In this document: piece after piece, positions 1-64,000 of the stretch
Position numbering within the stretch: the first letter of the stretch is position 1
How the letters are laid out: every line of letters starts with the position of its first letter
From: Marsupella aquatica
Taxonomy: Eukaryota; Plantae; Marchantiophyta
Assembly (NCBI GenBank): GCA_973895155.1
Contig: OZ316893.1
Coordinates: forward strand, 15,654,645-15,718,644
Direction of reading: 5' to 3'
Length of the DNA stretch: 64,000 nucleotides
Translations under genes and position numbers: made by a program
The notes under the pieces: model-generated
What the model saw: the letters and a program-made list of their open reading frames with translations, nothing else
Databases searched by the model: none
Told to the model about the DNA's origin: nothing

Positions 1-145
1 CGAAGTTCTTATCGCACGTCACAACATCCTCAATGGAAGAATAGCCAGTGGATTGATGTTCTGGTTAAGTGTGGCTGATGAGTTAGGTCGCTAGTGCCGT
101 CTGCAGAAGTCTTTGCTTAACCACATTTGAGAGTGAGTTGTTGTG

Positions 146-773
146 TCTCAAAGCATGTACAAATTAGAAACTACTTCAATTGTATTCGTCTGCACCACTT
201 CGATTGAAGTAAATATGTCCTCCCTGTGTAAATTATCCAAAAAAGGTGCCTCGAGCCATTGCATCTGAAAATCAGGAAACGGACCAGTCGCTAACTACCG
301 ACAAGATAGAACGGTAACAAACATCCAGACTCGACTGCCAAACACCTACGCTTCGACAAAAGATGTCCAGCCACACAAATAAGCTCAACAAACGTGAAAT
401 ACAAATCTCCACCACTTATGGAACGCATGAAGTATCAGCCAGTACAACCCCCTGACAGCTGAGATTTGAAATCTCGCAGCATGTACAAATGAGAAGGTGC
501 CTCAAATGTATTCTTCTGCACCACTTCCATTGGATCAAGTAAATATGTCCTCGCTGTGTAAATGATCCGAAAGAAGTGCGCCCAGAGACTGCATCTGAAA
601 TCAGGCAAAATTATGAGTCACTAATTACCGACAAAATGAGAACGGTACCAAACATCCAGACTCCACTGCTAAACACCTTGGCTTCGACAAAAGATCCCCA
701 GCTACACAAACAAGCTCAACCACCATGATAGGAAAGCATGCAGTACCAGATAGTACAAGCCCTTGACAGCTGA
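146..773. repeat. Diverged tandem duplication of about 310 bp (146-462 and 472-773)
   Basis: Both copies begin TCTCnnAGCATGTACAAAT, share CTGCACCACTTC..AAGTAAATATGTCCTC..TGCATCTGAAA..AACATCCAGACTC..GCTTCGACAAAAGAT, and end GTACAAnCCCnTGACAGCTGA. Confidence 0.85.
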
Positions 774-1597
774 TACTCCGTAACAATCTGTTTAGATCCT
801 TTGGTTATGACGGTGACAGTTTAACAAGGGAGAATGGTCCAGGAGCCTTTCTGTTTACCTATACTCAATCTTCGTAATCGCAGGGAAGACGATAAAATGC
901 AAATCAGTCATTGAGTCATCTTGTGTCCTAGTTCAGCTGCTAACCAACATCCTGCCATTAGCTTATTAACAACCATAGAAGAAAAAACTACCAGATATGA
1001 TTTCTTATGGGGATATAAAGTCCAACCAGAGAGCTCCAATTAGGCCATGCAAGAGAAGATGTTGCAGAGCAAGCTGGACCAGTTTCTTGACTAGAGGAAA
1101 CCTATTTTGCACTGGAAAATGCTTCCCGCGAGAGCTAGTTGGCTTACTCCTTTGACACCGACCAAATAACCCCACAGCAACGATGCATGGTTTGCAATAC
1201 TGAGACTCGAGATATTTTCAGAAAGCATTGTTGTCAATTTCATTGATACAGGAAGACAACCCATCTTCCACTGGTGGATCTCAGAAGGTCTACGATCCGA
1301 TATAGTTGTACAGATTCTTCCTACATTAAACTATTCACAAAAATATGCAATGGGCCTGAAATCATCTCTCCCAGGGTTTTTGGCATATGTTACCTCAAAA
1401 TAATCAAAAAATCAAATCGACAGGGCGACCAGCTAAATGAGTGTCGGAAGGGTTACTTTTACTCCACATAATGCGAGTATAGAGCTCATCTTCAATTGAC
1501 GACACAACTTTGCTGCCGTCCAAAACCAGGTAGCCCTTAAGGGTACTAATTCCCGTAACGTTGACAGCCAAACTGATGCAATGACTTCATGACATCC

Positions 1598-3676
1598 TCA
1601 CGGATGCTCCAGAACCTTTGACTGTCCAAGTAGAGTGTGTAAGCAAATTGCTAGGCACATCGTCATGGCCACCAAAGCCTTCGATGCAGTGGCTTGGGCC
1701 AGCTCCCCTGTCTTATTAATTACACGTAAGACTTTGGCAGTACCTGCACTCCTTTCAGATACAGATCCTTTCTCTGCTTTACCTCGTAGCGTCTGTGATA
1801 CCTTGGAGAGCATTACATCAATCGTCGAGCGAATAGCTTCTGACGTCACCGTGCCAGCAACATCCAACACGAGGGCTCGGTTGCTTGGTACAGCTAAAGT
1901 CCGAGAGAATCCCTCAATCCACCCCTGGGAAATTTCGGAAGACTTTGTAGGAAAGACTACTGGCTTCCCATTAATCTGACGGTAGCTTGAGGACGAAAGA
2001 AGAGGCGCTTCCCCCTTGTCGAACTCACCGACTGGCATCTTCTTCTCACTCTGTGGAGAATGATCAAAAGCAATCCTCTTGCTTCCTAAACCAGAGAGAC
2101 TCAAGCTCTCCGAATCATGGCTATCCGGACTCCAAGGAGGTGGTGACCCTGGAGCCAAATGGTCATTCCCTCCATCACTAGTACCACACTCACCTGAAGC
2201 TCCACCGTCTGAATGATCCAACTGATTGAAGCAGCTATTCTTCCCAAGAGAAAAGGTCAAACGCCGGACATCACGACGAGAACCCAGTCCAAATTGTGTG
2301 GACTCCATGGTTTGACTTTGCTGAGGTGCGGACGAGGATGAGGCCACCGATAACACTTCATGAGATGCTCGAACCAAAGTTTCCAAGGCCCCGTTGCAGA
2401 CTGATGTCAGGAGATCCTTCACCGAATCTCTATGTGCAGGGTTAGCGACCGTGCTAAGAATTTCTTCGTAAATGTTGATGTCTCGAGTTTTGTCCAAATA
2501 AACTGAAACCGCCGTTCCTACAAAAGTCTCAATGCAATCCGCAATAAGGGACTTTCCCTTACTGCTACAAATAAATTTTATCATCCCGTCTTGGAGAGTC
2601 CCGGAAGCAGCAGGGGAAGACGTCGGCTTCTTGATAGCTTCCTCGCTGGTGACTCCATCCGTCGCCCTTGCCTTCGGCTGTGGATTCTTAGTGTCTTTTG
2701 CCTCCCACCTCATGGTTCTCAACATTTTGTCCCCTATAATGTTCGCATCGTCCTGGTTCATCTGTTGCATGCCCTCAAGCACAGAGAGGACAAGACTGCG
2801 AGTAGCACTTGCCACCACGACGGCGGCGAAACCCCGGCCGGCCTCGCTGAAAATCTTCCCCACCAGCCGTTCGGGAAGCCCTTCTTCCCTCCTTTCCATC
2901 CTTTCCCTCTTCGGAATTGGAGATCTACTCTTCCTTCTCCCACCACTGCCACTTGTCTCTGCAATTGATGCACCAGTCGGTGACCCACTCCACGCCCTCC
3001 CTACCCCATCCTCATCCTGCTCTCTCAGCCGACGCCCACCTTCTCCGCCTTCATTAAGAAATGCACTATCACCCTTCTCCAATTTTCCCCTCCTGTACTC
3101 GTGACTAGAGTTAACCTCACCTGCATCTTTGAGGTTTGGGGTATAGGCTTCCCCCAAAGATTCCTTCCATCTCCTTTCCTTCCTAAATTCCCTACCTGAC
3201 TTTCCAATCCTTTTGAATCCTTTTCGAGATGATAGCTCTTCAAACAAGGCCGACCCGTAATCGGCCCCGTCTTGCAAAATGGGGGCTTGTTGCTCGAGAA
3301 GACTACTTGCAACGCCTTGAGTGACAGATTTACACAAGAGAGCCACAATTATCTGGAATTCCCGGGTATGGCCTACTTTGAACAATTGCTTGAGGGATTG
3401 AGGTACTTCGTCCTCCTTGGAAAGAAGAAAAGAATGCAGGTCTTTCCACAATACGCCCACGCAGTCGCTTCCTTGAGCAGCAGACTCTAGCAGGGAGGAA
3501 AGAGAACGAAAGAATCGATACAATTGGAGCCGCTTGCGTGTGAGAGATGGAGAATTATAGACACGGTAAGCGACGTACCCCCCCGCACCGATTGCACAAC
3601 AGGCTAAGAGCAAGTTCCGTTGACGACGTGACGTCTGTGGGAACGGGAATGGGAGGAGGCTCTGGAGACTTTCCAT
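1598..3676 (-). CDS. PHLOEM PROTEIN 2-LIKE A10 family protein (At1g10150-like), 692 aa, single coding exon
   Basis: The N-terminus RRQRNLLLACCAIGAGGYVAYRVYNSPSLTRKR..KDLHSFLLSKEDEVPQSLKQL and the core GRGFAAVVVASATRSLV, GKSLIADCIETFVGTAVSVYLDKT, KDLLTSVCNGALETLVRASHEVL and LAVPSNRALVLDVAGTVTSEAIRS match the conserved blocks of this family as I recall them. Low-complexity insertions lie between the blocks. Confidence 0.85.
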   Translation of the reverse strand: MESLQSLLPFPFPQTSRRQRNLLLACCAIGAGGYVAYRVYNSPSLTRKRLQLYRFFRSLSSLLESAAQGSDCVGVLWKDLHSFLLSKEDEVPQSLKQLFKVGHTREFQIIVALLCKSVTQGVASSLLEQQAPILQDGADYGSALFEELSSRKGFKRIGKSGREFRKERRWKESLGEAYTPNLKDAGEVNSSHEYRRGKLEKGDSAFLNEGGEGGRRLREQDEDGVGRAWSGSPTGASIAETSGSGGRRKSRSPIPKRERMERREEGLPERLVGKIFSEAGRGFAAVVVASATRSLVLSVLEGMQQMNQDDANIIGDKMLRTMRWEAKDTKNPQPKARATDGVTSEEAIKKPTSSPAASGTLQDGMIKFICSSKGKSLIADCIETFVGTAVSVYLDKTRDINIYEEILSTVANPAHRDSVKDLLTSVCNGALETLVRASHEVLSVASSSSAPQQSQTMESTQFGLGSRRDVRRLTFSLGKNSCFNQLDHSDGGASGECGTSDGGNDHLAPGSPPPWSPDSHDSESLSLSGLGSKRIAFDHSPQSEKKMPVGEFDKGEAPLLSSSSYRQINGKPVVFPTKSSEISQGWIEGFSRTLAVPSNRALVLDVAGTVTSEAIRSTIDVMLSKVSQTLRGKAEKGSVSERSAGTAKVLRVINKTGELAQATASKALVAMTMCLAICLHTLLGQSKVLEHP

Positions 3677-6061
3677 AGCTACCTCTTCTCTTCTCGTAGT
3701 TGCGGTGCTGCTCGCTTCTGTTGCAGCGCTAGGAGGAATTCAACCTGGAGGGCTATGAGACCCCGCAGCTCATTGATGCAGCCAAGATCACAAATCTTCG
3801 TTTGTCAACCGGAGGTCGCAAACTGGCAAACTATGCAAATACAACAGGTCATTCATACCAGACACAAACGGGGACTTCAAACATTCGTTGTTTTCGCGGT
3901 TCCCGTTTCAACACGAGGAATAAAATTGGCCACCATTACACCACACAGCTGATTGAAAAACACACTAAGTTAACCTCCAGAAATCCTGTTCCCGAGCCCG
4001 CTTGGTTACAAAGAGTCCGTCGTCCCTCTGAAACCCTAATGCACCCTCAACCGAACTCTTGCCGTACCAGAGCTTCAAGAGGAGCAAAGCCGTAGCAGTT
4101 CTTCACAGACCTCTCCCAACAATCCCTGGAATTCCTAAAGAAAGAACAATCGCCCTCATAGCTTCGCCCCTCTACAACCGCACGTCTTGTTTTGTCCTCC
4201 ACCGGAATGGAGTGTAAAGGAAGCTCCGCTGAAGCTATCATAGCAAAGCGAAAACGCTTAACGCAACTCACGTCACATCACGTCGCGTCAGCGATCAGCT
4301 CAGCCAGCTCTGCATCGTCCTTCCACAGACGACAATCCACGGCTTCTTCGTCTGACCAAACTACTGTTCTCCGGGCAGTCTATCGCTCCTCCTCCGTCGA
4401 AACAACCATATACAATCCCTACTAACAAGAGGACGAGTCTGCTTCTACAGAACTGTGCTCCATTCAATCAACAGCAACTTCAAATTCTATAGTATCCCAA
4501 CCGGAAGATCATTAGGTCGTCGCTTCTTCATCTACCAAATTATTGAATGATAATCCCGGCGACGACAACGCCGAGACAGGGACATCGGCCTGCTGCTCTT
4601 CCCGGTTGTGGCATCTTTGATCAACTGATACAGACGATGGCGCTCGTCAGATTCGCTCCACGCGAGGGACGACTGCGGATGAGATGTCGTGCGAAAGAGA
4701 ATTCAGACATCTCAGAGTTGCAGAGGTCGCGTCCTCCCTCGGGGTTTCTGATACGCGTTCGGCCACTCGTTTTTGGAGCAGATTCCTATGAACATGGATA
4801 TTTCATATCCAGCTACCGACATTTCGCATTCACACAATGGATCATTCTCTGCCTCGAAGCGCATCTTCACCAAGCGATAGAAATCGAAGTTCCCCCATAA
4901 ATCTTGGGTGGGGCCAAAGTTCGTTAAAGTAGCAGTAAGTTTTCGTTCCCCAAACGTTTGGTACCGTAATAAGATGCGGTTGGAGAGCGAAACAGTAGTG
5001 TAGGTCCATCGCACGATGGGCCGAGTGTAGAATGAAATCTATGTTCAACTTGTCTCCGACTCTCCCGAGGTTCCTCGTGAGTCTTAACAACTTTACCACA
5101 TGTTTAAGTTGTACACGCGGCAGAGTGTTTCATTGAAGTGGGGCCAGTGCACTTTGTTTACCGTAGTGTAATCCGGGTTTGTGATTCTCCAACTATAATA
5201 TCCAATCCATTGTCCTCTTACAAAAATAGCTCCTCTTACAAAAACAGCTCTGACTGGGAACCATAAACAGCCTTTGGTTTTTTTTTTGCACTTTTTCTCT
5301 AACCATTCAATGCAAAAAGGTGCGAGGTGTTAGGATTTATTCTTAAGTCTAAAATTAGTAGTACCATAGTTAAGGCTAATCTTAGTTGCAAACTTGGTTA
5401 GATTAATCATGCTGTGCACACTCTATAACCAAGCGATGTTTGTTTGAAGAATGGGAACTTAGGTTCATTGTTATGCTTGCTGATTCGCAAAAAAAAAGGC
5501 AAGGCGCATATGGCTCTATGCTGGGCTCCCTATCCCCTCCATAGGGTTCATAGAAGCTATTCCGTGAGAGTTTTTCGGCTAGCTTGCCGTAACCTTGGTC
5601 ACTACTGTTACCCCCCATCCAGGTGCCCCTCGCGCACATGGTGCAGTTACACCTTATCCTCAGAGCACCCCTCCACGGAGCACCGCAATCGGAAGGAGCG
5701 CCTGAACATGGCGTAAATACGGTCCAGAGTCCGCATGTCAGAGCCACATTGGACGCCCCTGCTGCCGCCGCACCTTCGGAATCTATCGATGATTTGTGGA
5801 GAGCTTGGCTCGAGTCGTTTCAGGACCTTTGGGCAGCTTTCTTTATCCCACCGCCATGGACTCGATAGGCCTCTTTGAAGAAAAGCTCAAGCATGAGGTA
5901 ACGGGTGACAGGATTTTGAACCCGATATCGAACCAGACACACCATCAGGTAACCCGTTGATCTATTATACGTAGAAGGTCGGTCCCCTCCGACATGGGCT
6001 GCCGCACCCCCGCGCATATGCCGAAGCCTGGGTAAGCAAAAATATTTCTCTGTTTTTCTTT

Positions 6062-6104
6062 GGAGGTATGGCTGAGTGGTTGAAAGCATTGGTTTGCTAA
6101 ATCA
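6062..6104 (+). pseudogene. trnS-GCU: Mitochondrial-type tRNA-Ser(GCU) exon 1 (NUMT, truncated)
   Basis: GGAGGTATGGCTGAGTGGTTGAAAGCATTGGTTTGCTAAATCA closely matches the first 43 nt of plant mitochondrial trnS-GCU (anticodon GCT). It is followed immediately by GTGCG, the group II intron 5' consensus. No exon 2 was seen. Confidence 0.8.
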
Positions 6105-6300
6105 GTGCGACAAGAAACTGTGCAATGTAATGTGGTTCAATTCCACAGGATGTAACCCCCCGTCCTACCCAACCTGGACATGCGTCGGGAGTAATCTCGA
6201 GGTGTGAAGCTCTAGGGACAATGTAATGATGCTTGGGATTCCGTACCGAGCTAATGCTAGGGTGAAGAGACCGGCGGGTCTTCGCGTGCGGAAATCGTCA
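6105..6300 (+). other. 5' fragment of mitochondrial group II intron trnS-GCUi43g2 within a NUMT (end approximate)
   Basis: GTGCGACAAGAAA starts exactly after tRNA nucleotide 43. No domain V/VI or exon 2 is visible downstream. The flank at about 5480-6060 may also be mitochondrial, but this is unverified. Confidence 0.65.
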
Positions 6301-9300
6301 AGAAGCCGGCCAGAAGACCCGTGAAGCCAAAGAAGGACGTACTCATAAAGCATATTCTTAGAAATGACCATGAAATAGTATAACTTAGACCTATTTTTCA
6401 TGAGACCTTCGTTCACCAATTACAGAGATATTTTGTACGAACTGGAAAAAAACTTTTCTCAACTTCTGATCGAAATGTATCTCAATTTGCGAGAAGTCTT
6501 AGCATTAGTATGAGTCTTCAGCCATAGGTGCGCTCAAGTCCGTAAGAGTCCGAGTCGGTCATTGTCTGCCTTATCGATTTGCTTGAAAATGCGATCCGTA
6601 ATATAAACCACGAAAAAAATGGAGATAAACGACGATAAAAAACATACTGGCTCCATTAGCATGCATATAACGAAGCAACCAGCCTCCTTTCACATCTCTC
6701 ATGATGTGTTCTACGCTTGAGAAAGCTACGGAGCTAGTTGAGAGATAGGGAAAACTAGTGCTGTGGATGCTTGGTATGGTCGGTCACCCTAGAGTGCAGT
6801 AAAGCTCTTGTGTGTTCCTGTATACATAGTCTCATGTGGAGGTGAATCACGTATCTCTTTGTGTCGACTCTTGTGCGTTGGATGGTTCATGGGCTTGTCG
6901 TTGCGATTGTCGTCTATGCTCAATACGAGGTTGGGGTATTCCGTCCTCACGTCAGGCCTGAGGCATGGGTATACCCGACTGCCCACGACTCCCTCCCTCA
7001 TAATTGATGTATGCCATGTTGCTCAGTGCCCAAGAATGGAACCAATACGCAACCTGACCAGTGCCCACGACTCCTGCCAGGCCCTCGCTTTCTCACTCAC
7101 CCAATTGTGCAATTGTGCAACGCACAAGCATGGTGCTCGTGGATAAATAAATATTGAAGTTTTAGATCTCATTTAAAAAATAAATTAGGTTCCTTTTGAA
7201 ATAGTCCTATGGACCTTTGTGAAATGTATGACACACTTTACACTTCCATATGAAGGGCGACCTGTAACTCTTCACACACCAGTTGTAGGGGGTATTCTGT
7301 TAATTCAGTCGGCATTCCATCAGTTGTAGCTGGTTTCCTTCACTAAGGAACATTACCTAGTCACCCAAGGCACTTAGCAGTACTGGTCTCCTCCCATGAG
7401 CAGAATAGATTGACATTGTGTGCAGGTGATTAAGGCGAGGGATTCAGAACCAGCCATCATGGATTAGTGATTCATTTGTCTTATGTTTGTTGTTTACTTG
7501 CTAACTGATCTACTGCACTGCTTGCTCTATAGTAATACATAGGATCATATCGAGAGGAGAAAGCAATGAAAATTTGAACAAACCATTCAATCCCACAGGT
7601 CGCTTCCCAAACTTTTACCCGTGCTGCCGCTTAGTGATCCTGCTTTTGTTCTAATCTGCTCTTGCTATTAGTGTAACGAGCTTTAATGCCCATCTTTGAA
7701 TGTTAATAGAGATCAAGCACAAAAAGGCCTTTACAAAAGTTACAAAGGCATCTATGTTCTTCCCCTTTCATCTTTGCCCCATCAGTGTTTTTGGTATTCA
7801 CTCAATTTTGTCTTTACATTGAGTTATGGTCAAGAGTTTTCACTTCAATAGTCTAGACCCATCTCTAGCTTCTGTTTGTGCTTTATAAGTAAGATGAGGT
7901 CAGTAGATTCAGTTATTTTGAGGTCCCTGTGGAGTAGTCTGTCTGTCTCCCTCGGTGGGATTTTGTTCGGCACTGGTTATGTTCCCTTTTGGACTTGCCC
8001 ATGTGGGCCTCTTGGGAGGATTGGTGGTGCTGGTTTGGTTGGTACGGGCTTTGTTTACCGCTGGCCGCGGTGCGTGCCCTCTGGGTGGCGTTTGTCCCCA
8101 TGAGCGGCTTTTGGGTTGGGGCCCTTTTCCCCATTTCTTGTAATTAAAAAATAAATAAATAAAGGTAGATTCAGTTATAGCGTCACAGAATTGTGTGGGA
8201 AAAGGGATTGATTTGGATTCTAAAATCACGAAGAGCACACAGCCTTGTGTTTGAATGCATCGAGAGTTTGAACGTTAATGGCATTTTACATCTCTCCAAT
8301 AATATGATAGTTGAGATTTGTCAAAAGCTCTTACCATTTAGGAGAACACTATTCATGAGAACTCCCTTGGTTCCAACAATGTCACCAGCAACATCAAGTA
8401 CACATGTCATTGCTCAAAATGTGTTCAAAAGCAAAGACCAAAGTAACATTTTCAACAAGGTCACCTAAAGTGACCCCACAGTTTGTACTCACCTCAAATT
8501 TTGATGTAGAGTGCTTGTGCACATTCTTATCGCATGTAGAGGGAAAGTGAGAGACCTCTGCCACCAGTACACAACTGGATGGATTGACAGAGGTACACCA
8601 CTGACCGAATCTACTACTCTAGTGAGATCCTAAGTCACCCCAAATGAGCTGGTAAGTCCTCGTTCGTGAGTATCAATTATTGTCAAGTAGTGTATGCTCC
8701 ACACGGGTCCCCTCCAAAATTTATGGACCCCACTAGAGGTCCCCTCCAAAATTCTTGGCATCACATTGTGCCACGTCAACAACAAACAAGACTCATCAGT
8801 TTTGTCTATTTTGTGAATTAAACTTATAGTTTTCATTCGTGTTTGTGCCAATTTGAGTGTAATTTTTGGGATGCCATACCATAAAAAGAAAAGTGAAAAA
8901 TTAGAAATATAAATAGCAAGACGGTTAAAACTGTCACTATGTAACCGTTTTAGTTACATTTCCAATTTTAAAACTTAAATTCAAAGATTTATAAAAAATA
9001 TTTTTCATATAATAAATAAGGACTAATAATTAATTTGATAACTTCCTTGTCAAAGGGTAATTGGCACCTGGAGTAAAATTTTCGGCGCTTTGCAATTAAG
9101 GTAAATTGCTAGTCATGGTCCAAACTTGAACACTCAACGAACTGAAACAATTCATTTGATCAGACATTCATCTAATTACAAATATCGCAAATTGAATTTT
9201 GATTCTCTTAGCTTGAGAATTTGGTAGCATGTACAGAAAAGGCCATTTTGAAAACTGTTTGTGACAACTAGGCTATCAATTAGTCAAGAGGTCGAGGAAC

Positions 9301-9519
9301 TAATTTTAAAATATTAGAAACATCGTGGTGTAAACAGTGAATTTCAATGTTTATGTTTTAATTCAAAAATAAGAACAAGAATATTATTTTGACTTGTAGT
9401 GATTTAATGGAATAAAAAAATACATTGCACACACCTACGCATACCAGGATGCTATGTGGCTGTGTTTACCAATCTGTGATTTTTAGAATTCCTTAAATCC
9501 TCATCGCGAGCATCATTGG

Positions 9520-9602
9520 CCAGGCAGAGTGTCGTACTACGCAACAAGAGTGTTATCATCATTAGTTTCTCCAGGCAGAGTGTCGTACTACGCAACAAGA
9601 GT
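9520..9602. repeat. 32-bp perfect direct repeat, 2 copies, period 51
   Basis: CCAGGCAGAGTGTCGTACTACGCAACAAGAGT at 9520-9551 and 9571-9602. Confidence 0.9.
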
Positions 9603-10181
9603 TTGAGTTTCTTCCGAAGCATAAATTTGCGAATCGTTTGCTGCCATGACATTATCGATGATTGTTCCGGTACTCCCGTGGCTCGCGGAGTCAGAGCCAC
9701 ATGGGGTCCACAAGCATAGGAGTATAGGACATTCCACTGTTTTTTCTGAAAGTGTTTCGCTTGCTTTCTAGTTTGCTGACTCGCGTCCTTTTTCTTATTG
9801 AAAAGGCAAGTACTGTAACTGAGGCATCGATGGAGGCCATTGGTTCCGGAACAACCAACCCCAATTTGCCTCGAAGGCGCAAAATGATTAAAAGGCCCTG
9901 CTCCAAACAACCTGGCAACGACGCAAATCCTGAGTTTCGTTCGTGCCAATAAAAAAGGACGTCGCACGCTTGGGCCTACCACAACGGCAGGCGAATAATG
10001 TCATTTTGTAAACTTAATTACGAGATTGCGCAGCGCAGACTGCACTCCATCGACCAGGGAATAATTCCCCTGGTGTAGTCTGATGCCCTGTTGAAGTAAC
10101 CCCCTTTTTTTTTTTTCTTGTTCTTTTTTGTCGATAGTTGGCAAATCTGCATGCCTGCCTGCTTGGAACGCTTGTGGACAT

Positions 10182-10257
10182 GTCTGCTAAAATTCTTTTG
10201 CATAGTTTACCGCATGGCAGGTCTGCTAGCATTCTTTTGCATAGTTTACCGCATGGC
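10182..10257. repeat. 39-bp tandem duplication
   Basis: GTCTGCTAnnATTCTTTTGCATAGTTTACCGCATGGC at 10182 and 10221. Confidence 0.9.
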
Positions 10258-11624
10258 CTACAGCTACAGGAGAAGTCTCGTTATTATGCTCTCCACCTGG
10301 GTACCCTACTGTAGGGAGGGAACCCTTCCAGAGTTCAGGCGAAGAGCCAGAGGCGGCGTGGCGGGGAGTTCCACTAGTCTCGCTGACCGGAGATTCGTCG
10401 AAGGGTTGTCAATGATCCCGGACCTACGAGGAATCAAACAGGCGAACTCATGTCACGTGAGGGATGTTGAATATGTTGGAAGTAAATAGCGGATGAAGAT
10501 GACCTATCGCAACATGGAATTCCATTTTATCCTTCGCGGTTGTGCTCATGCGCCCGGCGGGTGGTGGAAGTCCAGTAGGTATGGAGTAGACGGCGAGGGT
10601 CGCTCCTGACGCTGGGCCTACTTAAAAGTTGTTCGCAGGAAGAAACAGAATTTTCGTCGGAGAAGGTTTGAATTATAGCATCTGAAGCAGAGCTTTGCAA
10701 AATACAGAAGAAGGATACAAGCTTTTCTTGGTGCATGCTGCTGGTCCTGCGCGCTGAGCTATCAGAAGAAGTGGGAGAGGCACCGCCGCGCTCCCACTTA
10801 TTGCGACGAAGGGAGCGATTCGACCTTAGATTTGACTTTCGAGCTGATTGCCTCGCCCGCGATTGAAGAAGGTATGCATACATCGAATCACCAGTCCGCA
10901 GGGAAACAAAGTGCTCTGCTGACGTTGTCATCACTTTTTATGAACCATTGATTGATATCCTGCCACAATTCCAACATCTGTATTCGAGTGGACTCTTTGC
11001 CTCCAGAGAAGTTGGAAAGTAAGGTTCACAATGTCCCGCATCGCATCGGGATTCTCGTATCTGCAAAAATGTTATATCTTCCTCCACTCAGCCATTCTAC
11101 TTATTTGGTTAATATTTCAATAATAGTGGAGACGCGCACCCTCTGTGCATAGGTTTCCGCCGTTGGTCATGTCGCTTCTCAGGAGCCGGCGTTTGCCACG
11201 TCAAGCTTGTAGCTTCAAGGGAAATGATATTGGGAAGAATAAAGAACTGCGGGCGAGGCACAAGCGGTATTACTGTAGGAGAAGAATCCCGCCGTGATCC
11301 TACTTCTTCTTTTTTGATGCTGCAGCAGTCAGCGGATTTTATTTACCAGACATTTGGTCCCTCCGCCCAGGAACAAGTGCAACGTTTGAGTTGATAATAG
11401 ATTTTAGGAGAATTGTACAGCTAAGAATTTGTTGTATCACAGTAAGGAGAGGCACTAGAGACTCACGAGTTTGAGTGGATATAAGTGTGCGAATTGCCAT
11501 TTCTTCGTTCTAGTCCGGAACTGGACGTGCATTTCGGAGGGGAACTGGTGTAGCTTGAGCGAAGCTCAATCACCTGTGAGTGCTCCTAAAATCAATCATA
11601 TTGTTGGGCTGAATTCAGGTTCTG

Positions 11625-14600
11625 ATGGCGCAAGCATGCATACCTCATTCCTCGTCAATAAGGTAAAATCCGCGTCCCTGTCATAAACCTATTTCGGGCT
11701 CACTGTGACTTTTACACTTCCAGAATTTCTATATCGCTCATGTCTGTGTCCCTCCACCTTCCTCCGTAGTGCGATTAATCTCAGTTTCAGCCATACTACA
11801 ATATATTCTATCAGCATGCAGTTTATCCTTTAGAATTTCCTACCGTTTGGCTCATCGTCGCTCTCCTGTGCTTACTTACTCGCTGGCAGTGGAGCATCAG
11901 TATCATCCCCTCGCTTGCTCTGGAGCCCTTCCGAAGCCCTCGAGAAACCGTGGAGAGCGTTGCAGGAAGTAATTAGGCTGTTGCTGGACAACTTTTAACT
12001 TCTGCAAGCCCTGCTCGGCATGATTCAATGACGCTGTTGCTGGATAACTTGTAACCTTCTGCAAGCTCTGTTCGTCTCGACTCCTTCAAATTCTTTATGG
12101 CCGTTTGCCTTAGTATTCCAAGATTGTAGGAGCATTCAGCTTAATTCAGGCGGTCGTTTTTGTAGATCGTCAATTTAGGGTAACATTATCGTAGTTGGAA
12201 AAATGTTCCCCTATGTTCCCTTGGATCTGCACAAAAGCGCCCCAATACGCCCTACTTTGCGATCCTCTCCCCTTTCATATCAACCATAGTGCCCTCTATC
12301 CAAAAACTTTCGCAAGTCATTCGTAGGGGCTTTACTTGTTCCCTGCAGCGTCCGTTTGCATGTTAGGACGGATGCCTTGAAGGCCTTGATCTCTACTGAA
12401 AGCTTGACAGATTGATAGTCCTGTCCCGAAATGTAGGTTCCCAGCATGTTGCACAAGGGAAATTAGTTATAACATTGCGTCCCTTGTCTTCGCTGCAGAG
12501 CGATCTCATTCCATGAACAAGCCTTTGGAAATGAAGCTCGCCCTTTCAATTTCTTGGAGACTTAATTAATTCTTATCTCTCCTCACCCACGGTCGTGGCT
12601 TTGCGCCGGCCTCTAGAGTTTCTTGTCAGCAAGAGCCTCCCTCTTAAAATGCCGATGAACCTCCCGAGTTACTGAGTGCAAGATTACCCACGCTGCGACA
12701 TGTCAATTCTTCTCTTCGTAGTCCCCAGTCATTTATGTCAGTGTAAGCCATGGAATGATTTCCTTGAATAATTACTTATTATGGAAGTTCTTTAGCAAGT
12801 TTCTTGGTTGGTGACGTTCCGAAACCTACCTAACCTAAAGTAGACGTCTTCAGGTTGGGTGGGAATTTGCTGTTTACAACTTTGAGGAAGGATGGCTCGC
12901 AACAACCGTCGTGGATGGTAAGCAGAGTTGCTATAATATCATAGAGTCCATGCAGTGGCTTCTGTTCGAGGAGAGGGAGACCTCATCAGAATTACTCCGT
13001 CTTGAAGAATCTATCGTTAGTTAACCTGCAACCTCCTTTGCAGACGACCAAATCTAGATTTTGGGGAAACGTCGAGATGCTTGGGTGTGGCAATCTATGC
13101 AGTTCTGGTCGTGGATTTTCTCTATCTGGAAGAGCAGTACCCAATGCTCACAAAGCCAGGTGCGGAATCCATTCGAGTGCTGTGCTGCAATTTGCTGAAC
13201 GCTTGTTATTGCATCTGTCCTCTTTTCCAGGCTTGCCCGTCCCTTAGTTTACCTACAAGATTCTATGATATGCTGTTAATGGTATGTACAAGTAAAATAT
13301 CTGTGGTACAGTACAAGCGTACCGTGAATGTTGGACATTAGAAGTTTCTTTCCCACCGTTCAGAATATGCGACAGGTGCTGAGCGAAACTTGATGACTTG
13401 ATCGATTCCTAACTTTTCTTGTGTTTCTTTGTTAACTCGTTGGCGTGTTGTGTTTACAGGGTTTCGTGCTTGTAATGTCTATTTTCTTACTAACATCTGC
13501 AAGTCTGCACATATGATGTAGGAATCGAGTTCCAAAACTAGTCAGTTCAAGTATTCGAGAGCCTCACCCAAGCAAGAACACAAGCGGTGGAAGTCAATTT
13601 TCAAGCTCGCCAAAAAAACATCAAACCATTTCTGATGGACTTACCCCGAGCAGTTCATCTGCCAGTGCAGCATCAGCCACAGTCCCAACTGTGCCAGTTG
13701 AGGTTGAGGAGTCTGGCCCGGAGTTTTCTATCAGGATGGATAATGAGTCCACTCCGGGCGTGTCTGTGATTGAAATTCAGGGTGTCGACCAGGAGAACTT
13801 ATTGGTTGATGTTACAAGCAGCTTCAGTGAAATGAGAGTAAGGCAAGTTTATCTGAGTTTGTCACTGTTTGACCTATGTAGTTCTGACCTTTATGCAAAC
13901 TATTCTTTCCTTTTCAGGACAACTTGCATATCACCAGTGCAATTGTCTTTCCTGGAATTCTCCGGGCTTGCTGGGACTCTCTGGATTGATGAAATAATTA
14001 CATGGCAAAACCTCTGATCCTTCGTATCTGATACATAAACAGTGTACAAAGTGCAAAAGTCCTTACTAGGAATGATCGTGTATTAGACATCTTCACTGTG
14101 GTGGATTCTGAGACGAAGGCAGCCCTAGATGAAGACCAGTGGCTGAAAGTCAAAGAAAAAGTACTCACCAAGTTGAAACGACGTAGAAGCATTCATGCAT
14201 CTAGAAACGATCCACTCCTTCTGGATCAGGTGCGCCAACATTCTCATCAGGTTGCTGCTACTGTGTACCATTGGCATTAGAAATGTATCTTGTTAAGTTT
14301 GATGTACAAATCAGATTGCAAACTGGATGTATCTGGCCAAATATCAAGTTTCCTTGGTCGCATTCTTTCTGTGCTCGAATTTTGTAAAGTTGGCTCGAGT
14401 GAATGCCTTGCAAAGGAAACATAAGTATCTTACAAATGATAGAGTTCAACTGGGAAATGGACAGGTGTCATTTCTCTGTTCAGCATTGGACAAGGTAGTG
14501 GAGGAACATGGCACTGCAGAAGTAGTTGAAGCCGTGAGTTTCGTTCCTCCTCTCGTTCCAGATCTGTTATTGTCTTTGGGCATCAATTTTATTGAAAGCG

Positions 14601-17600
14601 ATCGCGAGAGTGGTATATCCCTGACATGTTTGATTACATATGGATATGTTTAAGCCCTCTAATTTTCTGTGGAATTGGCTTTGCAGGCATATTTTCTTCA
14701 GAGCGGAATTGAATCTCTGAAATTCAATGAGGATCCTAGGAAGCGAGCGGATTTGCTGCGTTACGTTGATAACATGGAGCAATCAAAGGTAGAGTACTTG
14801 TTTCACATACTTAGTGACAGGACAATGTGATAGGTAGAGCAAAGAGCTGAGGCAGTTCTGGTGGATCCCTGACATACTTGGCTGATGGTTTCCAATCGCA
14901 GATAACTGGAGTCATAAGAATATTCTACCTTTATGCCGCACTTTTAAATGTAGCTGACGAAGCACACAGTCATCGTCAACGGCGGGAGCAGGTGCAGATC
15001 CTGAACCTTGCTGATCTTGTTAAAATGCTTTGTGAGACTTCTTATGTTGTATCACCTGAAGAGTTAAGGATGGAGCTATTGATGTCCGGGTGAAACAAAT
15101 CTGGAATTATTCATTACAGAAATGTGCTGGGAATGCTATGGCTTGTCGTCTTGGATAGAAATCTACACAGATTGGTGCAGGGAATGTGTAGGCGGTTGGG
15201 TTTGCATTGATGCATATTGCTCCTGTACAGGTGTGGGCTAGCCAACATGCCACGCCGTTATGGTATGCGTCTTTTGATCACACTCTTAGACTTTTTAAGA
15301 AAGCTGGTGTTAGTCCCAACGAGCTTCAGGAGCTTTTGGATCGTACTGAGGTGAGACAAGCAAGTCTAAGCTCTTGGTTCCTCCGAGCATTGAATAGCCA
15401 GTTTACTCCACTTCGTACCTTCTGTTAGTTGACTTAAGTGGATGAATGAATCGATATGAAGTTGTGATTTTGACAGATTCTACAGTGCAATTTTCTACGT
15501 TCATCATTCCTGTATCGCTTGAGGGCACGAACTCACCTGCCCGATAAAAGAAAATCTAACTAGTACTGAAGTACGCCCTTTTCAATCTTGCAGTACAGTC
15601 CAGTTTTTACAGCTCATCCAACAGAAGCTCGACGCAGAGAAATTCTCACCTGTCTGCACCGGATCTTTGACCTCTGCATCGCTAGAGAGGTTTTTCCCGA
15701 ATATGTTGAAAACCAAGTAGTGTGACGGCTTCATTTCATTCGTGATCACATTTGCGAATCTGCTAAGTCCAACCTTGTGTCGTTTGTACATACTATCACC
15801 ACAGGCGTTGGATGTCATGTTTCTTGAAAAGAGCGGAGAGATTTTACTGTTGGTCTATTGCGCTGTTAGTCCTACCTTCTATTTAATTGTGCCTAAATTA
15901 CTATACTTTCCTGGTGGTATTGAGGAGACAAGAATTGCTCACGTTGGAAATCATAAACATTTTCTAACAGGACCCAAGGCTGAGCCCTGCACAGAAGACA
16001 GAGATTGAAGCTGAAGTCGAAGCTGAGGTTGGATGATAGACTTACTCGGTTATCCCTGGGTCTTTACTTCCGTTTCATTGTTGCTCTGCTGTCTTATTAT
16101 TCCCCTTCATTGTTTACAGCTTGTGCAAGCGGGTGGTCGGAGCAATTTATGCTAGTTATGAGTTTTCTCTAAGCCTGACATTTTTTCGCCGAGGATCTTT
16201 GTACAAGGGCAGTTGCATGGGCACTTTTGTTCGGGCAAGATGTGCGTTGTTTACAGGGGCAATTGAAAGTAGAATCGTTTTGTTACTGGCAAGACGTTGC
16301 ACTAAGAGGGTGAAAAGAAAGGAACTGCATATTTATTATTTGATAGTCATGTTAATTCTGCTCAAACGGCCGCAGATTGAGATCTTGTGGAGGACAGATG
16401 AAATGCGCCAAACAAAACCAACAGTGATGGAAGAAATCATGACTGGTCTCGATTACTTCCGTTACTCCCTCTTTGAAGCTGTCTGCACTACTTACAGATA
16501 TGCTGAAAATTCACTGAAGGTACAATAGTTCTGTGTCTGAATTCCCTCAAGAGCATAAGCATAATTTGAGTGGAAACTCCGTCCCAAATACATTATTGAG
16601 CCGATTCAATGACTTTAAGACTCAGGGTGGATGATAAGCTTATCATTGCAATTTGGTGGATGAGGCAGCATGTTTATGGAGGTACGGTGGTACTTCCCAG
16701 TTTAATTAAATTTGGATCATGGATTGGTGGTGACCGTGATGGAAACCCTTATGGTAGGTCACAAGTTTCCTATGCATCGGGAAATGATTTTCGTTTGTTT
16801 TTAGCATCTGAAGTTTTCTCCTAATTCATTGAACCATAAGACGTTTGTGAACTCTCGCAGGTTCCTAAACTTTCTGGATGTCGTTTTGCTTCTTTTCTGA
16901 ATGCAGTGCTTCCAGAAACTACTGTTATGGCTGCCCTTCTTGCGAGTAGGCTGATTGTTGCTGAGTACATACGACGGTGTCGCGCCTGTCAGGTTGCTGC
17001 TTTTACTTGCTCGATCTTTCTACAGAGATGACATCCATTGACCGTCTCCTTCTTTCTCGTATTCCCTTCTTAGTTTAGTGCGGCAAAGATTTTCTCGTTG
17101 TCGTTGCATACTGCAATGACTACTGTCTACTTTTTGTGCTGAAATCCATACGAATTCTATTTTTGGATTTGTTTTTATCAACAGTGTAAAAAACATTCAA
17201 AATTAGCTGGTTTAAGTAAGTCATCTTGAGCGATCATGGAAATGTTTCCACGGAACAAATTTCTCCCAATAACTAGGGTTTTAAGAAGCATTTCATTATC
17301 GCAGTCTCTATACTGCTTGTTGTAAAGTGATCATAGACATGTCAGGTTACAACTGTCGTATGACACAAACTATTAAGATGAAATCGTTAGTTGTATTTGC
17401 TGTAGGAAAAATCAACTATCTATTCAGTCATCACGCCTGAGACTTCTGTCTTGTTGTACTGATTCTTTTGAGGTTCTCGCAAATTTCATGGATGTTACAG
17501 GACACATTGACGCAGTCATTGCAAATCTGCAAAGTATCACCACAATTGCTGGAAAGTCTAGAAGAAGACAAAAAGATTATTGAAAAGATCCCTACCCTTC

Positions 17601-20600
17601 GACATCAAGTCGGTGCGTTTGAACAGGTGCTTATTAAGACCGGGTCCGACAATTGTGTTGGTCTCTCTCGAATCTAATTCTCCTGCCTGGCATTGTCAGC
17701 TGGAGGTTTCTAACCAGTAGTATGTTTTATTTCAGGAACCTTACCGCCTAAAGTTGCGAGTAATGCGACATCGTCTGGAGCAGATGCTTCGAACTGTAAA
17801 TGCCCTCTTACGCAAGTTGGGTGGAACTAACCTAAGTGATGAGGTAAACTTAAGCTGGATTTCTTGCTTGTATATCGTATTGCAACAGTTGGAGAGTTGT
17901 CCGTTCTAGACTTCTTGAAGATAGGTTGTCTTTTCTCTGGATATTTGAGGATTGCAATTTTCCCTTTCCTTTCCAGTATTGGAGTTATTGTTCCGCGTAT
18001 CTGGCAAAATTGAATAGAAATAACGTGTAAACTTTGTGCAAATTTTGGTCCAGTTGCTGATTGACATTGAGTACAATATAGATCAAATACCTGGGCTTGA
18101 TCCCAAGGAGGATACGTATGCTGACGAGCGAGGTTTTCTACATGACCTCAAATTGATTGATGTGAGTTTAGTGTTCTCTCTGTATGGGAATTAAACTGAC
18201 TTCCCTTGAATGGTGGAAGGACTCCCTATTTAAAATGCATTCGCAATAGTTTAAGCATCCCGTCTCGTCCAATTGATCAGGATGTAGTTATAGCATAATG
18301 CAAGAGTTTCTCTCCACAAACGGACTCAATTGTCAGGATTCTGTTGTATGGTCTGCAGCGATCGTTGAGAGAAAGTGGGGATGTGCGACTGGCTGATAGC
18401 AAGCTTAAGGATCTGATCCGACTAGCAGAGACTTTCGGATTTCATCTGACTTCTCTGGATGTCCGGCAAGAGTCTACTCTGCATACAGAAGTGCGTGCTC
18501 AATGCTTTCTGTTTTGTGGACATGACAACTGGTAGAAACAAATTAGTTTAACTTTACTTGACAAATTACAGAGTATTATTGTGCGCAACTGCTTCAGATT
18601 TGCTTTGATGTGTTCCGTAAAGTAATAGATGACGTCTAAATTCTTGGGCAGGCTACTGCAGAATGCATGAAGCTTCTGGGCTTTGCAGAAGACTACAAGT
18701 CGTTACGTGAGGAAGAGAAGATGGCCACACTTGCAGAAGCTTTGGCCAAGCCACCTCCTGTTGACAAGGTTGAGGTAAGTGAATAAAACTATTACTTTCT
18801 CAATCAGGCATCTGCTAATGGGCTTATGGACGATGATCTGTGTATCCTAGCTGACAGAAATGTTTTGCAGGGCTTACTGAAGACAGTGTCAGATTCAACC
18901 CGTGAGGTTCTTGGAATCTGCAGTGCTTGTGCGGAAATCATGGACACCATCGCTCCTAAAGCTATAGCATCCTATGTTATTTCTATGACGCGTTCAGCGT
19001 CAAATGTCATGGAGGTGAGTCTTTCCAACGCTTTCATTTATGTGTGCTTTTGTTTTTGCAGATAAATGTTCTATAAAGTTACTTCCCGTAACAGATCTCC
19101 TTTGCTCTGCAACATTCTGTGTTACGCAGGTATTATTTTTAGCATGGTTCACATGTCAAGGCCTAATTGGAAAGACATCGTCCGGTGAATGGAAAGCCAA
19201 CATGGTGGTTTCCCCATTGTTTGAGACAATTCCTGACTTGGAGGTACTGTATTATATCGAGCCTACTTGATCAGGCTGTAGTTTTACCTAGGCCTCTCTG
19301 TCGTGAGGATCTATCAAATCTCTGAATCGCAGCAATTGTCATCTACCGGGAGTTGATGAGGTGGATGGGGTCGATCTGATTCAGAACATGCCCGGAGCAC
19401 TGGAGCTTCTGCTTGAGAACAACATTTATAAAGAAATCTTGGAGGCATCTGGTGGTGTCCAGGTGCGTTGTCAACGACCCTGTAGTCTGACAATTCTTAT
19501 GCGGGTAATGTAATTGTCAGGAGAGCGTTGGTTGACAAAATAGTCTTTATCTGGTAATTTCTCAATTACTAATCCAGGTTCATAATAAATTACAAATAAT
19601 GCAAGCATCCCTGGCAGGTCGGTACAATCTTTTGAGAGTGCTCGTGTTGCTTTGCAGGAAGTCATGCTGGGTTACTCCGACTCATGTAAAGACGGAGGTA
19701 TCTTTGCCAGTGCTTACAATCTGTACAAAGCTCAAGAGGTGATTCAAAGGATCACAAACAAGGCAGGAGTCAAGTCCCGCATATTTCATGGGCGTGGTGG
19801 CACAGTTGGGCGAGGAGCGGGCCCAACCCATGAAAGTGTCCTTGCGCAGGTATCAATTTTGGGTTGCCAGTCTTCTCTCAACTTCTGTACAGGGGTGTGA
19901 CAAGGATTAATGGTATATTGCAATTTTTTGGTGTTTTGTAGTTTGTGAGGAGAGATTCTCAGAAGCGGTCCTTCGAGCTTGTGGTCCTATGTGGGAAAGC
20001 CTCCGACGCCAGCTAGGACTGCATTCCTAATGTTCATGATCTCGTTACAGCCACCCGGGAGCGTTGATGGCAAAATTAAATTCACGGAGCAAGGCGAAGT
20101 CATCACATATCGTTACGGCAACGCTCCGACAGCAACCTATGAGCTCACGGTGGGTCTTGTCAAAACTAGGACCCTCAGTTGGCGACGCTTTCGTAAGTCG
20201 TCAATGTAGGGAATTTTTTTTTAAATTCTGATGAGGTCATATGATTCCGGAAATTAGACTGCGTTGCTCTTTTCATTCAAGATTCACCAGAAATACATAT
20301 TAGACAGGAATGTTGCTGTTCGGAATTACGAAAAATCGGCGCAGACGTTCTTCGCGTTCACGGCGTAATATTTGTGTTTGTATTTTGCAGGTTGGTATTA
20401 CTGGCCTCCTCAAAGCCAGTCATCCGACTACACGCGCAGAGGTGGTGGACAACCAGAAGGTCTGTGCCCTCACATTTGGAATTTTAAAAGTTCAATGTTC
20501 CCACTGAGGTTTTTGATAATGGCTGTTTGTCTTCTCTATATGCGGTTTGTACTTTGTAGAGTTAACACTTGGATGTGGGCGGCTTGCAGTACTTCCAAGT

Positions 20601-22030
20601 TATGGATGAGCTAGCAGACCATGCAGAGAAGCACTATCGAGGATTGACTGACAACACGGAAGGCTTTTATGACTACTTCTATGATTGTACTGTGGTGAGC
20701 GAAATTGGGCTTATCAATATCGGTAGTCGGCCTACCCGACGGAAAGCTGCTGTCCGTGATAAGACGTCCTTGCGAGCCATTCCTTGGGTGTTTGGATGGG
20801 CACAGGTAGGGTCAAGAACTCTTGATGTGAGTCGAGAAAGTCGATCATCTTGACGAGGACATAAATGTAGCTAAACTAATCAATAATTCGTGCCTTGATA
20901 CCCGCCGTCTTCATTACATCGGGAAGTAGCTGAAGAGACAATTTCGGAATCTAGGAGCCTTTTTGATTTGACGGTACTGCTGTCTGGCTGGCAGTCTCGG
21001 CACACGCTTCCGGCTTGGTATGGAGTTGGCAGTGGTATACTTGGATACACTCAAAATGATCCTAGTCGTATTCAGGAGCTTCAGCGAATGTACATTGAGT
21101 GGCCATTTTTCCGCAATTTTCTTTCGAATGTCCAGGTATTAAAATCAAGAACATCTCGTCATTTAGCTCAGCAATTCAAAGGACTCGCGTTGCAGAGACG
21201 TCCTCTCTAGGACTGCACTGCATTTTAAGATTTCGCATCAGTTAATAGTTTTGTCCTCTGCAGATGTCGCTCTTCAAGGCATCCATGGAAATTGCACAGG
21301 AGTATGCCAGACTTTGCAGGTTAACCTTTTTGTCCACACCCCCATCCCCCTCCGTCTCTCTCCTCTTCTTCCTCTTCTCCCTTATCCTGGCAAGTGCATT
21401 GTCACTCATGGATCTCAAGCCATGCAGATCTTTGATTGTACTTCGCTGCTTTAGCCTGCCTAACGTGTGTTCTGTTCATCAAATCGCTCTTGATTGCAGT
21501 AACCGAATCACAGAAAGACTGGTCTACGATTTGGTTTCCCAAGAGTACTCCTTGACGATAGAACAGGTACATCTCTCAAGGACTACAAGATATAAGCAGC
21601 TTTAGTCATTGGAATTCCTATTCATTTGCGACTCTCTTCAAACGACAAGTGACGCTAGAACGCTCGCCTCAGGATTCTACCCGCCTGTGCAGATTTTGAT
21701 GATTTCGCAACAAAATGCACTACTCGAAGATAACGCAGGATTGCAGAGATCGTTCAACACTCGCCGGAAATATCTTGATCCTCTCAATCACATTCAAGTG
21801 AGTTTTCGTTTCTGGCTCATACTAACTTGAAGTTTGCAATAAATAATTTGTGTTGTATTAATTTCCTAGCTGGATCGTCATTTGACAATGGTCGGCTTAT
21901 TGGCTAACAGGTGATCTTGTTGGGGAGAAGGAGAGATCCAACTGCGTCTCAGGAACAAGTCTTAATCTGGGAAAAACCATTGCTGCGAACAATAAAAGCC
22001 ATTGCTAGCAACATGCGAAATACTGGATAG
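11625..22030 (+). CDS. ppc: Phosphoenolpyruvate carboxylase with putative plastid transit peptide and N-terminal ACT domain, about 1190 aa, 31 coding exons
   Basis: Hand-spliced, phase-consistent exons: 11625-11662, 12854-12917, 13044-13159, 13522-13842 (GC donor), 14043-14229, 14465-14533, 14687-14788, 14902-14991, 15231-15350, 15594-15689, 15971-16027, 16376-16519, 16669-16753, 16907-16992, 17501-17626, 17736-17843, 18054-18161, 18359-18490, 18652-18774, 18871-19014, 19130-19243, 19385-19462, 19658-19849, 20051-20149, 20391-20459, 20590-20805, 20995-21135, 21264-21319, 21500-21566, 21693-21797, 21911-22030. PEPC motifs: [97 protein letters not shown] and C-terminal MRNTG-stop. The first three exons are less certain than the rest. 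Confidence 0.93.
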
Positions 22031-23450
22031 GTGCTCATTTGTGGAATTGGTGACTACTCGTTTCCACTGCTCTTACTGTCCTGCCAACCTGCTCTCACAG
22101 AAGAATGTTCTCCTCCACTCGACTATGAAATCACTGGAATGTCTCGTCTAGCTCTTTGAGGTGATCTGGACGGTTTTTGAAATCTCAGAATATCAATTAA
22201 GTCTGGTGAACAATTTTACAAAGTTGTTCAGGAGGATAGATCGAGATCAGGAGTAACTCATTTTGGTGGATCGGGAAAATCAAATTCACGATCTCCGTAT
22301 ACCCGGACCTTAAGTAAGAATGTTAACATTAATGACGATTGTTTGATTGCCCAGGCCACACGACATTTCTTGCATCGTAAATGTGGAAACGCCTCTACCA
22401 GGGAACCTGGAGCCGCGAAAATACCCGGAGATGAGCCAGGCATACAGACGGTGAAGGTGAATGTCCGTAAAACCGTACATTCAAATGGGTTCCTGGCGAG
22501 CTTGCTGTAGGATTAGCACCCGTGCTGGAATGCGTCGTAATCGGAGTATTGTTGGGGGCATCAACTGGAAAAGACTTTCGTAGCTCAAGTTGGGTCCCTT
22601 CTGTTGTCCAAGAAGATATCAATCGTCTGTGATTTGCGGAACTGTCTCCCATCCTGTTGCTTCCTAAACCACTGTTCTTGTTTGGATGTGCCACTCGGGT
22701 CACCCATGACAGGTGTTACGCTGTTACTCTATTTATCTGCCATGTAATCGTTTGGGAGATCTCACATGTATTTTAAGCCAGTTTTCGGAGAGTGAAATTT
22801 GATTATCTTGGCAGCTGGTAGTCTTTAAGTGAAATTTCTTTCTGGTTTACGTTATAGGTAGATAGCAGAAAGATGCCACCTCTCGAAATGGCTCCTACTG
22901 CCATTTTGAAAATTCACGCAGAACATTGAACTCCTCTGACCCGACGCCTGGCCAGAAATTGCCGGTAGTATGTAATTGAAACGTATGAAGGATGTTTTCA
23001 TATGAGTCGTGTTAGTATTGAAGAATAGTTGATGGAGGTGTCATTATGTCCACTTTTTCAAAGAAAGTGGCGCAGTCACAGAGATAGGTGCTTGTTTACT
23101 CCGCAACCCAAAAAGCTCTTTGTATGCAGAGTTCTCTCGAGATGATGACGAGCTTAATTATCCACTCACTGCCTGTGGTTTCCAGTAAAGCCCAAACGGT
23201 ACTCATGTACTTTAATGCTTGATTAAACGTGACCATGGTTTTCATTAAGCTGAAATGGTTATAAATTGTATAACTCTTACGTGATACTGCACTGGTTGAT
23301 GTATATTTGGTTCTTTGTACCTACTGGAATAATTCATTAGTTTCAAGTTTCTGGATATCCACCTGGGGATATCCATGTGCTTAATCCTCATCGGTAGCTT
23401 TAGTTGTTTTTTCCTGACTGCCCTGCCATTTTTGGAACGCACCGGTGAGA

Positions 23451-23606
23451 ACCATACATACAACATGGGGAAATTAAGGGCTTTGTCACAGGATATCCGA
23501 CCACCATACATACAACATGGGGAAATTAAGGGCTTTGTCACAGGATATCCTACCACCATACATACAACATGGGGAAATTAAGGGCTTTGTCACAGGATAT
23601 CCGACC
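23451..23606. repeat. Minisatellite, 3 x 52 bp, near-perfect
   Basis: ACCATACATACAACATGGGGAAATTAAGGGCTTTGTCACAGGATATCC(G/T)ACC at 23451, 23503 and 23555. Confidence 0.95.
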
Positions 23607-24524
23607 TTTCAAATCGGGTGGTCTCCATGGTCTCCATAGCTCCCATTGCATTAAAGAAAGAAGTTATATTTACACTTGACCTTAAAAGCTTTGAAGAATA
23701 TTAAACCATCAAATTGACATTCCCAACAAATTCACTAGAGTAAAAACTCTCTGTACAATATGTATCAGAAGCTAATTTCAGTCTCGTTTTTTTTAATTTG
23801 ATTTTTTTTTAAGGGGCAAGGCTCTGGAAACTTAGAACTAAAAGCGTGGATGAACTATCCACTGGTAGGTTGTCTATGAAATCCCCATGGACAAACCAAA
23901 AATGGACTTGATTCAAACACACATATATGCTTGGATATTATGTTTTACACTTGTGTACAAAAATACCCTGATTGTCACTTCTGTCCAACTATCCAAAAGT
24001 ACCATGTCAAAGCACCATCTCTATCCATTTTTGTCCAAGGGTACCATGTACCATCATTGATTGCAAGCCTAGTTGTATTCTCTTAATATTCTATTCCCTC
24101 AAACTAGTAACTTTAATCATTTTCTTAGAGTTCAATAAAAATAATAAATATGTAAGGTATGTTTAGATATTTGTAGGCCTTATCTGGCCTTTATGGTAAA
24201 TAAACTTATGTGTAGACTAAGCTCTTCACAATTTACTCATAGCCCCTCAAGTAGTTTGTTCAATGAGCAAAAGCAAAATTAATTCATTTTTTTTCAAGAA
24301 TATTTTTATGTTTATAGTAGATCGCAAAACTCCCACAAAGGGGGAAACAAGCACCACAATGGCCCGTGAACCAATATACAATTTCCACTAGGAAAGCAAG
24401 GGACAAATCTTCATTTTCATAGAGAATTGCTCTTGAGATGGAATACTATTTTGCATAGTGTTGCCCTTGTGTTAAGGAGGGGTTTGACTTATTTTCTTCG
24501 AGCGCGGGTGGCCTTGTCAACCTT

Positions 24525-25430
24525 GTCATAAGCTTGTCCCAAACGCCGAGACCAATTTGGCATCAACACTAGCAACCAACTCTGAGGTTCCAACTCAACT
24601 GAGAGTCTAGGGGAAAAATTCACTAACCTTGGACCTCAACACGCATGTCTACTCTACATTGCCACAACGCAAGCTCGTGTGGAAAACTGAATGCGGCTTG
24701 GCTGCTGTTTTGGTAGGATTTGGCTAGTGGGCGAGACAGCCCCCGCAAATTCAAGAACCAAAGGAATTCCCGGACACAGTTGAGCTCAAGAGGATGTAGT
24801 CCTCAAGAACTTTCCAATGCATCCAAAAAGTTTATGTTTGACGTTTCTTCTTAGTGTTGTGACCGCCGTGACTCACGACTTGGGCTGCCCTTGGCCCCAG
24901 GGCGATATCACTCCCCTCATATATGATTATGGAGATCTTCCATCCCCATACCAACTTTTGTTCCCTATATTTGATCCTCAACCTGGAAGCCAACCCAATT
25001 GCATGAACACGTAATTGACTTGCTATGCCCATAACTTTCTAGGAAGACGTCCATAAGTCAAGTGTCGTAGCCCGTTGTGATTGGGCCAAACCGGCCGGTG
25101 CTCATGCTCAGGCCCTCAGAATCCATCGCCAATCGGGGCGCCCGAACAACTACACTTGTGTTGCGCCGTAACTAGTGCCCCAAATGTCCGTTGCACATGA
25201 GGTCAACTTCTTTGGCCTTGGACCCAAGAATAGCTCTCACTCAAGCCCTCAAAAATTAAAGTTCATCTGGGGGTTTGGACGGTCCAAAATAAGGTTGACC
25301 TTTTTCATGACCCGATCAGCTCCCAATGCTAGTCTAAGTACTTAATGTGTGTCACCAGCCCCTAGCATTGCCTTTGCTAGTGCAACACTTCATTGCTCAC
25401 TAGTCTCCCCATACTTAGTCCCCACTAGAT
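24525..25430 (+). mobile_element. Truncated, diverged copy of the about 1.47-kb interspersed repeat (LTR-like family A)
   Basis: Shares in order GCTTGGCTGCTGTTTTGG.AGGATTTGGC, GCCCCCGCAAA, CCGTG.CTCACGACTTGGGCT, CCCATAACTTTCTAG, TGTGATTGGGCCAA, CTCTCACTCAAGCCCTCA and CTAGTCTCCCCAT with the copies at 36745 and 54125. Confidence 0.8.
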
Positions 25431-28400
25431 CTTCTTGCTAGTACTTGCTACGTCAGTCAATCCAAAAAGGATAAGTCTAAAGCTTGAATTCACGTACTTT
25501 TCAAGATTTTCATGATTTTCCCAAAAGTAATTTAAAGAACACACATAAAAGCATAATTTTAGATTTCATTTTCACAATTACTAAAAATCACAAATCCACA
25601 CATAATAACAAACATCAAAATAATACATAGTCTTTGATTTGAGTTTGTGCAAACTCAAATAACAAGTTGAAGGATCATATCAATCGTAGGTGTTACATCT
25701 AATTCCACTAAATCTCTAAATGCAACCAAACTAATCTCACTCTTCTCTAGCCTCCTCTCCACTTCCAGAAGCTACGTCCGTCAAGCCCAATTGTTACACC
25801 TTCTCTTGCACCCTCTACTATGAACACAATTTTGGACCAAACGAAAACTATTTCCGCAAGGGGCGAAGTGTGTTTTTGATCCCACAGAGTTTTGCCAATT
25901 TTGGCAAAAATGGTGAAAGTTTGTACCAAAGACGTTGATTTCAAGATCTTCAAGTTTTTGTATCAAAAAATGGGCTGCATCAAGTTATCAGGGAATGCTC
26001 CCACAACTAGATTTTATAATTATTTCAGAATTCGATGAAAGTGGAGGGTTCCAAATAATCTCGCAAATGTATAGTAAACGGAAAACACCAAAAATCAAAT
26101 TTTGTAAAGGCCACAGACCCGACCACAAAATTATAGAAACATTTTCATCATCCATAGTAAAAACCAAAATCAAACCCAATCCGGATCCATGTCTCGCAAA
26201 TGGATTCAATGCCAAAAATCAATGTCGAAAACAACAAAACAACCACTTCAAGAAAAATTAGTCAAAAGACAAAGTTACTTCTTCCTTGACCAAAGTTTAT
26301 GTTAAGTGCAATGCATCATAGTTAACCTAGTGGTAAATTCCAGGGTAAATTGCCAACTCGGGGGTCTCACTTCCACAAAAATGGCATATCACGTGCGACG
26401 AAAGATAGGGTCATTTTATTGGTTCTAAGGGAAGACTTAAGAATTTTTGTAGAAGAACAATAGGGTCTTTTAAATTCAATTTTGAGACTTATAAGAACAT
26501 TAGGGTCTTTTTAATCCAATTTTTAGAATATTCCAAGAATATTCCAACTTTATAGGGGTTAAAAAATAAAAAAATGTTCTTACATTTTAGGGGGTTCGAG
26601 GCCTAAAAACGTCGCAGGCGATGGGGAGGTCCCCATATAGTGAGACCCCCGAGATTGCCAAATGCACAATAATGCTACGGACCGCTCAATGTCGTGACTA
26701 CAATTCAAAAACGCACAATTACACAACCGCTCAATGTTATGACCATCAAATCCTGACATGGTGACACCAAGAAAGTGATTCTAATAAGGTATCAAATTAT
26801 GAACAATAAGCAATTCATTTGATGTCATCTATTGTTTCTCCACTTGCATGGGAAAACTACTATGGATCCAAAATTGTATACAGGTATTGCTTGGGGGCAC
26901 TCAAACTCAAAAACTTCACTTTGGGGACTCCTGAACTAGTTTTTTCGTTTAGTAACAAACTAGCCCAGTCAAATAAAGCCATGTGGTCAGACTTCAGCAA
27001 AAGTATAAATACAAGGGCGTTCCAACATATTTGGAAACTCATTATCGTATCTGCTTGGGTTTTTTGTCACTTTGCTTAGAGGCACGCAACGTCCTTCGGT
27101 TTGTCTTGAGTTAATGCACAACTCCATAGCGCGTTGCATGTATAACTCCAGCATGTCTCAGACAGACACTGAGTTGCCATTGAGTTTTGTAGACCGAGTC
27201 ATCTCCTAATGTATAGTAGGTCCTCGTTGTTTGCCAAACCATATTTGCCAACTATTACCACTCTTGTAGTAGAGCGTATCCAAAATATCTGATTCAAACT
27301 CTGATTCAGATGACAATTCAGGACGAGAACTAGGAATTTACTATGTTTCTCCCGGAAAGCCTGACAAACATCGTCTCCTCAATGCCCCATCCTAGGGAAT
27401 GCGGTCCAAACTAACATACAAGGCTTACTTAGGGCTGAGGTGTACTTTTAGACGGTTGTCAATACTGGGTTACGTACGGAGAGAGAATCAAGAGGACAAT
27501 ACAATTAGTATCAGCCTCAAAATTGAATGTGCCTAATTCAAAGCACGTGCAACAATGGTTCTTTCAAGGGGCGACGAGTCAAGAACCGGTGGTCCAACGT
27601 GCACGGCCAAAAATACCTGTATTGCTGTTTGCATTGAACGGGCCAAGCAAGAAGGCAACATTTGGAATGAGAACTCCAAATTCTCAGCAGAACAATGTAG
27701 CAGCAGGGACAACTCAAGCTCCACTAGATTTGACTCCACCAAATGTTTCTTGACGTCCAATTTGACAGCTACAATCAAAAGAAGAGGTCTTCCCAGTAGT
27801 ATTAATTAGTGGGGTCAGAGTCATGTATAGGGAACCTCAAAGTCCCATTGTGTCCTTGGATGAATCAAGTAATAGTAAGGACCAAAGACAAGAACTTGGA
27901 GTTTTTGCCGCACTTGCTCAAGTTGTTTTTGGGAGAAAAGGGTAAAATATATAGGGGTGAAAGAAAATAATATTTGAATGAGTTGTGATTGACATATTTG
28001 TGGCAATCTATTTTAATTATCTCCTAATTTATATTTAATTTACACATTTTTGAGCTAATGACAAGTAGAAAGAAACACTTCAACTACTTTAATATTAATC
28101 AAGGTAACTGAAAAAACCCTTTGGCTACTATGGAAAGAGGAGTAACAAGCAAACTTTAAGGTAAGAAACACCATAACTACTATGGGTATAAGAATACCAA
28201 GTGAATCTTCTAAGACCTTTCAACGACTATGGACAAAGTAATATTTTTCATGAACTATATGGAATGTTACATGTATTCTGTAGACATAGGGGTACTAATA
28301 AAAATGTTTTACAGGGAGAATTACACACGTCGGTATTACCATGAATGTACTCCTATTTGTCTTCAATGAAATTGTCCTAACTACCTTTAAAATTCATTTC

Positions 28401-29534
28401 AATTAGAATAGTCCATTTAATCTTTGTCCTCTCCTCTATCTATTCCAACATACATACTCTTCATGTCTCCAAATAGTTCAATAAAACAAGCCTATATAAC
28501 CAAGGCGTCCTCTATCAAACTAATTACTATCTTAGTGTCTTTCCCACCACCTGTTTTGGCAACTGGTTAACCAAAATAACTCTGGGTTAGTTTTGAGTGA
28601 TCCAACATACATTCCATATTGGCTATTTAATTCATTGATCAAACATTTTGCTATGGTCTTCAAATTAACGTAAACACCTTGGCCCACCCTTCACTAGGGG
28701 GTGGGGGAGTGGGCAGGCAACCGGGAGGGGGCAGAGCAAGTTAGGAGAGTGACCCAACCCAACATTGAGGCTTGGAAAGCATGTTGTGGTTAGGGTAGAG
28801 GACATAGGCCATCTAATGGTGATACCCTTCTGGTCAAATGGTGACCATTAGATTGTTTCAAGCTAATTATAGCTACTTTGCTTAGCTAAGTATGAGGCTA
28901 AGTAACAATGGAAAGGATGACAAAGTAGTAGTTAAACTAAATTGAGTGGAAAATTGTGTATATTAAACAAAATTGTGGCAATGTAGTAAATGTCAGATTA
29001 AAATTTGCCAATTGCAAGGCTTGAGGTTTTCTTTAAACCACAGCTGCCCCATCAAGAGATGTGGGTTACCTGTAGGATCCAAATTTCACTATTAACAATA
29101 AATTTTACCCACAAGAAAACTGGAGCAGAATTCCACCTTAAAGGAAAGAAGTGAATGGAATGTGAAAAAAAAACAAGTGTAGGACACTTCCCCTTATATG
29201 TGGGCACTTGTGATTTAAGAAGATTTAACAGGACCACAAAGTTAACAATACACATAGCTTGGCTTACTAAGCCCTCTATCTCTTTGCAGTCATCTTTTAA
29301 AGAGCCTTTGAAAAATAGGATTTGCAATGATATCTGAAACTGCCTTTTAATTAGGCATAGATACAAGTTTGCAAAAATCTTCTTGGACTATCAACTCCTC
29401 AGCAATGCCCCACGTGAAATGTAAGTATGGGAAACACGTTGTGGGGCTTCTTACCTTAGTTGTTTCTTCCGTTTGTCAGTCTGATGCCTTTTAGGGATCT
29501 CTCCAGGTTTGACTTTTTTAATAGTCATGTATCA

Positions 29535-30170
29535 CTAGCCCAATATTTGTGTGTTGCACAGAAGATGTCGAGGGGAGGAAGAGATGTAGAGGTAAGAAAA
29601 ATATAACGAGGTTAGGACAAAAGGATTGTTGAGGTGAGGAAAAATGTTGAGGGGAGCAAAAAATGTCAAGGCGACGCAAAGATGTCAAGCCAACTGAGAC
29701 AGAGTTGTAGAGGTGAATGATGCTAATTATGCAAAGTAATGAAGGCCAACATGGCACACAAATGTCAAGGTGAGGAAAAGATGTGAAGGAGACACAAAGA
29801 ACTGTTAGTAAATCAGCGTTATCCAGAAGTGTGCAAAAATTTGTTGAGGGGAGGAAAACATGTCAAGGCAATGGAAAAATGAAGGAGGCACAAAACTGTC
29901 GAGGGGAGAAAAAGATGTTGAGGGAAAACAAAGATGTCAATGTGAAACAAAGATCTTGAGGGGAGGAAAAGATGTCTTGAGGAGAGCCAAAAGGCAAGAC
30001 AAAGATGTCAAGGCCACACAAAGAAATATATGCTAGTGTTGCACAGAAGATGTCAAGGTGAAGGAAAAGATGTTGACACAGGTGAGGAAAATAGTTACGT
30101 TGAGGGGAGGAAAAGATTTCAAGAAGAGGAAAAGATATCAGCACAAGGCAAAGATTTCAAGGCAATGAAC
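29535..30170 (-). mobile_element. Helitron 3' end (minus strand) with subterminal GACATCTT repeat array
   Basis: The minus strand reads ...GACATCTTCTGTGCAACACACAAATATTGGGCTAG|T, ending at 29535. It has the same subterminal repeats (AAGATGTC on the + strand) and terminal motif as 61380-61624 and 62820-63548. Confidence 0.7.
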
Positions 30171-30578
30171 ACATAAAATTGTTGTTATGGCTACCAAGAA
30201 ATTCCGCCGTTCCCATTTTTGAAAAGCAAAGGATACTCTACAGATACCATATTACACTGGTTGATGATGATTGTGACTAGCCTAACCATGATAGACATTG
30301 TTGTCAATGTGAAACACTGCTCTTAGACTTCTAAGGCTTTTCTGTTGTGCCAGTGGGCAAGGAGGCTAGTGTTCAGGGTATTGGAGGCTAACAAGCTAGT
30401 CAATACCTGGTATAGGGCACACGAAAGTAGCATAGGTTACACCAGGTTTCATTAGGATCTTATCTGTACTATCCTATAGAAACCTCGGATGCCACATCCG
30501 AGTCTACGAGCGCAATTGTGTACGCATCCAATGAGGAAAAGGTTTAGAATGAGCACGTCGGGTGGAGCTCCTGTAGTC

Positions 30579-30592
30579 AGGGTTTAGGGTTT
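30579..30592 (-). promoter_or_regulatory. Telo-box (AAACCCTA) upstream of NHP2
   Basis: AGGGTTTAGGGTTT lies about 420 bp upstream of the NHP2 ATG. Telo-boxes are typical of plant ribosome-biogenesis and translation gene promoters. Confidence 0.55.
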
Positions 30593-31007
30593 ATCGCACC
30601 AGGCAGAGTTTCCCCAAAGCGCCTCCGGAGCGCGAGACTGCAATTCCCACTTAGCTTTCGCTGCGCTTGTCTTTCGTTCGTTCTTCAACGCACTCGATCC
30701 CAAACTCACCCAAATTTCTTTCTGGGTGGACGATTTCTGATTCGAAGGAAGGTATTTGGAGTGAGGCACTCGACCACCGTTGTGTTTCGGTCGAGCTCAT
30801 CGAAGGCCACAGCAAGAATATACAGACGACGATCTTAAGGAGGAAGTGGAAGAAGACTAGGCCGGGGCATGGTCTGCGTTTTTGCTGTGGAAGGCGCTAT
30901 TGGGAGAAAGGATCGTGAAGACTGAAATTAGGGGACGGGAGAGACGGCGGCCTTAAGTCGTATAGTTGCGAACGGCCGAGTCTCACCTCTGAAGGCAGGA
31001 GAGAATC

Positions 31008-32553
31008 ATGGTGAGTGACGGCGAGCAGGATAAGGAGAAAAAGAAAGTGCGGTTGGTGTCGCCGATAGCCAGTCCACTTGCTGGAAAGAAGCTGACGAAA
31101 AAGTCTCTCAAGGTCGTCAAGCGAGGTCCACCTTCTGTTTCTTATCGCCCCTGTCCTAAACTTCGTTGCTTGAGTTCACCTAGAATGTGCTGGAAACTGC
31201 GTCTTGTGAGTCCCAATTGCATCACTCGTCCCTATTTTGCTGCTTCTGGACTGCTGACTTTCTCAAATTAAGTACATGCCTGTCCATTTCTTTTCCTCGC
31301 TTCAAACCTTCGAGAAAAGTCATAGGGCACCATGAGGAAATTATTACTGGCCAAGACGGGGGATAGGATTCCCATCCGACGGAGCGAGACATTAGGTTTG
31401 GAGGCCCTTTGGAAGTTTAAGCTATTGTAATTACTCCTCTTTCCCTCGTCTTTTGCGCTTAAAGCTGCCGCCAAGGGCGTGGTGTATGTGCCAGCGAATC
31501 TGCACCATCTGCTGGGGCAGAATGATGAATATGCAGTCGTAGTTTCCTGCTTACTGTGCTTCTCAGGGCACAGGAAACGGAGAGTACATTATTTTTCATT
31601 CATGACTATCCATTCAAGCCATCCCAGACCCTCAATGAGTGGGCTAGATCGGCTTTGGCCACACACACTTGCCCTGTGGCTTCCCGATTGTCATTGTCCT
31701 TTCTCACAGGTTGATGATGGTCAAGCGGTTCGTATTCTTTCCCGGAATCTGGTTTGGAAGGATGGTGGGAAAATTGGAGGCCCATCTTGCATTTGGGCTT
31801 TCCAGCTTAGACAATCCCCCTCATTGAATGTTGAAATTACCCTTGATGGAGTAGCATGAAGATACGTGTTGAAAGGGCCGCTCACAGGAGTAATTGTCAT
31901 TGGTGTTGTGCAGCCGCGAAGACGAAGCTCTTGAGGCGTGGTGTGAAGGAGGTTGTGAAGGCTTTGAAGAAGGGCCAGAAAGGGTAATTTGATCTGTTTG
32001 CTGAGATTCTGATTATACAGTGATCCGCGAGCTGGCCTTGTGAGCTGGCACTCACATCCTGGACCAGACTGTTCTGTATAGGCCTTGGGGTAACTGTGGC
32101 TAACTGGCTTCGTGTTTCTGCAGGTTGTGTATTATAGCGGGGGACATCTCACCTATTGATGTCATAACACACGTGCCAATCCTATGCGAGGAAGCCGATG
32201 TCCCGTACATTTATGTGCCTTCGAAAGAGGCAAGTGATTTTTAAAAGTTCTTTGTACGAATCCTTTTAGATGTGGTTGGTGCGAATTATTTCTTTGTTCA
32301 TTTTGTGCCTGTCAGGATCTCTTACATTAGCGTTAGATGACGAGATTGTCGTCTTGCCTTCTGATATGTCTAGTTTGTTGTGTACTGTCAGGACCTGGGT
32401 GCTGCTGGAGCCACCAAGCGACCAACAAGTTGCACTCTTATTCTAGTGGGTCCAATGACTGGTGAGGTCACAGCAGAGGAAAAAGAAAAGTTTAAAGAAG
32501 AATTCGATGAAGTTGTTAAAGAAGTCAAGGTTCTTGCAGCTTCTGTTTTTTAG
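31008..32553 (+). CDS. NHP2: H/ACA ribonucleoprotein complex subunit 2 (NHP2, L7Ae family), 4 exons
   Basis: Exons 31008-31125, 31914-31983, 32124-32229 (GC donor GAG|GCAAGT) and 32392-32553 give MVSDGEQDKEKKKVRLVSPIASPLAGKKLTKKSLKVVKRAAKTKLLRRGVKEVVKALKKGQKGLCIIAGDISPIDVITHVPILCEEADVPYIYVPSKEDLGAAGATKRPTSC...LAASVF*. Confidence 0.95.
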
Positions 32554-34007
32554 GATTTGAGGATATTAGCTTCCTGGCTTACTGTGTAACTGCCATGTTC
32601 GTGAGCTCCCCTAAGCTATTTACTGGGGAATTTCTTGGTATTGTCTCCACTGTATGTTATTCGTCGTTTAGACCAAGAAAACTGGCTGATGGTACACTGT
32701 TACTTCAGTGGCTATTTAGAGGCAACGTGCACGTCGTGTTGAACTTTAGCTAGGCCATATGAAGGCAATTGTCGCCACTGGGAATACCTGCATCAGTTCT
32801 TTCGTCTTGTGGCAGCCACAAGGCGCACACTCAGGAAGCTTGATACATGAGAAATATAGGGTTGAGCGACGGAGGACTGATGGCTCGCGGCCATGTAAGT
32901 CTAGATTAGAAAGCTCGTCGTGCTTCAACTCCAAGTGAGCACAATTTTGATGTGGTGCCTAGGATTGGCCATCCAATCAAGCCTGAAGACTTCCATGAGA
33001 CCATGAAAGGATGCGCTTCATGAATCTTCAGTTCCAATGATGTACTGCTGATTCTCTTGTCGACTGTCAAATTTATACCTCCATTTAAATGGGCAATCGG
33101 TCCTTTACTTGTTTCGTAACAAGTACGATTGTAACGCAACAAGTACGAAACGTTTTTGGTCTCATCTGGGAATTTGGGTCGGTTTTGCAAATTGTGCCCT
33201 GAATTGTCTCCGTGAAAATGCCAAATTTGCTTTTAGAAGTGCATGCAGGTTGAAAGTCGACTGTCAAGATCACGAACTTCTGCGCCAACCATGCACAACC
33301 GCAGTGCCACGGAAGTAACATGGGAGAGGAATATGACCTTAACGGAATAGCACTTGCATACTCAACACAAGGGCAGACTGGAGACGAGCCTCCATTTCTA
33401 TTGGAATCTAAATTCCCCTAATTGGACTGAAATGAGAAATTATGACGGTGCGAGACCAAAACATGCTCTACCAGGCTGAGATAGTGCGAATTCTCGGACT
33501 CGAGAAAAACGTGGGGTATCTTCAACTCACTGCATTCCTCGTCATTATCTAACTTTTTCCTTGCATGGGCATCCACCACATTCACATTTGCAGCGCTCAC
33601 GACCAAGCAATGGCCCCAACGAAATGAGTGTGTTGCAGTGGAGATACTTCGACCATCCTAAAAATACCTTGATCATCACGGACTCCACAAAAATTTCCCT
33701 TTTATACCAGGGACATTTCCAAAGCGTCCCCTACAAGCAAATGTGGTAATAGCAGCAGAAAGCATCCATTTGAGAACCTCGCAGGAAGCAGGGCACATTT
33801 CACACTTCGAGCACCGTGGATCCTAAGCCTGGCCTAAATCAGCTCTTAAAATAAGACTTCCCCTCCCTCGAAGTCCAAGTGACAAGGGTTTATAATTTAT
33901 AAATTTTGCAAAACCCCAAGATTGACCACGCAGCTGGAGGAATTACAACCGAAGTAACGAGAGATTTATTGTTTAACAGAATAACAGAACCCTTGCTTGA
34001 TATCATA

Positions 34008-35728
34008 TCACCTCAAGACAAGATGGTCTATTATTTCAAAATGCATTTGCAAATCTGGGGGCCTCTCACTGAAGTAAAGCCTTTCATTGACTTGAAGTTT
34101 ACCACCTCCATACTTACGAGCAGCCTCCTTCAACAACTGAACGCAGCGGTTCTTCTCCATTACAACCCATCTTCGATTACTATCTTGCCACTGGCGTGGG
34201 GTTCCATGGATTCCAACATAGAAGCCGCCACCTCTTGACCTTGCAGCTTTTGCCAGCCCCTCGAGCACTCTAGGGTCCGTCTGATATGCACCTTGACAAT
34301 TCAACCCAACATCCACATAATGAACCTCTTCAATACTGCTGAGAAAGGCTTCTACGGTAGAAGGTAGTAGTTGGCTTTTCTTCTCTTCTTCGGGTCCTCC
34401 TTTTCTACTCACCTTGTCTTGTAAACTGAATATTTTAAGTCTATGGTCATCATGAGAATTTAAGGACTCCTCGTAATGTACAATCTCCGCTAGCATTTGA
34501 TTGAGGATGACTCCGCCCTTGCTGAAGCCCAAAAGAATCATGGGTGGGCATTTATTCACCAGATCTCGGAAGGGTTCAAAGGGAGATGCCTTTTGTACAC
34601 ATTCATCAGAGCTGCCGTTTTCCTTTCCTTGCAACTCAGCAACTTTGCCATCTTTATGCTTCTCCCGAAGCTGTGCAGCTTTTACCTTCAAGAGAAACAA
34701 TGAAGTTCAACATTAGGAAAAAGAGGGATATTCACGCACAGTATTTTCTGCCTCAATTGACGAGGAAGAGTAAATAGCCAATTCCGAGTAGACAGAGAAA
34801 GGTCTCATCGGGCAATGCTCGTTGGCCAGTACCAGTTGTTACTGTAGAGCCTCCAATGTACATATTTTTGCACAAAGATATTATCTGCGTAAGCCAATCT
34901 TGGAGAAAAGGAAACCAACTAATACTGAGCCAACTATCTGTCACTGCAAATGATACCCCTGTCCTATCCTCTGTGATTTGACTACCGACTCGTACACGTG
35001 AATTGAGGCAGATGATACTCTTCAGTACAATCTTCCATTACATGATTTAGCATAAAGAGATTGATAACCTGCGTAAGACAATCTTGGAGGATGGAGAAAC
35101 AGGCCCGAGCTGCAGGTAAGCCTTTGGGTTTGTAACCTATGGGTTCTCCAGATGCAGTCAAGCTAGGTAAAATGTTTTCATAGCAGGCAAATGGGCCCTT
35201 GTAAACTGACGCTTCCATGATCCACAAGTTCACAGGTTGTTGGCCAAGCTTGGGAAGCAAGGCTGCTGCAATGTTCTCCAAATGCGAGAGGCGTTCCACT
35301 ATTGGATTTGCGGACTCCCTCACTCGATCTCCCACAAAGAATATAACATTGCTTGCCGGCTCCTGCTCTCTACCCCACAAGACCAGCAATCCACATGCCG
35401 AACATTGTTTCAATTACAACAGTGTGCAAGTCGTTGCTTCTTTGACAGTAGACACAGAAAATTTGCAACATCACAATCACGAAATTGACTAAACCCTAAG
35501 AAAATGAAATCACATTTTTGTGTGCAATCATACTGGACAGGGCGAGAAAGGAAGGACAGGGACAGGAAAACAACCAGGGACAGGGCGAGAAAGGAAGGAC
35601 AGGGAGGGAATGAGTCAAACCACAAGAGAGCCCGAAGAAGTGCATGCCAACGAAGCCAAAACTCGGAATCCATGGCTGCTGCTGCTCCTAAGATTCAAGA
35701 CTCCTTTCCATCGTTGTGCCGTAGCCAT
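34008..35728 (-). CDS. C2orf69 / UPF0565 family protein, 3 exons, about 359 aa
   Basis: Exons 35728-35621, 35362-35069 and 34685-34008 (phase-0 introns) give MATAQRWKGVL..FRVLASL..EPASNVIFFVGDRV..GPFACY..GEPIGY..LLGFSKGGVILNQ..VHYVDVGLN..HGTPRQW..LQMHFEII, the family motifs. Confidence 0.88.
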
Positions 35729-36227
35729 GATCTTCAATTTCAGCCTCAGAGCCCTAGTAATGTCGATCCTCCTTACCCTCCCGAACTCTAAGCGCGCGTC
35801 CGTGCCCAATAATTTTATGTTGGACAGCATCGAAATCGACCCCGCCCCATTCCCTTCAAGCGTCTGTCAGGAGTGATCTGAAGAGCATGACAATCGCTGT
35901 CGTCCTGTCATACGAAGCAACGACCTTAAGTTCCATGGCAATCACGTGAAACAAAACCTCTCCATCTCGGCTAGAATGTGGGACGCCTCTCATCTATTAT
36001 TCATCCTGGTCACCGCTGCACTCTTTAGTAGAAGCATTTGCTATGATCGGGAATGAATGTCCCGAATTCTCTCCAGCCTGCTCACGAACCTGTCCTTTAC
36101 CGGTGTTCTTTCCAACCCACATCTACAGTTCGCTACTTTTCTGAAGCTATGGACAAGACGACACGAATTGGGGCGCAACGCAAGCCCGTTTTGGGGAGAG
36201 GAGCTTTTGACTGAACTACTGTAGCTA

Positions 36228-36347
36228 CGGTGGTTCTTTTTGAAAAAGAAACAAAACGAGGGAAGCAGCAGCTGGCTGAATTCTCTCGGTGGTTCTTTTT
36301 GAAAAAGAAAAAAAAAACGAGGGAAGCAGCAGCTGGCTGAATTCTCT
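36228..36347. repeat. About 60-bp tandem duplication
   Basis: CGGTGGTTCTTTTT(T)GAAAAAGAAA..AAACGAGGGAAGCAGCAGCTGGCTGAATTCTCT occurs twice. Confidence 0.85.
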
Positions 36348-36744
36348 AGAAAAAAAACAAAGTAAAATTGTCATGGGAGGGCGACCAGCCAATTTGAAGC
36401 CCCCATGGACCACAAGGTTAGTGTTTGACAACCCCATGGACCACATTTCCTAAAATTGGAGTTTAATTGCAATACTTATCTTATTTATAAAACATCAACT
36501 AAGCTAGAGTGGTGGCTTAGGCTTCTAGAGTGAAACCTCTAGACCTTAATTCCATGACTCATCATCTGTTAATTCCATGGCTCATGATGTTGATGTAAAA
36601 CTCATGACTATGATGTATGTTAAATGATAATCATACATATTTTTTGTCATGATTTTTATTTGCATTAAAAAATGGGTTCTATGCCCACACCATAACATAT
36701 GTGCATAGAAAGAAAAATGTGTATAGAAAAGAGTATGATATGAG

Positions 36745-38214
36745 TGGTGGACCTAGCCACCGAGCGTCATCACCAATCTCAACACCCACACCTAAGTGCC
36801 CCTGGTGCCCGAATGCCTCCACAAAATTCCTCGAGCAAGCAACTTGATTGCCCTAGCACCGCTTGCAACCCCTCTCATACGAAGTCACACTTGCTCTCTA
36901 ACACGGCCGTTACTCAACAGTCCTCATAGTTTACACAAGCAACCAAGTACCTTGGTAAGTAACCCAATAGTATCTAGATTTCCCCAAGTCTAGGATATTA
37001 ACTCAAGCTCAACAGACATTGGTAAGTAGGTCAGCGATAGGTCCTCATGTTGCCATAAGCCGGGACCAAAGCCATCACCCATTGTTCATCCAGTACAACC
37101 CCTCTTCGGGTGCAGCCCGGGTCCCCCCTCATACCTATCCATCACCAACTGACCGCCCTACCCCCAAGACATGCTCATGGCCCAAATAACGTAGCTTGTC
37201 CCAACACGTCGGGACCAGAATGGCCACGACACTAGTAACCCACTCCCGGTTCTCACCCCATTGATGGCCTAGGGGCCAAGTGCCCTTGGAACTCAACCTC
37301 CATTCCTACTTGGCCTTGCCTCCCCAACACAAGCTCCCTTGGGAGACTGGACGTGGCTTGGCTACTGTTTCGGCAGGATTTGGCAAGTGGGCGAGATAGC
37401 CCCCGCAAACCCCGAGAATCCATGGCACCCCTAGACCCAGCTGAGTTCAGGAGGATGCAATCATCCTCAAGAGTTTAGTTTCCAACGCACCCAAGAAGTA
37501 CTCCAATGGACTTCCTGTTGGGAAGTTATCGTTGTTTCCATTTGGCAATTTTTCTTTAATGTCGCGACTGCTGCAGCTCACAATTTTGGCTCGCCTTTAG
37601 CCACTCCACTCATATATGCTTCTGGAGACCTGCCACCCACAAAACTACTTTGGTTCCCAAATTTTGGCCCCCCACTTGGACCCCAACCCGCATGTCTAGG
37701 CGCGCCACAATTGGCTATGGCCATAACTTTCTAGTTAGGTGTCAGTAAGCGGAGTGCCTTAGCCCGTTGTGATTGGGCCAACCCAGTGCTCTGCCTAGGC
37801 CCTCAGAACCCATCGTCGCCCGGGACCCCAATTGGCCAAACCCGGATCGGGCCGTAACTCGTGCCCCAAGCGTCCGTGGCCCATGGAGTAAACTCCATTT
37901 GCCTTGGGCCCAAGAGGAGCTCTCACTCAAGCCCTCAGAATTCAAAGTCTGTTTGGGGGTCCGAACGGTCGACCTTGAGTCCAGTCCTTCCCCCTTCACC
38001 CTACCAGCCCTCAGCTAGTCTAAGTCTTTAGTATGTGTCACCAGCTTAGCACTTTGCCTTTGCCAACGCCACGCCCCATTGCCCACAAGTCTCCCCATGC
38101 TAAATCCTCCTCGGATGGTTGTTCTGGGCCTGGACCATAGGGGAGCTCGGGATCGGAGTCAGCAACGCTGGAGAGCTAACTGTTAAAGTAGTCGAGTTAT
38201 GCGACTACATCTTA
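36745..38214 (+). mobile_element. About 1.47-kb non-coding interspersed repeat, probable solo LTR (family A)
   Basis: Colinear over its whole length with 54125-55598. It starts TGGTGGACCTAGCCACC and ends GAGTT..ACTA(CA)TCT(T/C)A. No long ORF. The TSD is not unambiguous. Confidence 0.75.
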
Positions 38215-41200
38215 TGAATGATTATGAAAATGATGACATGCATGATGGTCTTTTTTTCATTCAAAGAATGTGAGTAAGGTATATATTTTGGTGATATTTT
38301 TAGTGTCCTCCCCTCTATCACATTCAAAGAACGGGTTGTAGGGGCTAGTAAATTCAAATATACTAGAGGAGTACATCAGCTAAGCTTTCGTCAAGGTGAC
38401 AATGGAATTTTTGGCCAATTTGATTGAGTTTTTCATCATAAAATGCAGAGGGGTAAATTTCATCAGATTAACACTCATTGTGTTAATATGACATTTTTGG
38501 GCTTGTGTTTTTTCGTGGCTGCTCCTTCTCTGGTGGCCTTGCAGGTGCTAAACTAAAAGTTATTTTAGGACTCATAATCATCCATTTATGGCCCCACTCC
38601 CAAGGACCATCCCAAAATGTGGTCGATGGAGCATATTGTGTTCAACATGGTGGCCCATCCTGGCTTCAGTTTTGTGACCAGCATATTTTGGATTAGGCTG
38701 CATATTCTCTGGTAGGATCATTTGGTATGTATAATTACTGGCCCATAACCTATGGCTTATGGCTTATGGCTTATGAACTAAATAACCTCAGTGAGCCCCT
38801 GGGTTCAGTACGAAGCCAAGCATGGTTCAACTTGCTAAGACCCATGCTCAACTAACCATCTGGTTCTCATTAATTGGCTTTGATCTCTTTTGGTCTAGAT
38901 GTGTACACAGCCTGCTTGACAAAACTTTCATTTAATTTTTCTGCCCTTGAGTTCATAGTGGAGCAGACAAACAATTTGAATTGATAGTTACCAAGCCATC
39001 CTTGCTGGTGAGAGCAAATCCATGGGGCTTATGGAGCTATCCAGTATCCACATCTTACCATCGATCAATAAGTATATTGTCTAATAACCCATCACTTAAG
39101 TACTCATTTAGAAACATGCCAAGAAACGTTGTAGATTCCACAATTTCCTTACCAATCTAGTACATTTAATATATGTCACACCAGTGTTCATCAAGTTTAT
39201 ATGAAATCCTTGAAAAACCAATCCATGAAATTCTAGGTTTGAAATGCATCTATTGGATTGCACATACTGTGCCTTTGAATCTAGTTTCTAAGCAACTATT
39301 AGGTAGTGCTCTCAGGGTTCACACAAGAAACAAATATTATTAAAATTTTGAAAACTGACTGACAAAGTCTTTTATAGTTTGTGAATTAAAAAAAGATTTT
39401 AATTATGTTCATGTAAACACTGACTTTTCAGTGCATACATCATTGTTAAAATTAAAGAGCTAAACCAGGAGAAAAATATTTCGGCATTGTAATCATTCTG
39501 AAAGTAATGCTTCAATGGATCAATCTTAGAAACCTTGCAACCCGGATGGACCAGGTTACTGCTGACAAGAAAAGTTGCTCATCGTGGGGCGCCTGGCTTC
39601 GTACGACGGTTATGTTGACGCAGATGGACACCCACATGAATCCCAAAGAAGAAAGGAGCAACGACCACAACCGTCACTGCGTATTCCATGGAGGAAACGG
39701 TCGGAACGCCTCTGCGTCGTTCACTCATATGACCGGCACCAGCCTGTCGAGACGGACCGCGCTTCTGAAATCAAAACGACAGAGCCAGTGGATGTCTGTC
39801 CATGAGCACATGCAGCATGGCTCCCATGCCCATCCATTGCTCTTCTCATGGCTTCACCATGCAAATGAGCTGACTCGATTATCTAAACCTGCGATTTCTT
39901 ACAGACGAAAATTCGCTAGATTCCATCTCTCGAAAGTTGGCTAGTTTTTTGGTCTTCCATTGCCATGCTTGCTTGTGCATGTTTTAGGTAGCATAACTAA
40001 CATTGATCAAGTACATGACTCTGGTTAGAGTCACCATTACTTTAATAACTCTAGACCCAAAGAGATAATTCTCTTTTATGTAAAATATGCTCTCCCTTTT
40101 GGGGTGTCAGAAAGAGTTTGGTCCACCAGGATCGCAAGGCTAAGCATCGTGGTCCCCAACAATTAAAATAAAAAATAAAGTGGTCCAACTGAGCAAAGTT
40201 CATCCCAAGACAAGTGTACCATTCCAAGGTTTGGCGCAGAGGCGAGCCTTGTGGTAAAATTGTTCTCAGCGTAGTGATGATTGCGGCATAGGATACCTGT
40301 GGGAAGGGACGTAACAGGAGTCAGTCCATGCCAAGGCGGAGCGCGATGGGGGATGGCATGCGATGGTATGGGAGGCCTGACCTGGGGATGCGACATGTCA
40401 TACTGTCGTGTGGAACCAAACGGTGGCCAATCCAGTTCATAGGATTCGTTCTGCGATGGGAAGCCATCATTGCCATGGAACTTGTGGTGGGCCATGGGAG
40501 TCGTGCGAGGAGGGGCGAATCGTATGACGTTCTGGGATTTGGTGTGCCATGGCGTGGATGTGTGTCCCTAATGCCGTCGCCTGGTCGGTCCGCACCGACA
40601 CACTCTCTCATGCCGCCTCGAATTGAAAGTCTCGCCAGCGGCAGACTCGTTGGCGACAGCACCAGCAGCGTGCCTCTTCCTCCTTCAACTCGAACTCTCG
40701 CTCCATCGGCCTGGTTCGGGCAAGTCAGTCTCATCAGGCTTCTGCTGGGCAGCCAGCTTATTATTATTTGGTCTGCCTTGTCCACTGTCGCCCGCCTGCC
40801 CGGATGGCCAAGCTTCCACTACGCTGACTCTAATCGCGGCGGAGCTTTGTGGGGAAGCGGCTCTCGCGGCTCTCTATCCCGGGCAGCTGCGCTGCTCCCG
40901 GGGGTGTTGTTTGGTGTGAAGGTATGTTGTTCGGGCCAACACAAACGCAACAGCTTGATTACAACAACTAGACCGTCGTGCTTGCTGGATCGACCAGCCG
41001 ACAGACACTCAACTGTTTCGGTTGGAGGAAAAGGGAGGGATGGAGAGGGAGGGAGGAAGGAAGGCAGCAACACCAAGGCTGGTTGGCTCACACTGGCCAT
41101 TCAATTCAAAGAGGAGCGTTTCGAATAAGCGAATGTCTTGCAATTCGTGAGTGAAGGCGGGATGGAGTAGTGATGAAGTGAGCGAGCAGGCTTGGAAGAG

Positions 41201-42035
41201 CTCTCCTGATGACTGGCTGGCCGGAGAGCTGGCTGCAGCAGAGCAGCTAGCCCCATAGCAGCGACCAGTTGTGCATGAGAGTAGGGTCCGGAAAGCCAGC
41301 TCGGGGCGTCCCAGCGCTGTGGAGTGATAGAAGAGAACCGGGCTTGTTGCTCGACGGAGGTGTCAGAGAGTGGACCTCCAAATTCGCTGGGTTGGTTAAT
41401 TGTTGAGTTGGAGCGGACGAACAGACGGTCATCGGCTGCAGTTGTCAGGCCGGTTAATTTGCTGGTTCTGGGGGAGCTTTGAATGAATTTCAGAGCAGGG
41501 TCGGTGAAATTCGTGCTAAAGCCAATTTGAATTTTATCCTGGGAGAAGGTTAACGGTTATCTCTACTGGCGTTGGATGGTCGATTGCCTTGCAGAAGCCC
41601 TGTCTGTCGTTGACGTAGTGGCTGCCTTCGTGCGAGTACTCGGCACTATTTCATTTTCTGTGTAGCTGGAGAGGTAGCTAGCCGGCCTCTGGTTATGAGA
41701 GGTAAGGTAGTGCCTGAGCCATGAATGCGGCCCGTGGATGATTTGATTTGGGAAAGACCACGCGTGAACACACTTCCAAAGTCGAACCTGTCGCCACTAG
41801 CCAGCAGCAGCAGCAAGTCCAGTAGTAAGGTAGCCTTCCTCTCGATTGATCTATCTCGGCGTGGGGCAGGGCAGCTTGAGTGCCTGAGGCGGTGGGCAGG
41901 ATTGCACAGGGTCTTAAGAATTTGTCCGATTACTGTACCCTTGGATTACTACGGCACATTTGCGGATCCTGGAGTAATTTCAATACTGACCACGCCCGCG
42001 GAAGCAGAGTATTTCGCGAACGAGTGCCGAAAGCT

Positions 42036-45000
42036 ATGGCTCCTACTGGAAGGGAAACGGGCTTCGTGATGCCCAAAAATACGAAGAGAACCCCATCACT
42101 GAAACATTGGGACGACTGTGCTGATCCGACGGACATTTTAGCTCTGTGGGCCCATTCCGCTGTTAGGAACGAGTGGATCGCCGCAGGGGAGAAACCGGGA
42201 CAGAAGGTCCATTTGTCGCGGGCCTTCGAGGGTCAACCTCACATAACCGAAGTAGAAATGAGGGTGAGTTTGATTGTTCATCTTTAAGGGAGAATCATCT
42301 CACAGTGAAGCGCTATTCAATTATTGACATTTTGCTGGTCTTTGGCGCTGGTGCCCTTCTAGTAGGAATATTTAGATTGCGCAGTAGATTATGGAACAAG
42401 TGATGAAGAAATGAGGGTGAGTTCGGATGAAATTTTATGGCAAGTTAGAGTTACCTGATAGTGAAGCTTCTCAGCACAGCCTGCTAAATTGGCTAGTCTT
42501 TGGCTCTTTGACGTTGGAGCCTTTCAGCGGGGATTGTTAGAGAATTTAAAAAGAAGCAAAATGCAGTGTTGCAGAATCAATTTTGCCCAGTCTGGAGACT
42601 GACAGCCGTCGTATGTTTGGGTCGAAACAGGCAATAGCTGAAATTATTGTGGAGAGATATTTTACCAAACTCGACCCTGTAAGTATCCATACCTTACCAG
42701 ATGCACATCAAATGTTTCCGGAGAAACCATGAAATGAGGCCTGAGTAATGGACAATTGGGATGGAGACGACTGGGTTACGTTGTAGCCGTCCTGATCCTG
42801 ATATGTGCATTGAAAGGTCTCCAGCTTGAAGAACGGGACGAGAACTGTGGAATTAGAGTTTTAATAATTTAAGGTTCAATAAGCACTTCAATTTGAATTA
42901 TTCTCGCCAGGATGTGCTTTTAGCTGGAGGCAACTTAGAGAGTGGGTTGTTTCTTGCAGATCATGATTTGCGCAATAGCAGAAATTGAGAGTTCCCGTAA
43001 TCCGCTGGCATTTCGCTGGGAGGAGAGTCTTCAAGAAGCTAGTACTGGGCTAATGCAAGTACTACAATCTACTGCGGATTGGCTTGCAAAGTGAGTTGAT
43101 CGCTGTGCTACTAATTTAAGCACACGAATTGCGTGATGAGGGAGTCTTCTAGAAGAATGCTTGCACTTGTTTAGTCTGAACGAAACTGATTTATCAGAAG
43201 AGAAGGGCCAATTGTGATTTATTTAACCCTTATAACCATCCCTCGCAAAACTCTCTTGAATAGTTGCTTCATGACCCATTACAGTAGAGCAATTGCTATC
43301 GTTATCGGCAGAAGCTTCAACAGGTCTCTCAACTACTCGTGCCTGTTGTCGTGTGCAATAGTTCACGTGTTATGCTTAGAAAAAGTGCTGCTCCAGAGGT
43401 TTGCGTTGATGCTTGTCAGACGTCATGTTTGTCTTGCTGAAAGATGAACGTCTACGAGAAGATTGAATTATGATGCTCTCTCGAGTACGGCTAAAGTTTG
43501 CTAGGTCAGTGAAGCAAGAACTGTCTTGGGAGCAATTTCATTTGAGAGATTGCATTGTCCATGTAGTCTGGCCATTCATGGGATTTCAAATTATGTGTGC
43601 AGAGAGATGGGTTACAAGGCGTATACCATCGACTGGACTTCATCGATGCTGTACAGGCCATTTGTCAGTATTTATTTTGGAGCAGCTTATCTCAAATGGC
43701 TTTCAAAATACCAGGGCAAGTGAGTAAATGACACAGAAAATCCAGATTTCCGCAAATGTCCCTTCTTTTACCGCAAACTGAAAGCAATCAGAGCTCATGT
43801 TTCGCTTTGTAGTTGGGCACCAGAAAGCCAAATCCTGTCACCCTGGCCTTCATGCAAGTCACAAAATAGAAATTCACGGATCTTCTCATATAGAGTTTCC
43901 TTGGCGCCATCGGTCCATACAGCGGTCAGTTCTCTTTGGGCCACTGCTAGGTTGAGAGCCATCTTCGCAAAGTTTTCCGTGAAGTCTATGTTCATCATGT
44001 CGTTGCTTCTTAAACTTTCCATCTGTCCTTTTCCCCTTTCTCACTGCCTGAAAGCTGAGATCTTTTTCTTTCACTAATCTAGCCCATCCAAGATGCTCTA
44101 TGTTGGAGCGATTCATCTCTTTATATGTTTCTCCGTTTGACGCTTCTCATAAAAGAATGCAAGTAAATCTCGCCAAAGCCATCCAGGGTTTATTTCTGGA
44201 TCCGGAGTACTGTTTGAATGAAGTGGAAGGCTTTCTGGTAGTAGTTTTTCAAGTTCCCTAACTAGGCACCAAAATGTCTTGATCTTGAACTTAAGTGCCT
44301 GTAACAGGCGCTGTCGAATGATACTTTAGACTTCCGTTTTTTCTGTTTTGTTTCCTTTCATATGATGAGATCCGTCCTTTTCATATGTAGTAAGGAGTTC
44401 ATGTAGTTCCTCCTCACGGGAGAAACTGTCACCCGGCGACTTCCCTTCACGTCACCGGGGAGTCCTTTTTATGTGTGCTTTGATCCCACTGCTTGCAAAA
44501 TATATTTATCTAACCTCATGACCTGACATGTAGGAGGAGGAGTGAGGAATTTATTGTGCGAGGATACAATGGGGGACCTAAAAATGCTGCGAGTAAGAGT
44601 ACTTTGGATTATTGGACCAAATATCTGATCGCTAAACAAAACATTCAAATGAAGAGGTACATATGCTCTTGCAATCCTACCTCACACCTGCAATTGCTCC
44701 ACACTTCTTGTGTATTGTCATACGCATTTTCTTCTATAATAAAATTTGTGGAATGTGGCAGCTCTGACGATTGGGTGGGACACTATCTTAACTTCTGGGC
44801 CCAAAGTCTATCTCCTGAGAGCCAGCTACAAGCTCTGCAAGTACTGAATACTCATTCAGATAGTCTTAAGTATATATCTAGTTCTATACTATCGTTTTCC
44901 TATTAAGAATTTATTCCACATAGGTATTAATATTTATTAGTTTTTTTGGTCGGACTTTTAATGTCACATTTGGCAAGGTTGATTTAAGATATCTCACAAT

Positions 45001-47630
45001 CGGTTTGATCTATCTTGTTACAATTGGACTCTAAAACGATACTCAAGAATAGAAGATCGGCCTCAGTTATCTTGTTACAATTGAACTATAAAAAGAAATT
45101 CAAGAGTAGAAGGATCCTGACCAATATCTGGCCTGAACATACCCCGAGCAACTTGAGATTCTTTCCTGTGAAGATTGTTTTCTTGCCTTTTTTGTATTTA
45201 TGTGGCAGAAAGGCTTGTGTACATCATGCTGTTGGCTAGAATGATTCTTGGTCTATTTAGACATGTCCGATTGTCTTTCTTGTCTTGTTTATATTAATTT
45301 GGCTGAAAGGCATGTGTGATTCATGCTATTGCCGAGAATAATTTTTACTCTGTTTAGACTGGCCTGATTGTCTGAATTCCAATCTGTCTTGCAGTACGCA
45401 GGTAGCCCCACCAGAAGGTATTTTAAAACCAAAGCCTTGGCCTCGAGTCAACTCTGTTGGTGCTCCTAGTGAAGCATTCGTCAGCAATCACATGAAGGGT
45501 AAGTCTAATTTATACGTTGGTCTCAACGTGCCTTCTAACGGTTAGGGTGCTGTCTGAATGATGGAGACAAAAAATTGAATGGAGTAGGCCATTTTGAAAC
45601 TGAAGCGACTTGAACGACCAGGTATTATTGGGTCCCGCACCTGTGTTCGTTGGGATGCAGTGTCTCACAAATGTCTTGTTAACAGAGAAAAATAGATCGA
45701 AAAAGAAGAAGGAATGGACATACTGGGAAGAGAAGTGTTCAGTAGAGGACATCGAAAGCATGTGGAATCACTCAGATGTGAAAAAAGAGTGGGTGAAGGC
45801 TGGAGAACAGAGAGGGAAAGTGCGCTTTTCTCGTGATACCAAACTACGCCCATTTTTGACCGTGACAGAGCTTAAGGTAGGAAAATTTAAATTATCTTTG
45901 CAAGTTGGTTATGTTTGTGCAAAATGCCAGATGGCTACTCTTTTGTGTATGCCTGGTTTTGATCAACCCGCTGTGCATATCGAAGTAAAGAAGAAGTATG
46001 AGGAGCTCAATAGCGCAAACCCTACATTGTCCCTTGTGAAAGTCCCTTCTCCATGTCATGCTGCGTCTCAATTTCGAATTGACCCTTGGCATATTCCTTC
46101 GCAGGCAATCGCTGAAAATATCACGACAAGATTTTTCGCAAACAAGGGAATGAGCTCTGTATGTTTTCTGCTAGTCATTGGCACCAAACGCCTCATATCT
46201 GTAACGAAGTGTGCAATAATTGCTCACTGTTTACCGGCTTGTTTTAGAGTTGGAAGTTTTATAAACTTGCTTTGACATATGCCACGAACAAAGTTGTAAT
46301 ATGTGAATGCATCATGACAGTGAGCTGTGATGCAATGTTGATTGCGTTTGCAAGTCTTCCCGTTGTTTCCACCCGGTCTTTAATGTCTTAGTTATCTGAC
46401 AGGAAGAATTGGATTGTGCAGGTCATGTTGTGCGCAATCGCTGAGATAAGTAGTAACCGACTGCTACATGGACTAGATGGGCAAGGTGGAATAATGGGAC
46501 TATCTTTTGAAGCAGCCATGTGGCTCTACCAGTGAGTTATCCTCCACCGTATATATGACTGGAATACAGTTATTTCTTCTACTATCGTAGCAGTCCGATG
46601 AAAATACTCCTTCCTTCAATGTAGCCTTGCAAGTGCGATTGTGTGATTGTGCTTTTGTGAGAAAGGCTTTGAAGAAAGCGTAGCAAAATATATGTCCTGG
46701 CCTATTGAGGGTCTCACATGGCAAAATTTCCCACATAACGATTACAGGGGTGTGATGGTGCAGGGAAATGGGGTACAAGTCATATAGACTAAAAGTGCAA
46801 GAGGATCTCTCCAAGCCATTCGTAGGCATGTACTTTGGTGCTGCATACGTGTGTTGGTTATCAAACCACAACAATAGGTATGTACTGATTCGGTGGAGAC
46901 CTGGATCGGTAGACATTCCGAATGATAGGCTGAGATGACCTGGGGCAAAAACATTGGTGCTCGGGTTTAGACGGTTCAAGAAATCTTCCTTCTCTTTTGC
47001 ATTTGATTCGAGACCACCTCTTTGGGTTGTAAGAGGCTAATGCTTACCTACAGATTTTATTTCGATAGGGATCCTCATGTTGGCTCCATTGAACAGGCCA
47101 AGAAGTGATGAGTTTGTAGTCCGGGGGTATAAGAGCGGCGTAGAAGGGGTGGATCACCCAGCATCGAAAGCGTTCTGGATCCACTACTTGGAGGCAAAAT
47201 CAAATTATCGGTTTGACGCTAGGTACGAGTCATACTACCCCGTTGTTCAAATATTCCGTGTATTTTGCTTGGCCCGAGTCATACTACCCCGTTGTTCAAA
47301 TATTCCGTGTATTTTGCTTGGCTGGAGATGCAAGTGGCTAGACCGTGGGCATGATGAAGAATGACTAGTTTCAGTCGAACTTGAGTGTCCCTACTCCCTG
47401 TGCTAGACTCCTATTTTGTTTGCCTGGCTGTAGTAAATTTCTAAACCCTAAGTCCTAAACTCTTCAACTGCGGACCAAATTTGATCTCACTGTATATGAC
47501 TTCACGAACGAATCCCTTGAATCACGGTCCTGGGGAAAACATTATGACTTTCTATAACAGTCAGCTTGACGAACAATGTTCCTGGAAATATTCTTGCAGG
47601 AATGGAAAGGCAAGTTGCTGTATACAATAA
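42036..47630 (+). CDS. Plant double SLT (lytic transglycosylase)-domain protein, At1g16290-like, with C-terminal CaaX; 12 exons
   Basis: Exons 42036-42263, 42631-42678, 42960-43090, 43603-43719, 44534-44656, 45395-45498, 45686-45876, 46105-46158, 46422-46531, 46764-46877, 47097-47222, 47600-47630. Repeat 1: HWDDCADP..EWIAAGEKPGQKVHLSR..AIAEI..MICAIAEIESS..GLMQ..EMGYKAY..PFVSIYFGAAYLKWL..RSEEFIVRGYNGG. Repeat 2: YWEEK..KVRFSRD..EMGYKSY..PFVGMYFGAAY..RSDEFVVRGY. Ends NGKASCCIQ*. Confidence 0.9.
47226..47322. repeat. 48-bp perfect tandem duplication in the last intron of the SLT gene
   Basis: CGAGTCATACTACCCCGTTGTTCAAATATTCCGTGTATTTTGCTTGGC at 47226 and 47275. Confidence 0.9.
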
Positions 47631-50149
47631 CACAATTCTGCGGAAACAATCATTCTAGACACGGCTAGCTGGAGATCACAAGTCTTGGGGGGAAATTGAA
47701 GAATGGATTCCAGGCCAATTACCACGAGTAGGTATTGTCAATAACCTAATGAACAGCTAGGCTTATGGACATGGCTGCGGGAATTGGCAAGGAGATCGCT
47801 GATAAATAGTGCCCTGTAGTATCCGCGAACATTAATCTCATGCATTTGGGGAAATATCCCGATGATCAGGGACCGACCTAGGACCCGTGTAGGCTACACA
47901 ACAACACTTTTGGAATGTCTCCTGTGTGTATATAGATGTATATTGCCCAAGTCGGGCTGTCAATTTTGCTTCCAACTAACTAACTAGGTTAGAGAGAAGA
48001 GTTGTAACCTAGAAATACCATCAATGCCTAGACAGAGGTTAAGTTAATTCATACAGAGCTCCCGCTTCGGGTCGGATGTCGTCAAGTGGGAAGGTCTCCA
48101 TTATTCATTTTGTTGCTTACTTCCCTGTGGACCACAACTTGTGGCACTGTACTCACTTTAACGATCTGAAACGTGAGATTTTCACCGGTACATGTCTGCA
48201 CCAAAACCCCTTAAAGTGTTAGTGTGAAGGAGCGCAGTTTTCTTACACTTCATGGGTCTTGTGTTGAGCGCTCTTCAAGACAGTGCAGAGTATCCTTAAA
48301 TCCACAATTGTATGTGATATGATTAGCGTTCGGGTCAATCCAAACTCAGGAATGGAGGAAAATGAACATGCTTTTTTTCTCATATTAATTTCCTTTACAT
48401 ATCTGCATCGGCGTCCACTTGATGGCATTTATTTATCTCGGAGAAATTCTTCCCAGACTGCCGTGCTTGAGTCTGCAATTTCTTAGTTTTAGGAAACCAA
48501 AGAGTCGATGACGTCTGGAGAGTCGAGCCTTGTGTTATAAATAAGGACGCAGTGCTAGCTTTTGCTTCTACAGCTTCCATCTCGTGGCGAACCTCCTGCA
48601 GTGCACGTTTATGTTGGTTAAAACACTAGCACTGGCATTTCACTCGAAACTCGTGGCTCACATGGGAAGGAATCGCTTTAGTTAGAGCATGAAAAGATGG
48701 TTATAAGACACTACCATACCTCACTCCAGACTCGGGGCACACATGCGAAGAAATCACTTCAATTAAATTTGAGCGATTTTCAAATTTGAGCGATACCACA
48801 CAACTGGTAGATTCTCTTTGAGTAAACTCGGGATAGACTTTGCTCGTCTTGCGACAGAAGCCGGTGCTAGGTGCCAATCATCCGGAAGAGCGCAAAGGAA
48901 CCATAAGTACTTGGACAAAGATGGTTGGGAAAGACTAGCAAGCCAATCAGGACACAGCGTACATAAGCGATGCATCCCGACTGTCTCCCTGATTTGGACA
49001 CAAAATCTGACAGGCATAATCTTTCCTGAGCTCAGATCTGAAGTTATGAAGCTCTAGAGTTATGGTCTGAGGGCAAACAGCGGACCCCTGCAGGACTTTT
49101 TAGCAGGTGGTTAAGCATTCAGGTGGAGTTGTTGACCAGGATTGCAAACCCGTGTTCTGGTCCGATGTAAAACAGTGGACCTCTGTTGGACTTAGCAGGT
49201 GGAGTTGATGTGGAGTTGTTGACCAGGATTGCAAAGCCGTAGCAGGAAACTGTCAACAACTTCAAATTTTATTACCTCTGACCATGTACGGGGCATCACG
49301 TACAACAGACAATTTCAGGATTCGGTGTCTGGTGGAAGGGTATCAGAGTCTTCCCCGTCGTCAGTGCTCAGCTGAGTCTGGCACTTCGGCGAGGAGCAGG
49401 CCAGGGCAAGCTAGGATTGGATTGGATTGGAGCTTTGAATTCAATCGTAACTTGGGGGTTCTTCTGCAGGCATTGTAGTCGTCTGTGCAGCTGGAGACCA
49501 TTTCTGGAAGCTCTGTGATGGAATGTGTCCTCAAGTCGGAGGATGTTTGTGGAGGTAAGCCCGGAATGGGACTAATAAGGGGTTAGGACTCAAGTCAGAG
49601 ACTGCAGGAAGACAAGAATATGACAGAAAGTGCGGGGGTTTCCTATGTTCAAGGCATAGATCGGATCAATCATGGAAAAAGGCGAAAAACAGAGGGAGGG
49701 ATGTCTTGTCAAGTTGCACTACGTTACCCTCGCGTCATTACTGAATTTCCATGTCAATTCCAGTGTAGGTAAAGATTGTTCAGGCATGTGCACATTCCAG
49801 TTTAAGGTGCCCATTTTTTCACAACTGCGAATTTCCTCGTTCATTGCTCTTTTGACAGACAGAGCTCCTAGTCTCCAACCCAAGTTTGATTCTGGCATTA
49901 TGAACTTACCCGGAGCAGTCTGCCGTATGTGAACTTGGCTTCTCGCTCTACTTCTAGACCTTCTTTTGGAATGCACTATAGTGGACGGCTCGGCATAAGT
50001 CAGAATCCCCTTAGAGCCGAAACAAGCCGAGCATGTGATTAATGAAGGCTTTGAGCAACCTTGTCATTATAGTCTGTTTGGGGCTTTCTTAGAGTAAAAC
50101 CTTAGTAAAAGATTTTGCGAATTATGTTTGTGCGCTTAAGACATCAACC

Positions 50150-50650
50150 TTCCTTCAGCTCCTCCAAAACCAGGGTCACTCGTCTGCTATTGCTCATACA
50201 TTGGTATGAGTTCTTGGTGGAGCTTGGCCATATCATCTCTTTGCAATTTGAATCGTTGTCAGTCTTGAAGTCTTGTACTACATTGGATGACCAGATCAAC
50301 CAGCGGCCGGTCAAGACGCCATCTTGGGAGCACATGTTGTTGCTCAATAGTAACATGGTATCCTGAGTCGCGAGAAATGGCCGCCACCACAAGTCGGATG
50401 TCATCTCTTTCCAGTCCCGCTCACCCGTGGTCACACCTAAGAATAAGAACTCCTAAGTCCAAAGGTGCATCATGCAGGAAGGGGTGTGACAGTGCATGCA
50501 GATGAAAAACACTTACTGAACATGACCCAAACTGTGTAAGATCACCTTCACAAAGGGGGCAACAGCAGCTTGCACATCCTCGGGCAACAGTGGCCTGGCC
50601 AGGCGAAGCCAAACTTGAAAGGGAAGAATTGCATTCTCAACATCAATGAC
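50150..50650 (-). mobile_element. Degenerate CRE-like (RLE-type) non-LTR retrotransposon fragment
   Basis: Frameshifted minus-strand peptides ENAILPFQVWLRLARPLLPEDVQA, PLDLGVLILRCDHG and DDIRLVVAAISRDSGYHVTIEQQHVLP..LVDLVI resemble the post-RT, zinc-knuckle and restriction-like endonuclease region of bryophyte CRE-type elements (recalled similarity). Confidence 0.55.
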
Positions 50651-52648
50651 CAATCAAAGAAGATAGGCTGGAGACCTCAATGAAGTTTGAGGCAAGGGCA
50701 AACCCCACTTGGGCTGAACTACCAAGGAATGCACAGGGGGCAATGGCAGTAGCTCAAGAAACACCCATGCCACCACCAGATGGGGCAAAGTGGCCTACTG
50801 AGCTACAAACTAAACAATGTTTTAGTCAAGGGTCTTGGGCTGATAAGGTGACCAAAGCCCCCTTCATATTGTGTCAAGTGAAAGGAACTGGGACATAGCG
50901 GTAGGTAACATAGTCCAAAGAAGGCATGATTGGCACAAACCCTAGGCCAGTATCATGACGACAACTTGGACATCCCCAAGAACCACCAAGCAGTCAATGG
51001 CCGGGACATACTAACATATAGCCATCTGCAAAATCTGACGCACAAAGGCTTACTTCCCGTACAGAACCCTAAGACCCAAATGCCCTCAGCCCAGATGAAA
51101 ATACCAAAACCTAAAAGAAAAAAACCTTGTCATCCAGAGTCATCCAGATTTTAGAAATATTCTAAACACTCTCATAGAGATATTCTGAACATGTTTTGGT
51201 GTAAATACGACTTTTCTGGGGTTCAGATTATTTTTAAAGTGAAACGTGAAAAAAGGAGAATAACATCTGTTTTGCCCTTGCGCTATATTGGAAAAAACAT
51301 TAATTAATTAATGTGTTGCTCAAGGGGTAGCGTGAATGGTACTACGGTAGGCAGAGACCCAGAGCCCTGATCGCGGCCTAAAAGATTCGTTCCTTGCCGT
51401 CCATCGCAGTGGCCGGTCCTACCCATACCGTGGAGAGCTAGAGAGAGAATTGGCTGCACCACTACTGTAACCACGCTAAAATTGCCGGTTGGAGGCGGAA
51501 CCGGATTTTTCCAGCTGGCGGGTGGCAGGCTTGGGGATTGATCCGGTTCGAGGGTCAAGGGTGCCTCCTGTGTCAGACAGTCAGACGTCAGTGTCGCGAA
51601 CTTGCCGGCCTTCACAAAACGGCGGTCAATGTGGTGTCTTTGACCGTCCGCCGGCTATCAGTCTGCTCTCTGCAAAGGTGCAGCCCTACTCTCGGGTACG
51701 AGATGGGGTCGATGGGCTCACTGGCCCTTCCCGTAGTTTCTCGACGGCGACGGGTACGAGCTGATAAGTCTGTATTCTCGGCCATACTCGCTGGAACTTA
51801 CTCGCTGGAACTTAGTGCTGTAGGTTCGTTGTTTTTGTTCCTTGTTGTGGGGATCTCGTTGGCTTTGTTGTCCTTTTGGGAGACTCCCCCCCCCTTTATT
51901 GGCCATTGGGTTCATGTCTCCTCCTGGTTCTCATTTTTGCCCTTTGTCAGTGTGATCTATAATGATTTACTCGTTGCTGTCTGATATATAGTAATAGCAT
52001 GTTCAAGATGAACATGCTTTGTTTTTGTCTTGTAGTGATATGTGTAAGAGATCTGGTTTTTTTAAAATAAGATATAATAGTAGAAGCGTAATATATGCAA
52101 AGAAAAGAGTATCTTTTAACAATGAGTGGGATACAAGGGTAGAAGCAGGGCACCAGCAAAAAAATACACATAATGATCAGGAATAGTTGTGCGCATAAGG
52201 TACACATATTGACTTGCCTGAGATAATGACAATCAATTCAACCAAAAACATAAGTTTAGGAAAACAAATCATGGGGGAAACTTAAGACACTAGTTGTGGA
52301 CACTTCTCAGATTCATTTCTCTCTCTCATGAGAACGAGTAAAATTTCTTCTCTAAACTGGTAGAAGTTTAAAATTAGTGGTACAGTATATGCTTAGGATA
52401 GCAAAGATTAAAAAGTGAAGAGGGGTGTCAAAATGAACTCAAAATACTCTAGGACAGCACACAATTAAAAGGGGTCCCAAAATTTATTCCTAATCTATAT
52501 AACACAAATGATACATCTAGAAAAGGCAAAATAAAATATATATGACTGAGAACATGAATAAGACAAAATCTGAAAAGTGGATTCACCATATAGGAGCATC
52601 AAAAATAATATGATATATAATGTTCAACATTGGTTGCGTGTAGTTGTC

Positions 52649-52961
52649 TCCATAATTACCAGATGCACAAAAATGGTTCGAGAGAAACCATGAAATGAGG
52701 CCTAAATAATAGACAATTGGGATGGAGACAACTGGGCCATGTTGTAGCTGTCCTGAACCGGATATGAGCATTGAACGGTCTCCAGCTTGAAGAACTGGAC
52801 GAGAACTCTAAAATTAGAGTTGTTGTGGAATTGTAATAATTTAAGGTTCAAAGCACTTCAATTTGAATTAGTCTCGCCAGGATGTGCTTTCAGCTGAAGG
52901 CAACTTAGAGAATGGGTTGTTTCTTGCAGATCATAATTTTCACTATAGCAGAACTTGAGAG
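52649..52961 (+). repeat. Diverged copy of SLT-gene intron 2 plus the start of exon 3 (source 42687-42991)
   Basis: Colinear match including GAGAAACCATGAAATGAGGCCT, GACAATTGGGATGGAGAC, GGTCTCCAGCTTGAAGAAC, GCACTTCAATTTGAATTA and GGGTTGTTTCTTGCAG|ATCAT..ATAGCAGAAnTTGAGAG. Confidence 0.92.
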
Positions 52962-54124
52962 GGCATCAACAACATCATTGGCCCCCATTGAGGAGACAAC
53001 TTTGGGACCTGCTGCAGTGCCTGGCCATGAAAGTAGTGTGAGACAATTGCTTCGTGAAGCAAAAGAGATGCACCAGGCATCGGCCAGATCCATGGCCATG
53101 AGGGCCAGTTGAAAGGGTGCCACAAGTACCGTGGACGCATGTGAGACCGACCACCCTTTGGAGCAATTTGTGCCTCCCCCTCCATGTGAGCCCATACCCA
53201 ACAATGAGCCGAGAGATCCCAATATCTTTGATGAGGATTGGCTCATTCATGGTGCTTTACAGGATGAAACTGACTCCATATGTGTCATTCTACCCTGTGA
53301 ATCAAAAGCAAACAGTGTACGAGCTGACCCTGACATCTTCAAAGAGGATTGGCTCATTGATGGTGCCTTGCATGGGGAAGTGGGCCCTATTCTTGATGAT
53401 GGTGGTGGTCACTTTGACACGTTGTTGAGGGCACCTTACATTTGTCAGCTGAAGAGGGGGAAGAAGAGATTAAGCACATCCTCCGACAAGAATTAGGAGG
53501 GAGTAACCTTGCACCAATTACCCCAGCTCAACTTAGTGCAGAAGAGATTTTTTGGGAACTCAAAGATTGGAAGAGATCAAACGTTTGCCAAAGGCACGAC
53601 AACCTTTGGATCCTGCCATGGGCCGACACCTTTTGGGACAGATGAACATTGAGTGTCCATACTCGTGTCCATATTGCAAAGCTCTTCATTGGATTGAAGA
53701 GTGCAAGTCCGGAACGAAACTCCATCCGTGCTTTGGGTTGTGCCAATGGGAAGGTGGATTTGCCTCCAATTGGTGCTCCTCCAAAGCCTTTGCGGAGTTT
53801 GTTGACCGTAAGTAACACTGCGGCTACAACCTTTGGAAGAATATTAGAGGCCCGATTATAGGGTACAATAATGCCTTGGCATTTAGATCCATAGGTGTTA
53901 AGATTGACAAAATGGGGGCAATCATGGCCAATATTCATTTTGCATCTAAGGAGCTTTATATCATCAGCCCAAAAGCCTCTTGCTGCCTGATGGATCTGAG
54001 GGTCCCAAGTTTTCTCAACTCTATATTCATGACACTGGGCATGAGTTGGGAAACAAGTATTTTGCACAACTTCAAACTTCTTTCTCTTATGACACATTTT
54101 TGTTTGCAATAAGTTGAGTCTCAA

Positions 54125-55598
54125 TGGTGGACCTAGCCACCCAGCACCCTGACCAATCCCAACACCCATGCCTAAGTACCCTTGGTGCCCAAACACCTTC
54201 ACAAAAATCCTCAAGCAAGCAACTTGATGCCCCATACACCTTTGGCACCCACTCCCATACAAAGGCGCACTTGATCCCTAACACGACTGTCACTCAACGG
54301 TCCGCACTGTCTGCACAAGTGACCAAGCACTCCAGTAAGCAACCCAAAAGGATCTAGATGCTCCAAGACTAGTATCCTAACTCAAGCTCAACAAAAATTG
54401 GTAAGTAGGTCAAAAAATAGGTCCTCCCTAGCCCACATGGCCTTGCCATAAGCCGGAGCCAGAATTGACATCCACTATCTGTCCAAAACAGCCCCTCTTT
54501 AGGTGTAGCCGGGCTCCCCCACGTACCTATCCGCCAATGGCTGACCACTCTACCCCTAGGACATGCTCATGGCCCAAAATAACGTAGCTTGTCCTATTTA
54601 ACGTTAACACCCAAATTTCCCGGCTCTAGCAACCAACTCTTGGTTCTTACTCAACTGATAGCCTAGGGGCCAAGTGCACTTGGAACTCAACCTTCATGAC
54701 TACTTGGCCTTGCCTCCCCAATGCAAGCTCCCATAAAAAACTGAACGCTGCTTGGCTGCTATTTTGGCAGGATTTGGCAAGCCGATGAGATAGCCCCCGC
54801 AAACCCCAAGAATCCATGGCACCCCCAAACCCATATGATCTTGGGAGAATGTATTCCTCCTTGAGAGATTTCTAACGCACCCAAGAAGTCCTCCAACAAA
54901 CTCCCCCCGTTGGGAGGTTATTGTTGTTTTTGTTTGGTGTTCCCCTTGGTGCCTCAACCGCCGTGGCTCACGACTTGGGCTTGCCCTTGGCCCCCAGGGA
55001 GACACCTCAAGACCTACTTTGGTCCCCAAATTTTGGCCCCCCACCTGGACCCCAACCCGCACGCATGAGTACGCAACTAACTTGTTGTGCCCATAACTTT
55101 CTAGCTAGGCATTTGTAGGCAAAGTGCCTTAGCCCATTGTGATTGGGCCAACCCAGTGCTCATGCCTAGGACTTTAGAACCTTTTGTCCCGCCTTTTGTC
55201 ACTAGGGTGCCCCGGGTGGCCACACTTGGGCCGCACCATAACTCATGCGCCAAGTGTTTGTTATGCCTAAAGTAAACTTCAGTAGTCTTGGGCCCAAAAG
55301 GAACTCTCACTCAAGCCCTCACAATTCAAAGTCCATTTGAGGGTCCGGACAGCCCACCTTGAGCCCGGCCCCTTCCCCTGACCCAACCTGCCTCAAGCTA
55401 ACTGTATAAGTCCTTAGTGTGCGTCACCAGCTTACTTAGCGCCTTGTCTTCACCAATGAAACATCTCATTGCCCACTAGTCTTCCCATGCTTAGTCCTCA
55501 CCGGATGGCGTTGGGCTTGGACCATAAAGAAGCTTGGCATGAGAGTTACCGACGCCGGAGCTAAGTGTTAAGGTGAGTTGAGTTCCACAACTATCTCA
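54125..55598 (+). mobile_element. About 1.47-kb LTR-like repeat (family A) inserted in a putative intron of the Helitron RepHel gene
   Basis: Colinear with 36745-38214. It interrupts the Helitron between the PKFSQLYIHD block and the acceptor-like TGTTGTAG|TTGGATGAG (LDEVVLASLQ). Confidence 0.8.
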
Positions 55599-57237
55599 TT
55601 GGATTTTATGTTGGGTTGCAAATGAATTGCATGTTGTAGTTGGATGAGGTGGTGCTTGCTTCTTTGCAAGATGTGCTCCATACGCACAATCCTTATGTGC
55701 TGATGTTCAAAAATGCCAGGAGCCCCATTGATGATGTTGAGGTGTCTCAGGTTTTGCTACGTCTTGTAGTTGAACATGACACCAACCCAAGACGTTACAA
55801 TAAACCCATGGCGGATGAGATTGGTGTGATCATGGTTGGGGATGAGGATATTGAAACACGTGGTTGAGATATTATCCTCAAGACAAGGGACGGCGGCCTA
55901 CATAGGATTTTGGAGTGGCATAGGTCATATGCTCCTCTCCATTATGTCTTACTCTTTTTGCATGGTCAAGACGGGTGGTCTTATGACATCCCATTGGTGG
56001 GCCATGAATTTCAAGACGCGGTTACTGGGGCAGTTCAACCCCAAGCAAGTGGTGGACGCAATGGCTCCAAGAAGGTTACACAACTACAATACTATGCGTT
56101 ACTTGCTACATGCAAGGCAGGGTGATGATTGACTGCTTTGTGGAGGGAAATTGCTAAAGCAATATATTGTGGACGGGTATGCATGCATAGATCAAATGCA
56201 ACTGACCTATATTTGCAACAATAAAAAAAAGTTGCGCACAGAACTATATCAAGGGCTTCAAGATGTAGTTCAAGACAAAGATGGACGTGCAGATGATGTA
56301 ATTATATAGGGCCTACATTTTGCCATCCTCATATGGGGGTAGTGCCCGCAATATGATGCAGGCATACCAAGACGCCATGGTCATTGTACGCACATATGGT
56401 CCCCCTGACCTTTTACCACATTTACGTGCAATCCTGAATGGCCAGAAGTCAGAGCAAAGTGCTACCCTTATCAGACCCCGGCCGACCAAGATGACATTGT
56501 TGCTCAAGTGTTCAAACTCAAGTTAAAGGCATTGTTGGCGGTCATTTGTGCAGGGGTCTTAGGTAGACTTGTTGCCTCTATGTATGTCATTGAGTTTCAA
56601 AAGAGGGGATTGTCATATGCACACATTTTGATCAAATTGGTTGAACGCCATAAACTACGCACGCTAGAGTTGGTTGACCAATGAGTCCTGCAAAGATACC
56701 AGACGTGCAGGTGTATCCGCAATTATTTTAGACTATAACAAAATGCATGGCGTACAATGTAGCAAGGGCTACATGAGACTATTCTCAATTGAAACAGTTT
56801 TGGGGGATGGTGGGTATCCCATGTATCGATGTCAAGATGATGGACACAATTTTACAAAGGACCAAAGCAAGTTTAAGTTTGATAATAGGTGGGTTGTTCC
56901 TTATAGTCCATACTCGAGCATGAAATACAGCGCTCCTATTAATGTGGAAATATGTTGCTCTATCCAAGCCATTAAGTACTTATATATGTACTGCTACAAA
57001 GGGCATGATAAAGCAACACGGGAAGCAACAATGGAGGTAGAGCAACGTGATGAAATAAAAGAGCATTTAGATGCTAGGTACGTGTTTGCTATAGAAGGAG
57101 TATAATGGTGGATTAATCAGTTTGAAATGTCAAAGAGTAGTACTTTGGTGCAACGGCTACAGGTGTCGGGATAGGTGCATTGTGAGGGGGGACAATTGAT
57201 TATGTTTCATGAAGATTCTGAGATCATTGATGTGGTC

Positions 57238-59173
57238 TGAAGTAGTAGAAAATTACCAAGTTTTAGATTAGCAAAATCTTTAAGTTACTTACAAAGTTAG
57301 AGTAAAGTAAGGGTTATATAAGTTGTTAGGGCAACTAGTAAATCTAAACTCTGTGAAACAAAAGGAAGCCTCATTTTGTGTAGTAGAGGCTAAGTTTTGA
57401 TCAGCAAGAATAGGAGAAAGCTCTGTAGCGATGGATCAGCCAGGAAATATGAGCTTGTTAGGAGTCACTATTGCAGTGATTTGGGGCATGCATGGCAAAA
57501 ACTTGGTCTATGATGGATGCAATATCCTGCTAGAGGATGGGAAGCTGTGTGCTTTAGGGCCAAGTGCCCAAAGAGCTAGACTGAATAGAGAATAACAGAC
57601 TATAGGAGCACCAAGGCGGAATCGGGTGAATCACTTTTGTTGGCCAATTGGTTCAGGATAATTTATGTACAATTTCTTTGTACAAATTAATGATGATGTT
57701 TATCAAGTGTGGGAAGAGGCTGGCTGTCAATTGTTTGGAATCACTGGACATGAATTTCAGAAAAAAGTTAGCAAACAGGAAAGAAATTGTTGTTGCGCCA
57801 TGAATGATTGTTGGGTAGTGAGAGTTATGGAAGGCAAGAGAAAGAGGATCAAACCAATATTAGGGTTTCATAAGATGTGAATCAACTCAACATATCAACA
57901 AACAGGAGATAAACTAGCAAAGTAAGAGTGGAACAAGTGGAGGTGACAATGCATGAACTCAAGCTTGAAACAGTAGAGATAGACGATGAACCAGGGAACA
58001 ACAACTCGGGAGCAAGAGTAACTGACAAACAAGAAGTGATTGAAGTGGTGCATTTTTGAATAGACAGTAGCAATTAAGAGTTACAAGTTATCAACCAGAA
58101 TTGTTAATGGACAAGTAGAAACAATCAATAGTTAACAAGTAGCCTTACTTGAATAAAACGGTTATAGAAACCAAATAAACAATTTGGCAGTTACAACTGC
58201 TGATGGTTAGGAGAAGTTAGGAAAAACCCATTTGTATGAAGGGCATAGGTTAGGTGAGTAGGAGTGAATTTAAGAGGTATTTTGTTGTGTAAACTTTCTA
58301 GGATCATGAGGCTAGGGAGGCAGCCCAGGAAGAGGTAGTGTTGGATTGCTAGACCTGGAGTTAGAGATGGAAGCCCATGGAAGAAAAACCATGTAAAAGA
58401 AATTGATGTGATCATTGAATGGAAGATGCAATTGAGACCTATTTTTAGAACTGCAGGGAGCATTCGATTACAGAGCTTGTATTTGTTGAATGCCAATAGA
58501 ATTAAAGTTAAAGAGTTGATTGTGAAGACGAGATGGCTAGAAATGCTAACATTTGATAATGGGAAATTTATATGGATTTCATTGGAACCTTTCAATGGAA
58601 GAGTAAAAGAACTTATATTGCATGTGAAGATTGCAATTGCAAACCATTAAGAAAGCTTGCAAGGTTAGAATGATTAGAAATTTGCAAGTAATGTTCTAAG
58701 AGGAAGGCTTAAAGTAGTGGGACATGAAAAAACCCACCTTTTCTTGGTCATTTGAATTCAAATGCATTCCATTTGGGCTACAAAACGCACCAAGGAAATG
58801 TAGAGAAAGAATTGAAAGATGGAAGAGAGTAATTGAGAAGGAAGAAATAGAAATTGAGGAATCTACCAGAATGGGTTTAGAAACCCTCTTTAAACAAATA
58901 CTAGTTGAAGATTAGATGATACGTAACCTTCAATCCAGGTGACAGGTGGGGTTTGTGACCAATAAGAGTAGGACCACTGTCTCAAGTAATTGCACAAATT
59001 GACATTGTCTGATTGTCGGAGAGGCCGGGTAGCAGGCGAGACCTGCATAAAAAATCAATCTACTTGAGGCGGTACATTGTTTAATTGATAAACAAAAGAG
59101 CACTAATGAAGTCTAAAGATATATTGGATGGTTAATCAATGGATTTGGCAAGAGTCAGCTTCAGTGGTTAACA
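57238..59173. mobile_element. 1936-bp TG...CA insertion with 5-bp TSD TGGTC, solo-LTR-like
   Basis: TGGTC(57233-57237)|TGAAGTAG...GGTTAACA|TGGTC(59174-59178). Removing it rejoins the Helitron sequence EDSEIIDVV-QQL..(RD)TTVTGWFKA. Confidence 0.8.
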
Positions 59174-62100
59174 TGGTCCAACAACTGAAGAATCTCATAG
59201 GGATACAACTGTAACTGGGTGGTTCAAAGCAAAAGCTTTGCACCCGGCTTTGCACAAAACATGCATTTAAGACCGATTCTGTATACAAATGTTTCTCATG
59301 CTTTGTATGGAATCTGGCAATCTGTGCATGGACTCCTAAAAAAGGAGGGTTTAGCCTTGGAACAATATATTTTGTGCCACCTGTTGCGGGGGAACGCTAC
59401 TACTTGTGAGCACTTCTACTTCATGTCAAAGGTGCAACATCATTCCTTGAACTTAGGACTTTTGAGGGCATTGTATACCCAACGTTTCAGGCAATGGCTC
59501 TTGCTCAAGGTTTGTACGAGAATGATGAAGAATGGAATAGATGTTGTCAAGAAGCAGTAGGTACATGTAGACGGGTGCACAACTTTGACAACTATTTATC
59601 ACAATCATGCTATTTGGAGGTGTTGCTAGACCGTGCAACTTATGGACCTACCAACATGCATCCAATTTGAGTGATGATTGTTGCTATTGTCTGCGCTAAA
59701 GATCCCGCTGAGGAGCAACAACAGAGCTAAAGTTGCCCTATATTTGATTGATGAGGCTTTGAAAAGTATGGGTAAAACATTGTTGGTGTTCGTCTTCTGG
59801 TTCCAAGTATGCAATTATTTGAAGAACCGGAAAATAGGAATCGCTTGATACACAAGCCAGGAGACTTGCTACCCAATTGATGAACTTCTTCAACAACCTG
59901 CAGAATAGGAGCCATTGTTAAACGACAGCCAAAGGGCACTGCAATACTTGCAGCGGCAAGGGCTAGAGATGGAGGAACATTTTTTGTTGATGGGCTAGGG
60001 GGGATGGGCAAAAAATTTGTTGAGAATATTCTATTGAGGAGAGTGCATGCAGATGGGGATGTGGCATTGGCTGCCTGAGACTGCCTGAGGCTGCCCACTC
60101 ACAATTCAAGCTTCCGTTAAAACCAATCTCGACGTCAACATGTGTTGTGCAAAAACAATCTGACCTTGGTGGATTGTTATGGAGGGCCACTTTCATTTTG
60201 TGGAATGAAGCACCCATGGTCCACCAGCATGGAGTTGAGGCGTTGGATTTAATGCTACATGACATACAAGAGTGTGACCAAATTTTTGGAGGTGTTGTGG
60301 TTATGTTTGCAAGAGATTTTTGACAAGTACTTCCTGTGAAGGCAAGGGCGAGTCATCCGGAGATTGTGGGGTCAGGTTTGAAGAAGTCTTACATCTGGAG
60401 TAGTATACAAACTAACAAAAAATATGCAAGCAAGAGCAACTTCTCCCTCTCCTGAATTTGGTAATCTTACATTTGTAGAGTGGTTTCTTGCATTGGGCGA
60501 TGACAAACTCCCGAAGGAGGGACCTTCAAATAATCTTATTATGTGTCCAAAATCTATGGTGGTGGAGGGAGGACGTGTGGGATCTTTGATAAGTGAAATC
60601 TACCCATCTCTTTTGAATGTGGATGATAAGTTCTTAAACAAGACAACTATCATAGCGCCAACAAATGATGAGGCACTAAAACTCAACCATTGTATTGATT
60701 TCTAGAAAGGCTTCATGGGGAGTCAAATGAGTTTTTGAGCATCGACAGTTTGGATCAACTAGAAGGGGAGAATTTTTATCCTATGGAGTTCTTGAATACA
60801 CTCACACTGAGTGGTTTACCACCTCACAAGCTGGTACTTAAGATTGGATGCCCTATAATCTTGCTAAGAATATAGATCACTCGCTTGGATTATGTAATGG
60901 CACAAGGCTCATTGTGAGATCCATGAATCGTCGTGTCATTAAGGCGCAAGTCCTTGCAGGAAAATATGCCGGAACTATTACATTCATCCCAAGCATTCCG
61001 TTAATGTATGATGAATCACTTCACTTTATATTACATAGGGTCCAGTTTCCCATCCGAGTGGCATATGCAATGACCATCAACAAGGCTCAAGGTCAAACTT
61101 TAGAACATGTAGGGTTACAACTTTCAAAACCTGTTTTTAGTCATGGCCAGTGTACGTAGCATTCTCAAGACCAACATCTCCTCGAAGTATTAAGGTTTTG
61201 CTTCCAAATTCCGAGGATGGTCTTGCACGGTTGACCAAAAATGTTGTACATGATGAAGTTCTTTATTGAACATAAATAAAGTTTGCATGAGTGTTGTATT
61301 AATGTCTCCAACATGTCCTCATATAGTCATATTTGTAAAGCATCTTATGTATTTCATCTTAATCATGTTTGCCATATCCCATGACATCTTTTATGACCTT
61401 CACATTTGTGCCTCGCCTAAATATATATTTTTGATCTCAAAATGTTTTAATCTACTCCACATCTTTTGCTCATCTCGACATCTTTTGCTCACCTCAATAT
61501 CTTTTCCTCTCTTTGACATCGTTTTATCACCTCAACATCTTCGTATCACCTTGACATCTTCGTATCACCTCGACATCTTTTTATCACCCGACATCTTTCA
61601 TGCAACGCATGGGCATTGGGTTAGTTGTGAGATGTAATGCCACAACCAGAGCTTTGACCCAAATTTGAGGGGAATTTGAAAGTTGCGGGGGTTAAAGTTT
61701 GTTTGAGCTTGAGAAAGTCCGCAAGGCATGCAAAATAAGTCATCAGTACATACCATTTTTAAAAACCACTATGTTATACTTAAATTGAGTCTCTTATTAT
61801 AAATGTCATCTTATCTTAGCATTTGCTCATGATGACCATAACTAGTCTGCAGTTTACCTGTGGGTACATGTTGGATGGATTTTCCATATCATGATAAGGT
61901 AGATTGGCTAGTTTTCATGACTTACAGTAAATCCAAATCAAAATGATAAGGTATAGTATAAGGTCCCACATGGCATGTGCCCACAGGTTGGATGAATTTT
62001 TCATACCAAACAAAAGCAATAATTCTTATTATGGCACTTAGGTGTGGGTCTTCCATATGTCTCTCCGCTCCTGCAGGTTGATATATCTTAAGGCTCAATC

Positions 62101-62699
62101 AAAATCAAAACCTATAATAAAAGGTTGCCCATTTTTATAGAGGGGTTGTCATTCAAATTTACAGGGCCCCAAAAACGAGAACATGAAAGGACCTAACCAA
62201 AGAGAAGGAATAAAACAAAAAGTACAATTAATATAGTGTGAATGAAATGGAACGCACTATTTCCAGCAAAAAGGAATCTAATAGTACAAAGGAAATGGGG
62301 AGTGCCTCTAGCAATGCACGAGGATCGAGGACACCTCCCTTTACCATGTACCACTATAATCAGTATCCCGTCCATTTACAAACAAAAAAAAAGTGAGAAT
62401 CAATCTTGACCCTTCATCAAAACATTAATTTTTCCATACAGTCAAATCTATCCATACACCCCTTCTAAAATAAGTTCATGCCCAAAATGCCAGGAGCCTT
62501 CCCATACCTGCCACGGTGAAATACTCAATTGAAAATTTATTCATATGTAAATAATTCCAAAAATTGGAAAATTTTGAAACAATTTTGAATATAAAAAATA
62601 TATATAAAATATTCTTTCTCTAAAAATTGAAAAGGAACAAAATAACACATGTTTTCCTGTCACTCAATTATGCTTGGACTTATGATGTGGTGGCCGTTA

Positions 62700-63548
62700 T
62701 CTCGCATCTCCAATTTCTACATGCAACGCACGGGTTAAATAACATGATCACAACTATTGTATGGTCGGGATCACACGTAACATGCCTCAACAACTACATC
62801 AAAAAGTTTATTATGTTTTGCCTCACCTTGACATTTTTTCTCATTTTGTCATCTTTCCCACGTTGACATCTTTACTTCACCATGACAATTTTTCTCACTT
62901 TAAGATCTTTTTCTCATCTTGACATTTTTTCCTCACCTTAAGAACTTTTTCTCATCTTGATAGATTTCCCTCATCTTGAATGAGATCTTTTCTCATCTCA
63001 ACATTTATCTTATCTTTTTCTCAATTTGCCATCTTTTCCCACCTTGCCATCATTTTCTCACCATGACATCTTTCCCTCACCCTTGACATCTCGCTTGACA
63101 TATTTTCTCTCCTCAACATCTTTGATTTCTCACCTCAACATCTTTTGCACAACGAGCATGTATCATGCAGGCCCAAGATGTGCCTGACAACATCTTTCAA
63201 TTGACTAACAACATACTTTACTTATTGACCATTTTTACTTAATAACATCTTTATACTTAACGATATCTATTTACTTGACGACATCTTGGGCGACACGACA
63301 AAATGGCTCCCTTATTCTTAGCGACATTTCATTACTTCAAGACATCTTTCAAATGAAAAAATCTTGGGAAACTCAACATCTTTTTCTCTTAACAACATCT
63401 TGGGCGCCATGACACTTTTTTCTTAGCGACATCCTCGGCAACACAACTTCTTGGGCGCCATGACATCTCTTTTCTTAACAATATCTTGGGCAACACCAAA
63501 TATTTTTCTTCTTGACATCTTGTGTGCAACGCACAGGTATTGAGCTAG
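62700..63548 (+). mobile_element. Second Helitron 3' region or non-autonomous Helitron with GACATCTT repeats and intact CTAG terminus
   Basis: An array of GACATCTT/CAACATCTT units ends in TGTGTGCAACGCACAGGTATTGAGCTAG|T (CTAG 63545-63548). Another TGCAACGCACGGG motif lies near 62722. The 5' boundary is uncertain. Confidence 0.7.
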
Positions 63549-64000
63549 TATCCCATAATGGAGCAGAAAGAGACAGTCTTATAACCAGTTTGGCGTACAG
63601 TCCGTGTAACCATAAAGCAAACTTACTTACAAAATTGAGTGATTTGGAAAGAATCAAAATCCCTGGAAATAAGGCCATGCATTATTGTGTAAAGAAATTT
63701 TATATTAAAGTTGTGTTTACAGGGCCTTGTGTGCCATAATGTCATGGTAACACTTCAAGTCTAAGATATTTCTACTTTCACTGATTTTAGTGACAACAAA
63801 GGAGAGCTTTTTTATGAGCTGATCCAAATCTTGTGCATCCTTCTCCAAAATTGCCCTGAAAACTGCAAAGAGAAAAACACAAAGGGCATTCAGACCAAGA
63901 AATCAGAATGGATAGGCCAATTTTTTGGTCTAATATACTAATTGTTTTTGTTTTGAGCTACACAGGTTTCTATTGATGGGGCATTGTATAGTTCCCTCCT

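Follow-up and report, generated by a model that had tools for sequence, protein, structure and literature searches.

The 64,000-nucleotide stretch of Marsupella aquatica DNA analysed here (the window) carries on its + strand a gene, intact and spliced, whose product is a PEP carboxylase (PEPC) fused to an ACT domain. Sequence comparison places the encoded protein in a third PEPC lineage of green plants, one that is separate from bacterial-type PEPC (BTPC) and predates land plants. The reviews and genome papers, in the sections available, recognise two PEPC types in plants. A preliminary description of the locus had proposed a new plant PEPC class; the third lineage holds, but it is not a land-plant novelty, as it reaches early green algae.

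Gene structure and catalytic domain

An independently built model of the gene (11625-22030, +) has 31 coding exons, 3573 nt and 1190 aa with no internal stops, and its translation runs from a leader through an ACT domain to an intact PEPC with an RNTG end. Introns are GT-AG in 29 of 30 cases, the remaining one (13843-14042, within the ACT domain) being GC-AG. The two X1 contigs, which come from a relative about 90-96% alike over the listed pieces and are guessed to be RNA, omit precisely 22 of the 30 modelled introns among the joints displayed, namely introns 1-13 and 22-30. A single 3061-nt contig spans the leader, ACT and PEPC exons contiguously. The ACT and PEPC exons had been taken for one gene at the outset, and both contigs do splice the ACT exons (13522-14229) to 14465 onward through the joint 14229/14465. 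The Calypogeia fissa protein annotated by NCBI (P0001, 1190 aa) is 90.8% identical to the window protein over the full length.

Upstream, the loose end of an X1 contig at 11617 was used to place, by eye, the 3' end of a likely non-coding 5' exon at 10824-10871 (+); a 17-base search made beforehand had returned one match, at chance level. A 747-nt GT-AG intron with checked splice sites (10872-11618) follows this exon, and an in-frame stop lies in the window 10 codons upstream of the ATG. The second X1 contig shows an apparent skip from 12917 to 13736, which is compatible with a diverged second copy and was not taken for alternative splicing. No second copy of the PEPC gene is present within the 64-kb window.

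The PEPC catalytic domain (aa 243-1190; exons 6-31, 14465-22030, +, ending RNTG-stop) is defined by its PF00311 match (E 1e-270), its structure and its catalytic residues. The structure model of P0001 has a pTM of 0.81 and, compared with solved PEPCs, TM of 0.87-0.92 on the target; a first model, from 9 sequences (pTM 0.34), was too poor for the catalytic domain, and its ACT part served as a fold-search query. The catalytic His, PEP-binding Arg, Mg-binding Glu/Asp, bicarbonate Lys, GRGG loop and C-terminal NTG are all present in the window protein. Residues H377, R675, E804, D844, K847, R882, R888, R1018 and N1188 align with E. coli catalytic sites, for which, as for the Asp site, we assume the familiar numbering after checking the residues on sequence L064. 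Of the 11 catalytic-site positions in the alignment, all but that of E. coli R704, which varies in the clade and is Lys in the window protein, show no variation across 20 of 20 clade rows, and the four Asp-site positions show none either.

At the start of exon 17 lies a clade-specific insert of about 22 residues (aa ~604-626; 18054-18122, +), recognised from alignment segment lengths and a motif. The segment measures 45-52 residues in 27 of 27 ACT-bearing rows versus a median of 24 (range 9-81) in 123 other rows, and the motif occurs in 25 of the 27 versus none of the 123. Among the aligned rows, these comparisons confine the insert to the ACT clade.

The architecture of the window protein is shared by liverworts, mosses, a clubmoss, Zygnematophyceae, Chlorokybus, Mesostigma and prasinophytes. 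One orthologue each was found in Marchantia polymorpha (Mp8g17440) and Physcomitrium, which makes the gene directly testable.

The ACT domain

The domain had been described as of the GlnD/ACR type, and both profile and fold matches bear this out while narrowing the ACT domain proper to aa 141-233 (exons 4 and 5 with the GC-AG intron between, its joint seen in X1; 13724-14202, +). The best NCBIfam match of P0001 is the GlnD C-terminal ACT (E 6e-11); the same holds for 6 of 6 other clade members tested and for neither of two outsiders. Pfam ACT family scores fall mostly under the curated cut-offs. The region is folded with confidence in the P0001 model and finds ACT folds at Z 8.1-8.6; ESM Atlas scores were all <0.9 and were treated as leads only. 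GlnD and the plant ACR proteins (ACT_UUR-ACR type) give the best profile matches, but they carry ACT domains in tandem, whereas the window protein has a single one in front of the enzyme, with a ligand loop that has diverged in land plants.

ACT profiles match 44 of the 307 stored proteins of at least 850 aa. The top 43 by catalytic-domain score are all among them, and the 44th is a gappy Mesotaenium model. None of 64 fetched loci, flanks included, gave an ACT match. Across the sequences compared, the domain is confined to the clade.

In most prasinophyte rows the ACT loop has the sequence N-R-x-G-L-L, and in bryophytes D-Q-[ED]-N-L-L. The loop Gly, which usually sits at the ACT ligand site, is kept in most prasinophyte rows, Mesostigma, Mesotaenium and Diphasiastrum, and is Asn in bryophytes, Spirogloea and Chlorokybus. 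Because the land-plant loop lacks the canonical Gly, glutamine sensing finds weak support, and glutamine specifically as the ligand is a guess that we consider unlikely.

A homodimer model of the ACT domain scored 0.40 against 0.01 for the best control, with at least 93% of contacts agreeing between runs and pLDDT of at least 84, a score that may reflect the predictor's memory of solved ACT dimers. Among 29 eukaryotic proteins whose solved structures are pairs, 17 reach the mark applied to such scores, and among 30 solved as single chains none does. The predicted interface takes in loop residues 165-166.

It is credible, if not probable, that the enzyme is a plastid PEPC whose ACT domain in land plants binds no small molecule and serves instead in dimerisation or in docking of partners such as ACR proteins, GS2, Fd-GOGAT, aspartate aminotransferase or NADP-MDH. 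The non-canonical bryophyte loop, the passing homodimer model and the two best fold matches, the bHLH ACT-like domains of maize R and GL3 (which we take to be dimerisation modules), all point this way. So does the lack of conservation in the clade at the E. coli E433/R438 positions, presumably a tetramer bridge, but the bacterial sisters lack both these residues and an ACT domain, so the ACT domain is not needed to replace that bridge. Also against this reading, the first Asp/Asn and the Leu-Leu of the loop are kept across nearly all rows, and the predicted interface includes the loop. In its favour, plastid ACR11 reportedly acts through binding to GS2 or Fd-GOGAT; ACR12 is likewise plastidial (PMC12702975, in the text available).

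Predicted location and proposed role

Coding exons 1-3 (11625-11662, 12854-12917 and 13044-13159, +, from the gene model and X1 joints) encode a transit-peptide-like leader, aa 1-72, and the 5' part of exon 4 (13522-13723, +) a Ser-rich disordered linker, aa 73-140, assigned by composition and low conservation. The first 60 aa contain 22% S+T, 10% R+K and 3% D+E. Ser makes up 25% of aa 81-160, linker identity is 3-22% outside Calypogeia, and aa 1-138 are unstructured in the P0001 model. Most complete orthologues have an acid-poor leader; acidic N-termini are seen in the Pterosperma-like models (P0203, P0311, P0312) and in the Mesotaenium model, which are either truncated or untargeted.

Taken together, the sequences predict a plastid location. 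An enzyme that is mitochondrial, cytosolic or dual-targeted, with a regulated anaplerotic role outside the plastid, seems improbable to us. Composition alone does not tell plastid from mitochondrial leaders and some algal models lack a leader, but the window leader has one Arg among its first 20 residues, and the leaders of Chlorokybus and Mesostigma end in motifs resembling what we take to be plastid cleavage sites. The moss orthologue is missing from the experimental plastid and mitochondrial columns, its three occurrences in file 3 all falling in prediction columns, yet TargetP, Localizer and WoLF PSORT call it plastidial and none calls it mitochondrial (PMC11581415 supplement). The supplements of PMC11135702 contain none of the moss ids.

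We propose a model where an early green alga acquired a gammaproteobacterial-like ppc, which would have gained an ACR/GlnD-type ACT domain, the leader and the insert before the streptophyte/prasinophyte split. The leader would quite probably be cleaved on import, and the stromal enzyme would convert bicarbonate and PEP to oxaloacetate for aspartate-family synthesis and for the carbon skeletons that ammonium assimilation needs, the role assigned to rice Osppc4. Feedback inhibition by Asp/malate would be retained. Side-by-side pairing of ACT domains may, on an even judgement, add a second input, from an amino acid or N-status, and one may speculate that the insert is a relay surface for the ACT signal. 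Predicted plastid import and oxaloacetate supply for amino-acid synthesis, likely tuned by a metabolite held between paired ACT domains, is as a whole a reading whose chances we see as balanced.

A malate valve or C4-like carbon capture, in which oxaloacetate would take up stromal reductant or bicarbonate instead of serving N assimilation, is also improbable as the main role of a plastid PEPC. GlnD/ACR-type ACT domains point to amino-acid metabolism, a PEPC in the stroma would be a competitor of Rubisco for inorganic carbon, and none of the data gathered here favours a carbon-capture route. Retention of the gene in aquatic algae and bryophytes speaks for such a role, as do the C4-like schemes proposed for small green algae, although PEPC is cytosolic in those schemes (PMC12301720, in the portion available).

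It is tempting to go further, tentatively and at somewhat less than even confidence, and to see here an ancestral third class of green-plant PEPC, derived from gammaproteobacteria, located in the plastid and equipped with its own ACT nitrogen sensor and an insert to match. Lineages from prasinophytes through to bryophytes and clubmosses would have kept it, seed plants would have lost it, and ppc4 would be its functional re-invention in grasses. The best 120 of 2758 matches include no seed-plant, fern, Selaginella or Chlamydomonas names at clade level, which is weak evidence of loss; in seed plants the gene appears lost. Grass ppc4 carries a transit peptide for the plastid and aids ammonium assimilation (PMC9358456, in part); it is a branch of plant-type PEPC (PTPC), with no ACT domain reported in the literature found, some of it seen as excerpts. 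If the proposal is true, this would be the first case of a PEPC that an amino-acid-sensing domain switches directly, and a separable sensor domain on a PEPC would mean a new control mode for a much-engineered enzyme. If the enzyme is plastidial, models of carbon and nitrogen flux change for bryophytes and streptophyte algae.

Lineage and earlier records

The catalytic domain had been called proteobacterial-like, in agreement with a tree (without PTPC sequences) in which the ACT-bearing proteins form one clade with 100/100 support, nested among gammaproteobacterial-like PEPCs. E. coli PEPC and two BTPCs (100/100) lie across a 100/100 branch, and an AU test rejects an ACT+BTPC clade (lnL 301 lower, p 4e-111), the BTPCs in both analyses being two seed-plant-like sequences from metagenome contigs. 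Neither tree nor test returned nesting within BTPC, which, together with an earlier description of the architecture, would have spoken against a new type. The closest non-eukaryotic catalytic domains, at 44-49% identity, belong to uncultured Gammaproteobacteria (Ectothiorhodospiraceae, Thiogranum and relatives), which lack the ACT domain, leader and insert and have no neighbour within 3.5 kb that encodes an ACT domain. An origin of the fusion in the bacterial donor itself is unsupported, with no ACT match in 61 bacterial loci with flanks of up to 3.5 kb.

PTPC, including plastid Osppc4/ppc4, has fold and chemistry in common with the window enzyme, but identity in structural alignments is about 29-30%, and P0001 scores 363-385 bits against solved PTPCs in phmmer versus 886 against a gammaproteobacterial PEPC. 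The translation has neither the QNTG end nor the N-terminal seryl phosphorylation motif that marks PTPC. With BTPC the window protein shares a conserved active site and many exons, but BTPC groups with E. coli ppc, a different bacterial lineage, and the ~130-residue disordered insert and the N-terminus of BTPC are missing from the window protein, the former facing gaps; unlike BTPC, the window protein has a leader, an ACT domain and a short insert of its own. BTPC forms a hetero-octamer with PTPC at the mitochondrial surface, according to the text at hand.

An artefact (two joined genes or bacterial contamination) or a divergent BTPC is refuted, despite an RNTG end that fits the (R/K)NTG criterion for BTPC (PMC4196954) and a P0001 score above the cut-off (835 vs 815 bits) of PRK00009, a model used in PMC8784020 to define BTPC, by 30 spliceosomal introns, the contig joints, the fusion in many independent annotations, 32-37% identity to BTPC versus 46% to a gammaproteobacterial PEPC, the AU rejection and a Marchantia table in which BTPC, PTPC and the ACT-fused protein are separate genes.

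The novelty claimed for the protein stands in part. The literature search, which covered some papers as titles or abstract openings, found no paper describing the ACT fusion, the plastid leader or the green-plant-wide age. Main-text searches by gene id turned up no paper on the Marchantia, Anthoceros or current Physcomitrium ids, the matches being Peng et al. 2012 (PMC3521007) and an unrelated prefix match. A 17-genome survey (2022) retrieved members of the lineage and then set them aside as 'PEPcase superfamily'. The gammaproteobacterial origin was probably listed for Physcomitrium in 2012 (PMC3493653, in the part available), so the lineage is not wholly new. The available text of Yue et al. 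2012 (PMC3493653, GI 168029489) and Peng et al. 2012 (PMC3521007, A9SLH0) scores a Physcomitrella PEPCase as moss-only, or as a singleton, and mentions no ACT domain, leader or insert. Like the window protein, it is a plant PEPC among proteobacterial sequences, without an Arabidopsis homologue, and it is probably the moss orthologue of the window gene. The ACT clade, however, reaches Mesostigma, Chlorokybus and prasinophytes. If the reading of the enzyme lineage holds, a transfer listed as moss-specific would be re-dated to the base of green plants.

Gene structure and domain anatomy

With splice sites read from the window, the gene at 11625-22030 on the forward strand resolves into 31 coding exons separated by 29 GT-AG introns and one GC-AG intron; joined, they make an uninterrupted reading frame of 3573 nt for 1190 aa. 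Of five sequencing runs on record, four were aligned with the window. Contigs from one of them, X1, which is from a related organism (~90-96% alike over the pieces listed) and is RNA by guess only, cover exons alone and skip the modelled introns, with introns 1-13 and 22-30 among the joints listed (at least 22 of 30). A single 3061-nt contig is contiguous through the leader, ACT and PEPC exons, and the ACT-to-PEPC joint is present in both contigs. The 31-exon gene of about 1190 aa proposed in the preliminary description is thus upheld by an independent exon model and by these contigs, as is the splicing of its ACT exons to its PEPC exons. The GC-AG intron (13843-14042) divides the ACT domain; at this place two Spirogloea models look wrong, one having an insertion and the other a deletion.

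The loose 5' end of the 3061-nt contig was matched by eye to window 10824-10871, a match which would mean that an untranslated exon and an intron of 747 nt precede the coding exons. Position 11625 is the first usable ATG because an in-frame stop lies upstream. Ten ATGs, each opening a frame of just 2-43 codons, lie at window 10412-10871 in the 550 bases that precede the donor site of the likely 5' exon, and are possible upstream ORFs if transcribed.

The closest protein to the window product is P0001 of Calypogeia fissa (90.8% identity across 1190 aa), on which folds and family scans were run in place of the spliced window protein. Such close likeness makes a leafy liverwort the probable source of the window. 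There are two differing X1 contigs of the gene and two annotated copies in C. fissa (P0001 and P0341), a pairing consistent with duplicates or homeologues. The P0001 model (pTM 0.81, 72-sequence alignment) is unstructured over residues 1-138 and confident over 141-233 and the PEPC domain. The top NCBIfam matches of the small domain are to the C-terminal ACT of GlnD (E 6e-11), bearing out the GlnD/ACR-type ACT domain that had been claimed. An earlier, weaker model of this region retrieved the ACT-like domains of maize R (Z 8.6) and GL3 (Z 8.4) and aspartate kinases (Z 8.2 and 8.1). Identity between the window protein and its counterparts in other land plants is 8-39% for the leader and 47-67% for the ACT domain, a difference that shows the latter to be constrained. 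The large domain of P0001 matches solved PEPCs in fold comparison. Mapped on E. coli ppc, the positions that we take to be catalytic or Asp/malate sites are invariant in 20 of 20 sequences of the ACT clade (green-plant PEPCs with a fused ACT domain), varying only at the R704 position. The feature is real and its product is a PEPC.

Origin and distribution of the lineage

Outside the eukaryotes, the nearest sequences come from uncultured Gammaproteobacteria (P0011 at 886 bits). Unrooted trees of the catalytic domain, a 58-row FastTree and a 28-row IQ-TREE of a subset under LG+G4 without a mixture model, held no plant-type (PTPC) row; two bacterial-type (BTPC) transcripts were found for them by motif scan. 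Both trees support the ACT clade (100/100) and place it, to group level only, among gammaproteobacterial-like PEPCs that together have 100/100 support, in keeping with the proteobacterial-like catalytic domain first described. BTPC and E. coli PEPC group elsewhere at 100/100. Nesting within BTPC was thereby contradicted, and forcing the ACT clade and BTPC into one clade was 301 log units worse (AU p 4e-111). By their defining tests the gene product is neither BTPC nor PTPC, and a separate ancient PEPC lineage is almost certain.

Proteins of this architecture are encoded by the land plants Marchantia, Riccia, Ceratodon (in two genes), Physcomitrium, Sphagnum and Diphasiastrum, by the algae Spirogloea, Mesotaenium, Chlorokybus, Mesostigma and Pterosperma, and by several marine transcripts. 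AANG007402, a candidate from the same pattern in PMC8784020 Table S1, is likely a hornwort member. Branching within the clade broadly mirrors green-plant phylogeny, and the simplest reading is that the gene was transferred once, early on, and lost afterwards in some lineages. A clade-built ACT profile matched 44 of 307 long proteins collected, every one a clade member, and none of 64 loci; since it was made from clade sequences, absence in outsiders applies to this ACT subtype. Pfam ACT was found in none of eight outsiders. A second marker is a conserved insert of ~22 residues, its motif present in 25 of 27 ACT-bearing rows versus 0 of 123 others.

P0210 / P0339 (JGI and MMETSP proteins), a eukaryotic PEPC with a transit-peptide-like leader and neither ACT domain nor insert, also falls among these gammaproteobacterial-like PEPCs and is not part of the ACT clade; it may stem from another transfer or from a branch that predates the fusion. 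The PEPCs of three records titled 'Halobacteria archaeon' (L019, L020, L049) are 72-78% identical to P0011; these records are probably mislabelled bins. P0275 bears the name of the fungus Aureobasidium and takes its place in the ranking among PEPCs of Paraburkholderia; it is probably a contaminant. P0207 is an EamA-transporter and PEPC fusion.

The third PEPC class of the preliminary description stands as to its separateness from BTPC; its novelty is reduced, as the lineage was probably glimpsed in 2012. Yue et al. (PMC3493653) include among gammaproteobacterial transfers a Physcomitrella PEPCase, which they score 'Moss' and give no Arabidopsis homologue, and Peng et al. (PMC3521007) enter A9SLH0 as a singleton transfer. 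Both entries are probably the moss gene of the ACT clade. Shu et al. 2022 (PMC8784020) retrieved PTQ42341, Pp3c12_10250, SM000126S26288 and SM000312S11989 and assigned them to 'PEPcase superfamily', a class apart from the two accepted types. Rows Q76-Q107 of their Table S1 hold no PRK00009 (BTPC) row for Physcomitrella, which may leave this moss with the ACT type as its sole PEPC outside the plant type. Some clade members already carry the UniRef name 'ACT domain-containing protein'. As far as their available text goes, PMC9358456, PMC8100219, PMC4196954, PMC12301720 and an Isoetes preprint accept no plant PEPC types besides PTPC and BTPC, and PMC12448838 mentions PEPC for Alloteropsis only. 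No description of an ACT-PEPC fusion was found in the literature searched, a scope that excludes most subscription papers; within it, neither the fusion nor the insert, leader or age of the lineage seems to have been described.

Proposed regulation and targeting

The Asp/malate site, intact in sequence, could provide feedback control. Modelling predicts that two ACT domains pair side by side as a homodimer, with a score of 0.40 (0.01 for the best control), contacts agreeing to at least 93% and pLDDT of at least 84. Of eukaryotic proteins put to the same test, 17 of 29 pairs and none of 30 single chains scored as well; the predictor's prior exposure to solved ACT dimers possibly explains the score. 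The loop at the start of the first ACT helix lies within the predicted interface, and the dimer interface is the usual binding place of ACT ligands. Metabolite sensing by this domain is about an even prospect, and glutamine is unlikely to be the ligand. Against sensing, the loop Gly is Asn in bryophytes, ACT-like domains of bHLH proteins head the fold matches, and plastid ACR11 is reported, in the available text of PMC12702975, to act through partners by a disputed mechanism.

Of the first 60 residues of the window protein 2 are acidic, whereas 60-mers taken from the catalytic domain hold 8 on average and never fewer than 3. Most complete orthologues start similarly acid-poor; four models start acidic. 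In the part of the PMC11581415 supplement available, TargetP, Localizer and WoLF PSORT all assign the moss orthologue to the plastid, and neither experimental column contains it; among five species its orthogroup has no member besides it and Mp8g17440, the Marchantia polymorpha orthologue. A plastid location is a probable prediction. By analogy with rice Osppc4, the enzyme might supply oxaloacetate in the stroma, for use in aspartate-family synthesis and in assimilating ammonium.

Other features of the window

On the reverse strand, a 713-codon stop-free frame (1601-3739) has no Pfam match; we presume a likeness to plant PP2-A10-like proteins. Exons of a C2orf69-family gene lie at 34011-35413, also reverse (PF10561, E 7e-14 for 34011-34706). 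On the forward strand, two similar coding stretches (41880-42284 and 45604-46272) with no clear Pfam match are possibly tandem paralogues or a repeated domain. A forward-strand fragment at 56668-57102, without a Pfam match, presumably resembles a Helitron helicase.

Follow-up and report, generated by a model that had tools for sequence, protein, structure and literature searches.

A stretch of 64,000 nucleotides from the liverwort Marsupella aquatica (contig OZ316893.1; hereafter the window) carries exons for an ACT domain directly ahead of exons for a PEPC. This poses the question whether the two belong to one protein, from which lineage such an enzyme descends, and what an ACT domain would do on it.

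ACT domain and PEPC are encoded by one gene

Guided by Calypogeia fissa P0001, the nearest database protein when the exon preceding the ACT domain served as query, we obtained a gene model of 31 exons (Table 1). It has no internal stop, ends with a stop codon at 22028-22030 and is interrupted by 29 GT-AG introns and a single GC-AG intron. The window protein is identical to P0001 in 1080/1191 alignment columns.

Table 1. Coordinates of the ACT-PEPC gene and its features in the window (aa, residue of the window protein).
Feature	Position	Strand	Description or basis
Whole gene	11625..22030	+	31 exons, 3573-nt CDS, 1190 aa: leader, ACT-like domain and PEPC
Leader, aa 1-140	11625-11662, 12854-12917, 13044-13159, 13522-13723 (span 11625..13723)	+	Predicted plastid transit peptide and linker
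ACT-like domain, first half (β, β, α1)	13724..13842	+	Profile matches and model
β2-α1 loop DQENLL, aa 162-167 (DRPGLL motif position)	13787..13804	+	Alignment; in predicted dimer interface
GC-AG intron within ACT-like domain	13843..14042	+	200 nt, donor AAG/GCAAGT
ACT-like domain, second half (β, β, α2)	14043..14184	+	Helix leads into first PEPC helix
ACT secondary structure	strands aa 143-147, 155-161; helix 167-177; strands 180-190, 193-202; helix 211-233		AlphaFold model
PEPC catalytic body, exons 5-31	14209..22030	+	PF00311; gammaproteobacteria-like lineage in trees
Catalytic His motif, H377 = E. coli H138	15603..15623	+	Alignment
Metal, bicarbonate and PEP motifs	19670..19801	+	D844, K847, H880, R882 = E. 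coli D543, K546, H579, R581
C-terminal RNTG tetrapeptide and stop	22013..22030	+	Gene model

The GC-AG intron splits the ACT-like domain (aa 141-228), and the ACT peptide proposed in an initial annotation of the window is recovered when 13724-13842 is joined to 14043 onward over these 200 nt. On paper, 14 alternative in-frame splice choices exist around this intron. The chosen joint leaves the domain free of gaps against its orthologues and recurs in a spliced contig from X1 (13840->14041, with 2 letters of slide), a run that comes from a relative and is presumed to be RNA. Two spliced X1 contigs pass from the ACT exons over the GC-AG intron into the PEPC exons, and one of these also joins exons 1-4; all joints to 15592 are as modelled. 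ACT domain and PEPC are one transcript in this relative; among the listed data sets that contain the stretch itself, none is recorded as RNA. The in-frame fusion claimed from the window alone is thus borne out by the open 1190-aa model and the spliced contigs. Moss and Marchantia gene fragments end at the same point as this intron, which suggests that its position inside the ACT-like domain is conserved.

Chance adjacency or misassembly was ruled out by the presence of the fusion in spliced contigs and in 20/22 orthologues, and a pseudogene by the open frame together with intact catalytic residues.

Run X1 holds two spliced versions of the gene (~91% and <90% alike), whose first exons differ and which may be homeologs or paralogs; Ceratodon also has two ACT-PEPC copies. 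In DNA runs, several extra short contigs are ~90% alike to 13703-13790, 14462-14840 and a region near 15746. These contigs have unrelated flanks and raised depth and may be gene fragments on transposons, the front half of the ACT exon among them.

Sequence comparison places the PEPC body in a third green-plant lineage

P0001 matches PF00311 with an E value of 1e-270 and 900.7 bits (cut-off 22.4), and PRK00009 with 835 vs 815. Residues identical to those of E. coli PEPC are found in 28/28 aligned rows at H138, T140, R396, E506, D543, K546, H579, R581, R587, R699, R703, R713, K773, R832, N881 and G883, 16 positions that we take to be catalytic, metal and aspartate-site residues; E. coli R704 is a lysine in the window model. 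By alignment, the arginines R383, R384, R431 and R571 match those of the sugar-phosphate site of maize PEPC. The residues of the aspartate/malate site are all kept, so that regulation of the conventional kind, independent of the ACT domain, may apply. At the position of E. coli R438, which we assume to bridge the tetramer, the window protein has a proline. Since this position is lost here, and is not kept in bacterial relatives either, the standard tetramer, on which the initial annotation had counted, is not to be assumed.

Identity of the window protein is 48-50% to its gammaproteobacterial matches, 31-32% to plant-type PEPC (PTPC), 33% to bacterial-type PEPC (BTPC; L056) and 31% to E. coli PEPC. 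With PTPC, including rice Osppc4, it shares the fold (TM 0.88 by target), the catalytic residues and probably the reaction, but it stands apart in identity, in an RNTG rather than a QNTG end, in its separate clade and in the ACT domain. The N-terminal SIDAQLR phosphorylation motif that defines PTPC (PMC8435749) is absent from the window protein, and the last helix of the ACT domain fills that part of the alignment. Like the plant BTPC of AtPPC4 type, the window protein has an RNTG end ((R/K)NTG) and no regulatory serine, and would measure ~116 kDa after removal of the leader. BTPC differs from it in having neither leader nor ACT domain, and an AU test rejects their union; Marchantia carries a separate canonical BTPC (PTQ41595). 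A class-2 hetero-octamer of ACT-PEPC with PTPC is unlikely if the compartments differ. PEPCs of sulfur-oxidiser-type Gammaproteobacteria (Sulfurivermis, Thiohalobacter, Thioalkalivibrio) share motif variants with the window protein and form the sister or parent group of its clade in three trees, but are ~930 aa long, without leader, ACT domain or introns. A PEPC of 1321 aa (P0282) bears another N-terminal extension of ~400 aa, by eye of HAD/sucrose-phosphatase type.

Drawing on 272 full-length PEPCs, of which a subset was taken, and on plant-type and bacterial-type ORFs, we computed three trees for the PEPC part, with 99 rows (FastTree), 36 rows (LG+G4) and 30 rows (a quick mixture model). All three recover a green clade with support 100, roughly in species order and well separated from PTPC, BTPC and E. 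coli PEPC. This clade joins the Thiohalobacter/Thioalkalivibrio/Sulfurivermis-type group with a support of 98, 95 and 99, respectively. AU tests reject a union of the green clade with PTPC plus BTPC (p 9e-30), with BTPC (2e-45) and with the cyanobacteria-like row (4e-7), BTPC and cyanobacteria-like PEPC being represented by one tree row each, labelled from motifs. By these trees, ACT-PEPC is neither plant-type nor bacterial-type and forms a third PEPC lineage of green plants.

With aa 140-1190 as the query, 7,999 candidates were scored and the best 120 taken. The best 22 of these reach 967-2378 bits and the first bacterial match 941. The ACT domain is present in 20 of them; the other two seem N-terminally incomplete. 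Among the 22 are proteins of Calypogeia, Marchantia, Riccia, Ceratodon, Diphasiastrum and Mesostigma, unnamed algal proteins, and proteins read from their labels as Spirogloea, Mesotaenium and Chlorokybus; further members of their clusters come from Physcomitrium, Sphagnum and Pterosperma. The architecture is therefore found in liverworts, mosses, a lycophyte, streptophyte algae and prasinophytes. An N-terminal ACT domain is absent from the 98 bacterial matches and from 149 further 50%-level representatives. Among the best 120 of the 7,999 candidates there is no named protein from seed plants, ferns or core chlorophytes, and we infer that ACT-PEPC was lost in these groups.

On the strength of these comparisons, the fusion is ancient. 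A single transfer from Gammaproteobacteria before the split of streptophytes and prasinophytes, followed by the gain of leader and ACT domain, is likely; the direction of this transfer would follow from the nesting of the green clade within bacteria. An operon origin of the fusion was sought at 12 bacterial ppc loci, most of them not from the nearest relatives, where no ACT domain occurs within flanks of up to 3 kb. The initial annotation was correct about the fusion, but had missed its age, the third PEPC lineage and the leader, which resembles a transit peptide.

Leader composition suggests import into the plastid

The leader starts with MA, and its first 60 residues comprise 13 Ser/Thr, 6 Arg/Lys and 2 acidic residues. 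It is disordered in the P0001 model (pLDDT <50 for aa 1-138), and leader identity across families is 14-22%. At most two acidic residues occur in the first 60 of 14/17 family members, while the core is 13-15% acidic; 9/17 members start with MA, and their leaders are rich in Ser/Thr and ~90-160 aa long. From this composition, plastid import of ACT-PEPC is predicted. Rice Osppc4 provides a precedent for a chloroplast PEPC, with a role in ammonium assimilation (PMC8435749). A mitochondrial or cytosolic location, or service in an algal C4-like CO2 pump instead of nitrogen-linked anaplerosis, appears improbable to us. In its favour are an acidic leader in one prasinophyte, for which an incomplete N-terminus may account, and the C4-like pumps that have been suggested in prasinophytes (PMC7455551), but the MA starts and Ser/Thr-rich leaders fit plastid import and the gene is retained in C3 bryophytes.

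The N-terminal domain resembles the ACT domains of GlnD and ACR proteins

ACT-clan models match 16/16 members of the ACT-PEPC family, and the ACT domain of the C. fissa orthologue matches PF24931 with E 3.9e-6 and 27.3 bits (cut-off 27). GlnD models match the domain with E values down to 6e-11, at their C-terminal ACT. Conversely, the family profile recovers the GlnD C-terminal ACT with a probability of 97.7 and, beyond PEPC relatives, matches five GlnD-type proteins and one ACR11-like protein (E 8e-9). The second ACT domain of E. coli GlnD scores 40.2 bits against the PEPC ACT domain, the first 26.9 bits. The GlnD/ACR type assigned earlier thus holds, with the domain nearer to GlnD ACT2 than to ACT1, and as judged from these profiles the match is beyond chance.

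An ACT fold is also predicted. The AlphaFold model of P0001, computed with 128 alignment rows in place of a single-sequence prediction (pLDDT 35.7), has a mean pLDDT of 83 and shows a disordered leader, a ββαββα ACT domain at pLDDT ~90, and a helix that continues from this domain into the PEPC body. In a structural search with aa 141-225, the best match is the ACT-like domain of maize R (9c7o; Z 9.6, rmsd 3.3, 79 aligned), followed by GL3 (Z 9.2) and an aspartokinase ACT (Z 8.8, rmsd 2.2); aspartokinase ACTs match at Z 7.8-8.8. Foldseek with the full model returned PEPCs only among the matches listed, and a sequence search of solved structures found Rel ACTs only (best E 2.6e-7). Atlas matches all lie under 0.9 and are taken as leads only.

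The domain shares with the ACT-like domains of the GlnD C-terminus, ACR and bHLH proteins the ββαββα order, a DN motif before β2, the loop position and a D-x-F in β4; it differs from them in being a single copy and, in the window gene, in sitting on an enzyme. One survey reports ACT-like domains only in GlnD, ACR and bHLH proteins (PMC10175843), to which the modelled PEPC domain would add a further host. An ACT-only tree (31 rows, 88 columns) separates neither a GlnD from an ACR origin nor the PEPC ACTs as one clade. Identity is lower in the ACT domain than in the core, at 58% vs 76% to Ceratodon and 23-28% vs 50-54% to prasinophytes and Mesostigma.

A deviant ligand loop has a precedent in a glutamine-activated amylase

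Compared with DRPGLL, the DQENLL loop of the window protein keeps D, L and L and replaces R, P and G. Among 16 aligned family members, the glycine position holds Gly in 8, Asn in 7 and Asp in 1. Algal loops are NRPGLL- or DKPGLL-like; the loop is DQANLL in Chlorokybus and DQ(E/D)NLL in bryophytes, all of whose members lack the Pro and Gly; the alignment puts this shift within the streptophytes. The two loops of E. coli GlnD are DRPYLF and DQPGLL. At 13835-13837, the α1-β3 loop of the window protein carries an arginine (R178), where all other aligned bryophyte members have a glycine.

The initial annotation took the loop as a sign of altered ligand specificity or of an interaction module. That step is weak, because the Chlamydomonas alpha-amylase AMA2 is activated by glutamine with the loop DKAHLL, which has neither Pro nor Gly (PMC11190351). 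DQENLL is therefore no argument against glutamine. A shifted ligand for the bryophyte ACT is still possible, since the DQ(E/D)NLL loop is fixed in bryophytes. AMA2 dimerises via its ACT-like domain and responds to glutamine only with that domain; the mutant L110G is almost insensitive to glutamine, and D106F and G122D still respond (PMC11190351). By spacing, AMA2 D106, L110, G122 and F141 correspond to D162, L166, R178 and F197 of the window protein. The match of D162 proves little, because D106F stayed sensitive. Counted by eye, ~26/83 positions match between the ACT domains of AMA2 and the window protein; against P0022, AMA2 matches at ~28/80 (PMC11190351 Fig. S9).

AMA2 and the phosphorylase STA4/PhoB are built like the window protein, with a putative transit peptide, a single N-terminal ββαββα ACT-like domain and an enzyme of carbon metabolism (PMC11190351). 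With AMA2, the likeness extends to the domain sequence and the non-canonical loop; the STA4 domain, too, is close to the PEPC ACTs in sequence. The two differ in their catalytic domains; ACT-dependent dimerisation and glutamine activation are shown for AMA2, whereas for the PEPC the former is predicted and the latter drawn by analogy. No PEPC appears in the list of ACT-bearing proteins of PMC11190351. These similarities hint at one sensor module that would be common to several plastid carbon enzymes, PEPC, AMA2 and STA4.

The ACT domain is predicted to pair

In a homodimer prediction, the C. fissa ACT domain scores 0.39 against 0.19 for the best control, exactly at the margin of 0.20. The predicted pair lies side by side and touches through the α1 helices and the strands, with the β2-α1 loop among the contacts. 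Runs agree in at least 96% of contacts with pLDDT of at least 86; the supplied alignment was not used. The same mark is passed by 21/30 solved pairs and 0/23 single chains in a microbial benchmark, and by 17/29 pairs and 0/30 single chains in a eukaryotic one, where 1/7 pairs without an older solved relative pass. Because ACT-like dimers have already been solved, the pass may reflect memory of these.

The domain might bind no ligand and only pair subunits, as an oligomer contact of the kind found in bHLH proteins. The predicted homodimer would fit this, as would the best structural matches, R and GL3, which are dimerisation domains (PMC10175843), the proline at the E. coli R438 position, which is lost in bacterial relatives too, and the bryophyte loops without Pro and Gly. 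These matches and loops, together with the lower conservation of the ACT domain relative to the core, count against a sensor. We nevertheless regard pairing alone as somewhat unlikely, given that the AMA2 domain dimerises and also mediates glutamine activation (PMC11190351), that bacterial relatives do without an ACT domain, and that algal members retain a DRPGLL-like loop (DKPGLL, NRPGLL).

A possible amino-acid switch on plastid carbon fixation

We lean modestly towards a plastid PEPC of the third green-plant lineage, of gammaproteobacterial origin, that would be tuned by an amino acid via its dimerised ACT domain. By analogy with its relatives, the domain itself is somewhat better explained as an amino-acid sensor than otherwise; glutamine is the leading, though tentative, candidate for its ligand. 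The leader would direct the protein to the stroma and be cleaved, as its composition suggests. ACT domains would then pair side by side between subunits, an amino acid would bind at their interface, and binding would shift PEPC activity via the linking helix. If AMA2 and GlnD are a guide, glutamine would activate the enzyme. Activation once nitrogen is assimilated would supply oxaloacetate next to GS2/GOGAT, to be used in making aspartate-family amino acids and in exporting malate. As the ACT domain sits at the place of the phosphorylated serine of PTPC, it would replace the phosphorylation switch of that enzyme.

ACT domains usually act in feedback inhibition. An aspartate-family, branched-chain or aromatic amino acid could accordingly inhibit the PEPC and ration plastid PEP, a variant of the sensor that would suit both this usual role and the aspartokinase matches; the fixed DQ(E/D)NLL loop also suggests a selected change. 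We consider it unlikely, since the nearest sequences, GlnD ACT2 and AMA2, are both tied to glutamine.

The domain could alternatively dock the PEPC on a partner such as ACR11, Fd-GOGAT, GS2, PII or another ACT-bearing plastid enzyme and so build a carbon-nitrogen metabolon. ACR11 interacts with Fd-GOGAT (PMC4944146), and an ACR11-like protein is among the matches to the family profile. Docking seems a distant prospect all the same, as the PEPC has one ACT domain, against a tandem pair in ACR11 and GlnD, and the partners are hypothetical.

Returning to the glutamine-sensing enzyme, a broader and speculative scenario can be drawn. Early green algae would have sent a sulfur-oxidiser-type gammaproteobacterial PEPC to the plastid and equipped it with a GlnD-like glutamine sensor, as on amylase and starch phosphorylase. 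The resulting plastid-wide glutamine switch on carbon flow would have been retained all the way from prasinophytes to bryophytes and lycophytes, with a loss in seed plants.

Relation to previous work

Plant PEPC has been described as two subfamilies, and how C4 and CAM evolved has been interpreted on that basis. Deng, in 2016, is said to name a third subfamily, 'PPC-3'. If this is the ACT-PEPC clade, the lineage is already in print, though not necessarily its ACT domain or origin. The Marchantia PTQ42341, Physcomitrium Pp3c12_10250, hornwort AANG007402 and Spirogloea genes were recovered in PMC8784020, labelled 'PEPcase superfamily' and left out, with two PEPC subfamilies as the conclusion; of its Table S1, 60/73 'superfamily' rows and 15/19 BTPC rows are covered here. 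From length and domain start, we infer that AANG007402 and Pp3c12_10250 belong to the ACT-PEPC family. Pp3c12_10250 has also been placed as the sole member of 'BTPC IV' among 135 proteins (PMC8435749). Some isoforms are named 'ACT domain-containing protein' in UniRef, so that automatic annotation does pick up the architecture. A main-text literature search found no description of ACT-PEPC or of these genes; HGT catalogues in subscription journals and bioRxiv supplements could list it. ACT-PEPC is apparently a distinct, ancient and uncharacterised lineage.

A third lineage of separate origin that is present in both Marchantia, as MARPO_0030s0078, and Physcomitrium can be tested in these two models. 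If the ACT domain senses glutamine, the enzyme would directly couple anaplerotic carbon fixation in the chloroplast to nitrogen status. It would further serve as a single-enzyme readout for ligands of plant GlnD/ACR-type ACT-like domains and, for engineering, as a PEPC that is independent of a kinase.

Other features of the window

On the minus strand, an open frame of 713 aa, hydrophobic over an N-terminal stretch, lies at 1598-3739 and has no Pfam match at E 0.01. An exon of the C2orf69 family (PF10561, E 7e-14) is found at 34008-34706, also on the minus strand. At ~23330-23600, a short tandem repeat with a unit of ~40-45 nt shows up as repeated peptides in the translations of several frames.

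What the first reader, a model, noticed from the sequence alone, without database searches (positions are those of the whole stretch)
11625..13560. Transit-peptide-like leader spread over three small upstream exons
Seen: exons 11625-11662, 12854-12917 and 13044-13159 have canonical splice sites and phases 2/0/2 that join in frame to 13522. They give [83 protein letters not shown]. The MA start, Ser/Thr/Arg/Gly richness, only two acidic residues and an SRFWG motif fit a chloroplast transit peptide. Inference: plastid-localised PEPC, which is rare in land plants. These exons are mostly invisible in the ORF track.
Basis: partly seen in the sequence, partly recalled or inferred. Interest (0 to 1): 0.72.

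Follow-up and report, generated by a model that had tools for sequence, protein, structure and literature searches.

The report
Third, chloroplast-targeted plant PEP carboxylase
Three tiny exons give a liverwort carbon-fixing enzyme (PEP carboxylase) a leader that likely sends it into the chloroplast; the enzyme belongs to neither of the two textbook plant types but to an old green-plant lineage, likely borrowed from bacteria, with an added domain that likely senses amino acids.

Summary
The three exons are real. The protein is a leader of about 140 aa, then a GlnD/ACR-type ACT domain, then a complete PEPC core. The core is 47-52% identical to PEPCs of a mostly gammaproteobacterial group and only about 30% to plant-type or E. 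coli PEPC. Orthologs form one clade from prasinophytes to liverworts, mosses and a clubmoss; none was named from ferns or seed plants. 16 of 18 full-length members keep an acid-poor leader. The Marchantia ortholog Mp8g17440 is in a published purified-plastid proteome (20, 20, 22 unique peptides; plant-type PEPC 2, 1, 10; bacterial-type 0, 0, 3). So plastid location is well supported but not proven: the fraction holds some mitochondrial proteins and no import test exists. The moss transfer from gammaproteobacteria was reported in 2012 as moss-only. I found no paper on its plastid location, ACT domain or age. Glutamine control is inferred from likeness to Chlamydomonas AMA2.

The parts
10678..10871 (+). 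Likely 5' untranslated exon (start not defined), donor GT at 10872, acceptor AG at 11617-11618
   Evidence: Weak tblastn match (E 0.002 and 0.016) to the extra N-terminal piece of the second C. fissa model P0122, broken by stops and a frame change here; no in-frame ATG after the last stop. Inferred.
11625..11662 (+). Coding exon 1, start codon, leader residues 1-13
   Evidence: 9 of 13 residues identical to C. fissa
12854..12917 (+). Coding exon 2, leader residues 14-34
   Evidence: 20 of 21 identical to C. fissa
13044..13159 (+). Coding exon 3, leader residues 35-73
   Evidence: 29 of 39 identical to C. fissa
13522..13723 (+). 5' part of exon 4: end of the leader (cleavage likely near residues 80-85, a guess) and Ser-rich linker to residue 140
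   Evidence: pLDDT below 50 for residues 1-140 of the ortholog
13724..14205 (+). ACT domain, residues 141-234, on exons 4 (to 13842) and 5 (from 14043)
   Evidence: GlnD model PRK05092 E 6e-11; Pfam ACT-type hits below cut-off; model pLDDT 88, strand-strand-helix-strand-strand-helix; Foldseek best hit GL3 ACT-like domain, E 3.7e-4
13843..14042 (+). Intron 4, a GC-AG intron inside the ACT domain
   Evidence: Only non-GT donor of 30 introns; needed to keep frame and residue count
14221..22030 (+). PEPC catalytic core, residues 240-1190, exons 5-31, ends RNTG
   Evidence: Pfam PF00311 E 1e-270 on the ortholog; 94% identical to C. fissa; catalytic residues present

Best explanation
The three exons encode the start of a leader that likely acts as a chloroplast transit peptide on a 1190-residue PEP carboxylase of a third green-plant lineage (leader, ACT domain, core of proteobacterial type), which likely fixes bicarbonate onto PEP in the stroma and is predicted to be tuned by an amino acid, most likely glutamine, binding the ACT domain. 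Shown: exon structure, domain order, intact catalytic residues, one green clade apart from the plant-type enzyme, and the Marchantia ortholog in purified plastids. Inferred: the core came from a proteobacterium into an early green alga and was fused there to a GlnD/ACR-type ACT domain and a transit peptide; it was lost in most vascular plants; its oxaloacetate feeds aspartate synthesis and, after export, 2-oxoglutarate for GS/GOGAT, as reported for rice Osppc4. My odds: exons coding 0.97; plastid import 0.87; ACT binds an amino acid 0.65; glutamine specifically 0.4.
For: Spliced model matches the ortholog. First 60 residues hold 3 or fewer Asp/Glu in 16 of 18 full-length clade members against 3 of 138 bacterial homolog N-termini, although leader sequences do not align beyond liverworts, as expected for transit peptides. 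Marchantia Mp8g17440 has 20, 20, 22 unique peptides in three plastid preparations and is the only PEPC of three in the filtered list; its count stays flat while plant-type PEPC varies 2, 1, 10 (PMC13419835 supplement 1). Green clade of 23 sequences has SH support 1.0 and sits beside 17 proteobacterial-type sequences, SH 0.91. 14 of 17 checked E. coli positions are invariant in all 23. The ACT profile hits the last ACT domain of GlnD at 52-68 bits and no bacterial PEPC N-terminus among 473 sequences held. The Asp/Asn, Leu+4, Phe+35 spacing of Chlamydomonas AMA2, whose ACT domain confers glutamine activation (PMC11190351, section 3.6), is kept in 21, 23 and 23 of 23.
Against: The plastid fraction also holds some mitochondrial proteins (citrate synthase 6, 3, 7 peptides, in the filtered list) and I saw no whole-cell control. 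No N-terminal peptide, import assay or reporter fusion exists for any member that I could find. The Riccia model starts with an acid-rich N-terminus (7 of 60) and M. paleacea has 4. No targeting predictor was available. The tree holds no plant-type or plant bacterial-type PEPC and no named cyanobacterium, and no clade test was run. The three ACT residues may be structural: in AMA2 the Asp change left glutamine response intact. Pfam ACT scores are under the cut-off in 7 of the 8 clade queries.
Confidence: 0.82

Rival explanations
1. The leader targets mitochondria, or both organelles.
For: Leaders are basic and acid-poor, which fits either organelle; mitochondrial proteins are present in the plastid fraction.
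Against: At most 2 Arg in residues 2-15 in all 18 leaders; Ala is residue 2 in 11 of 18; mean NSAF in the plastid fraction is twice that of citrate synthase, 3.8e-4 against 1.9e-4.
Confidence: 0.08
2. The leader is a disordered regulatory or tethering tail of a cytosolic enzyme that co-purifies with plastids.
For: 140 residues is longer than a usual transit peptide (recalled); residues 1-73 are 79% identical to C. fissa and 40% to Marchantia, fairly high for a transit peptide.
Against: Acid depletion is limited to the first 80-120 residues and holds from prasinophytes to a clubmoss; the plant-type cytosolic PEPC is scarce and variable in the same preparations.
Confidence: 0.06
3. Plastid location is right but the role is carbon concentration, refixation or redox export through a malate valve, and the ACT domain only mediates oligomer formation.
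For: The clade is oldest in aquatic algae; ACT-like domains of plant bHLH factors are the best structural hits and are known as dimerisation modules (recalled).
Against: Best sequence matches are GlnD and ACR-type domains tied to glutamine sensing; liverworts and mosses that keep the gene are not known to concentrate carbon (recalled).
Confidence: 0.25
4. It is an ordinary plant-type (Osppc4-like) or bacterial-type plant PEPC with an added leader.
For: It ends in RNTG like bacterial-type plant PEPC and passes the PRK00009 cut-off (835 over 815 bits).
Against: Marchantia has separate plant-type (973 aa) and bacterial-type (1060 aa) genes beside this one; only 363-385 bits to plant-type structures and 360 to E. 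coli against 886 to the best bacterial representative; no plant-type phosphorylation motif.
Confidence: 0.02

Closest known systems
Physcomitrella gammaproteobacterial PEPCase of Yue et al. 2012 (PMC3493653, GI 168029489) and Peng et al. 2012 (PMC3521007, A9SLH0)
   Same: Very probably the same lineage (moss Pp3c12_10250, 1179 aa); same donor group. The link between those ids and this clade is inferred, not looked up.
   Different: Yue lists it as moss-only; the passages I read say nothing of an ACT domain, a transit peptide or other green lineages.
Rice Osppc4 / grass ppc4 (as described in PMC9358456)
   Same: Chloroplast PEPC with a transit peptide, tied to ammonium assimilation.
   Different: A plant-type enzyme that gained targeting early in grasses; this one has a different core, an ACT domain and is far older.
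Bacterial-type plant PEPC (BTPC, e.g. AtPPC4, Marchantia PTQ41595)
   Same: C-terminal RNTG, no plant-type phosphorylation motif, PRK00009 match.
   Different: Separate gene in Marchantia; BTPC's domain starts at about residue 19 with no leader, here at about 240.
Chlamydomonas alpha-amylase AMA2 (PMC11190351)
   Same: Putative transit peptide, N-terminal ACT domain of the same topology and conserved Asp/Leu/Phe spacing, on a carbon-metabolism enzyme.
   Different: Different enzyme; glutamine activation is measured for AMA2 and only inferred here.
PEPC of Thioalkalivibrio, Thiohalophilus, Sulfurirhabdus and related proteobacteria
   Same: Closest core, 47-52% identity over 881 trimmed columns.
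   Different: About 930-970 aa, no ACT domain, no leader, no introns.

Membership tests
PEP carboxylase, PF00311 | Full-length PEPcase domain | tested here: met
   Ortholog 901 bits over model positions 3-919; window core 94% identical to it
PEP carboxylase, PF00311 | Catalytic, metal and aspartate-site residues (E. coli H138, R396, E506, D543, K546, H579, R581, R587, R713, K773, R832, N881; roles recalled) | tested here: met
   All present in the window model and invariant in 23 clade members; E433 and R704 not conserved
PEP carboxylase, PF00311 | Enzyme activity | not testable with these tools
   No assay found
Plant-type PEPC (incl. Osppc4) | N-terminal phosphorylation motif (SIDAQ, recalled) and C-terminal QNTG | tested here: not met
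   Motif absent, ends RNTG
Plant-type PEPC (incl. Osppc4) | High identity to solved plant-type PEPCs | tested here: not met
   363-385 bits, 28-30% identity
Bacterial-type plant PEPC (BTPC) | C-terminal (R/K)NTG | tested here: met
   shared with most bacterial PEPCs, so not diagnostic
Bacterial-type plant PEPC (BTPC) | Orthology to the AtPPC4 clade | tested here: inconclusive
   No BTPC sequence could be fetched for the tree; Marchantia has a separate BTPC and Shu et al. binned this gene apart from both types, which argues against
GlnD/ACR-type ACT domain | Sequence match and strand-strand-helix-strand-strand-helix fold | tested here: met
GlnD/ACR-type ACT domain | Amino-acid binding that changes enzyme activity | not testable with these tools
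   Inferred from AMA2
Chloroplast transit peptide | N-terminal, acid-poor, Ser/Thr-rich, unstructured extension absent from bacterial homologs | tested here: met
Chloroplast transit peptide | Mature protein found in plastids | tested here: met
   For the Marchantia ortholog only, from published mass spectrometry with some contamination
Chloroplast transit peptide | Sufficient for import, cleaved by the stromal peptidase | not testable with these tools
   Needs reporter fusion or N-terminomics

The most novel reading that the evidence does not exclude
The ancestor of green plants had a glutamine-sensing PEP carboxylase in its chloroplast, built from a proteobacterial enzyme and a GlnD-type ACT domain, that couples stromal carbon supply directly to nitrogen status. 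It persists in prasinophytes, streptophyte algae, bryophytes and clubmosses, was lost in ferns and seed plants, and grasses later re-invented a plastid PEPC from the plant-type gene.
Probability: 0.38. Interest if true: 0.85.

Novelty: new variant of a known kind. Interest (0 to 1): 0.73.

Why it matters
Reviews and genome papers describe two plant PEPC types and one plastid exception in grasses. This points to a third, abundant in liverwort plastid preparations, with a regulatory domain I found on no bacterial PEPC examined. It changes the map of plastid carbon and nitrogen metabolism in early land plants and moves a 'moss-specific' gene transfer back to early green algae. It is testable at once: Marchantia and Physcomitrium each showed one locus in the hits and both allow knock-outs.

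Tried and rejected
No own genome is held. No RNA holder listed; the four runs are contigs and showed no joint at the leader introns, which is no evidence either way. Variants in the related organism B: 1 of 39 listed sites in 11625-13521 lies in the leader exons, 4.5 expected, P about 0.05, with 7 sites not shown: weak, not relied on. Atlas search with the leader gave no usable hit; with the ACT domain, ACR-type clusters at 0.85-0.89, a lead only. The full-length model is poor (mean pLDDT 54) and served only for disorder and secondary structure. Hydrophobic moments (0.10-0.47) did not separate the organelles. The longer C. fissa model P0122 as true start: rejected, the matching DNA has stops here. 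Moss chloroplast proteome PMC5095126 lists two PEPCs (Pp1s83_144, Pp1s91_24), which I could not map to this clade (empty). The organelle atlas PMC11135702 supplements held none of six ids. Two papers I wanted (moss organelle proteomes; the Osppc4 paper) are not held. Earlier findings of this scan: none.

Full report
Observation. The three exons have canonical splice sites and join in frame to 13522. A search with one downstream exon found the ortholog of Calypogeia fissa, P0001, at 95% identity, so the window is probably from a related leafy liverwort. Exons 1-3 are 9 of 13, 20 of 21 and 29 of 39 identical to C. fissa, and residues 1-73 match two Marchantia orthologs beyond all 2000 shuffles; they do not match mosses, Riccia, Diphasiastrum or algae above chance. 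ATG 11625 is by far the best of 41 candidate starts.

Anatomy. Residues 1-140 are unstructured in the ortholog's model. Residues 141-234 are an ACT domain: GlnD model E 6e-11 on its last ACT domain, a confident fold of four strands and two helices, best structural hit a plant ACT-like domain. Residues 240-1190 are a full PEPC core; 14 of 17 checked E. coli positions are invariant in 23 clade members, one is kept in 22, two are not kept (the roles of these residues are recalled).

Which PEPC. The core scores 363-385 bits against solved plant-type enzymes and 360 against E. coli, but 886 against the best bacterial cluster. A profile search ranked 21 green-lineage proteins first and then 99 proteins of bacterial length (best 120 of 7531 shown). 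Named members: Pterosperma, Mesostigma, Chlorokybus, Coleochaete, Spirogloea, Mesotaenium, Calypogeia, Marchantia, Riccia, Physcomitrium, Ceratodon, Sphagnum, Diphasiastrum. None is named from a fern or seed plant; several are unnamed and the search is word-based, so loss is inferred. In a FastTree tree of 105 sequences and 881 columns, the 23 green sequences form one clade (SH 1.0), roughly in species order, beside 17 sequences that include Thioalkalivibrio, Thiohalophilus and Sulfurirhabdus (SH 0.91). The tree used 41 of 149 bacterial representatives, lacked plant-type and bacterial-type plant PEPC and named cyanobacteria, was rooted on E. coli by choice, and had no clade test; the donor is therefore inferred. 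Only 1 of the best 150 representatives, the plant one, aligns over the ACT domain, and the ACT profile found none at the N-terminus of bacterial PEPCs among 473 sequences held, so the fusion likely arose in the green lineage.

Location. The first 60 residues hold 3 or fewer acidic residues in 16 of 18 clade members, against 3 of 138 bacterial N-termini and a mean of 8.3 in core windows. I left out 6 of 24 members that looked cut at the N-terminus; the two exceptions kept are Riccia (7) and M. paleacea (4). In supplement 1 of PMC13419835 (I read the abstract, results part 1, method passages and searched the supplements) the Marchantia ortholog, MARPO_0030s0078 = Mp8g17440, has 20, 20 and 22 unique peptides in three purified-plastid replicates. 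The 973-residue PEPC has 2, 1, 10 and the 1060-residue one 0, 0, 3; matched by length to the plant-type and bacterial-type genes of Shu et al.. Only Mp8g17440 is in the filtered list. The paper's main text does not mention it. Against: mitochondrial citrate synthase also passes the filter at half the abundance, so dual or mitochondrial targeting is not excluded.

Mechanism. Shown steps are listed above. Inferred: import, cleavage near residues 80-85, carboxylation of PEP to oxaloacetate in the stroma, and control by an amino acid. The model for control is Chlamydomonas AMA2 (PMC11190351; abstract, passages and section 3.6 read), whose ACT domain has the same topology and gives glutamine activation; changing its Leu110 nearly removed the response, changing Asp106 did not. 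The same Asp/Asn, Leu+4, Phe+35 spacing is kept in 21, 23 and 23 of 23 members; I had no AMA2 sequence to align, so the match rests on spacing. The role in ammonium assimilation is by analogy to rice Osppc4 (passages of PMC9358456).

What is known. Yue et al. 2012 (passages and supplement legend) reported a Physcomitrella PEPCase of gammaproteobacterial origin, moss-only; Peng et al. 2012 (parts 1-3 of 4 and table S1) list one moss PEPC as a transfer candidate. Shu et al. 2022 (passages, supplement 1 part 1 of 2) found the Marchantia and moss genes but binned them as 'PEPcase superfamily' outside both types. The Isoetes genome paper states two clades (passages). Searches for PEPC with ACT domain and bryophytes and for the gene ids found no paper; searches listed none on this enzyme; passages sought in three genome papers found nothing. 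The library lacks most subscription journals, bioRxiv supplements are closed, and three figure files of Peng et al. are pictures, so prior description is not excluded.

Verdict. Observation confirmed, interpretation supported and widened: a new variant of a known enzyme, a third green-plant PEPC lineage that is likely plastid-located and ACT-regulated. Interest 0.73.

Noticed in passing
window 13843-14042: GC-AG intron with a strong donor context; a GT four bases upstream would break the frame. Spirogloea models read through or skip this same spot, so annotation errors here are likely.
   Followed up: partly
window 13709-13789 and 14462-14837: All four runs hold other contigs 85-92% alike to pieces of this gene, up to 10 contigs at 13751; possibly degenerate copies or gene pieces captured by repeats.
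   Followed up: no
window 6574-6783 (-): Fragment of cytochrome b (PF00033, E 3e-20), probably an organelle insertion in the nucleus.
   Followed up: partly
window 34011-34706 (-): Exon of a C2orf69-family gene (PF10561, E 7e-14).
   Followed up: partly
window 1601-3739 (-): 713-codon open frame without a Pfam match; looks by eye like a plant single-exon gene, not identified.
   Followed up: no
window 56300-60700: Broken frames that look by eye like Helitron helicase pieces; the two tested had no Pfam match at E 0.01.
   Followed up: no
P0002 (Riccia sorocarpa) and P0122 (C. fissa): Public gene models with probably wrong first exons for this gene; such errors would hide the leader from targeting predictors.
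   Followed up: partly
Shu et al. supplement 1, AANG007402: Hornwort protein with the same domain-hit pattern as the Marchantia and moss members (358-1149, 845 bits); likely ortholog, sequence not obtained.
   Followed up: no

What the first reader, a model, noticed from the sequence alone, without database searches (positions are those of the whole stretch)
14465..22030. Catalytic domain resembles proteobacterial PEPC more than plant PEPCs: possible horizontal acquisition
Seen: [101 protein letters not shown] and [13 protein letters not shown]. Known: plant PTPC and BTPC have LTAHPTQ, GYSDSGKD(A)G and LRV/STEQGE. From recalled similarity only, [21 protein letters not shown] and HTLPAWYG are typical of PEPCs from sulfur-oxidising or methylotrophic beta/gamma-proteobacteria. 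The 30 spliceosomal introns exclude contamination. Inference: an old HGT, later fused to a transit peptide and an ACT module. The Gly-rich loop is GRGAGP rather than GRGGGP, while the Asp/malate-site Lys (MSLFK), Arg (TRRKY) and Asn (RNTG) appear retained.
Basis: partly seen in the sequence, partly recalled or inferred. Interest (0 to 1): 0.75.

Follow-up and report, generated by a model that had tools for sequence, protein, structure and literature searches.

The report
Third, bacteria-derived plant PEP carboxylase
This liverwort gene encodes a carbon-fixing enzyme (PEP carboxylase) from a third, little-studied lineage that groups with sulfur-bacterium enzymes, was likely acquired by the ancestor of green plants, and carries a regulatory ACT domain and a predicted chloroplast-targeting leader; its bacterial origin was already reported for a moss.

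Summary
Confirmed. The window holds an intact 31-exon, 30-intron gene (11625-22030, +) for a 1190-aa protein, 91% identical to a Calypogeia fissa (leafy liverwort) protein: transit-peptide-like leader, GlnD/ACR-type ACT domain, full PEPC core. A relative's spliced contigs skip 24 of the 30 introns in listed joints. The core is 46-49% identical to PEPCs of sulfur-oxidising Gammaproteobacteria, about 35% to cyanobacterial, 30-31% to plant-type. Trees place it in a green-plant clade (100/100) inside that gammaproteobacterial subfamily (100/100); AU tests reject grouping with cyanobacteria, BTPC or PTPC+BTPC. The transfer is not new: Yue et al. 2012 listed a Physcomitrella copy as gammaproteobacterial, but moss-only. 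New here: orthologues occur in mosses, liverworts, a lycophyte, zygnematophytes, Coleochaete, Chlorokybus, Mesostigma, Pterosperma and Prasinoderma, so the transfer likely predates the green-plant radiation. Leader and ACT domain are shared by chlorophyte and streptophyte members but missing from Prasinoderma models. Family surveys dropped these genes or apparently filed them as BTPC. Best guess: an active plastid PEPC supplying oxaloacetate for nitrogen assimilation under ACT control; location and ligand untested. An unread 2016 paper may already name this clade.

The parts
11625..22030 (+). Whole gene: 31 coding exons, 30 introns, 1190-aa leader + ACT + PEPC protein
   Evidence: Open coordinate model, 90.8% identical to Calypogeia P0001; 24 of 30 introns skipped in listed joints of run X1
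11625..13720 (+). Exons 1-3 and start of exon 4: about 139-aa leader, predicted plastid transit peptide plus linker
   Evidence: First 60 aa: S+T 22%, D+E 3% against 13% and 14% in the core; similar in most full-length orthologues; pLDDT under 50 for residues 1-131 of the Calypogeia model. No targeting predictor was available.
13721..14178 (+). ACT domain (about aa 140-225), split by a GC-AG intron
   Evidence: Pfam ACT-type hits in 14 of 15 green-clade proteins scanned; GlnD C-terminal ACT region E 6e-11 for P0001; confident beta/alpha ACT-type topology at 142-233
13843..14042 (+). GC-AG intron 4
   Evidence: Sequence; 200-nt skip in X1; a Spirogloea model has a 28-aa insertion at the same site
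14465..22030 (+). PEPC catalytic core, exons 6-31 (aa 243-1190); the finding's interval
   Evidence: PF00311 hits on 9 of 12 exon pieces scanned; P0001 passes the PRK00009 cut-off, 835 against 815 bits; Z 43.8, rmsd 2.5 over 889 residues to Arabidopsis PPC1
15594..15689 (+). Exon 10: TAHPTE with catalytic His377 and the Arg pair after it
   Evidence: Alignment; catalytic role recalled
19658..19849 (+). Exon 23: [10 protein letters not shown] (Asp844, Lys847) and [13 protein letters not shown] loop (Arg888, Ala890)
   Evidence: GRG[A/S]-P form in 22 of 23 green rows, 0 of 198 others; Arg888 aligns with Flaveria Arg641
20051..20149 (+). Exon 24: KFTEQGE signature shared with the gammaproteobacterial subfamily
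   Evidence: 23 of 23 green, 37 of 48 subfamily, 0 of 12 cyanobacterial/PTPC/BTPC, 4 of 138 other rows
21264..22030 (+). Exons 28-31: malate/aspartate site Lys1080, Arg1140, Asn1188; Ser1136 at the position of Flaveria 884; RNTG end
   Evidence: Mapped on chain 3zge with numbering from PMC3586729

Best explanation
[quoted passage not shown] Shown: gene structure, domain order, retained catalytic and malate-site residues, tree position, taxon range. Inferred sequence of events: transfer into the green-plant ancestor; a leaderless, ACT-less form kept in Prasinoderma-like algae; fusion of a GlnD/ACR-type ACT domain and a transit peptide before chlorophytes and streptophytes split; intron gain by the zygnematophyte-land plant ancestor; probable loss in seed plants. 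Inferred function: after import it would carboxylate stromal PEP to oxaloacetate for ammonium assimilation and aspartate-family amino acids, as rice Osppc4 does, with the ACT domain sensing an amino acid (glutamine is the first guess) or docking a partner, in place of the N-terminal phosphorylation that controls plant-type PEPC. My odds: gammaproteobacterial origin 0.9, pan-green age 0.85, active enzyme 0.9, plastid 0.75, nitrogen-linked ACT control 0.4.
For: Identity 46-49% to most sampled sulfur-oxidiser-type gammaproteobacterial PEPCs, about 35% to cyanobacterial, 30-31% to PTPC, 37-40% over the C-terminal half only to BTPC. Green clade 100/100 and green + gamma subfamily 100/100 (35 rows, 878 columns); both 100 SH-aLRT under LG+C20 PMSF (44 rows); both 1.0 in FastTree (222 rows, one empty). 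AU p = 3.7e-4 (with cyanobacteria), 1.7e-11 (with PTPC+BTPC), 1.4e-5 (with BTPC). Internal branching broadly follows species relationships. Named members: Calypogeia, Riccia, Marchantia, Physcomitrium, Ceratodon, Sphagnum, Diphasiastrum, Spirogloea, Mesotaenium, Coleochaete, Chlorokybus, Mesostigma, Pterosperma, Prasinoderma. Gaps in Mesotaenium and Spirogloea models end at window intron positions. An ACT profile built from the clade hits only clade members among 9540 targets; best bacterial hit E 0.023. No SIDAQ-type phosphosite. Independent report for the moss copy.
Against: No activity, localisation or ligand data; no targeting predictor was run, and a mitochondrial or dual target is not excluded. 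The canonical DxPGLL-like ACT motif of algal members (DKPGLL, NRPGLL) reads DQENLL in land plants, so ligand binding may have changed or been lost. The exact gammaproteobacterial sister is unresolved (88/42). Nesting inside the subfamily is favoured by AU (p 0.009) but not by SH (p 0.23), so direction of transfer rests partly on distribution. AU tests used fast LG+F+G4 searches; the careful mixture-model search never finished. Two of 11 mapped PTPC intron positions (aa 265, 420) coincide with window introns. Cyanobacteria were 6 similar sequences; PTPC and BTPC rows were unnamed metagenome ORFs classed by motif. Prasinoderma-type models may simply be truncated.
Confidence: 0.8

Rival explanations
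1. The gene came from the cyanobacterial plastid ancestor (endosymbiotic transfer) and was retargeted to the plastid.
For: Pan-green distribution and a transit-peptide-like leader are what such genes look like. Cyanobacteria also have AHPTE and RNTG.
Against: Only about 35% identity; SDSCKDGG and KFTEQGE absent in 6 of 6 cyanobacterial rows; AU p 3.7e-4. No red alga or glaucophyte is named among the top hits. Weak point: cyanobacterial sampling was narrow.
Confidence: 0.03
2. It is a fast-evolving paralogue of plant bacterial-type PEPC (BTPC), as the RNTG end suggests and as one survey seems to have filed the moss copy.
For: RNTG C-terminus and no phosphosite; passes PRK00009; a survey reports a separate branch of moss 'BTPC' with 32 exons. 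Two PTPC introns coincide with window introns.
Against: BTPC and PTPC group with Proteus-type enzymes at 100/100, far from this clade; AU p 1.4e-5 and 1.7e-11; 0 of 8 mapped BTPC intron positions match; Marchantia has separate PTPC and BTPC entries besides this gene.
Confidence: 0.03
3. Origin as proposed, but the enzyme mainly serves a C4-like carbon-concentrating or malate-valve role, or sits on or in mitochondria, with the ACT domain as an assembly or docking module rather than a nitrogen sensor.
For: C4-like cycles are proposed for early-branching green algae. Ser rather than Arg at the 884-equivalent position hints at weaker malate inhibition by analogy. The ACT motif is degenerate in land plants; ACR11 acts by direct protein interaction.
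Against: A PEPC beside Rubisco in the stroma would compete for inorganic carbon rather than concentrate it (inference). The gene persists in liverworts and mosses, for which I know no C4-like cycle (recalled).
Confidence: 0.3
4. The green clade and the gammaproteobacterial subfamily are sisters sharing an unsampled donor, or the gene moved from an alga into bacteria.
For: The SH test does not reject monophyly of the bacterial subfamily (p 0.23); internal subfamily branches are weak.
Against: AU rejects it (p 0.009); the subfamily is diverse and common in the class sampled and lacks the green-specific loop and insertion; all deeper outgroups are prokaryotic.
Confidence: 0.1
5. Bacterial contamination or a recent liverwort- or moss-specific transfer.
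For: Yue et al. listed the distribution as 'Moss' only.
Against: 30 spliceosomal introns, spliced contigs, orthologues in 14 named green-plant genera forming one clade.
Confidence: 0.005

Closest known systems
Physcomitrella PEPCase GI 168029489, gammaproteobacterial HGT (Yue et al. 2012, PMC3493653)
   Same: Same enzyme class, same donor call, no Arabidopsis homologue; very likely the orthologue of P0374 (inferred, the GI was not matched to a sequence).
   Different: Reported as moss-only and possibly recent; the passages and legend I saw mention no ACT domain, leader or algal members.
PEPCs of sulfur-oxidising Gammaproteobacteria (Sulfurivermis, Thiohalobacter, Thioalkalivibrio, Thiohalomonadaceae)
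   Same: 46-49% identity over the core; [23 protein letters not shown]; one clade at 100/100.
   Different: About 930-950 aa, no leader, no ACT, GRGGGP loop, no green-specific insertion near aa 603-620 (16 of 23 green rows, 0 of 198 others).
Plant bacterial-type PEPC (BTPC, e.g. AtPPC4)
   Same: RNTG end, no N-terminal phosphosite, many introns.
   Different: Different branch of the family, 37-40% identity in the C-terminal half only, no shared intron among 8 mapped, no ACT; AHPTQ and GYSDSGKDAG motifs.
Plant-type PEPC (PTPC), including plastid Osppc4 of rice
   Same: Same fold (Z 43.8) and malate-site residues; Osppc4 is a transit-peptide PEPC that supports ammonium assimilation (as cited in PMC9358456), the functional analogue proposed here.
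   Different: 30-31% identity; QNTG end and SIDAQ phosphosite absent here; Osppc4 targeting arose within monocots; no ACT.
GlnD C-terminal ACT domains and plant ACR proteins (ACR11)
   Same: ACT hit E 6e-11 to a GlnD model; ACR-type Pfam and Atlas leads; ACR11 is a chloroplast regulator of Fd-GOGAT.
   Different: A single ACT fused to a carboxylase; ligand-loop motif altered in land plants; donor of the ACT (plant ACR or bacterial GlnD) unresolved.
'PPC-3' subfamily of Deng et al. 2016 (recalled, paper not held)
   Same: I recall a three-subfamily division of green-plant PEPC; the third may be this clade.
   Different: Unknown: I could not read it.

Membership tests
PEP carboxylase (PF00311, EC 4.1.1.31) | Full-length PEPcase domain over the curated cut-off | tested here: met
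   P0001: PF00311 900.7 bits; PRK00009 835 against cut-off 815; window exons hit PF00311
PEP carboxylase (PF00311, EC 4.1.1.31) | Catalytic and metal-binding residues (His, Arg, Glu, Asp, Lys, loop Arg; roles recalled) | tested here: met
   H377, R675, E804, D844, K847, H880, R888, R1018 align with PTPC and Proteus rows
PEP carboxylase (PF00311, EC 4.1.1.31) | PEPC fold | tested here: met
   Calypogeia model pTM 0.81; Z 43.8, rmsd 2.5, 889 aligned to 8oj9
PEP carboxylase (PF00311, EC 4.1.1.31) | Carboxylase activity | not testable with these tools
   No assay known to me
Plant-type PEPC (PTPC) | C-terminal QNTG | tested here: not met
   Ends RNTG; criterion from PMC4196954 and PMC11397392
Plant-type PEPC (PTPC) | N-terminal SIDAQ-type phosphorylation site | tested here: not met
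   No match in the model
Plant-type PEPC (PTPC) | Clade with PTPC | tested here: not met
   AU p 1.7e-11 for green + PTPC + BTPC
Plant bacterial-type PEPC (BTPC) | C-terminal (R/K)NTG and no phosphosite | tested here: met
   shared with most bacterial PEPCs, so not diagnostic
Plant bacterial-type PEPC (BTPC) | Clade with BTPC | tested here: not met
   AU p 1.4e-5; only 2 BTPC rows, unnamed
Plant bacterial-type PEPC (BTPC) | Shared intron positions | tested here: not met
   0 of 8 BTPC positions mapped from 8 loci (aa 580-906) match; nearest is one codon off
Cyanobacterial PEPC (plastid-derived) | Clade with cyanobacterial PEPC | tested here: not met
   AU p 3.7e-4; 6 similar cyanobacterial rows, 2 in the test
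Gammaproteobacterial SDSCKDGG subfamily | Supported clade and shared signatures | tested here: met
   100/100; SDSCKDGG 22 of 23 green, 40 of 48 subfamily, 1 of 150 others
Gammaproteobacterial SDSCKDGG subfamily | Nested inside the bacterial subfamily rather than sister to it | tested here: inconclusive
   AU p 0.009, SH p 0.23; sister unresolved
ACT domain (GlnD/ACR type) | Profile match and beta/alpha topology | tested here: met
   GlnD models E 6e-11 to 9e-5; PF01842 over cut-off in Mesostigma, under cut-off in most others including P0001; topology
ACT domain (GlnD/ACR type) | Binds a regulatory small molecule | not testable with these tools
   Motif degenerate in land plants
Plastid-targeted proteins | Cleavable transit peptide and stromal location | tested here: inconclusive
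   Composition and disorder fit; no predictor or localisation data

The most novel reading that the evidence does not exclude
Green plants have carried a third PEP carboxylase since their origin: a gammaproteobacterial enzyme, domesticated by an amino-acid-sensing ACT domain and a plastid transit peptide, that ties stromal anaplerotic carbon fixation to nitrogen status in algae, bryophytes and clubmosses, was lost in seed plants, and was functionally re-invented by grass plastid PEPC (Osppc4).
Probability: 0.35. Interest if true: 0.8.

Novelty: new variant of a known kind. Interest (0 to 1): 0.58.

Why it matters
PEPC is a central, heavily studied enzyme, and the recent papers I read describe two plant classes. 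A third lineage with its own origin, a fused regulatory domain and a likely plastid location changes the ancestral toolkit of green plants and moves a 'moss-only' transfer back to the base of Viridiplantae. It is directly testable because Marchantia (MARPO_0030s0078) and Physcomitrium carry orthologues. An allosterically different, stroma-adapted PEPC would also interest people engineering carbon fixation. The score is held down because the transfer is published, the clade may already be named, and function is inferred.

Tried and rejected
No whole genome is held for the window, so copy number and the liverwort's own PTPC/BTPC were not checked. No RNA holder was listed as on record; X1 is RNA by guess only. 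The GTDB peptide-pattern scan returned only 8 loci and did not find the closest relatives. The class-level genome search gave no taxon names, so it shows frequency, not donor identity; its tally of 178 of 300 includes unpublished genome G044, from which no sequence was used. blastn against E. coli genomes found nothing; Proteus served as the enterobacterial row. The careful LG+C20 search and its one-clade test did not finish and were replaced by LG+F+G4 runs. The Metabacillus row was empty and was left out later; representatives under 860 aa were left out, and only 10 of 30 loci and 6 of 120 cyanobacterial-search hits went into the large tree. The Mesostigma ACT segment gave only weak PDB sequence hits (best E 0.33); Atlas hits for the ACT part were under 0.9, leads only; the ACT was not folded alone. 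Earlier-findings look-ups were empty. Masumoto 2010, a GlnD paper, Deng 2016 and Li 2019 were not held. Rejected: contamination, pseudogene, BTPC or PTPC membership, cyanobacterial origin, AHPTE as a diagnostic motif, methylotroph or betaproteobacterial donor (no named support). No fern or seed plant is named among the hits; this is absence in these searches only.
Full report
Gene. Building exons by coordinates gave 31 coding exons and 30 introns from 11625 to 22030, an open 1190-aa frame, 29 GT-AG introns and one GC-AG intron. The protein is 90.8% identical over its whole length to Calypogeia fissa P0001 and 74% to Marchantia and Riccia proteins, so the window is most likely from a leafy liverwort. 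Contigs of run X1, a relative whose RNA status is guessed, skip 24 of the 30 modelled introns in the joints listed; three more appear as joints with a few letters between, and many joints were not shown. One contig keeps a constant offset to the modelled CDS at exons 3, 12 and 20, linking leader, ACT and core. Contamination and pseudogene readings are excluded.

Anatomy. Residues 1-131 of the Calypogeia model are disordered, 142-233 form a confident small beta/alpha domain, and the rest is a PEPC fold (Z 43.8, rmsd 2.5 to Arabidopsis PPC1). The small domain matches ACT-type Pfam models in 14 of 15 green-clade proteins scanned, mostly under the curated cut-off; one Spirogloea model has an insertion there, and a separate ACT-less row and the four bacterial, BTPC and PTPC controls had no hit. 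It matches the C-terminal ACT region of GlnD models at E 6e-11. A profile from the clade's ACT domains found only clade members among 9540 stored proteins and locus frames. The first 60 residues are Ser/Thr-rich and acid-poor in the window and most full-length orthologues; this fits a transit peptide but is not a prediction by a targeting program. Catalytic residues are kept (roles recalled). The malate/aspartate site residues named in PMC3586729 (passages) map to R888, K1080, R1140 and N1188 through the 3zge alignment. The 884-equivalent is Ser and the 774-equivalent is Gly. K and N are kept across the clade, while the R1140 position varies in Pterosperma-like members. There is no SIDAQ-type phosphosite.

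Relatives. Searches with one exon and with the Calypogeia core ranked a eukaryote-type group first and gammaproteobacterial PEPCs next. Named members are Calypogeia, Riccia, Marchantia, Physcomitrium, Ceratodon, Sphagnum, Diphasiastrum, Spirogloea, Mesotaenium, Coleochaete (fragment), Chlorokybus, Mesostigma, Pterosperma (Chlorophyta) and Prasinoderma; several marine transcriptome members are unnamed. A hornwort entry with the same domain signature appears in a published table (AANG007402; inferred, sequence not seen). Named bacterial neighbours include Sulfurivermis, Thiohalobacter, Thioalkalivibrio, Thiohalomonadaceae, Chromatiales and Thiotrichaceae. In an exhaustive scan of 50%-cluster representatives the best non-clade hit scored 886 bits and the one cyanobacterial-type hit I recognised 449. 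Of 300 genomes from the class of a Thiothrix-labelled genome, 178 had a match, many at 45-50% identity and the rest near 30-38%. No fern or seed plant was named; that is not proof of loss.

Trees. FastTree on 222 rows (one empty) placed 23 green sequences in one clade (1.0) inside a 71-row clade (1.0) of the gammaproteobacterial subfamily; PTPC and BTPC grouped with Proteus, cyanobacteria apart. IQ-TREE with LG+C20 PMSF (quick search, 44 rows) gave 100 for both branches. LG+F+G4 with ultrafast bootstrap (35 rows, 878 columns) gave 100/100 for both, read from the raw tree string; the sister within the subfamily is unresolved. AU tests on 28 rows rejected green + cyanobacteria (p 3.7e-4), green + PTPC + BTPC (1.7e-11) and green + BTPC (1.4e-5); monophyly of the bacterial subfamily without the green clade was rejected by AU (0.009) but not SH (0.23). 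Limits: fast searches, a site-homogeneous model for the tests, 4 PTPC and 2 BTPC rows taken from unnamed metagenome ORFs and classed by motif, and narrow cyanobacterial sampling. Signatures agree: SDSCKDGG in 22 of 23 green, 40 of 48 subfamily and 1 of 150 other rows; the GRG[A/S]-P loop in 22 of 23 green and 0 of 198 others; AHPTE is uninformative.

History. Within the clade, streptophytes are monophyletic and mosses and liverworts each group together; the order of the deepest algal branches is unresolved. Prasinoderma P0547 and a 70% identical relative start just before the core, with no ACT hit and no leader, which suggests the fusion came after the transfer, though truncated models or loss would look the same. 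Gaps and insertions in Mesotaenium and Spirogloea models mostly end at window intron positions (567, 683, 772, 810, 836, 933, 956, 1116, 1151 and the GC-AG site), so many introns predate land plants. None of 8 mapped BTPC intron positions matches; 2 of 11 PTPC positions do (aa 265, 420). That counts mildly against independent origin, and I read it as parallel gain. 25 of 30 introns are phase 0.

What is known. Yue et al. 2012 (PMC3493653; first fifth of the text, passages and supplement passages seen, figure not seen) reported a Physcomitrella PEPCase grouping with proteobacteria, donor Gammaproteobacteria, distribution 'Moss'. Shu et al. 2022 (PMC8784020; parts 1-3 of 7 and parts of Table S1) listed the Marchantia, Spirogloea and 1179-aa Physcomitrium proteins as 'PEPcase superfamily' and left them out of the two-class analysis. 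A Suaeda paper notes a separate branch of moss 'BTPC' with 32 exons, probably this gene (PMC8435749, passages). Other papers seen as passages describe two plant classes. Ten full-text searches showed no paper on an ACT-fused or plastid-directed third PEPC; most listings were seen as titles and abstract starts only, and subscription journals are not covered. I recall that Deng et al. 2016 divide green-plant PEPCs into three subfamilies; I could not read it, and its third group may be this clade. bioRxiv supplements were closed.

Mechanism and verdict. The best reading is an active PEPC imported into the plastid, making oxaloacetate for nitrogen assimilation, with the ACT domain replacing phosphorylation control. 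The analogies are rice Osppc4 (cited in PMC9358456) and ACR11/GlnD (PMC4944146, abstract and introduction). Origin and range are well supported; location is likely; ligand and physiological role are guesses, weakened by the altered ACT motif in land plants. The finding is real. The transfer is known; its age, range and domain architecture appear unreported in the library searched. Novelty: new variant of a known kind. Interest 0.58.

Noticed in passing
window 6040-6290 (+): Organelle-like DNA: an Rfam group II intron D1-D4-7 match at 6146-6289 (E 3e-8) right after a stretch that looks like part of a tRNA-Ser gene (my reading; ARAGORN found no tRNA). Probably a mitochondrial insertion in the nuclear genome.
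   Followed up: partly
window 1598-3739 (-): Long intronless 713-codon frame with no Pfam hit at E 0.01; recalls plant PP2-A10-like proteins from memory.
   Followed up: partly
window 34008-35413 (-): Exons of a C2orf69-family gene (PF10561, E 7e-14).
   Followed up: partly
window 56668-57105 (+): Frame resembling a Helitron helicase fragment (recalled motif; no Pfam hit).
   Followed up: no
window 11625-22030: 25 of 30 introns are phase 0 (p 0.002 against a recalled plant average of 57%), in a gene that must have gained its core introns after transfer.
   Followed up: partly
window 13520-19243: Run X1 holds two different spliced contigs on this gene; Calypogeia fissa has two copies 98% identical and Ceratodon two more divergent ones.
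   Followed up: partly
window 10700-10871 and 22030-22540: X1 contigs also lie upstream of the start codon and downstream of the stop (loose-end consensus resembling 10820-10850; a 70-nt skip at 22221-22292), suggesting an untranslated first exon and UTR structure.
   Followed up: no
window 23451-23610: Three tandem copies of a roughly 55-nt unit downstream of the gene, seen in the sequence.
   Followed up: no
tree (L045, L047, L108, L113, L172): [quoted passage not shown]
   Followed up: partly
P0226: A 1321-aa PEPC representative with about 435 extra N-terminal residues, unrelated to this clade's ACT profile; possible other fusion.
   Followed up: no
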